Assembly: GCA_002269645.1 (NCBI GenBank)
Contig: NIVC01001723.1
Location: 25,844-89,843 of the forward strand
Length of the DNA: 64,000 nucleotides
Direction of reading: 5' to 3'
Source: Macrostomum lignano
Taxonomy: Eukaryota
Shown here: positions 1-64,000 of the stretch, piece by piece
Numbering within the stretch: the stretch's first letter is position 1
How the letters are laid out: each line of letters starts with the position of its first letter
Notes under the pieces: model-generated
What the model saw: only the letters and a program-made list of their open reading frames with translations
What the model was told of the DNA's origin: nothing
Databases searched by the model: none
Translations under genes and position numbers: made by a program

Positions 1-222
1 AGTTCAGTCTCTGCTGTAAGACCAGGTGCGCTTGTTCTTATTTTGCATTTCTACCCTCTGTTTAATTGCCTTAGCGACGGCTGTTACTAACGCACTAGGC
101 ACTACTATGCTCCCTACCGTTTTCTACCTGACTACAAACGCAGTTTTTTATACACCTTTTTGCTAGTCTATTTATTATTATTGTCTTTGTAATTGAGTTG
201 CTGTGCTAATTTGTCCATTTTT

Positions 223-823
223 GTTTTACATATCAGGATAATGCCTACTTACAGTAGTTTCCCCTTGCAAAGTTGGCCTAGATTGGTTGCATTCAGCTGT
301 TTTACATATCAGGATAATGCCTACTTACTGTAGTTTCCCCTTGCAAAGTTGGCCTAGATTGGTTGCATTCAGCTGTTTTACATATCAGGATAATGCCTAC
401 TTACAGTAGTTTCCCCTTGCAAAGTTGGCCTAGATTGGTTGCATTCAGCTGTTTTACATATCAGGATAATGCCTACTTACAGTAGTTTCCCCTTGCAAAG
501 TTGGCCTAGATTGGTTGCATTCAGCTGTTTTACATATCAGGATAATGCCTACTTACAGTAGTTTCCCCTTGCAAAGTTGGCCTAGATTGGTTGCATTCAG
601 CTGTTTTACATATCAGGATAATGCCTACTTACTGTAGTTTCCCCTTGCAAAGTTGGCCTAGATTGGTTGCATTCAGCTGTTTTACATATCAGGATAATGC
701 CTACTTACTGTAGTTTCCCCTTGCAAAGTTGGCCTAGATTGGTTGCATTCAGCTGTTTTACATATCAGGATAATGCCTACTTACAGTAGTTTCCCCTTGC
801 AAAGTTGGCCTAGATTGGTTGCA
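223..823. repeat. Tandem repeat, 76-bp unit, about 8 copies
   Basis: Unit GTTTTACATATCAGGATAATGCC...CATTCAGCT starts at 223 and 299 and recurs to about 823; copies are near-identical with no spacers. Confidence 0.95.
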
Positions 824-1226
824 GTTTAGACTATTTATTTATTATTTAATTACCTTGCTTATTTATATAAGCGCCGCGATATTTTTGTTACTACATAGTT
901 CTTTTATTTTGTTTGAAGTGCGTGTGGAATCAAAGTCGCATGCCATATCGTGGATTAATTAGTTTTTAAAGAATTTTTTAATACTTGGGTATAAAATAAA
1001 TAAAAATATCGCTATTAATAAATTTGAATTTCGAGGTTCTATAATAATCCAGCCAATTTTTATTTATTTTTTCCAAAAATCTTTTTTTAAGTATAATATA
1101 AAAATAAGAGTAAAAATCGAGTCGGGTTTCAGTAGAGCCGATCGGGATGTGAATTAAGATATTTCTAAGTTGGATTTTGTGCTATAATTTTTTTATTCGT
1201 CATATTTCTCATGTTCCAGTTAATTT

Positions 1227-2210
1227 ATGCGCGGCAATCATCAGAGTGCTGGGCCTGGTCGCAACTCTGCTAGTTACCATAGCAACCAGGGCAACAGAGA
1301 CGGCGTCAGTAACTACCATGGCAACGTAGCTGGCGTCAGTCGTTACCATGGTAACAAAGGTGGCGGTAATCGTTACTATGGCAACAGAGGCGGTGTCAGT
1401 GGATATCATGGCAACGGAGGCTTTGTTTCTCGTTACCATGGCAACCGAGGTGGCAGAATTTCATTGCCAAATTCTGACCAGGACAAGCGAAGCTTTCTGC
1501 AACAGCTCGGCTCCAGTGCCAACCCCACCAGCAGCAGTAGTTTCCATGGCAACCGAGCAGCTTCAAATCCAACGCAGGCGGAGACTGCGGCTGCGGCATA
1601 CGCAGATTTTAACTCCAATCGAATCTGGCAGCTGTTCGTTGAGAAACGTCAGACCGACGCCACCTACGCCAAGAAGCTGCTGCTGAGAGACACTCTACAG
1701 TCGATTGTGTCGCCGACATTTCAGTCGGCTGGCATTTTCATTGTCGGTTCGTCGCTGAACGGATTCGGCACGAATAGCACGGATCTGGATCTCTGCTTGA
1801 TGCTTACCAGTCAGGAGCTGCATCAGAAACGGGAGGCTGCGGCTGTGCTCACAATGATGCTTAAGCCGCTAAGGCAGTGCAGATTTCTCAACAGTGTCCA
1901 GCTGATTCACGCTAAGGTAAGCACATCGTTTAAAGTGCACAAACTCGAAATTTTACAGGATTGTGTCAAAACAGTTTGACTGTTTGTGTGTCGAATTTGA
2001 ATCGGATTTGTAAAATTGCAGCAACGCTTTCGAAGATCTAGTAAAAAATTGCACCTTTTTGGCAGTTCTTTGTACTTTTAGGTATCCTGCTTGAGTTTTG
2101 TAACTTTTAATTAGCCTAAAAAATTGTAGTGAGTTTAGGGTGGGAGGAAAATTTGGAGTCATTTGGCTGAGCGGTTTGGGAGTCCATAGCGAACAGGCAG
2201 ACAGACAGAC

Positions 2211-2286
<76 letters not shown>

Positions 2287-5200
2287 GAAGTTAAGCAAAT
2301 AAGCAGCATTAATTATACATGGAATTATTTATAGTTGAAAATGAAAGATGTTCGCCGAAGTGAAGCTAGTTAATCTCAAGGCCTCTACATTACAAAGCTG
2401 AACAGCTATACTCATTTGGCTCATTTACAGGTTTGAGGTTTTCAGCTAGTCAATCGATATTTTAAGTAAAAAATCACCCAATCTGGCACAGAAAAATGTA
2501 TAAGAACGCATAAATGTTAAGATACATTCGTTTTACTTGACACTACTAAAGAGGTTTTCTAGCTGAATTCGGAAATAACTTGAAGCTATAGCCAACACTA
2601 ATCGTATTTTAAAAAATTGACAAAAATTGGAGTACAGAGAATTTGTCAAGATTTAACAGTTTTATGAGCCATTTGAACCAATCACTGCTTTCGGAGCTTC
2701 TGTACTTCATTGAAGAATTTGCTCTTCAGCTTCAGAACTGGCCAGTCTTTCAGAGCCGGCTCATCCCGCTTGCTTAAGTTGCTGCAAGGCTTGCAGACCT
2801 GGCACCTTGCCTCCTGATTCTTCGAGCATCCTGGGAAAAGCGCGTCTGAATGCTGCCTCCTCTTCTGCTAACCAGTTAACATGCAACTGCTTCACTTTCT
2901 TCACAGAGTTGCCACTTCTTTTTATTTCAGCAGGAGGCTTATAAAGAAAGTCCTCACTTTCAGAATCAGTAGGCTTTAAGTGATAGAGGTGCGCTTAAGC
3001 CTTTAATGCAAGCTCATCGGATTGTTGCACTGGATTTTCGTTCTCCTTAAGTGATAGAGGTGCGCTTAAGCCTTTAGTGCGCAAAGATGATCAAGGTCAT
3101 CGGATTGTTGCACTGGATTTTCGTTCTCCTTAAGTGATAGAGGTGCGCTTAAGCCTTTAGTGCGCAAAGATGATCAAGGTCATCGGATTGTTGCACTGGA
3201 TTTTCGTTCTCCTTAAGTGATAGAGGTGCGCTTAAGCCTTTAGTGCGCAAAGATGATCAAGGTCATCGGATTGTTGCACTGGATTTTCGTTCTCCTTAAG
3301 TGATAGAGGTGTGCCAAGATGATCAAGCTCATCGGATTGTTGCACTGGATTTTCGTTCTCCTTAAGTGATAGAGGTGCGCAAAGATGATCAAGCTCGTCG
3401 GATTGTTGCACTGGATTTTCGTTCTCCTTAAGTGATAGAGGTGCGCAAAGATGATCAAGCTCGTCGGATTGTTGCACTGGATTTTCGTTCTCCTTAAGTG
3501 ATAGAGGTGCGCAAAGATGATCAAGCTCGTCGGATTGTTGCACTGGATTTTCGTTCTCCTTAAGTGATAGAGGTGCGCAAAGATGATCAAGCTCGTCGGA
3601 TTGTTGCACTGGATTTTCGTTCTCCTTAAGTGATAGAGGTGCGCAAAGATGATCAAGCTCGTCGGATTGTTGCACTGGATTTTCGTTCTCCTTAAGTGAT
3701 AGAGGTAAATATAAAAGAATGATAGAATGATAAAAGAATCCCTCCGATTCTTTTAAGTCGGCATCAGTGTCGTTAATCTTTATTTCTTCCAGCGTTTTGC
3801 CTTTCAGTTGCCCCAGCTTTCCTGCCTCGATCGCCAACATGAGTTTGCCCAACTCGATCGATCCGACCCAGCTCGATCGTTCTTATGTAAACGATAAAAA
3901 GTGTAATGCACCTTGATCATACATGCGCAACCTTGGGAATCACCCGGCCGTTTCTATTGGCAACACACACATGTAAGTCGCTATTGGCTGAGAGCAGTCA
4001 CGTGACTACTATTCCGTCCAATAGCGACTTACATGTGTGTGTTGCCAATAGAAACGGCCGAGTGAATCCCAAGGTTGCGCCCAAGCATGACCTTGATGCT
4101 ATGGTCCAGGTGCCTCGAAAGCCAGCCTAATTCATTCTCATTCAGCTCCAGCACTTGGGACGCAGTTGCAACATACTTTCGTAACTTTGTCGAAGTTAGT
4201 CACTCAGGATGCCTTAGCTCTTGGCAGGATGAGACAACGTTTTGAATGGCTTCAAAAAGAGACATGTACCACAGGCCATTCAGCTGACTAAAGACGTATT
4301 CGTTTTTTTCGGGACAAGGACGAGCGCTGATAAGACCATCAATTAGCAGACCGACTTCTGTAGGCACGAGTAGAGGCACAGGATTTTCCGCTCGCTTTCC
4401 ACGAACCTGTGGAAGTAACATTCGGTCTTTTATTTGTTATCACCGAGAACAGTTTGTGTCGTGTCGTCATTTTCATTTTGTTTGACCTTTTTGCGGCCTC
4501 CCAGTTCTGTAAAGTCAATCAAAAAGTTTCAGAAGGTCGTCTTCTATTAAAAATCATGAGTCGAACTGCAATAAGTTCAGCTGCCTTTTTCCATAATGCA
4601 GGCTCAGCCAAATCTTGAATTCTCTGCTCACTTAACGAGTGCTTGAGAAAGTATGTAATAGTCTTGATATCTTCCGTCAGAGGCAAAGTGTCATATTTGT
4701 CCGACTTTCTCTCCTTCAGTGTTAAAAGTGCAATGGTGGATACCTTTCGCTTCCAAATGCTTTCAAAGACAGATAGTTATAAAGTTACGTCTTTCCTCGA
4801 CTTTAGTGGGAAGATCAGCCTTTAAAGCGGAGACTAACGAAATTTCTGCAGCAGTTTTTAAATGAAAGCCTATTTTCAAAGCTATGGATGGAACGTCAAG
4901 CTATATGAAGTTGCATCTGTCTGCTTTCTAAAAAAACCTGCTACTTGCTTTGTCGCGACAACAAGATCATCGAAGTTTGCAGCAGTTAAAATATTCTCCA
5001 GATTAATTGACGGCTGACTCACACGTTTTCTGTGAGCAATTAATAAACGAGCAAGCTCCCTCATTTTGGTTGTTACTATTTATCAGTCTGTCTTTCCTGC
5101 TGTGTAGCTTTCGAACCATTTTTTCATCTTGGTTAATAAATCTTGATAGTCTTTAGGATATTGCGATGGAAGACAAAAAGAAAGTAGTAAGCAGCGACCT

Positions 5201-8200
5201 TGTGAGGCTGGATCTGACCGACACGTAGCTTCAGACACTGGTTTGTATCGGCAGCGGCTCCAGTGTCGGCTGATCTCTCGTCCGTCAAAAAATCCGAAGC
5301 AGTGTATGCTCGGAATGTAGTCATTCGAGTCTTCAGGTCTGCGACCATCGGTTCTTTCCCGGCAGACAATGATTCCTCCATCCTTCTCCTTCTTGAGTAC
5401 GGCAATGTTGTGAGCAAAGTCACCAAGAAGACGCAGTCTGTCCATTGCCATGTTGTAACCTGTAATAAGGAGGTGTATGGATTGACAGGATTAGGAAAGG
5501 AGGAAGATAGTCACTTCTTGTACTCGTATTTCCAGTGAATATTTTAACCCCTTAAAGTTGAAATTTACGAGCATTTACTTTCGAGAAAATATGCGTAATT
5601 TAATACAAAAGCATAATCATATATACATCGGAATTTAAGAGAACTATAGCAGCTAAAAAGACGTTTAGTTTATCTATATAGAAAACACAACGAGTCTTAA
5701 GAGCATGAATTACGCGACTGTTACCTGGTCAGTGAATCTTGTTTGTCAGACAGGAAAACAAACAAGATAACAAACAGGATAACACGATGTTTCCCTGCAG
5801 GATTCGCATGAATTACCCGACTGTTACCTGGTCAGTGAATCTTGTTTGTCAGACCTAGGATAACAAACAAGATAACAAACAGGATAACATGATGTTTCCC
5901 TGCAGGATTCGCATGAATTACCTGACTGTTACCTGATCAGTGAATCCTATTTGAATCTTGTTTGAAGCAAGGAAACGTAAGATTTCGTCTCGCAAACAGG
6001 ATTCATACAAGATAAACATTTTGCATAACCGGAATAGAGCATGTTATCTTGTTTGAGCGAATGTTATCTTGTGGTGTTATCTGGTTTATTTACCAGAGGG
6101 TTACCTTCAGAATTTGCTACATGTGAAAGAGCTCGCTGTACATCTAGTTCAGAGCCATGAACATGAGTAGTATGCCGACGGATTTTCGACAACAACTGGT
6201 TGCAGAAAAAAGCAGTTATGGCGCTTCTTCTCGAAAGAGCGAACTACTGGCTTCATAGCAGCCGGATACTCTTCATTACTGCAAGCATAAACAAAATCTT
6301 TTAGCGAAGGATGCAAATCACTATCGAAGTAAGACAATGGATGAAGCTCGATATCACTAAATCAATAATACTCTCAGCCTCTGAGACGTCAGCTACGCTA
6401 CATTCAGCCGTGAAGTATCCGTCCATACATTTTTCTGAAATTCTGCAATTAAAAAATGCCTCGGTATCACTATCATCTTCGTCCGTCGCATCCAAATCAA
6501 CCTTCTGCGTTCAACTACTGCAACAAGGACGAGATGGCGCACATCTAGCAGAAATGGGCGGACTTCGACGGGAATATGATGCGGCATTTCCACAATTAGC
6601 AACGAATTTCTAAGTCGGTCTTTGGTCATCAACGCCGCTCTTAGTCGGTCTCTGGCTATCAGAGCCGATCTTAGTCGGTCTCTGGCTATCAGAGCCGATC
6701 TTAGTCGGTCTCTGGCTATCAGAGCCGCTCTTAGTCGGTCTCTAACTATCAGAGCCGATCTTAGTCGGTCTCTGGCTATCAGCGCCGCTCCTAGTCGGTC
6801 TCTGGCTATCAGAGCCGCTCTTAGTCGGTCTCTGGCTATCAGAGCCGCTCTTAGTCGGTCTCTAACTATCAGCGCCGCTCCTAGTCGGTCTCTGGCTATC
6901 AGAGCCGCTCTTAGTCGGTCTCTGGCTATCAGAGCCGATCTTAGTCGGTTTCTGGCTATCAGAGCCGCTCTTAGTCGGTCTCTAACTATCAGAGCCGATC
7001 TTAGTCGGTCTCTGGCTATCAGAGCCGCTCTTAGTCGGTCTCTGGCTATCAGCGCCGATCTTAGTCGGTCGCCGTTTGTCAGAAAGATGTTTGGAGGCAA
7101 GCATACCGGACGCTTTCTTCATAAATTTCTCTTCACTAGTTCGTAGATTAATGGCTTTGAGCGCTTCGGCCTTGCTCACGTTTTTTACTGATCGAAATGG
7201 CAGTCTTCGGCTCAGCCTCAGCATCGTCTTGGAGATCCGAAGAGGCCGCTGCTACCATCGGGACCGTGACGTCGCTTGTCATCTATGGAGAAAGTACAGT
7301 TTGTCAGGGTTGTCAGTCAGAACGTGAACGCGTACATACATTGCTGGCAGCTTCGGAAGGGTTTAGGTGGACCCACCCTAACACTTTCTCTACCCATTTA
7401 GACTCATTAGACAACATACACTCCTTGACAGTGTAGAGAGGGTTTTGCTGGACTCACCCCAATACCCAGTTGGACTTATCAGTCAACATAGACTCTTTAC
7501 TGTAGAGAGGGTTTAGCTGGACCCACCCCAACACTTTTCTGAACCCATTTTCATTTATCAGCCAACATACACTCCTGACAGTGTATACAGGGTTTAGCTG
7601 GACCCACCCAACACTTTTCTAAACCCAGTTTCATTTATCAGCCAACATACACTCCTGACAGTGTATACAGGGTTTAGCTGGACCCACCCAACACTTTTCT
7701 AAACCCAGTTTCATTTATCAGCCAACATAAACTCCTGATAGTGTAGACAGGGTTTACATGTCTGTCTGTCTGTCTGTCTGTGGGTTCGGACCCACCCAAC
7801 ACTTTTCTAAACCCAGTTAGACTTGTCTGCTAACATATTCCTGACAGTGTAGAGAGGGCTTAGCTGCTAGAAATTCGCATTTTCCTACCTTTTTCTCGTT
7901 TTTTCCTTTGCAGCATTTTTTAAAGCATTTTTCTGTAAAGTTAATAAGGGTAGGTTTTGTGAGCGATTTTATAAATATCTTTAGCTTATAGATCCTTTAA
8001 ATGTGAAACAGAACTCACCACAAGTCGAGTGCTTAGATTGCAGTACTGCCGGGGGTATGTCTCTTTTCGGTTCCCAAGTATTGCTCATGCTAGAATATTA
8101 AATACTAGCTGTGATTTTTTACTTAAAACTGACTTATGAAATACACTTGCAATAGCAGAATAGTGATGCGTCTCGAAACTTACCTTGAATATCTCTTCCA

Positions 8201-10221
8201 CTTTACAAAGACCTTCTTTGCGGTGCACTTCACAATGCGCTCCACATAGTACGCTTTAGCCGTATTGGCGTGAATTTTTAAATTGCTGTTCGGCATTGCG
8301 TAGTTTGGAGCATACGCTGTACAATGATGTACCTACGTACAACAATAGGATATACTCAGTCTATGTAGCAGCTTTTGTAATCCAAGCGTATATTGGATAA
8401 ATAAGAAAAAGTATCAACACGAAGCCGATGCCAAGGAAGCATTGGGAAAATTGTCTTGTTTTTCTGGCTCTATTTATAAGATGGTTTATCTGGACCCCGA
8501 ATTAATTCTGCCTCATCTTTCTCCTGGACCAATAGGATTCGCTCGGGATGGTGTGGGTGAATGGGGGACTGCACATAAGGGAAGGGCCTGGCCTTAGCCC
8601 GTACATCTTCCACTCTTCAGTTTCGATTTGCTCGCCATGAGTGTATGTGGTTTAGCTGGACCCTAACTTTATTGAACCTTAAGAACCAGTAAAATCATTT
8701 GGGGAAGGGTTAGGGGTCAAGTTCGATGGAGTGGAGAGTTAGGTTTTAACACAAACCCTCAGTCATGTTGCTCTATATAGATATATACTCATATATATAT
8801 ATAGCATGTATGTATATATGTATTGATGTATACATGATGTATTGATGTATACATCAATATACGTATCTCGTAGACAGGATACGGAGTGAGTGATCTTGGT
8901 TTCCGTTCTCTTATTTGAATAGATAATTGAAGTTTTTGAAGGACACCATTCAAATCAGGAATAATCAGAAATAAGCTACGAATGGAGGCATCCCGTCCAG
9001 TAGCAACAATTAATGCTAATCCCCTATTTGACGCCAGCATGGCTAACAGCAACACATATTTCTAAACTATACATAAATTCTGCAGTTCCATTGATCTATA
9101 TTGGTTCTATAGCATAAAAATACTTTTCCCACGTTCTATTTCCAAAGCACTATATCACAAAAAAAATTTAATAAAACTTTATTTGACTTACAAAGTGTCT
9201 GTTAAACATACGCTTTGTATGTCTATTTTTATATGTCTTCGGGTTAAGTGGACCTCAGCCACGTAATTTACATAGACTATGTAAAAAGTCCACGTAAACT
9301 GAAATGCTTATAATTTCGATACGCTAATACTTCCAGTAGTAAATTTTCACACACAGTGTCAATACAATACAGAATCAACAAAAGAACTGAAAGCTTCGAA
9401 ACCTAGATTAAAAAAAAGAAAAAAAAGAAAGAACTGAAACCTAGATTATAAAATACGTGGATATCTTGCTGTTTTCAATACTACTCATAGTAATTATGAT
9501 ACTAATCAGCATTCTGTTAACGCACTTTCCCTGACTTCAGGTGCCAATTATTAAGTTTCGCGACACTGTCAGTCAACTAGACTGCGACCTGAACATCAAC
9601 AATCCCATCGGTATTTACAACACGCACCTCATGGCCGCATACGCCAAATGCGACTGGCGCGTCCGGCCCCTTGTGATGTTCGTGAAGCTGTGGGCGCAGT
9701 CGCTGGGGGTGCAGGACGCCAGTCAGGGCCGGCTGTCAAGCTACAGTCTGGCACTGATGACAGTGCAGTACCTGCAGGCTGGCTGCAGTCCCCCTGTGCT
9801 GTACAGTCTGCAGTCCTTGTATCCTCAGGTGTTCGACTACAACAGGCCGTACACAGAGATTGACATGCGAGTGCAGTTGCCATGGGAGGAGTTGAGGTCG
9901 CAGAACTGCCAGAATTTGGGCCAACTGTTTTCCGGATTCGTGCAGTACTATTCGGAATTCGACTGGCGCGGCTTCAGCGTGAGCGTGAGGCTGGGCAAGC
10001 CGCTGCCAATCCAGCTGGCATACAGACTGGTGCCTGCTCAAGAGCTGCAGGGTGCTATGAAATTTAAGATCTACATCGAGGAGCCGTTCTCCCTGACCAA
10101 CGCTGCCAGATCCGTCCACAGAGACGAAGTGTTCGCCCAGATTCAGCGAGCGTTTCGCGTCACCGCCCAGTCGTTGCGCAATCAGCGCAGCCTCTCCGAC
10201 ATCTTGAATAATCCAGTGTGA
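1227..10221 (+). CDS. GLD2: GLD-2/TENT2-type non-canonical poly(A) polymerase, copy 1; join(1227..1916,9541..10221), about 456 aa
   Basis: Has GSSLNGFG-x4-DLD, third Asp in LDCDLNINN, and DASQGRLSSYSL. The motif IEEPFSLTNAARSV has GLD-2 spacing, without the TUTase His insertion. Donor AAG|GTAAGC and acceptor TTCAG|GTG are both phase 0. Confidence 0.9.
1273..1553. promoter_or_regulatory. Cluster of RFX X-box-like palindromes inside the coding exon
   Basis: GTTACCATAGCAAC 1273, GTTACCATGGTAAC 1342, GTTACTATGGCAAC 1372, GTTACCATGGCAAC 1432 and GTTTCCATGGCAAC 1540 fit GTYNCY-AT-RGNAAC; partial sites at 1312 and 1402. Function is unproven. Confidence 0.4.
2194..2285. repeat. (GACA)n microsatellite
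   Basis: Direct reading; intronic. Confidence 0.95.
2973..3707. repeat. 66-bp tandem repeat (22-aa unit LSLKENENPVQQSDELDHLCAP) in the recombinase C-terminal region
   Basis: CTTAAGTGAT recurs at 3361 and 3427; open on the minus strand in ORF 3232..3852. Confidence 0.9.
3918..4089. mobile_element. 172-bp hairpin MITE, hAT-type (8-bp TSD)
   Basis: TSD ACCTTGAT at 3910-3917 and 4090-4097. Termini CAT...ATG with inverted arms of about 70 bp (3918-3987 vs 4018-4089). Removing it restores HSIKVHYTFY. Confidence 0.85.
5703..5960. repeat. About 104-bp tandem repeat, 2.5 copies, within an intron of the recombinase element
   Basis: GCATGAATTAC..ACTGTTACCTG recurs at about 5703, 5806 and 5910. Confidence 0.8.
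6625..7070. repeat. 30-bp tandem repeat, about 15 copies, inside the recombinase element
   Basis: AGAGCCGCTCTTAGTCGGTCTCTGGCTATC recurs every 30 bp; the repeat explains the overlapping ORFs on both strands. Confidence 0.95.
7365..7865. repeat. About 80-bp tandem repeat, about 6 copies
   Basis: GGGTTTAGCTGGACCCACCCAACAC at 7590 and 7670; lies in a predicted minus-strand intron. Confidence 0.85.
7889..8296 (-). CDS. Chromodomain-encoding exons: join(complement 8296..8184, 8089..8019, 7932..7889); probably the 5' end of the recombinase element gene
   Basis: Spliced translation MPNSNLKIHANTAKAYYVERIVKCTAKKVFVKWKRYS-S-MSNTWEPKRDIPPAVLQSKHSTC-E-KCFKKCCKGKNEKK. Donors GTAAGT, GTGAGT, GTAGGA; acceptors TTCTAG, TTACAG; phases 2/1/0 are consistent. 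Y-x-VE..VKW-x2-Y..NTWEP is the chromodomain signature. Confidence 0.8.
8471..8478 (-). promoter_or_regulatory. Possible TATA box for the chromodomain/recombinase gene
   Basis: TATAAATA on the minus strand about 175 bp upstream of the ATG at 8296, with a CCAAT near 8528. Motif match only. Confidence 0.25.
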
Positions 10222-10530
10222 ATTGTGAAGTCCAGTGTAACAAATACGTACCAGTTGGGATAATTGATCAGATGCATTTTATTGTGTAAATTCTTTTAAT
10301 TACTTTGTGAATAAATGGATACCCTGCATTGACTTATTTTCGAAGCCTTCGTTTTTTCTTGAGTCTTGAATTTATGGCTTTTTACTAGTACATGACGCAG
10401 TTACTTGTTACAACGCTCGTATACCAGCTAATTTTTTTTTATAAATTATGTAGCCATTTGCAAATAGAACATTATGAGCAGTGCACAAGTTTATTGAACC
10501 TGTGAAGCTCGTCCGTGTTCTCTGTAGTAA

Positions 10531-11530
10531 TGACTCTCAGATTATTACTGCTGTGACTCTCAGATGCTTACTGCTGTGACTCTCAGATTATTACTGCTGT
10601 GACTCTCAGATTCTTACTGCTGTGACTCTCAGATTATTACTGCTGTGACTCTCAGATTCTTACTGCTGTGACTCTCAGATTATTACTGCTGTGACTCTCA
10701 GATTCTTACTGCTGTGACTCTCAGATTATTACTGCTGTGACTCTCAGATTATTACTGTTGTGACTCTCAGATTATTACTGTTGTGACTCTCAGATTATTA
10801 CTGTTGTGACTCTCAGATTCTTACTGCTGTGACTCTCAGATTATTACTGCTGTGACTCTCAGATTATTACTGCTGTGACTCTCAGATTATTACTGTTGTG
10901 ACTCTCAGATTATTACTGTTGTGACTCTCAGATTATTACTGCTGTGACTCTCAGATGCTTACTGCTGTGACTCTCAGATTATTACTGCTGTGACTCTCAG
11001 ATGCTTACTGCTGTGACTCTCAGATGCTTACTGCTGTGACTCTCAGATGCTTACTGCTGTGACTCTCAGATGCTTACTGTTGTGACCTGTGACTCTCAGA
11101 TGCTTACTGTTGTGACTCTTAGATGCTTACTGCTGTGACTCTCAGATGCTTACTGTTGTGACCTGTGACTCTCAGATGCTTACTGTTGTGACTCTCAGAT
11201 GCTTACTGCTGTGACTCTCAGATGATTACTGTTGTGACTCTCAGATGCTTACTGTTGTGACTCTCAGATTATTACTGTTGTGACTCTCAGATTATTACTG
11301 TTGTGACTCTCAGATTATTACTGCTGTGACTCTCAGATGCTTACTGCTGTGACTCTCATCTTTGATCTCTCAGATGCTTACTGTTGTGACTCTCAGATGC
11401 TTACTGCTGTGACTCTCAGATGCTTACTGTTGTGACCTGTGACTCAGATGCTTACTGCTGTGACTCTCAGATGATTACTGCTGTGACTCTCAGATGCTTA
11501 CTGCTGTGACTCTCAGATGCTTACTGTTGT
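10531..11530. repeat. 23-bp minisatellite, about 43 copies, between the two GLD-2 genes
   Basis: GTGACTCTCAGATTATTACTGCT with variants; period from 10576 and 10599. Confidence 0.95.
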
Positions 11531-11721
11531 TAATTTTAGGTGTGCACTGCTGTCATTATTAACTTTATTGCTTTTTGGTCTCAAAGATACCAATGGCCCC
11601 TAGTGCTTATAAGCAAAACTATTCACGCGTACAAGCGAGTTGAAAATCAACACAGTTCTTTACATGGAGTAAATTTTACCCAGTTTGTGCACCGCATTGC
11701 AGCCAGCCAGCTGGCCACCAG

Positions 11722-14700
11722 ATGCAGGGCTACGAGCAGACGCTGGCGCTTAGCCATTACTACGCTTGGAACTCCTTGGCTGACCTGCTGGGCCGGCAGC
11801 CGACCATCACCACAGCTGGTAGCGGCGGCGGCGCCGGCGGAGCTCCTGGCAGCGGCGGCGCCGGATTCGGCGGCTTTGGCGGCGGCAACCGCCAGCGGCC
11901 GGGCCGGGGGGCATCGTTTGGCCGGTTCTACGGCGGCGGCGGGCCGAAACGCGGCGGCTTCGGGCCCGGCTTTGGCAGCGGCAGGCCCGGCGGCAGTTCT
12001 TTGCGATTCCACAGCGCCGGCGGAGGCGGCGCGAGACAGTCTATGGAAATACCGCCGCCGCCGCCGCCACCACCACCGCCTCAGCAGCAACCCAACGGGG
12101 TGAGTGTGGCGGCAGGCATAGCTGGATCCCATAGTCGATCGTTTTTATGCTTTTTCGCCAGCCTATTTGACCCACGAGACCACCATTGACCTTTATTTCA
12201 TCCACCGACCGTCTTTAACCTACGACCAAGGTCTTTGACCCACCATTTACGGTCTTTGACCCACCACCGACGGTTTCTGACTCACCACTGAGGTCTTTGA
12301 CCCACCGCCGACACTTTGACCCACCGCCGACACTTTGACCCACCGCCGACACTTTGACCCATTGCCGACACTTTGACCCACCGCCGACGGTTTCTGACTC
12401 GCCACTGAGGTCTTTGACCCACCGTCGACACTTTGACCCGCCACCGAATCTCTTTGACCCGCCACCGACACTTTGACCTGCCACCGACTCTCTTTGACCC
12501 ACCACCGATGCTTTGACCCGCCACCGACACTTTGACCCGGCACCGACACTTTGACTCGTCACCGACACTTTGACCCGCCACCGATGCTTTGACCCGCCAC
12601 CGACACTTTGACCCACCACCGATGCTTTGACCCGTCACCGACACTTTGACCCGCCGCCGATACTTTGACCCACCGCCGACTATCTTTGACCCATTGCCGA
12701 CACTTTGACCCGCCACTGATGCTTTGACCCGCCACCGACACTTTGACCCGCCACCGACTCTCTTTGACCCACCGCCGATACTTTGACCCACCACTGACTC
12801 TCTTTGACCCACCGCCGACACTTTGACCCATCACCGACATTTGGACCCACCATTGAGTTCTTTGACCCATCACCGTTACTTGGACCCACCATTGAGTTCT
12901 TTGACCCATCACCGACACTTTGACCCACCGCCGACACTTTGACCCATCGCCGACACTTTGATCCACAATTGAGCTCCTTAACCCACAGCTGACTCTCTTT
13001 GACCTGCCGCCGATACTTTGACCCACCACCGACACTTTGACCCACCACCGATGCTTTGACCCGCCACCGACACTTTGACCCGCCACCGACTCTTTGACCC
13101 GCCACCAACACTTAGACCCGCCACCGACACTTTGACCCAACACCGACTCTCTTTGACCCGCCACCGACACTTTGACCCACCACCGATGCTTTGACCCGCC
13201 ACCGACACTTTGACCCGCCACCGACACTTTGACTCGTCACCGACACTTTGACCCGCCACCGATGCTTTGACTCGCCACCGACACTTTGACCCACCACCGA
13301 TGCTTTGACCCGCCACCGACACTTTGACCCGCCACCGACACTTTGACCCATCGCCGACACTTTGATCCACAATTGAGTTCCTTAACCCACCGCTGACTCT
13401 CTTTGACCCGCCACCGACACTTTGACCCGCCACCAACACTTTGACCCGCCACCGACACTTTGACCTGCCACCGACTCTCTTTGACCCGCCACCGACACTT
13501 TGACCCGCCACCGACACTTTGACCTGTCACCGACTCTCTTTGACCCGCCGCCGATACTTTGACCCACCGCTGACTCTCTTTGACCCGCCACCGACACTTT
13601 GATCCTTTGATCCACCACCAGCACTTTGATCCACCACCGACACTTTGACCTGCCACTGACTCTCTTTGACCCGCCACCGATACTTTGACCCACCGCTGAC
13701 TCTCTTTGACCCGCCACCGACACTTTGATCCACCACCGACACTTTGACCCGCCACCGACACTTTGATCCACCACCGACACTTTGACCCGCCACCGACACT
13801 TTGATCCACCACCGACACTTTGACCCGCCACCGACACTTTGACCTGCCACCGACTCTCTTTGACCCGCCGCTGATACTTTGACCCACCGCTGACTCTCTT
13901 TGACCCGCCACCGACACTTTGATCCACCACCGACACTTTGACCCGCCACCGACACTTTGACCCGCCACCGACACTTTGACCTGCCACCGACTCTCTTTGA
14001 CCCGCCGCTGATACTTTGACCCACCGCTGACTCTCTTTGACCCGCCACCGACACTTTGATCCACCACCGACACTTTGATCCACCACCGACACTTTGACCG
14101 CCACCGACACTTTGACCCGCCACCGACACTTTGACCTGCCACCGACTCTCTTTGACCCGCCGCTGATACTTTGACCCACCGCTGACTCTCTTTGACCCGC
14201 CACCGACACTTTGATCCACCACCGACACTTTGACCCGCCACCGACACTTTGACCTGCCACCGACTCTCTTTGACCCGCCGCCGATACTTTGACCCACCAC
14301 CGATGCTTTGACCCGCCACCGACACTTTGATCCACCACCGACACTTTGACCGCCACCGACACTTTGATCCAAAATTGAGTTCATTAACCCACCGTCGACT
14401 CTATTTGACCCACCGCAGTTGCCTCCCCAGGCGCCCCAGCTGCCGCCGCCAGCTACCCTATCATCCTCGCCAGCGGATTCGATGGCGGCCTACGCCGAAT
14501 GGAACTCTGGCCGAATCTGGCAGCTATTTGTTGAGAAACGCCAAACCGACGCCACCTACGAGAGGAAGCTGATGCTCAGAGACGCCCTGCTGTCAGTTGT
14601 GTCCGCTTCGTTTCACTCGGCCGGCCTGTTTATTGTGGGCTCGTCTATGAATGGATTTGGCACCGATTGGGCCGACTTGGACCTGTGCCTGACCATCAAT

Positions 14701-16165
14701 GACCGCGAGCTGGACCAGAAGCGGGACCAAGTGTTGAATCATTTGAAACGGCCACTGTGCCAGTGCCGCTTCATCACTAATATTGAGCTGATTCGAGCTA
14801 AGGTGCGTCAATTAAATCGCTGTCTGATATGGAGACCCTTTTTTATCAAGTTTAGTTCTATGTTCAGCATCTGGTCATTGGGTTTTGCTATATGGTCAGC
14901 ACCTGCTAATTAGGTTTAGTTCTATTGTCAGCACCTGCTAATTAGGTTTAGTTCTATGCTCAGCACCTGCTAATTACATTCAGTTCTATGCTCAGCACCT
15001 GCTAATTACATTCAGTTCTATGCTCAGCACCTGCTAATTACATTCAGTTCTATGCTCAGCACCTGCTAATTACATTCAGTTCTATGCTCAGCACCTGCTA
15101 ATTAGGTTCAGTTATATGCTCAGCACCTGCTAATTACATTCAGTTCTATGCTCAGCACCTGCTAATTACATTCAGTTCTATGCTCAGCACCTGCTAATTA
15201 CATTCAGTTCTATGCTCAGCACCTGCTAATTACATTCAGTTCTATGCTCAGCACCTGCTAATTAGGTTCAGTTATATGCTCAGCACCTGCTAATTACATT
15301 CAGTTCTATGTTCAGCACCTGGTTAATGGGTTAACAACAAGTTTAGCAACTGGTCATAGGTTAATGAGGTTCGGTGCTTATCTTTAAGCTGTCACAGTCT
15401 AATGCCTTAATAAAACTATTAAGATCAAGAGCTTGCAACTGCAGTCTACATCCCAAAAAAAACAAAAATCCTCAGGTCTCTATTTTGAAGTTTCACGACA
15501 CAAAGACCGGTCTAGACTGCGACCTGAACATCAACAATCCCATCGGTATTTACAACACGCACCTCATGGCCGCATACGCCAAATGCGACTGGCGCGTCCG
15601 GCCCCTTGTGATGTTCGTGAAGCTGTGGGCGCAGTCGCTGGGGGTGCAGGACGCCAGTCAGGGCCGGTTGTCAAGCTACAGTCTGGCACTGATGACAGTG
15701 CAGTACCTGCAGGCTGGCTGCAGTCCCCCTGTGCTGTACAGTCTGCAGTCCTTGTATCCTCAGGTGTTCGACTACAACAGGCCGTACACAGAGATTGACA
15801 TGCGAGTGCAGTTGCCATGGGAGGAGTTGAGGTCACAGAACTGCCAGAATTTGGGCCAACTGTTTTCCGGATTCGTGCAGTACTATTCGGAATTCGACTG
15901 GCGCGGCTTCAGCGTGAGCGTGAGGCTGGGCAAGCCGCTGCCAATCCAGCTGGCACTGAAGCTGATTCCAGCTCACGAACAGCTGCTCACCGCCAACAGC
16001 TACAAGATCTACGTGGAGGAGCCGTTCTCCCTGACCAACGCTGCCAGATCCGTCCACAGCGACGAAGTGTTCGCCCAGATTCAGCGAGCTTTTCGCGTCA
16101 CCGCCCAGTCGTTGCGCAATCAGCGCAGCCTCTCCGACATCTTGAGTAATTCGAGCCAGGCCTGA
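11722..16165 (+). CDS. GLD2: GLD-2/TENT2-type poly(A) polymerase, copy 2; join(11722..12099,14419..14802,15476..16165), about 483 aa
   Basis: Gly/Phe/Arg-rich N-terminus with poly-Pro, then GSSMNGFGTDWADLD, LDCDLNINN and VEEPFSLTNAARSV. All junctions are phase 0 (GGG|GTGAGT, CGCAG|TTG, AAG|GTGCGT, CTCAG|GTC). The start codon is a best guess. Confidence 0.85.
12190..14410. repeat. About 20-22-bp C-rich minisatellite filling intron 1 of GLD-2 copy 2
   Basis: GACACTTTGACCCGCCACC variants over 2.2 kb; generates the spurious minus-strand VAGQSVGGGSK ORFs. Confidence 0.95.
14850..15325. repeat. 32-bp minisatellite in intron 2 of GLD-2 copy 2
   Basis: AGTTCTATGCTCAGCACCTGCTAATTACATTC; period from 14951 and 14983. 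Confidence 0.95.
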
Positions 16166-17087
16166 GCTCGATACGATTGACTTTCTCTCGGAGAGCGGCT
16201 GTGTTTATTTTATTTTGAATTTATCAAGCGCTTTCAGTAAAACAGTTTTTTGTGCTGTTTCTGCATATACAGCGCAGGCTTTTCTATATTTAAGTTTTCT
16301 ATTCTTTCATTTTATCTTTGATGAGTTCTCTTTTAGCAATGCTTTTATTTGAAGTTTTCACAAGTCTTTCCGTCTGAATTTAATTCAACTTTTTCTCAAC
16401 ATTTGCTTTCATTCTTCGTTTTCCATCTTAAGCCTACTTTTGTTATGAAAAAAAATGACTCAAAAAAACAAAACTGCTCACCGAGGTACCGCCACATGTT
16501 TGCATTAGTTGTTTCGTCTTCCACAATAAGATCCGCTTCCGTACCCTGTACCAGTGCGCTGCCAGATGTGTGTAGTTTCTAATCCAGACTATGATAATAA
16601 CTGCGACCTAGTTTCCTCGCTTCACAAACAGACTGACCCCCCATCAAATTGTCACGCAAAACCTCAAAGCTCAAACCTGTCGGAAAAAGATTGAACAATA
16701 AAACTTACTCTTACTGGAATTTTTTGCAACCCAGATCAAACCTGTGGTCCCTGTCTTGTTTTTATCCTGGTCTCGAATTTGATACAAGAAAATCTGTCAC
16801 AAGTTTTCAAGCGACCGTGCCATGTCGTCTGCGAACTAATAATTAATGATTCATTTTTGTGTTCTCCGTAATAAAAATGGTAAGAAATCGCATTCTGCAA
16901 TAACCTCACGGTTTTCTCATCCCAGAGAAATTCTGTGTTCTCTGTTTCATTTTTCCACTTTGAATTTTTACTAGGGCTCTGTTTTAGTTGTAGGACTAGC
17001 AATCAGCCCCCCCCCCTGTTGGAGAGGCAACAAATGTTGGAATAATTTTTTAATTAACTATATATGATGCTTCTGACCTCGCAGCCA

Positions 17088-17410
17088 TGACATCTCAATC
17101 ATCCCCCCTCCCTTAAGCCTTGACATCTCAGTCATTCCTCCTGTAAGCCTTGACATCTCAGTCATTCCTCCTGTAAGCCTTGACATCTCAGTCATTCCTC
17201 CCGTAAGCCTTGGCATCTCAACCATTCCCCCGTAAGCCTTGACATCTCAGTCATTCCCCCCCCCCTAAGCCTTGACATCTCAGTCATTTCCCCCCCCCTT
17301 AAGCCTTGACATCTCAGTCATTCCTCATGTAAGCCTTGACATCTCAACCAATTCTCCCTTAAGCCTTGACATCTCAGTCATCCCCCCCCCCCCCCCTAAG
17401 CCTTGACGTA
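17088..17410. repeat. About 31-bp degenerate tandem repeat upstream of PRPF38A; related inverted copies at about 34515-34605
   Basis: GCCTTGACATCTCAGTCATTCC units; reverse complement CTGAGATGTCAAGG near 34538. Confidence 0.8.
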
Positions 17411-17476
17411 GGCTCACGTAGGCTTAGGCTATACGTGAGTAGTATTAGCATCAAAAAGCACCGCATTGATGTCCGC

Positions 17477-18904
17477 ATGGCCAATCGCACTGTGAAGGAC
17501 GCGCACACGGTGCACGGCACCAATCCGCAGTATTTGATAGAAAAAATCATTCGTTCCCGAATCTACGAGTGCCGATACTGGAAGGAGGAGTGCTTCGCCG
17601 TCAACGAGGAGCTGCTTGTTGAACGGGCCGTCGCTCTCAAGTACATCGGCGGAGTACACGGCGGCAACATTAAACCGACTCCGTTTCTCTGCCTGACATT
17701 GAAGATGCTGCAGATCCAGCCAGCCAAGGACATCATTATCGAGTTCATTCGCCAGAAAGATCATAAATATGCTCGCGCTCTCGGCATGTTCTACCTGCGG
17801 CTGACTCAAGATTCGCTTGAGTGCTATCGCTACTTGGAGCCGCTTTATAATGACTATCGCAAGCTCAAGCGCATCGACCGGCAGGGCGCCTTCTCCATCA
17901 TCCATATGGACGAATTCGTTGACGAACTGTTGCGCGAGGAGCGCTCCTGCGATGTCATCTTGCCGCGGCTGCAGAAGCGACAGGTGCTAGAAGAGGAAAA
18001 CGAACTTGATCCCAGGGTCTCGCTGCTCGACGAGGAGCTTCAGGATGTCCGCCTGGAGGATGCCTTGGCCGCCGATGAGGATGACGACGGTGAGGACGCC
18101 AGTCGAGACGGCAGCGATAGAAGGTCGTCAGCTTCGCCAAGTCCGCGACGCCGCGACAACGTCTCGCCGCCGCCAAAGCGGCCATCGCCGCCGCCGCACA
18201 GGCAACAGCACCATCGTCACAGTCAGCAGCACCATCGACAGAGGCGACGGTCCCGATCAAGGTGCGCAATTCTATCTACTTGTTACCTGTGTGGGACTTA
18301 AGGCGCTTGTTATTAAGGGGCTTTAAGCAGTGGCGCTAATCAAAGTGGGCAGGCAACCCGCAGCCAGCAGTCATGCCAATATCGCTGACCTCTGAGCACG
18401 AACACGCTCAAACGGGGTGTACAGCAGCGCTGACTTTCTAATTGAAAGCCGTATACATGTAAACTCTGCTCCTTGAAATTTTAGTCAAATTATATTTATG
18501 CATGCATGCGTGTACATTGCAGGTCCAGGTCAAGGTCAAAGTCCAAATCGAGGTCAAGGTCGCCAGCCGAACGACGCCGCAAAACTGTCGACAACGGCGG
18601 CGGCGGCGGCGATTCGAAGAAGAGGCGCAAGAAGGACAAAAAAGACAGCAGCGGCGGCGGCAAGGACGGCAAATCATCTACCAAGGACAAAGACCGGCAC
18701 TATAATAAAGATAAAGACAGGCGAGACAAGGACAAAGACAAGGATAAAGACCGCGGCGAACGGAAGAGGCCGAGGCGGGACTCAGGCGATCGACGGGACC
18801 GGGATCGGGATCGGCAACAGCGAAACCGCGACCGCGAGGAGGAAGAGATCAGAGAGGCAAACAAGCTGCGGGCTGAGCTGGGCATTCCGCTGCTCAAGCC
18901 TTGA
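17477..18904 (+). CDS. PRPF38A: Pre-mRNA splicing factor 38A; join(17477..18261,18523..18904)
   Basis: MANRTVKDAHTVHGTNPQYLIEKIIRSRIY...; RS/RD-rich tail ending EEEIREANKLRAELGIPLLKP; phase-2 intron AG|GTGCGC...TGCAG|G. Confidence 0.95.
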
Positions 18905-19099
18905 TATGCCGGCCATAGCAGCTATGTATCCGTATTCTGTTACATTATTAATACCTGTGCTATGCGTACCTGTGCATTATATAATGCGTGTAATTAAATT
19001 TGTAATGTGCATTTTTCGCTGTTTGACTATGACTCTAAAACAAAAAAGCCTAGAGTATTTGCCGTTGGTATGTTGCAATTATTTTCATTTCAATAATCA

Positions 19100-19404
19100 T
19101 ATTATTATTTACTGCAGCTGCCCTGATGGCCAGATGAGCAACCGACAGCTCAGCCGCAGCTATTGCACGGCGTATCTGAAGGCTGCGTACGGCTGTTCAG
19201 TCCAAGGACTGGGGGGGGGGGTCGCCACACACAACCTCAATTACCCCAGCTAATGCTGGCACCCATTTTACAGCTGGGTGAACTGAAGCAGTGCAGAGTT
19301 AAGTGCCTTGCTCAAGGACACAAATTGTTCCAATGGGATCGGGAATCGAATCCCGACGTTTCAGTCGTGAGTCCGACGCTCTAACCACCATAGGCTACAA
19401 CTCC
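19100..19404 (-). mobile_element. tRNA-derived SINE, copy 1
   Basis: Reverse complement of the 26390 copy: tRNA-like head, CTTGAGCAAGGCACTTAACT...CACCCAGCTGTAAAATGGG central domain, AT-rich tail. Confidence 0.85.
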
Positions 19405-19405
19405 T

Positions 19406-20625
<1,220 letters not shown>

Positions 20626-21577
20626 CAGACAGAACAACAACAGACTCAATCGCACTGGCTCCGAGTACTGTACTGTACGAGATGAGTCTACTCTATACGG
20701 CATATAGTAAGTCGCTAACCTTAGCAGGGCACCTGAATAAACTCTAACCGAGAGCCAACGTGCTCAATCTACGGTAGTGTAACTAATAAACAGTTAGGAG
20801 AAGTTGATTGTGCAGATGTACGCTTGCTCGTTCATTGCATATTTTGTACATGGCAACCAGGTGTGCAGGATTGATTTATGATATAAAGTTGAAAACAACT
20901 CTAGCGCGCTCTCAAGCAACCGAGCGGCGGAGACCGATCGGGCGTCAATCTTCATTGTAAGGTTTGGTAAGTAAAAATCAGACATTAGGTTAGAGTCCAG
21001 TTTTACAATGCCTATTGTAATAGTTTGTTTGAGCCGGCTTGACCCCAGAAGAGACCAGCCAAATCACTCGAAAGTCGACTCCAAGCAGCAGTAAGATAGC
21101 AGGGAGCCTCAACATTGGCCCAGCGGGTTTGAATCGGCACAAAAATTTACTATAAACTTTTCCCATATCTCAAGGTAGTAGAACCAAGGCGCACCTTTGG
21201 GTGTGTGCGCGTGCGTGTTTCATTGAGAGATAGGGCCAGCAGAGATAAGGTAGGCACCTGCTGCGCAGTGAGCAGTTTAAAATGCCCGAGTCAATCGATT
21301 ATTTCTGATCACCAGCCTTGCGCGTGTTCCGCCCCCCCCCCCTAGGCAGGTAGATAAGCAACGCGGCGCTCCCCAGGTCAAAGAGACTGTCACGTGCTTC
21401 CGATTGCACAGTTTGATAATGCCGAGTATTTGACTCGATAAGAAATGTCTAACAGGTTGCTCGCTTTACAACCCAATTACATGTAGGTGTCTTTACTACT
21501 TCTCTGAATCTCCCGAGCTGCCTCTAGCGGGACCAGTTTAGTTCGCACTTCCTTCTACGATCGCTACTTCTGGCCCG

Positions 21578-23771
21578 ATGTCCGACCACGGCGACGAGAA
21601 GGTGCCAATCGTGGGTCCGAGCACCTGCGTCAGCTACACGCAGACGGACGAGAGCTCCTTTGTTATCAATGACCCCGGCGCCAGCAGCTCCGGTGGCCGA
21701 GGCCGCGCGGGCACTGGTCCCTACCTGACCACGGTGCGCGAGGATGAGGAGCTGATGGAGGTCTCTAGCGAGCAGTTCAGCGCCAGCGGCGTCACCGGGT
21801 CCAGGCACCAACGGGCGCAATCGTCAGTCGGCAGCGGACTTCGCCCGCGCACGAGGACAATGTCCAACCGGTTCATGTCCAGCGTGCACAAGATTCGCAG
21901 CTACACTCAGCAGTCCATCCACGAGGTGCCGTGCGAGGACCGGAACAACTCGGCCTTCGCGGCCGGATTCAACGTGACGAATCTGGTGCAGGGCATCGGC
22001 ATCATGGGCGTGCCCTACGCGGTCAGCCGCGGCAGCTGGGCCTCCATCGGGGTCATCTGTCTGGTCGCCGCCCTGTGCTGCTACACCGGCTGTCTGCTAG
22101 TCGACTGTCTCTACACCGGTTGTCCGCGCACCGGGCGCCGAGTCCGCTACCTGAAATCCTACCCGGATGTCGGCGCCATGGTCTGGCCCCGGTTCGGCCG
22201 GCGCGCCGTCACAATCGTCTCCGTGGTGGAGATGTTCGGCGGGATGTGCCTGTACATCATCCTGCTGGCCAGCACCAGCTCCTCGCTGATGAAGGAGCGA
22301 GTGCCATCGCTGAACATCTATCACTGGAGCTGCATCAGCACCTACGCCACCCTGCCGCTCACGTTCATCACGCGAATGTCCTTCATCTCCTGGTTCAGCA
22401 TGCTGGCGGTGGCCAGCCTGATGTCTAGCATCGTGTCCGTGCTGGTCTTCTGCTTCATGCACTTCGACCAGCTGGCGCTGACCAACATGCCCGGCTTCGA
22501 TCCAACCAGCTTCCCCGTTAGCTTCGGCATCATCGTGTTCTCCTACTGCGCCCACGCCGTGTTCCCCGGCATCGAGGAGTGCATGCGCCGGCCAAACAGC
22601 TACCCGGCCATGCTCACTGTGTCGTTCGGGGTGGCCGCCATTGTCAAGACCATCATGGGCGTCATGGCTGTGCTCATATTCGGCATGGCCACTGAGCAGG
22701 AGTTCGGCCGCAATCTGGAGGTTGACGCCGATTTTAGCTTCATCTCGAATTCGCTCATCTTTGTCAACGTTTTCTTCAGGTTAGTCATGAGCTCTTTATA
22801 TACCTTTAGTAATTGAATGCACCGAGCGTCCTTTGACTGTCGATTGGTTGAGTCCCAGTTGTCTCGAGGAGAATTGCTATGGATTAAACTGTGGATCATA
22901 AGGAATTGTTATAGCTGTTCAGTGTGTCTTGAAGGGGCATTGTTATAGCTGTTCAGTGTGTCTTGAAGGGGCATTGTTATAGCTGATCAGTGTGTTGAAG
23001 GGGCATTGTTATAGCTGATCAGTGTGTCTTGAAGGGGCACTGTTATAGCTGATTAGTGTGTCTTGAAGGGGCATTGTATAGCTGATCAGTGTGTCTTGAA
23101 GGGGCATTGTATAGCTGATCAGTGTGTCTTGAAGGGGCATTGTTATAGCTGATCAGTGTGTCTTGAAGGGGCACTGTTATAGCTGATTAGTGTGTCTTGA
23201 AGGGGCATTGTATAGCTGATCAGTGTGTCTTGAAGGGGCATTGTTATAGCTGATTAGTGTCCCGACGGGAAACCGCTTATTGAGGATCTAAAAGTTGAGC
23301 AGCCACTGATTGCTAGCTCATACTCATTGTCTCCAGCGTTTCTATCGTCCTCAACAAATAAACCAGCAGCACACCCCGCGCCCGAACCGCTCCAGCATGC
23401 CGCTCGTCATCTTCGTGGTTATCGAGCGATTCGATGCGACCTTCCTTGGCGCCTTCCACCCGACCTTCCACCGCAACGGCAGCTTGCACTGGCTGTGGAT
23501 CCTGCTCACCCGGTCCCTCATCATGACCGCTGGCCTATTCCTGTCGATGCTGGTACCCCACTTTGCCCTCCTGATGGGCCTGGTCGGCTCCTTCACTGGC
23601 ACCTGCCTCTGCTTTATCTTTCCGGCGTGGTTTCACCTGGTGCTCAAACGGAAGCAGCTCAACGCATTCGGCGTTTTTGTTCGCGTCTGCATCATCTTGT
23701 TCGGCGCTCTGAGCGGCGCTGTCGGCATGTTCTTCTCCGCTCTGGAGCTCAAGAAGAAGCTCATTCAATGA
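21578..23771 (+). CDS. Vesicular inhibitory amino acid transporter-like (SLC32/VGAT-AVT1 branch of Aa_trans); join(21578..22779,23396..23771), about 525 aa
   Basis: AGFNVTNLVQGIGIMGVPYA, LCCYTGCLLVDCLY, FPVSFGIIVFSY and VPHFALLMGLVGSFTG resemble VGAT. The phase-2 junction rebuilds VFFS-MPL. Confidence 0.8.
22905..23260. repeat. About 34-bp intronic minisatellite
   Basis: TTGTTATAGCTGATCAGTGTGTCTTGAAGGGGCA, about 10 copies. Confidence 0.95.
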
Positions 23772-24758
23772 GAGACTTTGGACAGTGAAGGATCGAATAG
23801 GTTTGTTTCAAACAGTAGCAACATCCCAGTCTGTGTTAGTATTTATTTATTCCTATGAACAGCAATATTCGTCACAGTGGCTAGAAATAAAGGAGAAAGA
23901 AGGCACATAAATTTTCACGTAGCTTGAAGTTGAACATCGTTTTCGCTTTTGTTCCAGAAATTGTCCAAAAGTGATTCAAATATTCCTTTTAAAAGGTTTA
24001 ATTTTGTTTGATTAGGCTGAGTGGGTCAAGCTGGTCAGGAGCTAAGTGGGTCGAACCACCATCAGTGACTTGAGGGTCAGTTACTAATAGCAGCAACTTG
24101 TCTCGTGTTAAAAGAACGAAATCTGCAGCGTTATTTATTGGTAATGACAACAAACTAAAAAAGCAAAACTTTTGCTATGTACTTCAATGTGAAGACAGAG
24201 AATGTAAATCCATCTTTCAAATTTACATTACAAAGTACGTCGCACAGCAAAATAATTAAATGGACTCACTGCAAGTAATGTAACGATTTTTGAATGTTCA
24301 TAAGTCTTAGACTGATTCTATTTTAATCATAGACCATGACGTTCAACCATAGACAAAATAAATCCTGCACGCTGGAGAGGGTGGGGGAAGAAAGGTAGGG
24401 AGTTTAAAACTATAAATCAATCAATCTTGCACCCAGAATCAAAAAAGAGTAATCAATGTTTAAATATCCCTTGAACGCAGTCTGAACGCTTTTTTTCATA
24501 AAATACACTCCACTCTACTTTTCCTGCACAGTAGCCACTGTTGCCTCGGCTATGAAAATTTTCTCATCTTCATTAAAATTATATATCCTCCTTAATTGTT
24601 TGAAACCATGCCCAACAAATTAGCCGCATCCTGAGGCTGCATAGTGCACCAGCGTCATGATTGGTCGATATTGTCTAGGCAGCTACAATATCTGGTGAAA
24701 CTTTCACAAACGCTACAAAAAACCTGTAGTCAAGATTCTAAGTTATTTCACGAATAGG

Positions 24759-25520
24759 ATGAAGCTGCTCAGCTTCCTGATTGTCGCTCTGTCGCAGACT
24801 CCTCTGATCTGCAGCAGCAAATGCAGAGTTCAGTTCCATGCTGTCACGGCTCTCAACTGTGTGAAAAGCGAGTTCGTGCGAACTCACCCGGAGGTCACCA
24901 CCCTCAAGACGTGCTCGATGCTCTGCGCCAATGTCGCGCACTGCCAGGCGTTCAGCATGTCCGACGGTCCGTGCCAGCTGTTCGTGTTTCACAGGTGCAG
25001 CAAGAACGTGAGAGACTGCAGCTGCAATCGCACAGCGCAGCTGTTTGTGAGGCAGCAGCCGGGACTGCCGATGGGAGCCCTGTGTCCTGCTGGCTACGCT
25101 GACGACCTGTGCGGCACCAAGTACAAGTTCATGAGCTGTGCGGGAAACTGGACCAGGTGCAAGGAGATGTGCGACGCGGAGGCTGGACTCGTCATCATGG
25201 CCGAGCTGAGTGATGCAGCGGCGCGAGACAAAGTCGGAAAGCTGGCGGCCGAGCAACTGGCTGGCGTGGCGGCCGTCAACACAGTTTACGTGGGAGGCTG
25301 GCAGCTGCCGGGCAGCTCGGAGCCGTCAGAAGGCTGGCAGTGGGCCAGCTGCGGTCTCAACATCTCGGCTGCACTGTGGAGCAGCGGAGAGCCGAACAAC
25401 CATGAAGGTGTGGAAGATAGAGCTGGGGTCTACCTTAACGGACTCTTGCTTGACCTGCCCACTGACAACTATGTGTACTCAGGCGGAGGCTACTGCCAGT
25501 GCGTGTCGCCGTTTGACTGA
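24759..25520 (+). CDS. Secreted PAN/apple-like + C-type lectin-like protein, copy 1 (253 aa, intronless)
   Basis: Signal peptide MKLLSFLIVALS; CSMLCANVAHCQAFS...CQL (PAN-like); WQWAS...LWSSGEPNN (CTLD with EPN). Confidence 0.8.
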   Translation: MKLLSFLIVALSQTPLICSSKCRVQFHAVTALNCVKSEFVRTHPEVTTLKTCSMLCANVAHCQAFSMSDGPCQLFVFHRCSKNVRDCSCNRTAQLFVRQQPGLPMGALCPAGYADDLCGTKYKFMSCAGNWTRCKEMCDAEAGLVIMAELSDAAARDKVGKLAAEQLAGVAAVNTVYVGGWQLPGSSEPSEGWQWASCGLNISAALWSSGEPNNHEGVEDRAGVYLNGLLLDLPTDNYVYSGGGYCQCVSPFD

Positions 25521-26389
25521 GCTGCTGCCCTGGAGCTGAGCAAGGTCTCCATGCGCCCTTGTGCTGCTCCGGAAAGCGAACCAAGAACACAGATGTCTGT
25601 AACGACTTTGCAACCTTTTATGTTTTTTTCCCGTTTACGTTTTGATGCTCCATTTGTGAAACTCGGAAACTGCTTGCTCTGTCTGATTTTTCCTGTCTCA
25701 TTCTGTCTGTTTTGCAAACTTGAAATCAGTGCTTTTTTGCGTTTACCGGAGTTAGTTTTTTAGTTAGAGGCGGGGGGCTGCAGCATGTGCACCCTGGCGC
25801 ACTTTAGGCGACATTGTCACACAACCGGCGAGAGGCATTGCTGCCCATTCCGCCGACTCCCCTGAGCAGGCATACAAGCGCGCGGATACGTACGCAGGCA
25901 CACACTCACACAGGAGTGTACAGCGGCCCTAACTTTATTTTATCGCTAGTTATGTACACTTCCCTGTGCCTTGGGGTTGGGCCTCAAAGCCGTTAATTGC
26001 ACGAGCAGAGCCAAGCCGAGATTCCAATTTAGCTCCAAATTAATGTGGCTGCACTTGGAATCGAGCCTGGGCCGCTGGTACATCAGAGCGCCGCGCCAGA
26101 CCACGGGGATATATTGTCTCTGTGTTTACCGTAAGCTACTGAAGGTAAATGAAAGAGGACAAATGCTACGTCACTTTTTGATACAACGGTTTTTTCTGTT
26201 GCTAATGCAAGTACAAAATCTTTTTAATAGTTTTTCTTTTCTCTGATCATTGTTACTCCTGCAGCTTGCTCTTGGGTAATACGGCTCGCAGTTAACCAAA
26301 TCAGTCAACCAAATATACTGTGTGATTGGAAGTTCTTTGCTGCTTAACCCTACCCCTAATTTCATTTCTATGGACTTTATTATTTCTAA

Positions 26390-26695
26390 AGGGGGTTGTA
26401 GCCTAGTGGTTAGAGCGTCTGAATCACGACTGAAAGGTCGGGGGTTCGATTCCCTATCCCACTCGGAATGATTTGTGTCCCTGAGCAAGACACCTAACTC
26501 TGCATTGCTTCAGTTCACCCAGCTGTAAAATGGGTGCCAGCATTAGCTGGGGTAATTGAGGCTGTGTGTGGCGACCCCCAGTCCTTGGACTGAACAGCCG
26601 TACGCAGCCTTCAGATGCGCCCAGCAATAACTGCGGCTGAGCTGTCGGTTGCACATCTGCCCATTAGGGCAGACGTAATCAATTAATATTATTAT
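26390..26695 (+). mobile_element. tRNA-derived SINE, copy 2 (full length)
   Basis: A box TAGCCTAGTGG (~26399), B box GGTTCGATTCC (~26443), CORE/V-like central domain, tail ending TAATATTATTATT. Confidence 0.9.
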
Positions 26696-27104
26696 TTTAT
26701 CTTGAAATTTATTTTTCTCAAAGGCTCATACGAGCTATCTCTTGAAAAGGATTAATTAGAAAAGCGGGTTTACCCACATGAGGTATGCTTGATTTGATTT
26801 TAAATGATTTGCGTAGATATTGTTCGAACCGTAAGTGAAGCCAGTAGGTCAACAATAAACTTCATACAATCCACAGCATATTCTAATCTATGCATTATCA
26901 TCAGCTTTATCTTCCCCACTAACAGTGACAAGTTCCGATTGGGAGCGAGCAACCAGTGAAAAACCACATGTCAATGTAATTAGACACTTTCTCGTTACTC
27001 ACAATATACAGTTAGCTTACTTTCCAACGAATACAGGGATGCGCATACATGTAGCTCATGTTTTTTAGTCTGCTGTCATCGCGGCACCTGACTCCGACCC
27101 TCGC

Positions 27105-27382
27105 CCCCACGTAATAATAATCGATAATTGATTACACCTGCCCCAATTTGGCCGGATGTGCAACTGACGGCTCAGCCGTAGCCAAGGACTGGGGGGGGGG
27201 GTCGCCACACACAGCCTCAATTACCCCAGCTAATGCTGGCGCCCATTTTACAGCTGGGTGAACTGAAGCAATGCAGAGTTAAGTGTCTTGCTCAAGGACA
27301 AATTGTTCCGAGTAAGGTAGGGAATCGAACCCCCGACCTTTAAGTCGTGAGTCTGACGCTCTAACTACTAGGCTACAGCCCC
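27105..27382 (-). mobile_element. tRNA-derived SINE, copy 3 (deletion in the 3' part)
   Basis: Same head and central domain on the minus strand; abuts the BEL/Pao fragment. Confidence 0.85.
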
Positions 27383-28077
27383 TGTGTGGCGGAAAAGTTC
27401 ATATTTATGGATGCAGAAGAAGCTCCATTACGGACTCAAGCAGGTCAAGATTTTCTGAGCAGCCACCAAGTCACTTGGACATTCATTCCCGAGCGAGCTC
27501 CATGGATGGGAGGCTTCTACAAGAGGTCAGCGTAGTGAAATCAGTGCTCAAGAAGACAATCGGAAGGGCGTTCCTGATCGTCGAGGAGCTGTCGACAGTA
27601 ATCTGTGAGGCGGAAGCGGTTGTAAACTCAAGACCGCTTGGCTTTGTGTCTTCCGGCGAGCAATCAGAAGTCATCACACCTGGTCATTTCCTCGTTCTGC
27701 GCCGCCTGACAAAAGAACCAGAGGACGAAGCGGAAGTTTCAATGGTCCTGCCGCTTCCCGAAAGGCTCCGAAAGTCCAGACATTTGCTGAACAAGTTCTG
27801 GAAGGAGTGGCAAGCACAGTACATTCTGGCCCTCCGTGAGCGATCATCCAAAGACGGTCGAACATCGAATCGGGAAATACGAGTTGGTGACGTAGTGTTA
27901 GTGATGGATGCCGGATTGCCAAGACTTCAATGGAAGTTTGCGGTTGTCGAAGCTGTGCACCAGGGTCGCGATGGAGTCGCCCGCTCATGCCTACTGCGGG
28001 TGGCCAGTTCTCAAAGTGGTCGAGCTGCTACGCATCTTCGACGGCCAGTGAAGTTGCTGGTACCTCTGGAAGTCTGA
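27383..28077 (+). mobile_element. BEL/Pao LTR retrotransposon fragment (integrase C-terminus), frameshifted near 27520
   Basis: VTWTFIPERAPWMGGFY, then EELSTVICEAEAVVNSRPL, ITPGHFL, FWKEWQAQYILALRER, VGDVVLV, W..AVVEAVHQGRDGVARS, RRPVKLLVPLE. A possible LTR at 28080-28426 (TGT...ACA) is unconfirmed. Confidence 0.9.
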
Positions 28078-30348
28078 CATGTCGTTGGTGGTTTTTTGCT
28101 CGGCTGCTGGCTGCGTCTAGTCGGTTTTCCTGTGTCCTTTGGTCGTTTGCTGGTGGCGTTCGGTCGGTTGTCGTTCGATGTCAGTGGCTGTGTGACGGTC
28201 GGTGGTCGGTCAGTCGGTTGGTTGGTGGTTCTCGGTCGTTGTTGTTCGGTGGTGCAATGTACATCTGCGCGTACACTGGGCGCCCCCACCCCCCACGCGT
28301 CAATTTCTCTTTGCTTTATCTAAATAAATAAAGTCAAACCAGCCAGCGACCCATGAGAGTGCCTTTTTCGCTTTCTCTCAACAAACTCTAAAGAGAAAAT
28401 CAACTAAATCGTGTCAATTCAATTACACCCTGTTTTGTGGAGTTGTAGCTTCGCCCCACCCATACCCTTGGTCTAATTCCACGCGTGAAGAAGCATTGAC
28501 CACGGATCGGGGCTGTTGTGCGATTCAGACTCGTGAGGTCCCAACCTCAAGGCACAACAGGGAGTGTACATGCCAGGCGATTAGAAAGTCTGGGCCGCTG
28601 TACACCCAATGAGTGTGCTCAACAGTCAAGCGGAATGGGGCAGAATTGCCTTATCGTGCTGCCGGTTGTGGAACCGAAGGCGCTGCGACAGGGTCCAAAA
28701 TCCTCCTGCTGAAATGAATATTTATAAAGCTGACAATGCCAGGTAGTCTTGGATGCTGTATAGTCCAGTCTGTTTACTTATTTAATGATTTCGCTACTAA
28801 CATTAAAAAAGTCATTTTGCTAAGTTTTTTGTCGCGTTCAGCGCATCTGGCAATGTGGCCTCGTGAAGAAGTTCCGCCGTGGAGTCCTTCTCAATAATTT
28901 GCTGCACTGCCGATGCAGCTGGTGCCGGGCACTCAAGTCCAGCTGCCAAGGCTCCGGCCATGCCAGAACAGCCCTCCAGTCTGCAGAGAAGCAGCCCCAT
29001 TCAAGCTTGCGGCCGAAAAAAAATTTCTCACACAACATTTCGTCTGTAGCAAACACAGACACTTTGCCAACTGCCACTTTGCCATACACGTGAGTTGAGC
29101 TAGCAAGCTAACAAAAGTACAGGAAAAGCAACTTTTTCAATATTGTGTCTTTACAACCCACGCATGATTTTGCTCAGGAGTCCTGGCTATTACAGTTATC
29201 ATTTTGGCTTACTCTTGCCGACATAACCACTAAAAGATGACTTCATACTGAGAGTGCAGTGCCTGTCTTCTTATCAAGTTGCAGCAAGTATTTTAGCCAG
29301 AGAAATTTTCGTAAAGCTTGTTTGAAGAGCCAACTTCCACGCTCTAAATAACTGTTCCCGTGCAGCAAAACTTTGCTTAAGCCGCCGTGGCGTCCTCAAA
29401 TCTTTACTAGCAACAATCTTGCGACGCGAGCACATCATCCACCTCGATCAATATTGCCAAACATTGGTTCCAAAAAGCTGTGGACTCTAAAATTGTGGCG
29501 GTAGGCAACTAGCTCGTATTCTCGAATCCAAAAGAACCAAAACAGAAAATTGAGATTCCGTCACATAAGTCATTACAAATCAACCCAACTAGAAACTTTT
29601 CAAGGTTTTAATTAACATTCTAGGCACAGATCGAGTTTGTACATGCCTGACGATGCTATAGTCAAGGAAAAGTCGGGCTCTTTGTATCTTTGTAAACAAT
29701 CTGGCTAGAGGAGCCGTCAGAAAGATAGAGAAAACCATTTTGTTTATGCAATCATGCACCAGTATTCTGACGCGCCAACTCTTGACCTACTCTGCCTACT
29801 ACTACGCCAGTAGTACTTAATGAAAATTGCATTTTTGGTTTGAACCTATAAGATAAACACATACTTTTCTCAAGATTTTCATAACTCACTCGAACACTCA
29901 TGTCTTAACGTGCCTTAACAGTTCGCTGCTAAAGCACAAATCGATCGTCCTTGAGACTACAGTGGTCCTTGTGTCGCATACGCTTGTCAGTGTACGATCT
30001 CGTATGACACGAAATTAGAAGCCAACAAGAAGGCTTAATGATGATTGCATCCGTTTCAACTACCAGTGAGTGATCTGGCATCATGCCGCAATGACAAGGC
30101 CAGTTGGAACTTGAGAAGCTGGGTCTCTGTCTCGCTGGTTACTAACCTGCAAACTGTGACGTCACTCCTGGGAGATCTCCAACAATCCTTTGCTAAGGAT
30201 ATTGATAGCACATAGCTGTGCCGTCATTGGCTTTCTCCTCTGCCTTGTAAAGCTTTACAAAATGCCTGGAACCTCGCGCATCCCACAGTCTCAGTGAAAA
30301 CCTCTGTAGAGAAGAAATTCTTCTAGTCGAACAAATTGAAAATTCAAG

Positions 30349-31110
30349 ATGAAGCTGCTCAGCTTCCTGATTGTCGCTCTGTCGCAGACTCCTCTGATCT
30401 GCAGCAGCAACTGCAGAGTTCAGTTCCATGCTGTCACGGCTCTCAACTGTGTGAGAAGCGAGTTCGTGCGAACTCACCCGGAGGTCACCACCCTCAAGGC
30501 GTGCTCGATGCTCTGCGCCAATGTCGCGCACTGCCAGGCGTTCAGCATGTCCGACGGTCCGTGCCAGCTGTTCGTGTTTCACAGGTGCAGCAAGAACGTG
30601 AGAGACTGCAGCTGCAATCGCACAGCGCAGCTGTTTGTGAGGCAGCAGCCGGGACTGCCGATGGGAGCCCTGTGTCCTGCTGGCTACGCTGACGACCTGT
30701 GCGGCACCAAGTACAAGTTCATGAGCTGTGCGGGAAACTGGACCAGGTGCAAGGAGATGTGCGACGCGGAGGCTGGACTCGTCATCATGGCCGAGCTGAG
30801 TGATGCAGCGGCGCGAGACAAAGTCGGAAAGCTGGCGGACGAGCAACTGGATGGCGTGGCGGCCGTCAACACAGTTTACGTGGGAGGCTGGCAGCTGCCG
30901 GGCAGCTCGGAGCCGTCAGAAGGCTGGCAGTGGGCCAGCTGCGGTCTCAACATCTCGGCTGCACTGTGGAGCAGCGGAGAGCCGAACAACCATGAAGGTG
31001 TGGAAGATAGAGCTGGGGTCTACCTTAACGGACTCTTGCTTGACCTGCCCACTGACAACTATGTGTACTCAGGCGGAGGCTACTGCCAGTGCGTGTCGCC
31101 GTTTGACTGA
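30349..31110 (+). CDS. Secreted PAN/apple-like + C-type lectin-like protein, copy 2 (253 aa)
   Basis: Differs from copy 1 at 5 of 762 nt by my comparison. Confidence 0.8.
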   Translation: MKLLSFLIVALSQTPLICSSNCRVQFHAVTALNCVRSEFVRTHPEVTTLKACSMLCANVAHCQAFSMSDGPCQLFVFHRCSKNVRDCSCNRTAQLFVRQQPGLPMGALCPAGYADDLCGTKYKFMSCAGNWTRCKEMCDAEAGLVIMAELSDAAARDKVGKLADEQLDGVAAVNTVYVGGWQLPGSSEPSEGWQWASCGLNISAALWSSGEPNNHEGVEDRAGVYLNGLLLDLPTDNYVYSGGGYCQCVSPFD

Positions 31111-31769
31111 GTTGCCGCAGAGCACAGCATGGTATCGAGGCTTGCAAAATCGATTTATCCATAGAAGAAGCTTACAGTACAAGACAAAACAAAGTAAACT
31201 AAATCATTATTTTAACAGCTTTCTAAGCAAGCATTTTAGTTACAATCTGCGTTCAATTCCGTGCTGTGTCAATGCGAGGGACAAACAAAAAGCGGCTGCT
31301 GCATGGCAGATAACTTTTGTTAGTACTGTGCTTCTTATCTTCTCTTTTTTTCTGGAAGCTTCTAAAAATATTTAGAGGCACTGTTAGTAGAAAGCTAAGC
31401 ACTGAAGCCCCAGTCTACATTACACGCTTAAAATTTTCTTCTGAAATTTTCTGAAAAAGTTGAGCTAAAAGAGAGCTCTCGCGTAACAACATTGTGTCAA
31501 CAGGCGCCAACGCAAACAGAGACGGCGAGAGTAAATGCTCTTTTACAACGCTGGCGGTTGCTAGCGGCGTCTTCACAACTGCTATATGAGCACTTGTTGT
31601 AACAGACCTCAGCAAGCTTTTTAAGGGCAAACAGGGCTCTCTAAGAGGCAGCCTTTTTCCTGAGAAATTCAATATGTTTTACTCGCTTTGTTTAACAGTC
31701 TAGCTAACACTGTTGTGCTTGGACGATCCTCTATCATGTAGTAAGGCCTACATGTAGCTATGGAAACCC

Positions 31770-32462
31770 CGTTTGCTAGCCGGATGCGTTGCTAGCCGGA
31801 TGTCTATTCAGATGTGTTGCTATCCATATATGTTCCTAACCGTATGTGTTGCTAGCCGGATGTGTTGCTAGCCGGATGTCTATCCAGACGTGTTGTTATC
31901 CAGATATGTTGCTAACCGTATGTGTTGCTAGCCGGATGTCTATCCAGACATGTTGTTATCCAGATATGTTGCTATCCAGATGTGTTGCTAGCCGGATGTG
32001 TTGCTAACCGTATGTGTTGCTAGCCGGATATGTTGCTAACCGTATGTGTTGCTAGCCGGATGTGTTGCTAGCTGGATGTGTTGCTATCCATATGTGTTGC
32101 TAGCCGGATGTGTTGCTATCCATATGTGTTGCTAACTGTATGTGTTGCTAGCCGGATGTGTTGCTAGCCGGATGTGTTGCTAGCCGGATGTGTTGCTAGC
32201 CGGATGTGTTGCTAGCCGGATGTGTTGCTAGCCGGATGTGTTGCTAGCCGGATGTGTTGCTAGCCCTATGTGTTGCTAGCCAAATGTGTTGCTAGCCAAA
32301 TGTGTTGCTAGCCGGATGTGTTGCTAGCCGGATGTGTTGCTAGCCCTATGTGTTGCTAGCCAAATGTGTTGCTAGCCAAATGTGTTGCTAGCCGGATGTG
32401 TTGCTAGCCGGATGTGTTGCTAGCTGGATGTGTTGCTAGCCGGATGTGTTGCTAGCCGCATG
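31770..32462. repeat. 16-bp minisatellite
   Basis: GATGTGTTGCTAGCCG with variants. Confidence 0.95.
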
Positions 32463-32757
32463 TGTGCTATGTGGTGCCGAATGGCGCTATAAAGTTGAAG
32501 TTGCAGACTTGTTTGCCACGTGCATCACAAAATGCTCTCCCCATACACGGTTTTGGCCATAGACAATTATCAAAGCATGGGTTAGAACTCTTTAACTCCC
32601 GAAATCTACGAGTACACACCATGGAGGAAAGAATAGAATGGAGTGCTAATCTGAGCCAGTTATTTTTGTCTCACTCGATCTTCACTTTTAATATCCCTTT
32701 CCCCCCTTCTTTCCTATTGGCTCGTGACTGCCATTTTGTTTTCGCTCCCCTCTGAAA

Positions 32758-33316
32758 GTCACCAACCCTAGGGGCGCCAGCACCATGGTCACCAACCCTA
32801 GGGGCGCCAGCACCATGGTCACCATCCCTAGGGGTGCCAGCACCATGGTCACCATCCCTAGGGGTGCCAGCACCATGGGCACCAACCCTAGGGGCGCCAG
32901 CACCATGGTCACCAACCCTAGGGGCGCCAGCACCATGGTCACCAACCCTAGGGGCGCCAGCACCATAGTCACCAACCCTAGGGGCGCCAGCACCATGGTC
33001 ACCAACCCTAGGGGCGCCAGCACCATGGCCACCAACCCTAGGGGCGCCAGCACCATGGTCACCAACCCTAGGGGTGCCAGCACCATGGTCACCAACCCTA
33101 GGGGCGCCAGCACCATGGTCACCAACCCTAGGGGCGCCAGCACCATAGTCACCAACCCTAGGGGCGCCAACACCACGGTCACCAACCCTAGGGGCGGCAG
33201 CACCATGGGCACCAACCCTAGGGGCGCCAGCACCATAGTCACCATCCCTAGGGGTGCCAACACCATGGTCACCAACCCTAGGGGCGCCAGCACCATAGTC
33301 AACAACCCTAGGGGTG
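32758..33316. repeat. 30-bp minisatellite, about 18 copies
   Basis: ACCAACCCTAGGGGCGCCAGCACCATGGTC; units align at two per 60-nt line. Confidence 0.95.
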
Positions 33317-34442
33317 ACACACACACTGAGCAAAATGTTTAAGTTTCCACACTCCGAAACACTCTCAAATCTCAGCCCTAAGTTGACGCAATTGGCATCA
33401 CATCCGCGGTTTCTTGTCTCAACTGCGGGCGATGTTATTTGCGTCACAATGTCCCAGTTTAGGCTGGTGAGGATAGAGAGGAGAGCTATGGCTATGAGTT
33501 GGATTGAAGTTGTCTGCACTTTTCTGCTGTGGAAACTTTAACATGTAGCTGAGTGTTCTTTTTCTGGAATTTGGGGGGGGGCGACCCCCAATGTCCCCTC
33601 CATGTGATGGCTAAAATTTTGCTGTTGATGTGATGCGAGCAGTCACTCACAGACTGCACATAGGCCAGGTGATGAGCAGTGAGACAGAAAGCTAGATCGC
33701 AGTCTCTCAGTGGACACATTGTACACCCTATTGAACTGATCGTGAATAATGATGCTCAAATCAATGTCTAGTTTACTCCCTTCCATTAACGTTGTGTGTT
33801 GACTTTGGGGAGGGGGTGAGGGGAGGGGGTGAGGGGAGGGGGTGGGTTAATTTGAGTACTTGGATGTGATTGGCTGGGACTTGCGTATCTATGCCGGCCC
33901 ACCTAGAATGATGTGCGCATAAATAACCTTCTGAATGTGTTCGATTTTGCGAGCTATCTAAATTGAAATTCGAATTAATATTAATTACCTATATAGTTTT
34001 CAGGAATAGTTCTCAACTCATTTTTGGACTGCTAAATTGGTAAGTTTAAAACTTGAAGCTGCATCTCTATAAAGAGTTTTAATTATCTTCCAGACGATTT
34101 CGAGTTTTCGAGTTCAAGTTTGTTTCAAGTTTAAGTTATTTTAGTAGCAAAAACAGAGACAATTGTAAATAATATACGCATGCTCAGTAGTATAGAACGA
34201 AACTCTTCCGGCAAATTTTCACTTTCTGTAATTCATCAGTGGCGCTATATTATGTTAATTTTTTATTCTACTTACAATAGCATATGTCCTGTGCCTAAAT
34301 GGTTTTAAAAGCTGACTGTGTAGCAGTCTGTGTAACAGAGATGATTAAATAGATTCATAGAGCCAATGATGAGTCGAGCTGTGCCATGCATTTTTATGAA
34401 TTTTAGGTTCAGGAATTGTATGGAAAATAAAAAAATTAACAT

Positions 34443-34491
34443 AGGGTTAGGGTTAGGGTTAGGGTTAGAATTAGGGTTAGGCTAGGGTTAG
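34443..34491 (+). repeat. Short interstitial (TTAGGG)n-like tract
   Basis: AGGGTTAGGGTTAGGGTTAGGGTTAGAATTAGGGTTAGGCTAGGGTTAG. Confidence 0.8.
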
Positions 34492-35279
34492 AAAGTAGAC
34501 AGATTTTTTAAGATTTCAAGGCTTATGGGGGCATCGCTGAGATGTCAAGGGGGGAGTTGATATGTTAAGGCTTGTGGGGGGGAATTGCTGACATGTCAAG
34601 GCTTACAAGGGACTGCTGGGGTAAAATGCAACTTGTACTGCATTTTTTGGCACCCCAACGGGGGGCACTGATTGCTAGTTTTTGTGCTGAAAATGAAAAC
34701 TTCCTGTCTCCGTAGTGTCTTTTTCAGCTGAACAGTTCTAAGAAACTTATTTTCGCGTCTTTCTACTTGAGCAGTCCTTGGACTAGAATAGCACATGTTT
34801 TATAGCAGTTTGCAGCGTTGTGTCAATAACTAAAGTAATCTTTTTTGATGTTGCTAACAAATATAAAAATTAACATTACCCGACAAGATTAGAAAAGACT
34901 CACTGTATGAGGGTTAATAGGGTGTGAGGAGCATAGTATATATTTAAGTTAATGTTTCTGTACATGTCAATCATTTTTACAGAAACAGATCAGTTATTAC
35001 AATAAATTGGAGGGCATAGTTTGTTCATCAACATACTGGAGCATCATTTTTTTCTTTAACCAGCTAGATAAGTTAAAAATTCGATTTTAACAGATGAAAT
35101 GCTTGCATGAGATTTGTGTCTACTCTGAGGTTTGGGAGACAATTTGTCAGAAAAAATCCGTTTACTTTGAAAGCGTCGTTAGAAACCACGAGGACGAGCA
35201 GAACAGAGGCTGTAAAAGTTCAATCTGAAAAGGCTTGAACAGTCCTTGCGTGTAACCGTTGGCCCGTATTGTAAGACGT

Positions 35280-36341
35280 CTACCATCTACCCACGTAGGG
35301 TGGGTTGCTGCGCCCGTCGCTCACAGAGAAGGTCGCCGGCCTAGCGTAGCCAGGCCGTGTTGAGCTCGCCGCTGCTCCACCGCCTCTCGGATGCCAGCTG
35401 AGGGGCGAAACTTTGCCCGAGTTGGTTGACCGAAGCCCCAGACTGCTGCTCACGCTGCTCATTGGTCGGTAGCGACCTGCAGGCACCAGCCGCTTCTTGA
35501 ATAGGTAAGCCGACAGGAATATCGAGACTGAGTGAACCACAAGCATGACTATGCTCGCCGCCAGAATGACGCTGAAGTAAACGTACACGTAACTCTTCAT
35601 TGGCTCCTGGCAACTGTTGCTGTGGTAGTCAACACCGGTGACTGGGCACTGTTTGTTGCCAACGTAGCTCTCATAGTTGGCAAAGTCCTGCTTGGCTGTG
35701 ATGCTCTTGTCGGAGAATTTGCAGCAGCTAACTGGGAACATGTAGTCGACGCCTGAGTAGGTCACCCCATCGGCTTTGTAGTGCCGGTACTGATTGTGCC
35801 ACAGCGATGCGTACGTGCCGTAGCTTGTAGTGAAGTCCGACGGTCCGTTGTAGCCGCAGCACTCCAGCTGGATTTGCATCACATCCCAGATGATGCTGTT
35901 GGGATAGTCTGAGCCCTCGCTAATGCCTCTGTACTCGCTCTGCAGAGTGGACTTCATGTAGGTTGGCAGTTCGGTCTCTACGGTTCTCCACATGCCCATC
36001 GGTACGATGGCCAGCACGATCTCTAGCACAATGGCTATCGCTGTGAATACCATGTAGGCTACGAGCAGGGCCTTGCCACCGCGGAGCACGTGGAGCAGGC
36101 CCAGGCCAAAACTGATCGTGGCCACCAAGCCCAGGCCGATGGGCATGTAGGAGGAGACTCGCAGCGAAACAGTCAACGCGCCGTAGTCCGTGATGACGAT
36201 CTTGTTGAGCCAGAAGGACAGCAAAGACGCGTCGGCGAGAATCCAAACTCCCAGGCTGATGATGCCGACGCTGAAGATCAGCGATGCTGTAATCGCGCCA
36301 ATGAACAGAAAGCGAATGGCGGCATAATCAACTTCCCCCAT
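35280..36341 (-). CDS. Tetraspanin (about 353 aa from ATG 36341; may extend via an acceptor at 36377)
   Basis: Four hydrophobic segments; large loop with QLECCGYNGPSDF, FPVSCC and SCQ; long cytoplasmic tail. Confidence 0.9.
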   Translation of the reverse strand: MGEVDYAAIRFLFIGAITASLIFSVGIISLGVWILADASLLSFWLNKIVITDYGALTVSLRVSSYMPIGLGLVATISFGLGLLHVLRGGKALLVAYMVFTAIAIVLEIVLAIVPMGMWRTVETELPTYMKSTLQSEYRGISEGSDYPNSIIWDVMQIQLECCGYNGPSDFTTSYGTYASLWHNQYRHYKADGVTYSGVDYMFPVSCCKFSDKSITAKQDFANYESYVGNKQCPVTGVDYHSNSCQEPMKSYVYVYFSVILAASIVMLVVHSVSIFLSAYLFKKRLVPAGRYRPMSSVSSSLGLRSTNSGKVSPLSWHPRGGGAAASSTRPGYARPATFSVSDGRSNPPYVGRW

Positions 36342-36398
36342 CGCGATGGGCCTGTCGTTCTGGTGCCGCTGTTTTGCCTGCAATCGTTAGGTTTAGAA

Positions 36399-36784
36399 CA
36401 GGGGTCGCAAAAAATTTTTCCCTTAAGGGCCAGATAGACAATTCAGCTCATTTCTGCGGGCCAGATGAGAATGGAGAATAGAAGATGAGAGATGAGAGAA
36501 GCGAGGACAAGCGATAGATGGGATGAGAGGGCAAATAAAAGGAGAGAAGAGGAGAGAGGGAAGAGGAGAGAGAGGGAGAAGGGAGAGAAGAGATCCGAGA
36601 GCGGAGAGCGGAGAGAGAGAAGAAGAGGAGAGAGGACAGAGAGGTTAGGAGGGGGAGAGGAGAAGAGAGAGAAGAGAGAGAAGAGAAAGAGTTGAGCAGA
36701 CACAAATCTTGAGCTGCCGGGATTGCTATTTTGAAGTTTCAAAGAACCCGAGGGCTTCGAGGGCCGCATGTTAGCCGACTCCCG
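36399..36784. mobile_element. hAT/Charlie-like MITE (386 bp) containing an AG-rich tract
   Basis: Ends CAGGGGTCGC... and ...GGGCCGCATGTTAGCCGACTCCCG; 8-bp flanks GTTTAGAA and GCTTAGAA (1 mismatch, central TA). Confidence 0.65.
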
Positions 36785-38042
36785 GCTTAGAAGAAGTTCC
36801 TCAACAATTCAGGCGCCATTCAATGAGTTTTTTACGAGCTATTTTAGATTCCAGAAATTTTTGGTGCATATGAAAGTTCAAAGTTGTAAAACAGGCCTCA
36901 ATTATGCTACCTGTTGGGAGAGGGGCAGAGCGACTACTGGCTTGTCGTGAAATCCTATGAGTTAAATCATCTCCAAGCACCAGTTCCACGATTTTAGCTG
37001 TCAATCAGCCCAGAGAATTAATCTTAATGCAATTTTGCATACCTGATATTAATATTATCCGAATTGCTGATGACGCGGATAGAGTCTGCTTACGTTCAAA
37101 TTGGTCAAGTTAATATATTGTTTTACAAAATTTTGCAGTTTGAGTGATGCATATGCGTATGTGTTTTTTCTCTTTTAACTAGTCTCTCAGCCTCTTGATT
37201 AGTGTGAGTAGCTCTTCTCTCTCTGTTTTTGTACTCTGTTTACCTTCACTCCCAGTTTATTTTTTCTCTGATAACTAGGGGGGGGGGGTAGATGCCCACC
37301 TGCGCCCCCCACCTCCACCAGACTAGCCGTATAGGCTATTGTAATGGCCCGGTCGGTGCTTCTATAGCTATATCACTCCGGCTAAAGGTAGAGAATAAAA
37401 TTTCAATTTCCTTTAGTTAGGGCCGCTAAGGTTGCTTAAACCAACCAACGGTCAGACAGGTCTTCTCAGTTGGCTAGGTATAGCTTTAACTGAATCTATT
37501 ATTATTGCTTTGAAAAGACTGGCAGAGAAGGTGCGACAATTTAACAGCCAGCTGAAATGTGAGAAACGCGTCAGCCCTCGGTTGCATGCGCTGTGCTGAG
37601 AGTGCTCAGTCTGAGTGCAATTAGCTGGCTCGGGCTAATGGAAGGCGTGAATTTCTCACCCGATCTGCTGCTGGGGGCATCGCCGAAGCAGTTGTCCAGT
37701 TTGCTTTTAGATTTGCCTGACAAAATTCTGGGACGATCTTTGAGTCTTTAGTAGCCATTATTAATTAAATGAGCCTTTTCGAACAATGCCGCCATTTCTA
37801 AGAGAGTGCAGATTTTAACTATACTTTGGCAATCTAAAGGTGCAAAATTGTCAAGTCATAGATGCCGCCGAAATGCCCTTTTTTGAGTGAATCATACCAC
37901 CATAGCAGGATTCAGCTCAACCGTATCTTTTGCTTCTAATTTAAAAAAATAACTACTGTACTTTCTACTTAACGCATTATTGCAAGGAAAAAATGTCAAC
38001 GGGCACGATTTAACGCGAAATATGGACTTTATGGGGGTATCG

Positions 38043-38430
38043 GAGTGAGGTGGGTGGGCCGCGTAGTGAGGTGGCTGGGCAGCGTAGTGGGGTGGCTGGG
38101 CAGCGTAGTGAGGTGGGTGGGCAGCGTAGTGAGGTGGGTGGGCAGCGTAGTGAGGTGGCTGGGCAGCGTAGTGGGGTGGCTGGGCAGCGTAGTGAGGTGG
38201 GTGGGCAGCGTAGTGAGGTGGGTGGGCAGCGTAGTGAGGTGGGTGGGCAGCGTAGTGAGGTGGGTGGGCAGCGTAGTGAGGTGGGTGGGCAGCGTAGTGA
38301 GGTGGGTGGGCAGCGTAGTGAGGTGGGTGGGCAGCGTAGTGAGGTGGGTGGGCAGCGTAGTGAGGTGGGTGGGCAGCGGAGTGAGGTGGTTGGGCAGCGT
38401 AGTGAGGTGGGTGAGCAGCGGAGTGAGTCG
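38043..38430. repeat. 21-bp G-rich minisatellite
   Basis: GCAGCGTAGTGAGGTGGGTGG, about 18 copies. Confidence 0.95.
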
Positions 38431-40585
38431 GGTGGACAGCTGAGTGGCCCTAAAAAACAGAACGCCTTCAGCTTGCAGGCATCAATGCAAGTAGACGTGC
38501 AGTTTTTGTCGCAGTAATGTTCCAAACACGCTGTTTTATAAAGTTTGCCCTTGACAAAGCTATATTTTCTCAAACATCTATATATTTGAGTTGAGCATAA
38601 TCTATTTGTGTTGTTCGTTCAGTATAGTTCTAGGCATATACTGACTAGGCTACTATCAGTAGGACCAATGCAAGCTTTGTCGAAACCTATTTGAAATAAA
38701 TAAAATGCTTGAAGAGGCATTAAAAGTTCCAGACAACCTTTCAGTAGTTGGCCTATACTGGCTTAGACTAGATTGAAGGTTGATATTATTAACTATTACG
38801 GGTTTTAAATAGCTTACTCTTCGAAAATAGTTTATGGGTGAAGCCATGATAATTATCTATTAGCAGTAACTTACTAAACATCTTCAATTCTTTGCTTCTT
38901 TAATTATGCTGTGTACTAACTAAGGCTGAGGCTGTGTAGACATGCCGGCTGTGAAGGGAACTATATTAAACGCTTTATTTGGCGAACCGGTTATCAAAGT
39001 GTGCCAGAACAGCAGCGGGTGAGTTTTTAAACTAAGTAAAAGAAGCTTTCTTGTGAAACTGGAACAGATTTTCTTTTAGCGGTTATACGCCCCCAAGTGC
39101 AGCTGGTTGGGTACTGATAGTTCCGCCTTCACGATTTTAAACTAACAGTAAATGCTGAAATCTGGATTGCGGCAATGGAGTTCCCAGTGGAGCGGCTGTG
39201 CAACTCAGAACTGCGAGTTAGCATGGCGGATTAGGTACTGATCGATTGCCGTAATCTCTTTAAGGTTAGTGCAGAGTCGGAGCAAACAGGAGTGTCGCTT
39301 TGGTGGCTCAGCTGAGTTGACTGAAACTGCTGGTCCGGAAACGCCTAACTGAGCGCACTGTTTGAGTGGCAACTTGCGGTATAGTGCTTCAATATTCACC
39401 CCTCGGTTCTTAGACTCACACTTGTGCACAGGGCACGTGTGCACACTGCAGCACGAGTCGGCCATGACTAGCTCTTAGGGAGGGGGAGGAAAATTCCAAA
39501 GATTTCATGTCTTCACTCTTTTTTCTTGGCCTATTGTTGCTTTAAGCTCTGTTTAGACACCAAGCGGAGAAGTTTTCAGCGTTCTTTCTTTAACGTACAG
39601 CGCATGTAGTTAGCCGATGAGTTGAGTGTAGAGGAGATTTTAGGTGGGGGGGGCGTTAGTTAGGGTAGTGCAACAGCTTTATAGTCTGTCTCATCGGGGT
39701 AATTGTTCGCCCACAGGCACACTCTCGCTTCCTGCCAGACCCCCAAGAACTGCTCTGCGCTCTTTGTTCCAGCCGCTTAACTTCATCGGGCAGCGGTATT
39801 ATAGCTTTCCACTCGAATTTATCAATTTAATTCAATCATAAAGGTCTGTTGTTGTTGACATCTTCTCAGATATTATTTTTGCTCAATTAGTACCGCCATT
39901 TTGTAAGCTTGGTTCCTTCCGCTGATGGGGTGAGTTTGAAAAACGCTTTTTAGTAGATTATATAAAATTTTCTTTTTTTCTACTAACCGTTTCTTTAAGT
40001 AGTTTTGGTACTATAGGGGTAAATTTTTGTTTCACCCAAGCTTTTAAAAAATCACACAAGTACAACGTGTCCTGAGCCTAGTTCGTGTGCTTTTTTGCTC
40101 CCTCTCTTTCTCCCTTGTAATCTCTCTCTCTCTCTCTCTCTCTACAGCAAAGCTTGGGATATTTCCATGAACAATCGACCCGCGGTTTCGATGAGTACTG
40201 CTCGTGTCGATTCCACAGTCCCCCCCCCTGGTTGATTCTCTATTAAAGTAGCAGGACAAGCTTAAACTCCACAGCTTAGTCGAATTTTTTAAGAGTATCA
40301 GTTGCAGTCGTTAGCAAAGCTTTTCACCCTACGCATCATTTATCATTCAGCTTGAATAGTGCCGCAAATTATCGTTTCATCAAATGTTTTGCCATTGGCG
40401 GCTTAGCGCTTGTTAACTCTAATATTGTCTATCTTTTTTTGTAGTTTTTCTACACTAAGGCTTAATGTGCTTTACAAATCCCCCCCGTATTTGGTTTCAG
40501 GAAGTCGGTGAAAAAGGAAGAAGCATCTTCTAGTTTTTGAACCGTTTCAAATCGTGCGACAAGCTCCGCGTCAAAGCGACAAGGG

Positions 40586-43500
40586 ATGCCGATTCCAGCC
40601 GCGTTGCAGCGTTTTTGTAGCGCCATGTGGCGAACAAAAACTCTGAATCAAGGCATAATGAGCACTCCGCTGAAGCGCTGCTTAAACACATTCGACCTGA
40701 TTCTGATTGGCATCGGGAACATGTCCGGCGCGGGCATCTACGTTCTCACAGGCACGGTGGTGCGGCGGAAGGCCGGCCCAGCAACCTGCATTGCCTACTT
40801 TGTGGCGGGCCTCACCGCCTTCCTGAATGGCCTGTGCTACTCAGAGCTTGGAGCCCGGGTGCCCAGAGCTGGCAGCGCCTACAGCTACACCTATGTTGCA
40901 ATGGGCGAGCTGCTGGGTAAGTCTGATTGAGTGCGACAACTTGAACCGCCATCAAATTCACGTAACTTGGATTCTCTAGAAAACTTTATTTCGTGCTCAT
41001 AGGAAATAGGCGCAACCAGCTGTTTGTCTTCCTCCCACGCGAAAGAGAATAGAGATGACAGATAGCAGAGAGGAGAGGAGAGGAGAGGAGAGGAGAGGAG
41101 AGGAGAGGAGAGGAGAGGAGAGGAGAGGAGAGGAGAGGAGAGGAGAGGAGAGGAGAGGAGAGGAGAGGAGAGGAGAGGAGAGGAGAGGAGAGGAGAGGAG
41201 AGGAGAGGAGAGGAGAGGAGAGGAGAGGAGAGGAGAGGAGAGGAGAGGAGGTAGATTGAGTGTAGATTGAGTGTAGATTGAGTGTAGATTGAGTGTAGAT
41301 TGAGTGTAGATTGAGTGTAGATTGAGTGTAGATTGAGTGTAGATTGAGTGTAGATTGAGTGTAGATTGAGTGTAGATTGAGTGTAGATTGAGTGTAGATT
41401 GAGTGTAGATTGAGTGTAGATTGAGTGTAGATTGAGTGTAGATTGAGTGTAGATTGAGTGTAGATTGAGTGTAGATTGAGTGTAGATTGAGTGTAGATTG
41501 AGTGTAGATTGAGTGTAGATTGAGTGTAGATTGAGTGTAGATTGAGTGTAGATTGAGTGTAGATTGAGTGTAGATTGAGTGTAGATTAAGTGTAGATTGA
41601 GTGTAGATTGAGTGTAGCTTGAGTGTAGATTGAGTGTAGATTGAGTGTAGATTGAGTGTAGATTGAGTGTAGATTGAGTGTAGATTGAGTGTAGATTGAG
41701 TGTAGATTGAGTGTAGATTGAGTGTAGATTGAGTGTAGATTGAGTGTAGATTGAGTGTAGATTGAGTGTAGATTGAGTGTAGATTGAGTGTAGATTGAGT
41801 GTAGATTGAGTGTAGATTGAGTGTAGATTGGATTACTTCGTAAGATTTTGTTTCGGTAGACATGGATTTAGCAGATTATTTAAAAAATACTTTTCTGACC
41901 CCAATCAGTTGCATTTAGACTTAAACTTTTAATTCTCTCTCCTAGACAAGATCTGACGGTCAACTTTACATACCTTATTTCAGCTTTCGTCATTGGATGG
42001 AGCATCATCCTGGAGTACATCCTGTCGGCTGCAAGTATCGCCCGCGGTTTCAGCGGCACCCTGGACGCTCTGACATCGGACGCCATTTCTAATTGGACCG
42101 TGAGCCACGTCGGCACGTTCTACCAAACGTCACCGAACGATACTTCGACAATCAAGCACATCATATCGCACTACCCGGACTTAATGTCCGTATTGCTAAT
42201 TATTGTGGTGGCGGTCATTCTCAGCATCGGAGCCAACCTGTCGAAGCACTTTAACACGGTGACAACATCTGTAAATGTTGTGGTGCTGCTGTTCATCTCT
42301 GGCGTCATGTTCGCCCTGGCCGACTTGGCCAATTGGAGGGAGCAGCCGTTTATGCCGTTCGGCTTCACCGGCGTCCTCTCCGGCGCCGCCACCTGCTTCT
42401 ACGCGTTTATCGGCTTCGATGCGATCAGCGTCTCCACAGAGGAGGCCCTGACGCCGCAGAAGTCATTGCCGATGGCCACTAGTATCGCCGTGTTTGTGAC
42501 CACCGTCCTGCTCGTGATCTCCAGCGCCGCTATCACCCTATTTGAGCCGTGGTACCTCATCGACATCCGGGCTGCGTTTACGTCCGCCTTTTTGGCTCAC
42601 CGGCTTCAATGGGCGGAGATCATCACTGGAATCGGATCTATCACGGGCATCGTGGCCTGTCTGTACTGCAACAACTACGCTATGCCGCGAGTTGTGTACG
42701 CGATGGCCTCCGACGGCTTGATATTTCGCATCCTGGCTTACGTGACGCCGCTCACCCAGGTGCCAATTGTTGCAATCATCTTTTCCAGCTTCATAGCCGC
42801 CGTGCTGGCTCTGTTGTTGGACATTGAAGCGCTTGCCGACTTCTTGTCCATCGGCACGCTTATTGCCTACAGCATTGTGGCCTGCAATGTGGTCATCACG
42901 CGGTACAGTCGGCCAGCTGGCATCGCTGATATCGCAGCGCTTGAGTCCGAAGTTGAGTCCACGAGTTCGTCGCAGTTGCCGTTGACTCCGGAGAAGCCAA
43001 TGCCGGCAGAGGATGTCGGCCGGTTAAAAGCGCCGTTCCGCAGCCTCCCGCTGCTCAGATCGTTGCAGCCAGGCTTTGGCGCCATCATGGGCCTTCTGAT
43101 CTTTGTTGGCAGCCTCATCAGCGTCAGTCTCATTGTCAAACTGGGATCGCTGTCAGCAAATAACCCTATACTAATCATTGTGCTGGTTCTGTTCGGCCTG
43201 ATCTGTCTGTTGGCCTTTGGCGTTATGCTGATGCACGATCAGGACACGGATATTCGCACCTTCAAGGTAATTGGAATTTAAATGTAGTCTTTAAGCCTGA
43301 GCATAATAGAATAATATTTAGCAAGTTTTTTCAGAAACCTGCTTACTGAAGATTCAACTATAGTGTTGTAACTGCAGTACATGAGATCAGTATGAACTAC
43401 CGAGGCCAAGAGACATTCTCTGTGATCGCTAATAATGTTTGGGCCCTAACAGATCGCAGGGGAACTAAATATTAAAGGACATTTTGAACAACGTCTTGAC

Positions 43501-43989
43501 GTCTTGTTGTTGGTGAATAAAACTTACTGCAGGTCAAATCCATGGACAACTCAAGAGCTTCTTTGTGCCTGCACTGATCAATTAAAAACTAGGATCTTAT
43601 AAATATTTAATTGAACTCAAATTTCAAGCCCTCTAGCCCCCTCCAACTAGGTCATGGGTAACCATTTTCACCCCTTTATCAAATATACGAATAAACACCC
43701 ACAGGTACCGGCAGTTCCTCTGCTCCCTTGCGTCGCCATCGCCTTCAACGTCGTGCTCATCCTGCAGCTGCAGCCAATGACCTGGATCCGGTTCTCCATC
43801 TGGCTGGTCATTGGCTTGCTGATCTACTTCACCTACGGCATTAACCAGAGCAACGAGAATCCGGACAGGCAGCGGGAGGCCTCGGAGAAGGTGCCGCTCG
43901 CCAGCGCCATGAAGCTGCCGGAGTCGCCAGGCATGGAAGGCGAAGGCCCGACCAGTAAAAAGGACGAGTCAGATACGGCGAAGCAATAG
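40586..43989 (+). CDS. Cationic amino acid transporter (SLC7 CAT family); join(40586..40916,41984..43266,43705..43989), about 632 aa
   Basis: LKRCLNTFDLILIGIGNMSGAGIYVLTG, CYSELGARVPRAGSAYSY, GVLSGAATCFYAFIGFD, VPAVPLLP; splice phases 1 and 0 are consistent. Confidence 0.92.
41068..41830. repeat. (AGAGG)n tract (41068-41250) followed by an 11-bp (GATTGAGTGTA)n tract
   Basis: Direct reading; fills most of SLC7 intron 1. Confidence 0.95.
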
Positions 43990-45302
43990 GAGATGCGGAT
44001 TCAATTCGCGGTGATTTCTTTTTTTGGATGCGGGTACAGCATAGCTCAGATATATTTGAAGGGAACATAGCCTCTCATATCAATGGTAAAAGTTATTAAA
44101 AACGCTTTATATAATTTTAAACGCTTCCCATGTTTAAAGTCGGAGTTTAGTTTGTACCGAGTGCATGCAGCTAATAGTCGCAAAACGGTTCGGCAAGCTC
44201 CAGCCCGCTGGCATCAGTGCGGCCCACAAAGCCTCTCTCTCCGGCCCTCGGGTCCTTTGAGACTTCACAATAGCAAACCGGCTTCTGTGTCTGATTGTGT
44301 CTCTAGGTTTTAGGTCATCATTTTGTGTCTCTTCTCAGCTTTCTTTTCTCGAATCTCCTCTCTCTCTCTTATCTCCTCTTCCCTCCTCTCCCTTCATCGA
44401 TTTCACCCCTCCTCTCCTCTCGTCTCCTCTCTTCTTCTTTATCCCCCCACCACTCCTTTCTCCTATCTCTATTCCCTCTATAAACTGCACATATATGCCA
44501 TTCATGTACTAATTAAACGTTCTAATGCTCTCTCTGGCCTGGTGAAGTTTGTGAATTTAATTTTTATGTAACCTACTCGTAATATTTTCCTTTAACCACC
44601 ATCCAGGTGGCACAGGTTTGTTGGAAGACCAGTCAAAGAAAAAGAAAGTAAAAAGGTCTTTTTGTTTATTTAAATATGTAGACTTCTTGTCTTGCGTAAA
44701 CTTTTAGATGGTAATTTTTTTAACTGTGATTTGATTGTCTACTATGGTATATTGTGAATGTATATGGATGCACCAATCTCTCTTTCCTGTGTCTCTCACT
44801 CTGCATGCCAGCATGCTGTCGTTAGTCAGAATCTGTGCACTAGCCGCTTCACTCTATTCAAATATTTTCCCCTTATTTACCGTAACATGCCGTACCCCAG
44901 TTATTTAGCCTTTTACAGCCTTCTGTGTACGTGTTAGATAGCGCTCGAGCTGTCAATTTAGGGAATTATTACAGTTTGAATTGTTATCAGCGCGACTGTT
45001 TTCTTGCATTGCGCACATGACAGTAGCTAGAGCTAGAAAAATATATGTTAAAACAAAAAGAAGCAATTTTTGCAGAGTATTTTTTTTTCTTGTCTAAAAC
45101 GTGCGTTTGATTTGAATTTATGTATCCATATACGCCGTATGTACATGTATTTATGAATTACTTCTTTACTTTAATATAGCAGCTAGAATATACCGGTGGG
45201 GGACAGGGAGGAGTCCCCCCTTAAAAGCTATGGGGGCATGCCAATGCTTTGTCCCCCCCACCCTACAATGTGACCTGTTGTGATAATCAATAATTTTTCT
45301 TC

Positions 45303-45782
45303 AGGGCGCCAAAATGAGTGCCTGCGGCGCTAAAATGTGTGCCTGCGGCGCTAAAATGTGTGCCTGCGCCGCTAAAATGTGTGCCTGCGGCGCCAAAATG
45401 AGTGCCTGCGCCGCTAAAATGTGTGCCTGCGGCGCTAAAATGTGTGCCTGCGGCGCCAAAATGAGTGCCTGCACCGCTAAAATGAGTGCCTGCGGCGCCA
45501 AAATGAGTGCCTGCACCGCTAAAATGAGTGCCTGCACCGCTAAAATGAGTGCCTGCGGCGCCAAAATGAGTGCCTGCACCGCTAAAATGAGTGCCTGCAG
45601 CGCTAAAAGGAATGTCTGCGGCGCCAAAATGAGTGCCTGCACCGCTAAAATGAGTGCCTGCACCGCTAAAATGAGTGCCTGCACCGCTAAAATGAGTGCC
45701 TGCACCGCTAAAATGTGTGCCTGCGCCGCCAAAACGAGTGCCTGCGGCGCCAAAATGAGTGCCTGCGCCGCTAAAATGAGCG
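45303..45782. repeat. 21-bp minisatellite
   Basis: GCCTGCGGCGCTAAAATGTGT with variants. Confidence 0.95.
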
Positions 45783-47142
45783 CTGACAACCACGATTCTC
45801 AAAATAATGGAATTGTAGGAATTTAGTCATGTACGTGTAGTTGAATTCTTGGTTTTGCCCCCCCACCATAAAATCCATGGCGACGCCCCTGCAACCAGTT
45901 ATATACAGTGGTCCCTGGATTACCATAGTGGCCGTGGCTCCTGCGATAAATTTCGATCCAATGTAGCATTCTGGCGACTTTTTCGAATGATGGAGCTTCA
46001 TTATTCAGCGCTTTAATTAAAAAAGTCTTTCTGGTCGACAGCTGGGTACGCCAAGGGCATGGCGCAGCAGGGACCGCGTCATAGTTATCGGCATAGCTTC
46101 CATTCCATACAATAAATATCGGTTCCAAGGCAGTCGTCCAGAAAGCCGTCCAGACAGACTCGCCGCGGTGCCAGGCGTACGTGAGTCCAATTGCAGTCGC
46201 GAAGTTAAACCTAAGTTCCTCGTTAGTGTGTGTTTGGAATTAATATGAAAAGTATCTAAAAATATGATTTATAGAATTAATGAGTACTACTACAGGTTCA
46301 TGTGATAATAATATGTCCTATTTAGAGCAGTAGTATACATTTGAAAAGGCTTCCATAGATGCGAGTTTCAAAAATCCTCCTATATCTGTCCAAACTGTAT
46401 TTGTATTTGATTTGAAACAATCTTCTCTGATCTGTTTTGATTTTTACTTCGGATTGATGGAACTTTATAATTAGCCTTTCCAGTATGTCTATATGCGATA
46501 AAACCTATGTCTAGAAGTTCTTGGAATTCTCTGCAGACTCTGCAGAAGTTGCAGAAAATAAAAAAATAGGAACTATCAAGCTCTATCGCACCTAATTAAA
46601 ATAATTAAAAAGAATGAGACTAGAATCCAAGGACCACTGTGTACAACTGTTATATACACTATACATTGAACAGTGGTCCTTAGTAGAATCCTGAAAATGA
46701 ATTTTTTTGGAAAATGACTTTTCCGTTGTCCCATTTTTAAGCCATAATAATAAACTTTCGTCAAAAAGTACATTACCAGACATTTTTTAATAAAAATAAC
46801 AAGTACTTTTTGTTCAAAACTTTTTAACTTTCATTTAAAAAGCAAAAGCGTTATTTTAATTAGTATGAGAACACAACTTCTTGGTAAGAATTTGAACTTC
46901 TAAATATTGCACACTTAAAATCTAAATATATAAAGCAGCAGATTGCAGATTTCATCGCGTGAAATTTCATAAATTTTTAATGCATTAATTAATAATACTA
47001 AATCTGATATCATTGAAAGAGTGTGGGTAGCGGAATTTCGTGCACTCAAAGTTAGTAACTTCCAATATATTATTATTTTTTTATAAGAATTCAGTGTTTA
47101 CTGTTAACTGTTCCTGTTACTTAGACTGTAGTGGCCTCTGAA

Positions 47143-50100
47143 ATGCCCGTTTCAAAGGGAAATTTAGGTAGCACTTTGTCTAAGCAGTTTAAATCTGCCA
47201 GACGATCTCGTGGTGCACATGGACCCAGTGATGCAAATGATTATGCGTCTATGTCATCTTGCCTGGTAAGCCAATTAATTTAAATTTTTCATCTATATAA
47301 AATTACTCTATTTAGCAAGGCAGTTATTGTTACAGTGAGTGACCATATAAATAGTGATGACAGGTATTTTTACAGTTAACACATAAAACAAATACTATTC
47401 AAATTATGTAACAAACTGGTAATGCAAAAAATAAGAGGTGGTTAAATTTTAAAAAGACAAAGAAACATTAATTATTTAATATTTTTTTCTTCATGGCTAT
47501 AATAGGCCTAATAGCCATTTTACTCCATAGGCCTAGTCAAGATCATGCTGGGTGCAAGCCCAAACAAAAATTGAATAATTACAAATTGCATGCCAAAAAA
47601 TGAATGCACGTCCATTCTTAAAACTATGCTGGTGTTACAACAATAAAGGACCCTTTTTAGGCCTACACTATGACATAAATAACATTTTTTGAATTGCATA
47701 ATAGATATTTTTGGCAGATAATTTGGTTGATTTTAATGTTTTTTTGTGATACTATTCATAGTAGAAAATCAATATACATAAATATTTGTTTAAATGCTTG
47801 GCGATTTTCCTCTTTCGTTCGTTAAATTATTTTTTCGATTTGAATCGGTGCATAGACGCGAAAAAGTGACGTGGCAGCATTTGAAATTGTGCCTATTGAA
47901 AAAATGATGTGGCAGTAGTGGAAAGGACATGGGGTTGCTGCTGACACATGTCTATGGCACTACTCACCTACTCGGTTCGTGGCGGAGTATAGGCAGCAGC
48001 TTGCACTCGCTCCTTGCTCCCCTTCCCACTCTCGCATGAGCTTTGACTTATCGCATTGAGTCTTCACTTGTTAAATTTTATTAAATTTTACTCGAACTGC
48101 AACATGGCTGGGCGCCCAGCGGCACCTACATTCATCGTCCCTCCTGGACAACTGCGTCCCTCGCTGGAGCTGTGCGACATAAACTTTACGATGCGCGAGC
48201 TGGCCAACATCACCCTATTCGAGTCACATCTGGAGGAATTTATGTGGCGTAAGATGCACCCACAGAACGTGTTTGGAAACATTCTCTTTTGGATTGCGCA
48301 CTATTACTCCCTGTGAATTGTGAACTGCTGGGGCTCCAGTTGAACCATATTGGACTTTGTGAGACTCTCTGTATGCCAGAGCAAGCTACGGGACGCAGTG
48401 CCCTATTGTTGTCGTTTACTGTCGTTACATGTCGTTTACCATTACCGTTTGTCTTTAGTTAAACAACTCCATCCAACTTTCTGAGAAAAATTTAAGTCCC
48501 AGCATCCCATTACTGTCGTTTTCTGACATTACTCAGTAGTCACAACTTGTTTCTGTCGAAAAAAATAATTTAACGAACGAAAGAGGAAAATCGCCAAATG
48601 CTTTATTATAATGTTAAGAATTAGAAAGCTTGAAATATATGCTTAAAAATAACCTTTTTTATCATTTCTCTATTCCACAATAACTCTTTCGCGTGATTAT
48701 AGGCCTATAAAGTGCATGCCAGGTATGCACACATACTATTTTCTTAGGAGTGATGCACCTATTTTTGGTATGCATGGCTGATGCATGCCCAAATTTTTGG
48801 CTATATATTACTCATAGTGTGGATCATGCTAAGTGCACGCGAGAAATGACCCAAAGCTAATTCCCAAAAGCACGCCGACGACAAGCGAATGCACGCCAAT
48901 AAATTAAAATTCAAATTGAAGACAAAAAACGTATTTTAAATTGCATTGTGTAAAACAAAGCAACAAACGATGTACAAAAGAAATGATATATCTTTAAAAA
49001 TGTGTATTTCTAATACATTAATTTATTTAATAGTCTTATACACTGTTTATTTACAATAGTTTTTTTCAAAAGTTAAATACAATAATACGTATTTCATGTC
49101 TGCTTACCATTGCATTGGCAGCTTTGCCACATCAGGTGCCAGGCACGCGGCACGCGGCGCATGCCAGGCACGCCAGTGTATTTATGTAGTGTGCATTATA
49201 CACGCCAAATGCACGCCACTTACCTAATCGCACGCCGGTGCACGCCACTTTTGAAAATGCACGCGGGAAAATTCTCGCTTGCACTACATGATCTACACTA
49301 TGGTATATTACATTATCCAAAGTGTGGATTCTGCTTCTTAAATATATCCATAGTCAGGATCATGGCATGCCTGTGCTGGAATGAATCCTATCAAAAAAGT
49401 TTGATTGTGCTGGAACAAATCTTATAAAAGAAGTTTGCTTATATCGTGTGCCAAAACTATTCACTATCAAATTTACTTGCACTGGAAAATGCAATGTTAG
49501 CATTCCTATAAAGTGATTCTATAAAGTGCACACTAGGTCTACACACATACACATGCCTAACCTCAAAATTTCACCTATCCAGTGCAATTTATTTTTGTCA
49601 AGATTTGCAACTTTGTTCTTCCCAATTGCAACTTAGTTCCTCCCGATTGCAACTTAGTTCCTCTCAATTGTGACTAAGTTCCTCTCAATTGTGACTTAGT
49701 TCCCCTGATTGCGACTTAATTTTCACTTTGTATATGACTTTTCTTGCCATTTTCTCTTTTTTTCTCTTTCTCTTTCTTTCTCTTCTTTCCCCTGTCTCTT
49801 CTTCCTTTCTTTTCTTCTTTTCTCTTCTTCTCCTTTCTTTCTTCTCCCAATTTTTTGTTTTTTTTGCATTTTTGATTTTGCAACTTACCTGGCCAGCAGC
49901 CATTTCACCCATCCAGTTCAGATTGGTTGGACGGGTGTTGGGCATGTATATGCACACACACTATTTTCTTAGGAGCAATGCATGCCAACTGTGTATGCCT
50001 ACTTTTGGTATGCAAGGCCATTGCATGCAAGTATAAATGGGGCCAAAGCAGCCTTGATGACAAGCCTCAAACAGGATGTCTAGCTGCTATAGTTGTGGAC

Positions 50101-53100
50101 AAAAAATTGCTGCCGTCTAGAGAATGATTTGACAAGGACTAGTGAGTGACCTGTGCCAAGATCAGAAAGGCTCTTGGCATTGGATTGGTAGCAGTTAAAA
50201 CATCCTACACAACAAGCTGAGAGCCTCTAAGTGGTGTGCCCATTGGGTGCTCTATAACCTGATAGAGGACTAAAAAGTGGAGCAAGTGCTTTGGTATGAG
50301 TTAATGCTCAAAAGATTGATTCTGGGGCCTCAAAGCAATGCTGGGAAATTATCACAGGCGATAAGACCTAGGTCTATCAATACAACCCAGAAACCAAGCA
50401 GCAGTTGGCAGTTTGGCTCCTTCTAGACGATGCTACCCCAACAAAGGTCAAGCAAGCCTACAGTGTTGGGAAGCAGATAGTTGCAACTTTCTTCAGCCAG
50501 GCTGGCCACCTGGTGACTATAGCACTCCCAAGACAGGTGGATAGTCAATGCCGACTAGTCAAGAATACTGCTCTAGCCCTATTGCAATCATACCATATCA
50601 CATTCTATGCCATCAAGCTAATTCCACAGCATAGCAGGCCACTATGCCATATATCTAAATGCACACCAATGCAGGCCAATTTTTTTGGCCAAACCAAAAT
50701 GCATGCAAATGCACACCATTTTTTTGGCTAAACCAAATGCATGCCAGAATTTTCTCTTTTTAAATCTCTTTTCTCTTTTTAAATTCAACCTTCTAGAGTA
50801 TGGTATATATAGGGTTTATTAACCATAAAAATAGCAGTTTTGCTATTTATATAGTTATATCAAATTAAAACCTTAGAGATTTAGGCCTAGAATAGTGCCA
50901 TATTCCAGATCATGTAGTATATACCCAAAAATTTGGGCATGCATTGGCCTTGCACGCTATAAGTAATATGCACAGTTGACATGCATCACTCCTAAGAAAA
51001 TAGTATATGTGCATACCTGGCATGCACTTTATAGAATTATATAGAAGAGTTAGTTTTAAGACAAAAAAGATGAAAAAGTTCATTTTTAAGCATAAATTTC
51101 AAGCTTTCTAGGTTTTTAAAGCTTGTAATAAGGCATTTAAACAAATATTTGTGTGTATACATTTTCTACTATAAATAGTATAAGCAATAAAGCATAAAAA
51201 TCAACCAAATTATTAGCCAAAAGGTTCTTATGCAACTGAAAAAAATGTTATTTATTGTTGTAACATAAAAAAGGTCATTTATTGTTGCAATACTAGCATA
51301 GATTTTTGAGTGTGTGTGTACACTCAAATTTTTTTGGCATGCCTTTGTAATTATTTAGTTTTTGTTTGGACATGATATAGACTATGTGCAAAGTAGTGTC
51401 TTATATGTTGACTATAAAAATAAATATTTTGCTATTTATATGGTAACTGTAATACTACCATGTAGCAAGTCAAATGAAAATATGATTTACTATTCAATAA
51501 ATAGGCCTAGGCTAAAGTTAATTTAATAAGGGACCTATCTAAGACTAATACTAGTAGGCTAGTAACAAAAGTTTGTCTTAAATTTGCAGTAAAATGTTAA
51601 TATATTGTATATTTAAGATTATATTAGTTATATTATCATATTATTATAGGCTAACTTTGATTATAAAAAGGGCATGTCTAATATTGTCTATGGTCTAAAC
51701 CCAGCTCTGGTTAACACTATTTGCTATGGGCTAGCTGAGATTGGTTGCTTGTAGGTTAAGTTCAAGGATAAAAAAACCAATATACCATAGTTTAGAAGGC
51801 AATATGTATTTTTTAGGCCCCTACCTAGTTAATTTATATATGTAATCAATCATTTTTAAAAGTTTTTTCTATAAATGATATAATAACATCAAATGTCAAT
51901 ATCTAAAACTTAAAAAAGTTGATTCAATTGAAAATTATAAAGCATATGTTGGTTGGCATTAGTACTGTACCAATAATTTTAGCTAAGCCTTCATAGTTAT
52001 ATTTTATAACAATCATTGTTACAGACACAGCTATATGGCAATTTATAGTGCAGTGGCTATAAAAAAAATTATATACATGAATCACAATGTCAAGTAGTGA
52101 GCATAGAGAGAGGATAGATACTAATCTTAGTAGTATACTAATCTCGCCTAATCCCAAAAATTTTGATCCTATCCAACCTGTATATATATATGCTTATAAA
52201 CTAGATAAAGGATTCAATTCCTGCTATTGACCTAAAATCCGAATGCCTAACAATAATGGATATCCCAATCTTGTCTTATCCTAATTTGTTGATCTTGTAT
52301 ATTCCACCATTCTTATATCAATCATTGTTATCTAGAATGAGAACTAGCTCTTCCAAATATACTTGCTACCTTGCCAAGTATTGCAGGACTAGATCACAAA
52401 AGTAGACGTTATACACTTGGATGAAAAAACCTGGCAGGTGTAATAAATTTAGGTACTAAAATATAAACTTGAAGACAAAGGTTTTTTTAGGCATCAGATT
52501 TGCAGTTGCCATCTGGCATCTTATGTCCAAAGTCAGGATCCCAAAATTAAAATTGATCTGTTTCGAGAACACAACACACCTAAACAGAAATAAACGTAGA
52601 TTAAAAGGTGTGAAATTCTGCTGTTAAACTATGTCAGATTTAGTCTGTTTGTTATTAACAATTTCTCTCCCACAATTGTCAACACTCCCTACAGCCGCCG
52701 CCGCCTGCTCAGACGGATTCGTCCGTGACTCACCAGGGCGATCTGGCCGAGTTTCTCTCCCGCGCCGAGCTGCTCAACGCTAAATTTGACAGCTCAGGCG
52801 GGCCGGGCAGCGGCTCTCTACGGCTCCTGTCCCAGGAGGAGGCCGTCGCTGGCCGAATCGGCGGCGGCGCCGGCGTCCTGGCGAAAGCGGCGCGCGAACG
52901 CCGGCGCCTGGCTGCCGAGGAGTTGCGCAATCAGCTGCGCATCCCGCGCCGGCCAGCCTGGTCGCCTGGCGTCACCAGCCCGGCCGAGTTGGAGTCGCTC
53001 GAACGCGAATCGTTTCTGCGCTGGCGCGAGGCGATGGCCCTGCTAGAAGCTAAAGACGGCGTTGCCATGACTCCGTATGAAAAGAATTTGGACTTTTGGC

Positions 53101-55619
53101 GTCAGCTATGGCGAGTACTGGAGCGCAGTCAGGCTGTAGTGCAGATTGTTGACGCCAGAGATCCGCTGTTCTTCTATTCGCCAGATTTGGACGCCTACGC
53201 CAAGGAGTGCGGCTGCCAGACGGCTGTGCTGTTGAACAAGTGCGACCTGCTGACGCCAATCCAGTTGACCGCTTGGAGGCAATATTTCCAGACTGCCGGC
53301 ACTAGGGCTTTGTTCTTCTCGGCTAAGCCGGCCGGATCCGAAGCTGATGAGGATGCTCAAGATGTGGCTCAGGCTGAGGCTGATGAGGCTGCTGCGATAC
53401 ATGTTAATGAGTCCATGCCGAAAGGTGAGATTGAGGGCTGGGGTTGGTTTAAAGAGTAATATGAGCTTAGATTAGACTAGCTCATAGATTAAGAATAGTC
53501 TGGCTCAGAAATTGAGAATAGTCTGAGTGGCTCATAGATTGAGAATAGACCAGCTCATAGATTGAGAATAGACTCAGTAGACTCTCAGTAGACTATAGAT
53601 TGAGAATAGTCTGAGTGGCTCATAGATTGAGAATAGACCAGCTCATAGATTGAGAATAGTCCAGCTCATAGATTGAGAACAGACCAGCTCATAGATTAAG
53701 AAATAGACCATCTCATAGATTGAGAATAGACTGGCCCATAGATTAAGAAAAGACCAGCTCAAAGATTGAGAATAGACCAGCTCATAGATTGAAAATAGAC
53801 CAGCTCATAGATTGAGAAAAGACCAGCTCAAAGATTGAGAATAGACTGGCTCACAGGCTGCTGATCTATCTATTCAAAGTAGTAAACATGTATTGTCTGA
53901 ATTGGCCAATATTTGTCCAACTCGCAGTGCTGGCACCCGATGGCCTGGCGGAAGCGCTCGCTGATTTGGCAGCGGAAGCCTCCTTGGCTTCATCCAGTTC
54001 AGCAACCGGCGTTCCCGTAGTCGGCCTAGTCGGCTACCCGAACGTTGGCAAAAGCAGCAGCATCAATGCCCTGCTGCGGGCAAAGAAGGTGCCAGAATCC
54101 GCCACGCCCGGCCGCACAAAGCATCTGCAGACTCTGCCGCTTGGCGATCGGCTGGTCCTGTGCGACTGCCCGGGTCTGGTCATGCCGCAGTTTGTTGGCA
54201 CGTCGGCCGACCTGGTTGTGCACGGAGTTTTGCCCATAGACAACATGCGCGACTGTCTGGGACCGGTGCAGCTGCTGTGCGATCGAATCGATCGCCAGGC
54301 ACTGGCTGAAGTGTACGGACTGCGATTGCCCGAGCCGCCGGAGCCGCTGACGGCCGCCGGTCTGTTGACTGCCTACGCCGAGCTGCACGGTTACACAACG
54401 GGGCACGGGGTGCCGCATCTGGATCGGGCTGCTAGGGAAATTTTAAAGGACAGCGTCACCGGAAGGCGTAAGGCGTTAGTGTATTGTCAAGCTCCGCCAG
54501 GCTTGCAACAGATTGATGAAGTAGATTTCAATAGTAGGCCAAGTGAGTTGTCGATTAAGACTGCGACGATGTCGATGACTGCAGCTGCTGGCGAGGACCG
54601 GGAAGACGCGGCGTCGGTGGCGGCGGCCAGCTTGACAGACTTTGATAAGCAGTTCTTTGCTGAGGTAAGGCACGCGGCATTGAGATTTGTGACATTGAAA
54701 AATAGCTGAAAATTTTATGAAAGCTTGAAGTTGGCAGAGCCTTAAGAAGGCATTGGAGCAATCGTGACCTTGGAGCTTTCCTTAGAGCCTCTGTGACGAT
54801 TTTATGAAATCTCTGCGGAGCTTGTGTGACCTTCAAAAATTTCCATAGGAGCATTGCGACCATGGGGAAATTTCTGTAGATCTTTTCGAAACTTTCTTAA
54901 GCCATTTTTTGACGTCAAGAAATCTCCATAGAACCATTTTGATTTCGAAAACCCCCATAGGGACGCATTGACCTTGAGAAACCTCCTTAGAGACACAGCG
55001 ACTTTGAGAAACCACCTTAAAGACAGTGACCTTGAGAAACCACTTTAGAAACACAGTGACCTTGGTAAACCACTAGAGACACAGTGACCTTGAGAAACCA
55101 CCTTAGAGACACAGTGACCTTGGTAAACCGCCTTAGAGACCCAATGACCTTGAGGAACCCCATTAGAGACACAGTGGCCTTCAGAAACCTTATAGACACA
55201 GTGACCTTGAGAAACCATCTTATTAAAGACACCGTGACCTTGAGGAACCCCATTGGAGATACAGTGGCCTTCAGAAACCTCCTTATAAACATAGTGACCT
55301 TGAGAAACCATCTTAAAGACACCGTGACCTTGAGAAACCCCATTATAGACACAGTGACCTTAAGAAACCACCTTAGAGACACAGTGACCTTGTGAAACCT
55401 CCTTAGAGACACAGTGACCTTGAGAAACCACCTTAGAGACACAGTGACCTTGAAATATTTGAATATGAATTTCAGAAAACAGCGGACGTGAGGTTCCGCG
55501 CCACAGGCCGGCCGCAAGGTCACTCGGGTGCTGAGCAGACTGGCAAGTCCTGGAAGCGGCACAATAACAGCAGCAAGCGAGAGAAACTGCGCAGGGTGTA
55601 CAGGCATCTGGATCAGTAG
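47143..55619 (+). CDS. LSG1: Large subunit GTPase 1; join(47143..47265,52695..53424,53928..54664,55476..55619), about 577 aa
   Basis: TPYEKNLDFWRQLWRVLERS; circularly permuted motifs NKCD, GYPNVGKSS, TPGRTKH, DCPG; C-terminus KSWKRH...KREKLRRVYRHLD. Exon 1 (MPVSKGNLGSTLSKQF..., donor CTG|GTAAGC, phase 0) is less certain. Confidence 0.92.
47800..48595 (+). mobile_element. Non-autonomous Merlin (IS1016/IS1595-like) DNA transposon, 796 bp
   Basis: About 40-bp TIRs starting GGCGATTTTCCTCTTTCG; 8-bp TSD AAATGCTT (47792-47799, 48596-48603); internal FESHLEEFMWRK...NVFGNILFWIAHYY resembles the Merlin transposase C-terminus. Confidence 0.78.
50020..50600 (+). pseudogene. Highly decayed mariner transposase relic
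   Basis: YKWGQSSLDDKPQTG, ILHNKL...CAHWV, IITGDKT*VYQYNPETKQQLAVWL...PTKVKQAYSVGKQIVATFF; stops and frameshifts. Confidence 0.85.
53470..53855. repeat. About 23-bp minisatellite in LSG1 intron 2
   Basis: CTCATAGATTGAGAATAGACCAG with variants. Confidence 0.9.
54740..55452. repeat. About 30-bp minisatellite in LSG1 intron 3, degenerating towards the 5' end
   Basis: GACACAGTGACCTTGAGAAACCACCTTAGA with variants. Confidence 0.9.
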
Positions 55620-55919
55620 GGGCTTGAGCAGATTGTTAAATTGATTCTTGTCCAAGTATTTTTGTCTTTGTATTATTTTCTTAATCATAATCTGATCCTT
55701 GTTTTCTGGTCTCTGGTAAAATTAACATAAAGATATGAAAGCAATTGGATAGTGTAGTTTCCATTTGTCAACCATGCTAAGAATAAGAGACTCAAACATA
55801 AATTACATGAATGATGCTATAATAAAAGAGTGAGGTTTTTTCGGCCTTGCAATTTTTGGAATTATTTGTTGAAATCAATGATTTTAACTTTCAACTTTCA
55901 ACAGCTTAACTAGAAATAA

Positions 55920-58212
55920 AGCGGACTCGGATTAGCGGAGAGGCAGACTCGGATTAGCGGAGAGGCAGACTCAGATTAGTAAATGAAGAGGCAGACTCAA
56001 ATTAGCGGAGAAGCAGACTCAGATTAGCGGAGAGGCACACTCAGATTAGCGGATGGAGAGGCAAACTCAGATTAGCGGAGAGGCAGACTCAGATTAGTAA
56101 ATGGAGAGGCAGACTCAAATTAGCGGAGAAGCAGACTCAGATTAGTGGAGAGGCACACTCAGATTAGCGGATGGAGAGGCAAACTCAAATTAGCGGATGG
56201 AGAGGCAGACTCAGATTAGTGGATGGAGAGGCAGACTCAGATTAGCGGAGAGGCAGACTCAGATTAGCGGAGAGGCAGACTCAGATTAGCGGAGAGGCAC
56301 ACTCAGATTAGCGGATGGAGAGGCAGACTCAGATTAGCGGAGAGGCACACTCAGATTAGCGAATGGAGAGGCAGACTCATATTAGCGGAGAGGCAGACTC
56401 AGATTAGCGGATGGAGAAGCAGACTCGGATTAGCGGATGGAGAGGCAGACTCAGATTAGCGGATGGAGAGACAGACTCAGATTAGCGGAGAGGCAGACTC
56501 AGATTAGCGGATGGAGAGGCAGACTCAGATTAGCGGATGGAGAGACAGACTCAGATTAGCGGGTGGAGAGGCAGACTCAGATTAGCGGGTGGAGAGGCAG
56601 ACTCAGATTAGCGGGTGGAGAGGCAGACTCAGATTAGCGGGTGGAGAGGCAGACTCAGATTAGCGGGTGGAGAGACAGACTCAGATTAGCGGAGAGACAG
56701 ACTCAGATTAGCGGAGAGGCAGACTCAGATTAGCGGATGGAGAGGCAGACTCAGATTAGCGGATGGAGAGGCAGGCTCAGATTAGCGGATAGAGAGACAG
56801 ACTCAGATTAGCGGGTGGAGAGACAGACTCAGATTAGCGGATGGAGAGGCAGACTCAGATTAGCGGATGGAGAGGCAGACTCAGATTAGCGGATAGAGAG
56901 ACAGACTCAGATTAGCGGATAGAGAGACAGACTCAGATTAGCGGGTGGAGAGGCAGACTCAGATTAGCGGGTGGAGAGGCAGACTCAGATTAGCGGGTGG
57001 AGAGGCAGACTCAGATTAGCGGGTGGAGAGGCAGACTCAGATTAGCGGGTGGAGAGACAGACTCAGATTAGCGGAGAGGCAGACTCAGATTAGCGGGTGG
57101 AGAGACAGACTCAGATTAGCGGGTGGAGAGGCAGACTCAGATTAGCGGGTGGAGAGGCAGACTCAGATTAGCGGGTGGAGAGACAGACTCAGATTAGCGG
57201 AGAGGCAGACTCAGATTAGCGGGTGGAGAGGCAGACTCAGATTAGCGGGTGGAGAGGCAGACTCAGATTAGCGGGTGGAGAGACAGACTCAGATTAGCGG
57301 ATAGAGAGACAGACTCAGATTAGCGGATAGAGAGACAGACTCAGATTAGCGGGTGGAGAGGCAGACTCAGATTAGCGAGTGGAGAGACAGACTCAGATTA
57401 GCGAAGAGGCAGACTCAGATTAGCGGGTGGAGAGGCAGACTCAGATTAGCGGGTGGAGAGACAGACTCAGATTAGCGGAGAGGCAGACTCAGATTAGCGG
57501 GTGGAGAGGCAGACTCAGATTAGCGGGTGGAGAGACAGACTCAGATTAGCGGAGAGGCAGACTCAGATTAGCGGGTGGAGAGGCAGACTCAGATTAGCGG
57601 GTGGAGAGGCAGACTCAGATTAGCGGGTGGAGAGACAGACTCAGATTAGCGGATAGAGAGACAGACTCAGATTAGCGGATAGAGAGACAGACTCAGATTA
57701 GCGGGTGGAGAGGCAGACTCAGATTAGCGAGTGGAGAGACAGACTCAGATTAGCGAAGAGGCAGACTCAGATTAGCGGGTGGAGAGGCAGACTCAGATTA
57801 GCGGGTGGAGAGACAGACTCAGATTAGCGGAGAGGCAGACTCAGATTAGCGGGTGGAGAGGCAGACTCAGATTAGCGGGTGGAGAGACAGACTCAGATTA
57901 GCGGAGAGGCAGACTCAGATTAGCGGAGAGGCAGACTCAGATTAGCGGAGAGACAGACTCAGATTAGCGGAGAGGCAGACTCAGATTAGCGGAGAGACAG
58001 ACTCAGATTAGCGGAGAGGCAGACTCAGATTAGCGGAGAGACAGACTCAGATTAGCGGAGAGGCAGACTCAGATTAGCGGAGAGACAGACTCAGATTAGC
58101 GGAGAGACAGACTCAGATTAGCGGAGAGGCAGACTCGGATTAGCGGAGAGGCAGACTCAGATTAGCTGAGAGGCAGACTCAGATTAGCGGAGAGACAGAC
58201 TCAGATTAGCGG
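55920..58212. repeat. 2.3-kb minisatellite of 22/26-bp units between LSG1 and APMAP
   Basis: CAGACTCAGATTAGCGG(GTGG/ATGG)AGAGG; about 115-bp higher-order blocks visible near 57300-57800. Confidence 0.97.
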
Positions 58213-58257
58213 AGGCAGAGCGGAGAGGCGGCGGATGCACAAAAACCGAATTGTTGC

Positions 58258-60526
58258 ATGGCGAGCAAATCCGAACTGCGCGATCGGCGAGCGAAGAAGC
58301 CAAGCTTCATCACGCCCGGCGGTTCGCGCCTGTCCGACCTTGACGACGACGACCTGGTTGAGACGCTGCGCTCCACGGCTGGGGCTCTGGCGTCGCGTGG
58401 CGGCCGAAACAAGAAGGCGAGCAGTCCGGACGACAGGCAGAAAAAGAAGGGCGGCAAGGAGGACAGCGGCCGGGTTGGGGTGCTGTTCAAGCTGACCGTG
58501 TGCCAGCACTTCATGCTGCTATTCGCTATGCTGGCATTCGGCTTTGTTGCTATGCTGCTGTTTATGCCCAACCCGATCGACCCGGTGGCTTATCAACTGC
58601 CGCCGCAGCCGCCCGCCGTTGGCCCTCTGGCGGCTAACGACCGCCTTGCCGCGGCCCGCAAGCTGCTTGTCGGTGCCGTCCGCGGCCCGGAAAGTTTCGT
58701 CTTTGTTGGCGAGCACCTGTTTACCGGCACTCTGGATGGCCGCATTGTGCGGGTTCACTTGGCCTCCGAGCAGCCGGTGCGGTTTTTTCTGCGGGGTGGT
58801 GGGGGGCGAGGGACAGGTAGAACAGTAGGAGCAATTTGGGATCGGGCCAACAAGACAGACATCAAGACAAATACCCAGACAGGCCCCGAGACAAACACCC
58901 AGGTGACACCCAGACAGACACCCAGACAGACACCCAGGCAGACACCGAGACAGACACCCAGGCAGACACCGAGACAGACACCGAGACAGACACCCAGGCA
59001 GACACCGAGACAGACACCCAGGCAGACACCGAGACAGACACCCTGACAGGCCCCGAGACAGACACCCAGACGGACACCCAGATAGAGAGACACAAATATA
59101 TAGCTTTGCTAATTTGTACGTCAGTCGCATTATTTGATAAGGACAGCGTGAGCAGACAGGCAACCAGACAAGCAGACAAGAGCACTGACAGCTACCCATA
59201 CGGACAGACTCACCAATCCCCTATCCCACACAGGAGCTGTGGGTTCGCTTCGGTCCGGCCAACTGTTCGTTGCAAAAGTCCTTCTCTCCGATCAGATGCG
59301 GCCGGCCCCTGGGCCTCAGACGGCATCCCAGCAACCGGTCCCGCCTACTCGTTGCCGACGCCTATTTGGGCCTGATAGACGTTAATCTGGACAAGCGTCA
59401 ATTCCAATCGATTATTGATCGATCTAATCCGATTGGCGTCACGTTCTTCGACGATCTGGACGTCACACCCGACGGTGAGCTGGTGTTTATCTCGGAAGCG
59501 TCCACCAGGTATCCGCTGCACCAACTGATGCACCAGGTGAGCTAATTAAAAAATACTGATCAAAATTGCGATTGCGATTTGGGGGCATGTGTAAGACCCA
59601 TAGAAAGGGTCAAGGTCACTTAGAGGGTCACGTGACAGTTTCAGTTGACGGTCAATTAGAGAGGTCACGTGACAGTTACAATTTACGGTCATCTACAGAA
59701 GTCACGTGACAGTTTCAATTGACGGTCAATTAGAGAGGTCACGTGACAGTTACAATTTACGGTCATCTAGAGAAGTCACGTGACAGTTTCAATTGACGGT
59801 CAATTAGAGAGGTCACGTGATCACGATTCGCATCCATTGGAAGAGTCACGTGATAGCCAAAGGCTTGTTCTTTGGCTTACCAGTGCGGATTGGCTATTCA
59901 ATTTTTACAATGCCTAACAATGATGGGCCTGTAGAAGATAAATCTTTCACCCCGTATCCGCAGATGCTGGAGGGCAGCAGCAATGGCCGCTTGATAATGA
60001 TGAACATGACTAGCGGACACGCAGCCACGGTGCTGGAGGGCCTCAGCTTCCCCAACGGGGGCAGCTGCACCCGGACGGCCAGTCCGTACTGGTGGCCGAG
60101 ACGTCCGGCTTTAAAATCATTCGCTACTATTTTGCCGGCCCAATGGCTGGCCAGACGCGGACATTTGCGGACAATCTGCCATTGGGGCCGGACAATATTC
60201 GATTGTCCTCGGACGGCAAGCACCTGTGGGTGTCCGGCAGCCTCGCCCGTCTGGCCGGACTTCGCAGCAGCGCGGATCTGATGGGCCAGCGCACCTGGCT
60301 GCGCCTGGCTGCGGCTAAGATTCTGCCCGGTCCGCTGCTGCACAACATGGCTGCCGGCCACTACGGCTTGGTACTGCGGCTGGCTATTAACGATGGCCGC
60401 ATTATTGACAGCCTGCACGATACCCAGGGCAAACAGATTACTCATAGTAGCGAGGTTCAGGACTATAATGGTCGATTATTTATTGGAACTTATTATGGCC
60501 CGTATCTGGCTACGCTGGATCTGTAA
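58258..60526 (+). CDS. APMAP: APMAP/strictosidine synthase-like protein; join(58258..58776,59234..59536,59964..60526), with a 1-nt frameshift at about 60060
   Basis: Type II TM anchor, GPESFV..FTGTLDG, CGRPLGLR, LLVADAYLGL, FFDDLDV, GLSFPNG/QLHPDGQSVLVAET, LPLGPDNIRLS, SEVQDYNGRLFIGT. Confidence 0.88.
58850..59090. repeat. 12/24-bp CAGACACC-type repeat in APMAP intron 1
   Basis: GACACCCAGGCAGACACCGAGACA units. Confidence 0.85.
59600..59855. repeat. 37-bp minisatellite in APMAP intron 2 carrying GTCACGTGAC palindromes
   Basis: Palindrome at 59627, 59664, 59701, 59738 and 59775; GTCACGTGAT at 59812 and 59845. Confidence 0.9.
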
Positions 60527-60753
60527 GCTTTAAATTTTTACAGCTGAGTTATGGGTAACAAAACCCATGGCTCACAGAGCCATGGAGCTTGAACAATGAC
60601 ATTTGGAATGGAAGCTTAATTTGATCGGGTGGGACAAGCCAAGGTCTAAGTAGCTACAAAGCAACTAAAGAAAAATTTGACCCTTGACAAGACGACAATA
60701 ATGTACAGACAAGGTTTCGTATAGAAGCGTTCCCTTTTCGGCTATGGCAGTGT

Positions 60754-61355
60754 TGCATTGGCAGCGATAGTCTATGGCCAGCCCTGCTGACCGCGCCGGC
60801 AGGAGGAAAGGCTTTGAATAGCATTGGTAGCGATAGTCTATGGCCAGCCCTGCTGACCGCGCCTGCAGGAAAGGCTTTGCATAGCAGAGTGTTGCATTGG
60901 CAGCGATAGTCTATGGCCAGCCCTGCTGACCGCGCCTGCAGGAAAGGCTTTGCATAGCAGAGTGTTGCATTGGCAGCGATAGTCTATGGCCAGCCCTGCT
61001 GACCGCGCCGGCAGGAGGAAAGGCTTTGCATAGCATTGGTAGCGATAGTCTATGGCCAGCCCTGCTGACCGCGCCTGCAGGAAAGGCTTTGCATAGCAGA
61101 GTTTTGCATTGGCAGCGATAGTCTATGGCCAGTCCTGCTGACCGCGCCTGTAGGAAAGGCTTTGCATAGCAGAGTGTTGCATTGGCAGCGATAGTCTATG
61201 GCCAGCCCTGCTGACCGCGCCTGCAGGAAAGGCTTTGCATAACAGAGTTTTGCATTGGCAGCGATAGTCTATGGCCAGCCCTGCTGACCGCGCCTGCAGG
61301 AAAGGCTTTGCATAGCAGAGGGTTGCATTGGCAGCGATAGTCTATGGCCAGCCCA
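60754..61355. repeat. 66/73-bp tandem repeat, about 8 copies
   Basis: AGTCTATGGCCAGCCCTGCTGACCGCGCC at 60835, 60908, 60981 and 61047. Confidence 0.93.
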
Positions 61356-62158
61356 GCCGGCGTTAAGGGAAAATTTTCATATTTTTACGTTGGTGGGAGA
61401 ACAGAAAAACTCACAAATACTAGTTCGTATGCACACTAGATTGTATATAGTATGTTTGGTTAAATCTTAGCGAAAACTATACATTCAATTACGTTGAAGT
61501 AGTTTCAAATCCTCATGTTTCCAATTGGTAAATTATCATCGCGTTAAAAATTAATTTTTTGACCTTCATAATCTTAGATTGCGCAAAGCTTACTAATTGT
61601 AGTTTACATCTAATAGCGTGGATGCTCGTGGTATATTTGTATATTTTTATGACATCATGTGCCACTGATTTTGACTCTTGTAAAAGTTTTTATGTCTAAT
61701 GCTTGTTATATTTAAAAAATTAGTTTTAATGAAAATTAATAATCTAATCAAATGGATTTGCCTTGCCTGTCTTCAACTTTGTTCTATCCGAATCATGAAT
61801 TTTATATCAGTATAAATTTACTGGGAGCTATTTTCAATTTCAACCCGTTGTTTGTTTGTTAAAGTCGAAATATAAATAAAAATAGCCTTTTCATTTCTAT
61901 TCATTTCCTTGACGTATTATCAATTTTCACAAACAGTTATGAAATTTAATAAGACAAAAAATGTCACATTTCCACTGCCAGTAGCTTAATGCGTTGAATA
62001 GCCAATTTTGATTTTTTAAGTGTAGTTAAAATTAAAATGAAAAAACTACTAATAGTAGATAAAATGCAAGCTAAAATCTTTTTTAATAGTGAAAATTTTC
62101 ACTTTACTACTATCAGTAGGCGAAAAGGTTGCATTTCAATCTATTTATATAATTGCAG

Positions 62159-64000
62159 GACTCCGAAGAAGCCGTAGCAGCCGGCTGTTCCGTGGCCTGC
62201 ACGGCCACTCTGGAGCGCCTGGATCCGCGCCTCGGCTCCGTACAGCACAGCCGACGAATCACCGGCTGCCAGCTGACTTTGCAGCGCGACAGTCACGGCG
62301 AGCTGCGCCTGCGCCTAGCGGCCAAGACGCACTCAGCAAATTTAAGCGCTAAAGGCGTTGTCATCTTTAAGAAATTCTGGCGCGAAGGCAAATGCACGCT
62401 CCGTTTGCCCAGCGAATCCGCACAGCTGCTGCTGTCCAACTGTCCGGTTGATCGGCTGGCCGACTTTCTCAAACTGCTGTTTGTTAAGCAGCAGTGCGCT
62501 GCTAGCAGGCAGCAGCGGGCCGCTCCGCTGCGCCAGCTGCAGCAGCACCGACAGCCAGCGCTGCCGCAGGCTGAGACCGACATCAGCCCAGTGTCCGCTG
62601 CGGACTTGGCCGCCGTGCGGGCAAGGCAGGCTGCTGCTGCTGCTGCTGCTGCTGCCGCTGGCAGTGCGGCCTCGACCGCCACCACGCCTCAGCGGCTGCA
62701 GCGGAAGCGGCCCGCTGTTGCGCCTGCGGCATCTGCTGCCGCCACCGCCGCCATGCTGCAACTGCGCGGCTTTCGGCCGGCGGGGGAACTCCGCCTAGCT
62801 TGAAGGTAAGGGCGCCAGCCTCCCAGATCCCCAGTTGCTAGGCCAGCCTCCCAGATCCCCAGTTGCTGGGCCAGCCTCCCAGATCCTCAGTTGCTAGGCC
62901 AGCCTCCCAGATCCCCAGTTGCTAGGCCAGCCTCCCAGATCCCCAGTTGCTGTTCCAGCCTCCCAGATTCCCAGTTGCTGTCAGCCTCCCAGATCCTCAG
63001 TTGCTGGGCCAGCCTCCCAGATCATCAGTTGCTGGCCAGCCTCCCAATCCCAGTTGCTGGCCAGCCTCTCACAGTGTCAGTTGCTGGGCCAGCCTCCCAG
63101 ATCCTCAGTTGCTGGGCCAGCCTCTCAGATCCTCAGTTGCTGGGCCAGCCTCCCAGATCCCAGTTGCTGGGCCTGAGTGGGCCAGCCTCTCAGAGAGTCA
63201 GTTGCTGGGCCAGCCTCCCAGATCCCAGTTGCTGGGCCTGAGTGGGCCAGCCTCTCAGAGAGTCAGTTGCTGGGCCAGCCTCTCAGATCCTCAGTTGCTG
63301 GGCCAGCCTCCCAGATCCTCAGTTGCTGGGCCAGCCTCTCAGATCCTCAGTTGCTGGGCCAGCCTCCAAGAACCCCAGTTGCTGGGCCAGCTCCAGATCC
63401 TCAGTTGCTGGGCCAGCCTCCCAGATCCTCAGTTGCTGGGCCAGCCTCTCAGATCCTCAGTTGCTGGGCCAGCCTCTAAGAACCCCAGTTGCTGGCCAGC
63501 CTCCCAGATCCTCAGTTGCTGGGCCAGTTACCCAGATCCCTAGTTGCTGGGCCAGCCTCCAAGATCCCAGTTGCTGGGCCAGCCTCCCAGATCCTCAGTT
63601 GCTGGGCCAGCCTCCCAGATCCTCAGTGGCTGGGCCAGCCTCCCAGATCCTCAGCAAACAATCAGCCATAACCAATCCGATCCGTTCCCAGGGCCCCCGT
63701 CTCGACCTGCTGTCGTCGCCGCTGTCCGCCCCCGGGCCAGCACGCGCTGACTGAGGAGCAGGCCGCGGTGCTGGACGCAGTCCGCAGCGGAGTGTCGGTG
63801 TTCTACACCGGCTCGGCGGGCACTGGCAAGTCGGGTGCTGCTTCAGCCGATCGTCGGCATGCTGCCACCTGACCGCACAGTGGTCTCCGCCAGCACCGGG
63901 AGTGGCCGCCTGTCAATCGGCGCGCCAGACGCTGCACAGCTTCGCCGGCGTCGGCGACGGCTCCGGCGGTATCGAGCGCTGCGTATCCCGCGCCGCCAGC
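62159..64000 (+). CDS. PIF1: PIF1 5'-3' DNA helicase, partial (exons about 62159..62805 and 63655..>64000), several apparent indels, start codon not found
   Basis: N-terminal domain IFKKFWREGKCTLRL...QLLLSNCPVDRLADFL; helicase LTEEQAAVLDAVRSGVSVFYTGSAGTGKS, then (with indels) SASTGVAA...TLHSFAGVGDG. Confidence 0.85.
62810..63654. repeat. About 28-bp minisatellite forming almost the whole PIF1 intron
   Basis: GGCCAGCCTCCCAGATCCTCAGTTGCTG with variants. Confidence 0.95.

What the first reader, a model, noticed from the sequence alone, without database searches (positions are those of the whole stretch)
7889..8296. Hidden spliced chromodomain at the 5' end of the recombinase element: candidate chromatin-targeting Crypton
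Seen: three small minus-strand exons absent from the ORF track splice with strong GT-AG sites and matching phases into AYYVERIV...VFVKWKRYSSMSNTWEPKRDI. A phase-0 acceptor at 7282 continues the gene, and one homopolymer correction near 7185 carries it towards the recombinase exons. Established: Y, W and Y at these positions form the methyl-lysine aromatic cage of HP1-type chromodomains, and chromovirus integrases use chromodomains for target selection. Inference: a chromodomain-YR fusion could steer a DNA transposon to methylated chromatin. I do not recall this architecture being described for Cryptons, but I cannot search to confirm. This is my best candidate for a novel system in the window.
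Basis: partly seen in the sequence, partly recalled or inferred. Interest (0 to 1): 0.85.

Follow-up and report, generated by a model that had tools for sequence, protein, structure and literature searches.

The report
Chromodomain-bearing recombinase transposon, decayed copy
The three small exons do encode a histone-reader (chromo) domain at the front of a tyrosine-recombinase jumping gene; this copy is dead, but intact, RNA-supported relatives in the flatworm Macrostomum lignano show the fusion is real, which is uncommon but not unprecedented for a DNA transposon.

Summary
Minus-strand exons 8296-8184, 8089-8019 and 7932-7889 splice GT-AG in frame into a 76-aa peptide. It passes Pfam Chromo (30.3 bits, cut-off 25.1) and keeps the aromatic cage (Y16, W33, Y36).

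An annotated Macrostomum lignano protein (PAA76011.1, 1184 aa; UniProt "Chromo domain-containing protein") aligns with the window from 8260 to 2688. It has the same introns, the same exon 4 (start 7282) and the same recombinase. So the chromodomain is the N-terminus of one five-exon gene: chromodomain, linker, zinc fingers, tyrosine recombinase (YR), C-terminal tail.

Three M. lignano copies, 97-99% identical, lie in unrelated flanks with sharp ends bounded by (CTGT)n. This is a mobile, Crypton-like element. It carries no reverse transcriptase.

The window copy (about 2193-9375, antisense in an intron of a poly(A)-polymerase gene) is dead: many stops and frameshifts, and a MITE in the catalytic region.

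Chromatin targeting is an untested inference. Among the 173 family proteins fetched here (the 150 best of about 5,800 representatives, plus earlier hits and cluster members), only this Macrostomum lineage carries the domain. A YR + zinc finger + chromodomain protein was already described for the fungal Enterprise/Starship captain Kirc. Verdict: a new variant of a known kind.

The parts
2193..9375 (-). Approximate extent of the decayed YR (Crypton-like) element. It lies antisense in the intron (1913-9540) of a Cid1/GLD-2-type poly(A) polymerase gene. The 3' end is fixed by the (CTGT)n run. The 5' end is only bracketed, between 9308 and 9540.
   Evidence: tblastn of P0022 covers 8260..2688. Conserved upstream block and (CTGT)n. 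Host exons.
9204..9308 (-). Conserved non-coding block about 1 kb upstream of the ATG. It is 76% identical to L007 9081-9186, which lies about 200 bp inside the 5' end of the M. lignano element.
   Evidence: sequences
8471..8478 (-). TATAAATA, a TATA-like box about 175 bp upstream of the ATG. This is a candidate promoter, inferred only.
   Evidence: sequence; a similar AAATAGAGGG stretch lies upstream of the M. lignano gene
8184..8296 (-). Exon 1: the ATG plus chromodomain strands beta1-beta2 (MPNSNLKIHANTAKAYYVERIVKCTAKKVFVKWKRYS + AG). The donor GT is at 8183-8182.
8019..8089 (-). Exon 2: the rest of the chromodomain (S)MSNTWEPKRDIPPAVLQSKHSTC + G.
7889..7932 (-). Exon 3: (E)KCFKKCCKGKNEKK, a short Cys/Lys-rich linker. 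EKCF is conserved with M. lignano.
7391..7756 (-). An 80-bp tandem repeat (about 4 copies) inside intron 3. It shares the motif GGTCCAGCTAAACCCT with the intron-3 repeat of the M. lignano copies.
6105..7282 (-). Exon 4 (decayed): MTSDVTVP..., a Ser/acidic linker with a 30-bp x15 in-frame repeat (RPTKSGSDSQ)n at 6609-7070, an acidic stretch, and the C2H2-like motif HNCFFCNQLLSKIRRHTTHVH. Restoring it needs at least 3 frameshift corrections (about 7185, 6330 and 6207). It also has 5 in-frame stops (6984, 6864, 6744, 6612, 6513).
   Evidence: the M. lignano exon 4 is one continuous exon
5460..6104 (-). Intron 4 (donor GT 6104-6103, acceptor AG 5461-5460). It sits at the same codon as the M. lignano intron at residue 465 and contains a 105-bp repeat at 5703-5953.
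2682..5459 (-). Exon 5 (decayed): a second Cys/His motif, the core-binding-like and catalytic YR domains, and the C-terminal tail with W-x-E-E-E (VNWLAEEEAAF). The stop is TGA at 2684-2682. It has several frameshifts and in-frame stops and a 19-aa deletion. 66/83-bp tandem repeats at 3009-3706 have expanded an APLSLKE motif.
3918..4089 (.). A 172-bp foldback (MITE-like) insertion flanked by the 8-bp direct repeat ATCAAGGT. It splits the catalytic region between HLDHSIKV and HYTFYRL.
2193..2286 (-). (CTGT)n microsatellite (ACAG on the + strand, 23.5 units) at the 3' end of the element. The M. lignano copies have (CTGT)n at both ends.

Best explanation
SHOWN. The region 7889-8296 holds the first three coding exons of a single five-exon gene carried by a roughly 7-kb tyrosine-recombinase DNA transposon. 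It is Crypton-like in the broad sense: YR only, no reverse transcriptase. The gene encodes, from N to C:
- an HP1-type chromodomain;
- a repeat-prone Ser/acidic linker;
- two Cys/His zinc-finger-like motifs;
- a two-domain tyrosine recombinase;
- a C-terminal tail whose W-x-E-E-E motif loosely recalls Myb/SANT repeats (my reading of the sequence; no Pfam hit).

The window copy is an old, dead insertion, antisense in an intron of a poly(A)-polymerase gene. Intact sister copies (64% aa identity in the YR part) exist in Macrostomum lignano. There the fusion comes from an RNA-seq-derived gene model, and three 97-99% identical copies lie in unrelated flanks, bounded by (CTGT)n.

INFERRED.
- The recombinase excises the element as a circle and re-inserts it by site-specific recombination in (CTGT)n microsatellites. 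In the M. lignano copies, 13-bp inverted arms just inside each microsatellite would form a lox/FRT-like site on the circle.
- The chromodomain tethers the recombinase to methyl-lysine-marked nucleosomes and so biases which microsatellites are used, as chromodomains do for chromovirus integrases. I put this last step at about 0.4. The architecture itself I put at about 0.9.
For: Chromodomain:
- Pfam Chromo scores above threshold on the spliced peptide and on P0022.
- The PDB sequence hits are chromodomains, and the HP1 cage positions Y24/W45/Y48 align with Y16/W33/Y36. M. lignano has F/W/Y at these positions.

One gene:
- P0022 (PAA76011.1) is 64% identical over 97% of the repaired YR and carries PF00385.
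- tblastn maps it collinearly to window 8260..2688.
- Intron positions are identical for exons 1-3, and the intron at residue 465 matches too.
- The GenBank annotation of Mlig_3_7 derives from a genome-guided RNA-seq transcriptome (PMC5730564).

Selection:
- Between the window and M. lignano chromo exons, pN=0.34 while pS=0.75, which is saturated.
- Introns do not align, except for the shared repeat motif.

Mobility:
- L007, L008 and L009 share identical ends and have no flank homology.
- All three contain the chromo exons.

YR identity:
- The AlphaFold model of P0002 has pLDDT 93.4.
- The only meaningful Foldseek PDB hits are XerA (prob 1.00).
- BFVD top hits are phage, nudivirus and hytrosavirus integrases and Vlf-1.
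- R, K, R, H and Y are conserved, in the XerD catalytic register.

No reverse transcriptase: P0022-homologous exons plus short introns fill the element.

Microsatellite and arms.

Precedents:
- Crypton insertion by recombination with a short terminal motif has been observed (PMC9977147).
- YR-bearing elements insert into repeat motifs (PMC10871703).
- Chromodomain targeting is cited via Gao et al. 2008.
Against: - No binding or insertion-site chromatin data exist.
- The chromodomain has a 4-5-residue shorter beta1-beta2 hairpin than HP1.
- The Pfam match covers only profile positions 5-40 of 53, so the C-terminal helix is not matched.
- The AlphaFold model of the domain was poor (pLDDT 54) and its Foldseek search gave nothing.
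- The observed specificity, (CTGT)n, could be explained entirely by DNA recognition with no role for chromatin.
- The window copy has no clean 5' (CTGT)n and lacks the 13-bp arms.
- Sequence HMMs for YR families barely see this family: Phage_integrase E=1e-3 in 1 of 21 members, XerD E=0.03. DUF3504, the CryptonA signature, does not hit.
- The transcript evidence is a short-read assembly. The internal 1.2-1.3-kb amplifications make those gene models imperfect: P0022 contains a duplicated exon-4 segment, and the P0027 model spans 36 kb.
Confidence: 0.8

Rival explanations
1. The chromodomain is really part of the recombinase protein but does not steer integration. It could instead serve self-regulation, for example by finding the element's own heterochromatinised copies for excision. 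It could also support multimerisation of the synaptic complex, bind a non-histone methyl-lysine or nucleic acid, or be a decaying relic. Target choice would then be purely DNA-sequence driven, through (CTGT)n plus the arms.
For: All ends seen are (CTGT)n microsatellites with conserved 13-bp arms in M. lignano. That is enough for a lox-like mechanism. The hairpin is shortened and the C-terminal helix is unmatched. Among the 173 family proteins fetched here (the 150 best of about 5,800 representatives, plus earlier hits and cluster members), nearly all do without the domain.
Against: The cage residues and domain core are conserved between two lineages whose synonymous sites are saturated. This argues for a maintained ligand-binding function. 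In chromoviruses, fusion of a chromodomain to the integrating enzyme is the configuration that gives targeting (Gao et al. 2008, cited).
Confidence: 0.35
2. The Chromo-YR gene family is a domesticated host gene, like the Crypton-derived KCTD1/ZMYM genes. It would have been copied by genome duplication in Macrostomum rather than by transposition, and the window holds a dead paralogue.
For: The gene has introns, a promoter-like region and RNA-seq-based gene models, and it was not masked as a repeat in the M. lignano annotation. M. lignano has extensive recent duplication. Crypton domestication is well documented.
Against: The three copies share sharp boundaries at (CTGT)n and have no flank homology at E<1e-10. 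They sit inside or beside unrelated genes. The catalytic residues R, K, R, H and Y are intact in P0022, unlike in DUF3504 genes. The window copy lies in yet another locus and is decayed. Homologues are patchy across cnidarians, molluscs, beetles and metagenomes.
Confidence: 0.07
3. The chromodomain exons belong to a separate small host or TE gene that merely lies upstream of the recombinase. The apparent fusion would be a gene-prediction artefact.
For: Exon 2 can also read through its donor to a stop (…STCGEFCFTFKGSIS*), giving a stand-alone peptide of about 75 aa. The window itself cannot prove splicing, because the downstream frame is broken.
Against: The same exon order, phases and exon-4 start are conserved in three M. 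lignano element copies, all inside the mobile unit's boundaries. The transcriptome-derived model joins them. No chromo exon was found anywhere else in the 64-kb window or in 136 kb of M. lignano loci.
Confidence: 0.03

Closest known systems
Macrostomum lignano Mlig016835 genes (PAA76011.1 / PAA68901.1 / PAA73455.1; UniProt A0A267FQG6 'Chromo domain-containing protein')
   Same: Same domain order, same intron positions and the same intron-3 repeat motif. Identity is 64% in the YR part and 58-60% in the chromodomain. The element is nested in a host gene in L007, as in the window. A (CTGT)n run sits at the 3' end.
   Different: Those copies are intact, 97-99% identical to each other and RNA-supported. 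They have (CTGT)n on both sides plus 13-bp inverted arms. The window copy is a diverged, dead member of a sister lineage, possibly from another Macrostomum species; shared repeats are only 75-88% identical.
Animal Cryptons (CryptonA/CryptonI; Kojima and Jurka 2011, PMC3212892)
   Same: DNA element with a YR as its only enzyme, no reverse transcriptase and no long terminal repeats. Found in cnidarians, molluscs and insects.
   Different: Described animal Cryptons have 'only YR (DUF3504)' as a recognisable domain, no C-terminal domain and no terminal repeats. This family does not hit DUF3504. It has zinc-finger motifs and a C-terminal tail, and in Macrostomum an N-terminal chromodomain and microsatellite flanks. 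Phylogenetic placement among Repbase Cryptons was not tested.
Enterprise/Starship captain Kirc (Vogan et al. 2021, PMC8092012)
   Same: A eukaryotic YR DNA-transposon protein that combines a tyrosine recombinase, a zinc finger and a chromodomain. Its authors proposed that the chromodomain may target specific genome regions.
   Different: It is fungal and belongs to the DUF3435 family, with the chromodomain at the C-terminus, detected by HHpred. It mobilises giant cargo-carrying elements with a 6-bp RGGTAG repeat. Here the chromodomain is N-terminal, intron-split and Pfam-significant, in a compact 7-9 kb animal element. No DUF3435 hit was found. This is most likely an independent acquisition.
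Chromoviruses (Ty3/Gypsy LTR retrotransposons with chromodomain integrases)
   Same: A chromodomain is fused to the enzyme that inserts the element. This is the model for chromatin-directed integration (Gao et al. 2008, as cited).
   Different: Chromoviruses are retroelements with a DDE integrase and a C-terminal, intron-less chromodomain. Here the enzyme is a tyrosine recombinase, the chromodomain is N-terminal, and the observed target sequence is a microsatellite.
HP1/CBX chromodomains
   Same: They are the best sequence matches in the PDB. The aromatic cage and the NTWEP motif are conserved.
   Different: The beta1-beta2 hairpin is shorter. There is no chromoshadow domain. The C-terminal helix is not matched. 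From my memory, the intron after KW(K/R)G(Y/W)S coincides with a conserved CBX intron, which would suggest exon capture from a host gene. This was not tested here.

Membership tests
Chromodomain (Pfam PF00385, HP1/Pc class) | Profile score above the curated gathering threshold | tested here: met
   30.3 bits (32.0 for the 41-aa core) against a cut-off of 25.1. P0022 scores 29.2 bits.
Chromodomain (Pfam PF00385, HP1/Pc class) | Three aromatic cage residues at the HP1 Y24/W45/Y48 positions | tested here: met
   The alignment to 1kna HP1 puts Y16, W33 and Y36 at these positions. M. lignano has F12, W28 and Y31. That these are the cage residues is established knowledge, not tested here.
Chromodomain (Pfam PF00385, HP1/Pc class) | Three-stranded beta sheet packed against a C-terminal helix | tested here: inconclusive
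   The AlphaFold model from a 3-sequence alignment has pLDDT 54. Its secondary-structure order (E14-24, E29-37, E42-45, H51-55) fits, but Foldseek found nothing at E<=0.001.
Chromodomain (Pfam PF00385, HP1/Pc class) | Binding of methylated lysine (H3K9me/H3K27me) | not testable with these tools
   Needs peptide-binding assays.
Tyrosine recombinase superfamily | Two-domain YR fold (core-binding plus catalytic) | tested here: met
   The P0002 model has pLDDT 93.4 and pTM 0.86. The top three PDB hits are XerA 5hxy, prob 1.00, E=2e-3 to 5e-3, and everything else is noise. In BFVD, at least 10 of the top 15 hits are integrases, XerC or Vlf-1.
Tyrosine recombinase superfamily | Catalytic R-K-H-x-x-R-H/W-Y residues | tested here: met
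   R (NKRR-x-E), K (GKR), R (LRK), H (GH) and Y (FYRL) are invariant or nearly so in 21 and in 106 sequences. They align in register with XerD GKG.K / LRH / LGHS (the score itself is not significant). The first His of H-x-x-R is Thr in this family. The window copy keeps these residues, but its frame is broken and LGHS has become LDHS.
Tyrosine recombinase superfamily | Significant hit to a curated YR sequence model (Phage_integrase, XerC/D) | tested here: not met
   The best hits are Phage_integrase E=1.1e-3 in 1 of 21 members and XerD E=0.031. The profile search against the PDB found only zinc-finger hits.
Crypton (YR DNA transposon, sensu Goodwin 2003 / Wicker 2007) | YR is the only mobility enzyme; no reverse transcriptase or RNase H | tested here: met
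   P0022-homologous exons plus two short introns fill the window from 8296 to 2682. Only Chromo is found by Pfam in P0022. One gene lies within the L007 element.
Crypton (YR DNA transposon, sensu Goodwin 2003 / Wicker 2007) | [quoted passage not shown] | tested here: met
   The M. lignano copies have (CTGT)n on both sides and only 13-bp subterminal inverted arms. In the window copy only the 3' (CTGT)n is recognisable.
Crypton (YR DNA transposon, sensu Goodwin 2003 / Wicker 2007) | Several copies at unrelated loci with common boundaries | tested here: met
   L007, L008 and L009 are 97-99% identical inside the element and have no flank homology. No second copy exists in the window.
CryptonA/CryptonI (Repbase groups) | YR recognisable as DUF3504 / clustering with reference Cryptons | tested here: not met
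   No DUF3504 hit at E<=1 in 21 members. A phylogeny with Repbase references could not be run.
Starship/Enterprise captains | DUF3435-type YR | tested here: not met
   No DUF3435 hit in any Pfam scan. The domain order also differs.
Chromatin-targeted transposons (works like a chromovirus) | Insertion bias towards histone-methylated chromatin that depends on the chromodomain | not testable with these tools
   Needs ChIP or CUT&Tag maps and insertion censuses in M. lignano.

The most novel reading that the evidence does not exclude
An animal Crypton-like DNA transposon lineage in macrostomid flatworms captured an HP1-type chromodomain, possibly as exons from a host CBX gene. It would use this domain together with a lox/FRT-like site, made of 13-bp inverted arms around a (CTGT)n spacer, to integrate into microsatellites lying in methyl-lysine-marked chromatin. 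That would be the first histone-reader-guided tyrosine-recombinase DNA transposon in animals. It would be convergent with chromoviruses and with fungal Starship captains, and it sits in a transgenesis-capable model organism.
Probability: 0.3. Interest if true: 0.75.

Novelty: new variant of a known kind. Interest (0 to 1): 0.6.

Why it matters
Chromodomain-guided integration is well established only for LTR retrotransposons. The element here suggests that a tyrosine-recombinase DNA transposon in an animal acquired a histone reader independently. The only comparable report is an HHpred-level annotation in fungal Starships. If so, reading chromatin would be a recurrent solution for very different integration chemistries.

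The system is unusually testable:
- M. lignano has intact, nearly identical copies.
- It has a chromo-less sister family that can serve as a natural control.
- It has transgenesis and inbred lines.

The microsatellite-flanked ends with inverted arms also give a concrete candidate recombination site for a very large, unmodelled metazoan YR family. That family has about 5,800 representative proteins and no Pfam model. A defined site could interest the field of site-specific recombinase tools.

For this particular window, the practical message is more modest. It holds a dead copy in an intron of a poly(A)-polymerase gene.

Tried and rejected
- Searching the 5.8-billion-protein index with the 76-aa peptide alone found no candidate sharing three 5-mers. 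That search was wasted. The homologue came only from the profile search with the YR alignment.
- The first YR search returned 20 homologues, none with a chromodomain. On its own this would have wrongly suggested there was no fusion.
- The neighbourhoods of more distant homologues (P0001, P0003, P0004; loci L001-L006) contain no chromo exons.
- AlphaFold on the chromodomain with a 3-sequence alignment gave pLDDT 54, and the Foldseek search on it gave no usable match. I draw no structural conclusion from it.
- The profile of the YR family against PDB sequences gave only weak zinc-finger hits. PHROGs and NCBIfam gave nothing useful.
- I tried to identify the source organism by exact look-up of two long window ORFs, and both failed. 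The assignment to Macrostomum or a close relative rests on the best protein hits and on shared repeats of 75-88% identity.
- I looked for inverted terminal arms in the window copy like those in M. lignano and found only chance 8-mers.
- I considered and rejected a chromoviral integrase fragment: there is no rve or RVT, the domain is N-terminal, and it is intron-split.
- I considered and rejected a DIRS/Ngaro retroelement: there is no room for a reverse transcriptase.

Full report
OBSERVATION.

On the minus strand the sequence shows an ATG at 8296 and three small exons: 8296-8184, 8089-8019 and 7932-7889. All have canonical GT-AG borders and compatible phases (2, 1, 0). Together they give 76 codons without a stop: MPNSNLKIHANTAKAYYVERIVKCTAKKVFVKWKRYS|SMSNTWEPKRDIPPAVLQSKHSTC|EKCFKKCCKGKNEKK. 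A phase-0 acceptor at 7282 opens ATGACAAGC… (MTSDVTVP…).

The peptide passes Pfam Chromo: 30.3 bits, E=4e-7, gathering score 25.1. The match runs across the exon 1/2 junction. Against PDB sequences, 49 of the 50 hits are named chromodomain proteins, with HP1/CBX5 among the best. The alignment to HP1 (1kna) places Y16, W33 and Y36 at the Y24/W45/Y48 cage positions. Compared with HP1, the beta1-beta2 hairpin is 4-5 residues shorter, and the C-terminal helix is not covered by the profile.

WHAT LIES DOWNSTREAM.

Three-frame translation of 8400-3600 shows a broken gene of a family with conserved motifs: NRRRPSE, VRGKR…VPLLV, TSTKLRKYVAT and HL(G/D)HS…VH…FYRL.

A first homology search with a repaired translation returned 20 proteins of 375-833 aa. 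They came from a soft coral, a scallop, beetles and metagenomes, at 23-45% identity. None had a Pfam domain or a chromodomain.

The alignment revealed the family layout:
- a variable acidic or basic N-terminus;
- a C-x2-C…H-x4-H motif;
- a second C-x2-C…H…C motif;
- the recombinase;
- sometimes a C-terminal W-x-x-E-E tail.

The first zinc-finger motif is present in the window at about 6225-6150, across a frameshift. An intron from 6104 to 5460 joins it to MAMDRLRLLGDF….

THE DECISIVE HOMOLOGUE.

A profile search with that alignment found P0022, which is Macrostomum lignano PAA76011.1 (BOX15_Mlig016835g4). It is 1184 aa long, 64% identical over 97% of the repaired recombinase, carries a precomputed PF00385, and is named 'Chromo domain-containing protein' in UniProt. 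Its N-terminus compares with the window as follows:
- P0022: MQKKKPQASRRFYVERIIKCTKKKLYIKWKGYSSNQNSWEPRSNIPTSVIQSLHSSCEKCFPPNEQQKTMT|MGSDVTIPQAEGSS…
- Window: …AYYVERIVKCTAKKVFVKWKRYSSMSNTWEPKRDIPPAVLQSKHSTCEKCF…|MTSDVTVPMVAAASS…

tblastn maps P0022 collinearly onto the window from 8260 down to 2688.

In the M. lignano locus (L007) the introns interrupt the chromodomain at exactly the same codons. These are after YS+AG, after SSC+G, and after exon 3. Intron 3 carries a tandem repeat with the same GGTCCAGCTAAACCCT motif as window 7391-7756. Exon 4 starts with ATGGGCAGCGAC. The next intron falls at residue 465, as in window 6104→5460.

The M. lignano GenBank annotation derives from a genome-guided RNA-seq transcriptome, from which repeat-overlapping transcripts had been removed (PMC5730564). 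So the fusion rests on transcript evidence, although from short reads.

Between the two lineages the chromo exons have pN=0.34 against a saturated pS=0.75. The introns are unalignable. The domain has therefore been maintained by selection.

IT IS A MOBILE ELEMENT.

The cluster of P0022 has members on three contigs. Loci L007, L008 and L009 are 97-99% identical inside common, sharp boundaries and share no flank homology. All three start (CTGT)n-GT-TAGTGTATGTGTG-TTTGCGTAGACTC… and end …GTAAC-CACACATACACTA-GTATGT-(CTGT)n. That is a microsatellite on both sides, with a perfect 13-bp inverted repeat just inside each end. All three carry the chromo exons.

L007's copy lies inside an Ank/ARM gene. 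The window copy lies antisense in an intron of a Cid1/GLD-2-type poly(A) polymerase. That gene's MTPAP-like palm domain is split 3-104 / 105-138 by the intron 1913-9540.

In the window the element ends in (CTGT)n at 2286-2193. This abuts another repeat family (2192-1943), which in M. lignano itself begins with (CTGT)n. That fits insertion into a pre-existing microsatellite.

A conserved 106-bp block at 9308-9204 marks the 5' region. A clean 5' microsatellite and the arms are not recognisable in the window. There is no room for a reverse transcriptase.

IS THE ENZYME A TYROSINE RECOMBINASE?

Curated sequence models barely see it. A 106-sequence alignment gave a confident AlphaFold model of P0002, with pLDDT 93.4.

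The only meaningful PDB matches are the XerA recombinase (prob 1.00). In BFVD the top matches are phage integrases, XerC, hytrosavirus and nudivirus integrases and Vlf-1.

R, K, R, H and Y are conserved in the expected order. They fall in the XerD register (the score itself is not significant).

By the broad definition (a DNA element defined by a YR; quoting Wicker 2007) this is a Crypton. It does not meet the DUF3504 signature of CryptonA. Its place among the Repbase groups is untested.

STATE OF THE WINDOW COPY.

The copy is dead.
- Exon 4 needs at least three frame corrections (about 7185, 6330 and 6207). It has five in-frame stops (6984, 6864, 6744, 6612, 6513), three of them inside a 30-bp x15 repeat.
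- Exon 5 has several frameshifts and stops and a 19-aa deletion. 66/83-bp repeats have expanded an APLSLKE motif.
- A 172-bp foldback insertion at 3918-4089, with an 8-bp direct repeat (ATCAAGGT), lies between HLDHSIKV and HYTFYRL.
- The chromo exons being intact is unremarkable for 76 codons.

HOW WIDESPREAD IS THE FUSION?

An exhaustive phmmer search with P0022 found 5,839 representative proteins at E<=1e-3. I scanned the 150 best, plus earlier hits and cluster members (173 proteins in all), with an HMM built from seven canonical chromodomains. Only P0022 and P0027 were positive.

The M. lignano sister family at 50% identity (P0023/P0024, locus L010) has no chromo exon in 27 kb. So the domain is a lineage-specific gain shared by the window's sub-family and Mlig016835. 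The remaining roughly 5,700 representatives were not scanned.

MECHANISM.

Shown: the architecture, the splice structure, mobility, the microsatellite flanks, and the inverted arms in M. lignano.

Inferred:
- Excision to a circle brings the two arms together around a (CTGT)n spacer. That is a lox/FRT-like site, and the recombinase exchanges it with genomic (CTGT)n.
- This follows the Goodwin model, which was recently observed for CryptonF-1_cRei (terminal CACCG, target CAYCG; PMC9977147). It also resembles YR-bearing endogenous nimaviruses that insert into repeat motifs (PMC10871703).
- The chromodomain would add a chromatin filter by tethering the enzyme to methyl-lysine nucleosomes, as in chromoviruses.

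I rate this last step at about 0.4. Sequence-only targeting with another role for the domain is the main rival.

NOVELTY.

Kojima and Jurka (2011) state that the only recognisable domain of animal Cryptons is the YR, and that these elements lack C-terminal domains and terminal repeats. My full-text searches found no description of a chromodomain in an animal Crypton or in Macrostomum elements.

However, Vogan et al. (2021) annotated the fungal Enterprise captain Kirc as YR + Zn finger + C-terminal chromodomain and suggested targeting. UniProt already flags the M. lignano protein automatically.

Hence this is a new variant of a known kind. It is interesting mainly because it is a convergent, Pfam-significant, intron-bearing animal case in a tractable model.

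Noticed in passing
window 1227-~1912 and 9541-10221 (+): Two exons of a Cid1/GLD-2-type non-canonical poly(A) polymerase. The MTPAP-like_central domain is split at profile positions 104/105, with PAP_assoc in the second exon. The 7.6-kb intron between them is almost entirely the YR element plus one other repeat.
   Followed up: partly
window 3918-4089: A 172-bp foldback (arms 3925-3987 / 4018-4080, 97% complementary) flanked by the 8-bp direct repeat ATCAAGGT (4097-4090 and 3917-3910). It looks like a MITE with an 8-bp target-site duplication, inserted in the recombinase catalytic region.
   Followed up: partly
L007 8868-8882 and 17635-17647 (also L008, L009): Perfect 13-bp inverted arms, TAGTGTATGTGTG / CACACATACACTA, lie 2 bp and 6 bp inside the flanking (CTGT)n runs of all three M. 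lignano copies. On a circular intermediate they would flank a (CTGT)n spacer like a lox/FRT site. They are not found in the window copy.
   Followed up: partly
window 1943-2192; L007 24803-25116: A second repeat family directly abuts the element's 3' (CTGT)n. Its M. lignano relative (76% identical) itself starts with a (CTGT)n run, so it may have supplied the microsatellite target.
   Followed up: partly
L008 10001-46224; L007 10548-13596; L009 3446-13600: Inside the M. lignano elements, a unit of about 1.2-1.3 kb (the intron-3 repeat plus the start of exon 4) is tandemly amplified, to about 30 kb in L008. The chromo exons are duplicated once in L008. This distorts the annotated gene models: P0022 has a duplicated MGSDVTIPQ segment, and the P0027 model spans 36 kb.
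   Followed up: partly
window 6609-7070 and 3009-3706: Tandem repeats lie inside coding exons and in frame: a 30-bp x15 repeat (RPTKSGSDSQ) in exon 4, and 66-bp x7 and 83-bp x3.7 repeats (LSLKENENPVQQSDELDHLCAP) in exon 5. The second set grew from a single APLSLKE motif present in the M. lignano protein.
   Followed up: partly
protein family of P0001-P0173: This YR family is very large (5,839 representatives at E<=1e-3, 954 at E<=1e-30) and occurs across animals and metagenomes. Yet no Pfam, NCBIfam or PHROGs model recognises it. Some members are 2,400-4,600 aa with up to 10 matched stretches.
   Followed up: partly
window 10531-11530 and 12295-13991: Large tandem arrays sit just beyond the host exon: 23/46/69-bp units (about 35 copies) and a 19-bp unit (about 87 copies, with strong GC skew). 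Their function and origin were not examined.
   Followed up: no
window 17088-17387, 19115-19401, 25895-27380, 34314-34611, 62814-63608: Other interspersed repeats are shared with the M. lignano loci at 75-88% identity. This is consistent with a Macrostomum or closely related source genome. The source organism was not identified.
   Followed up: partly
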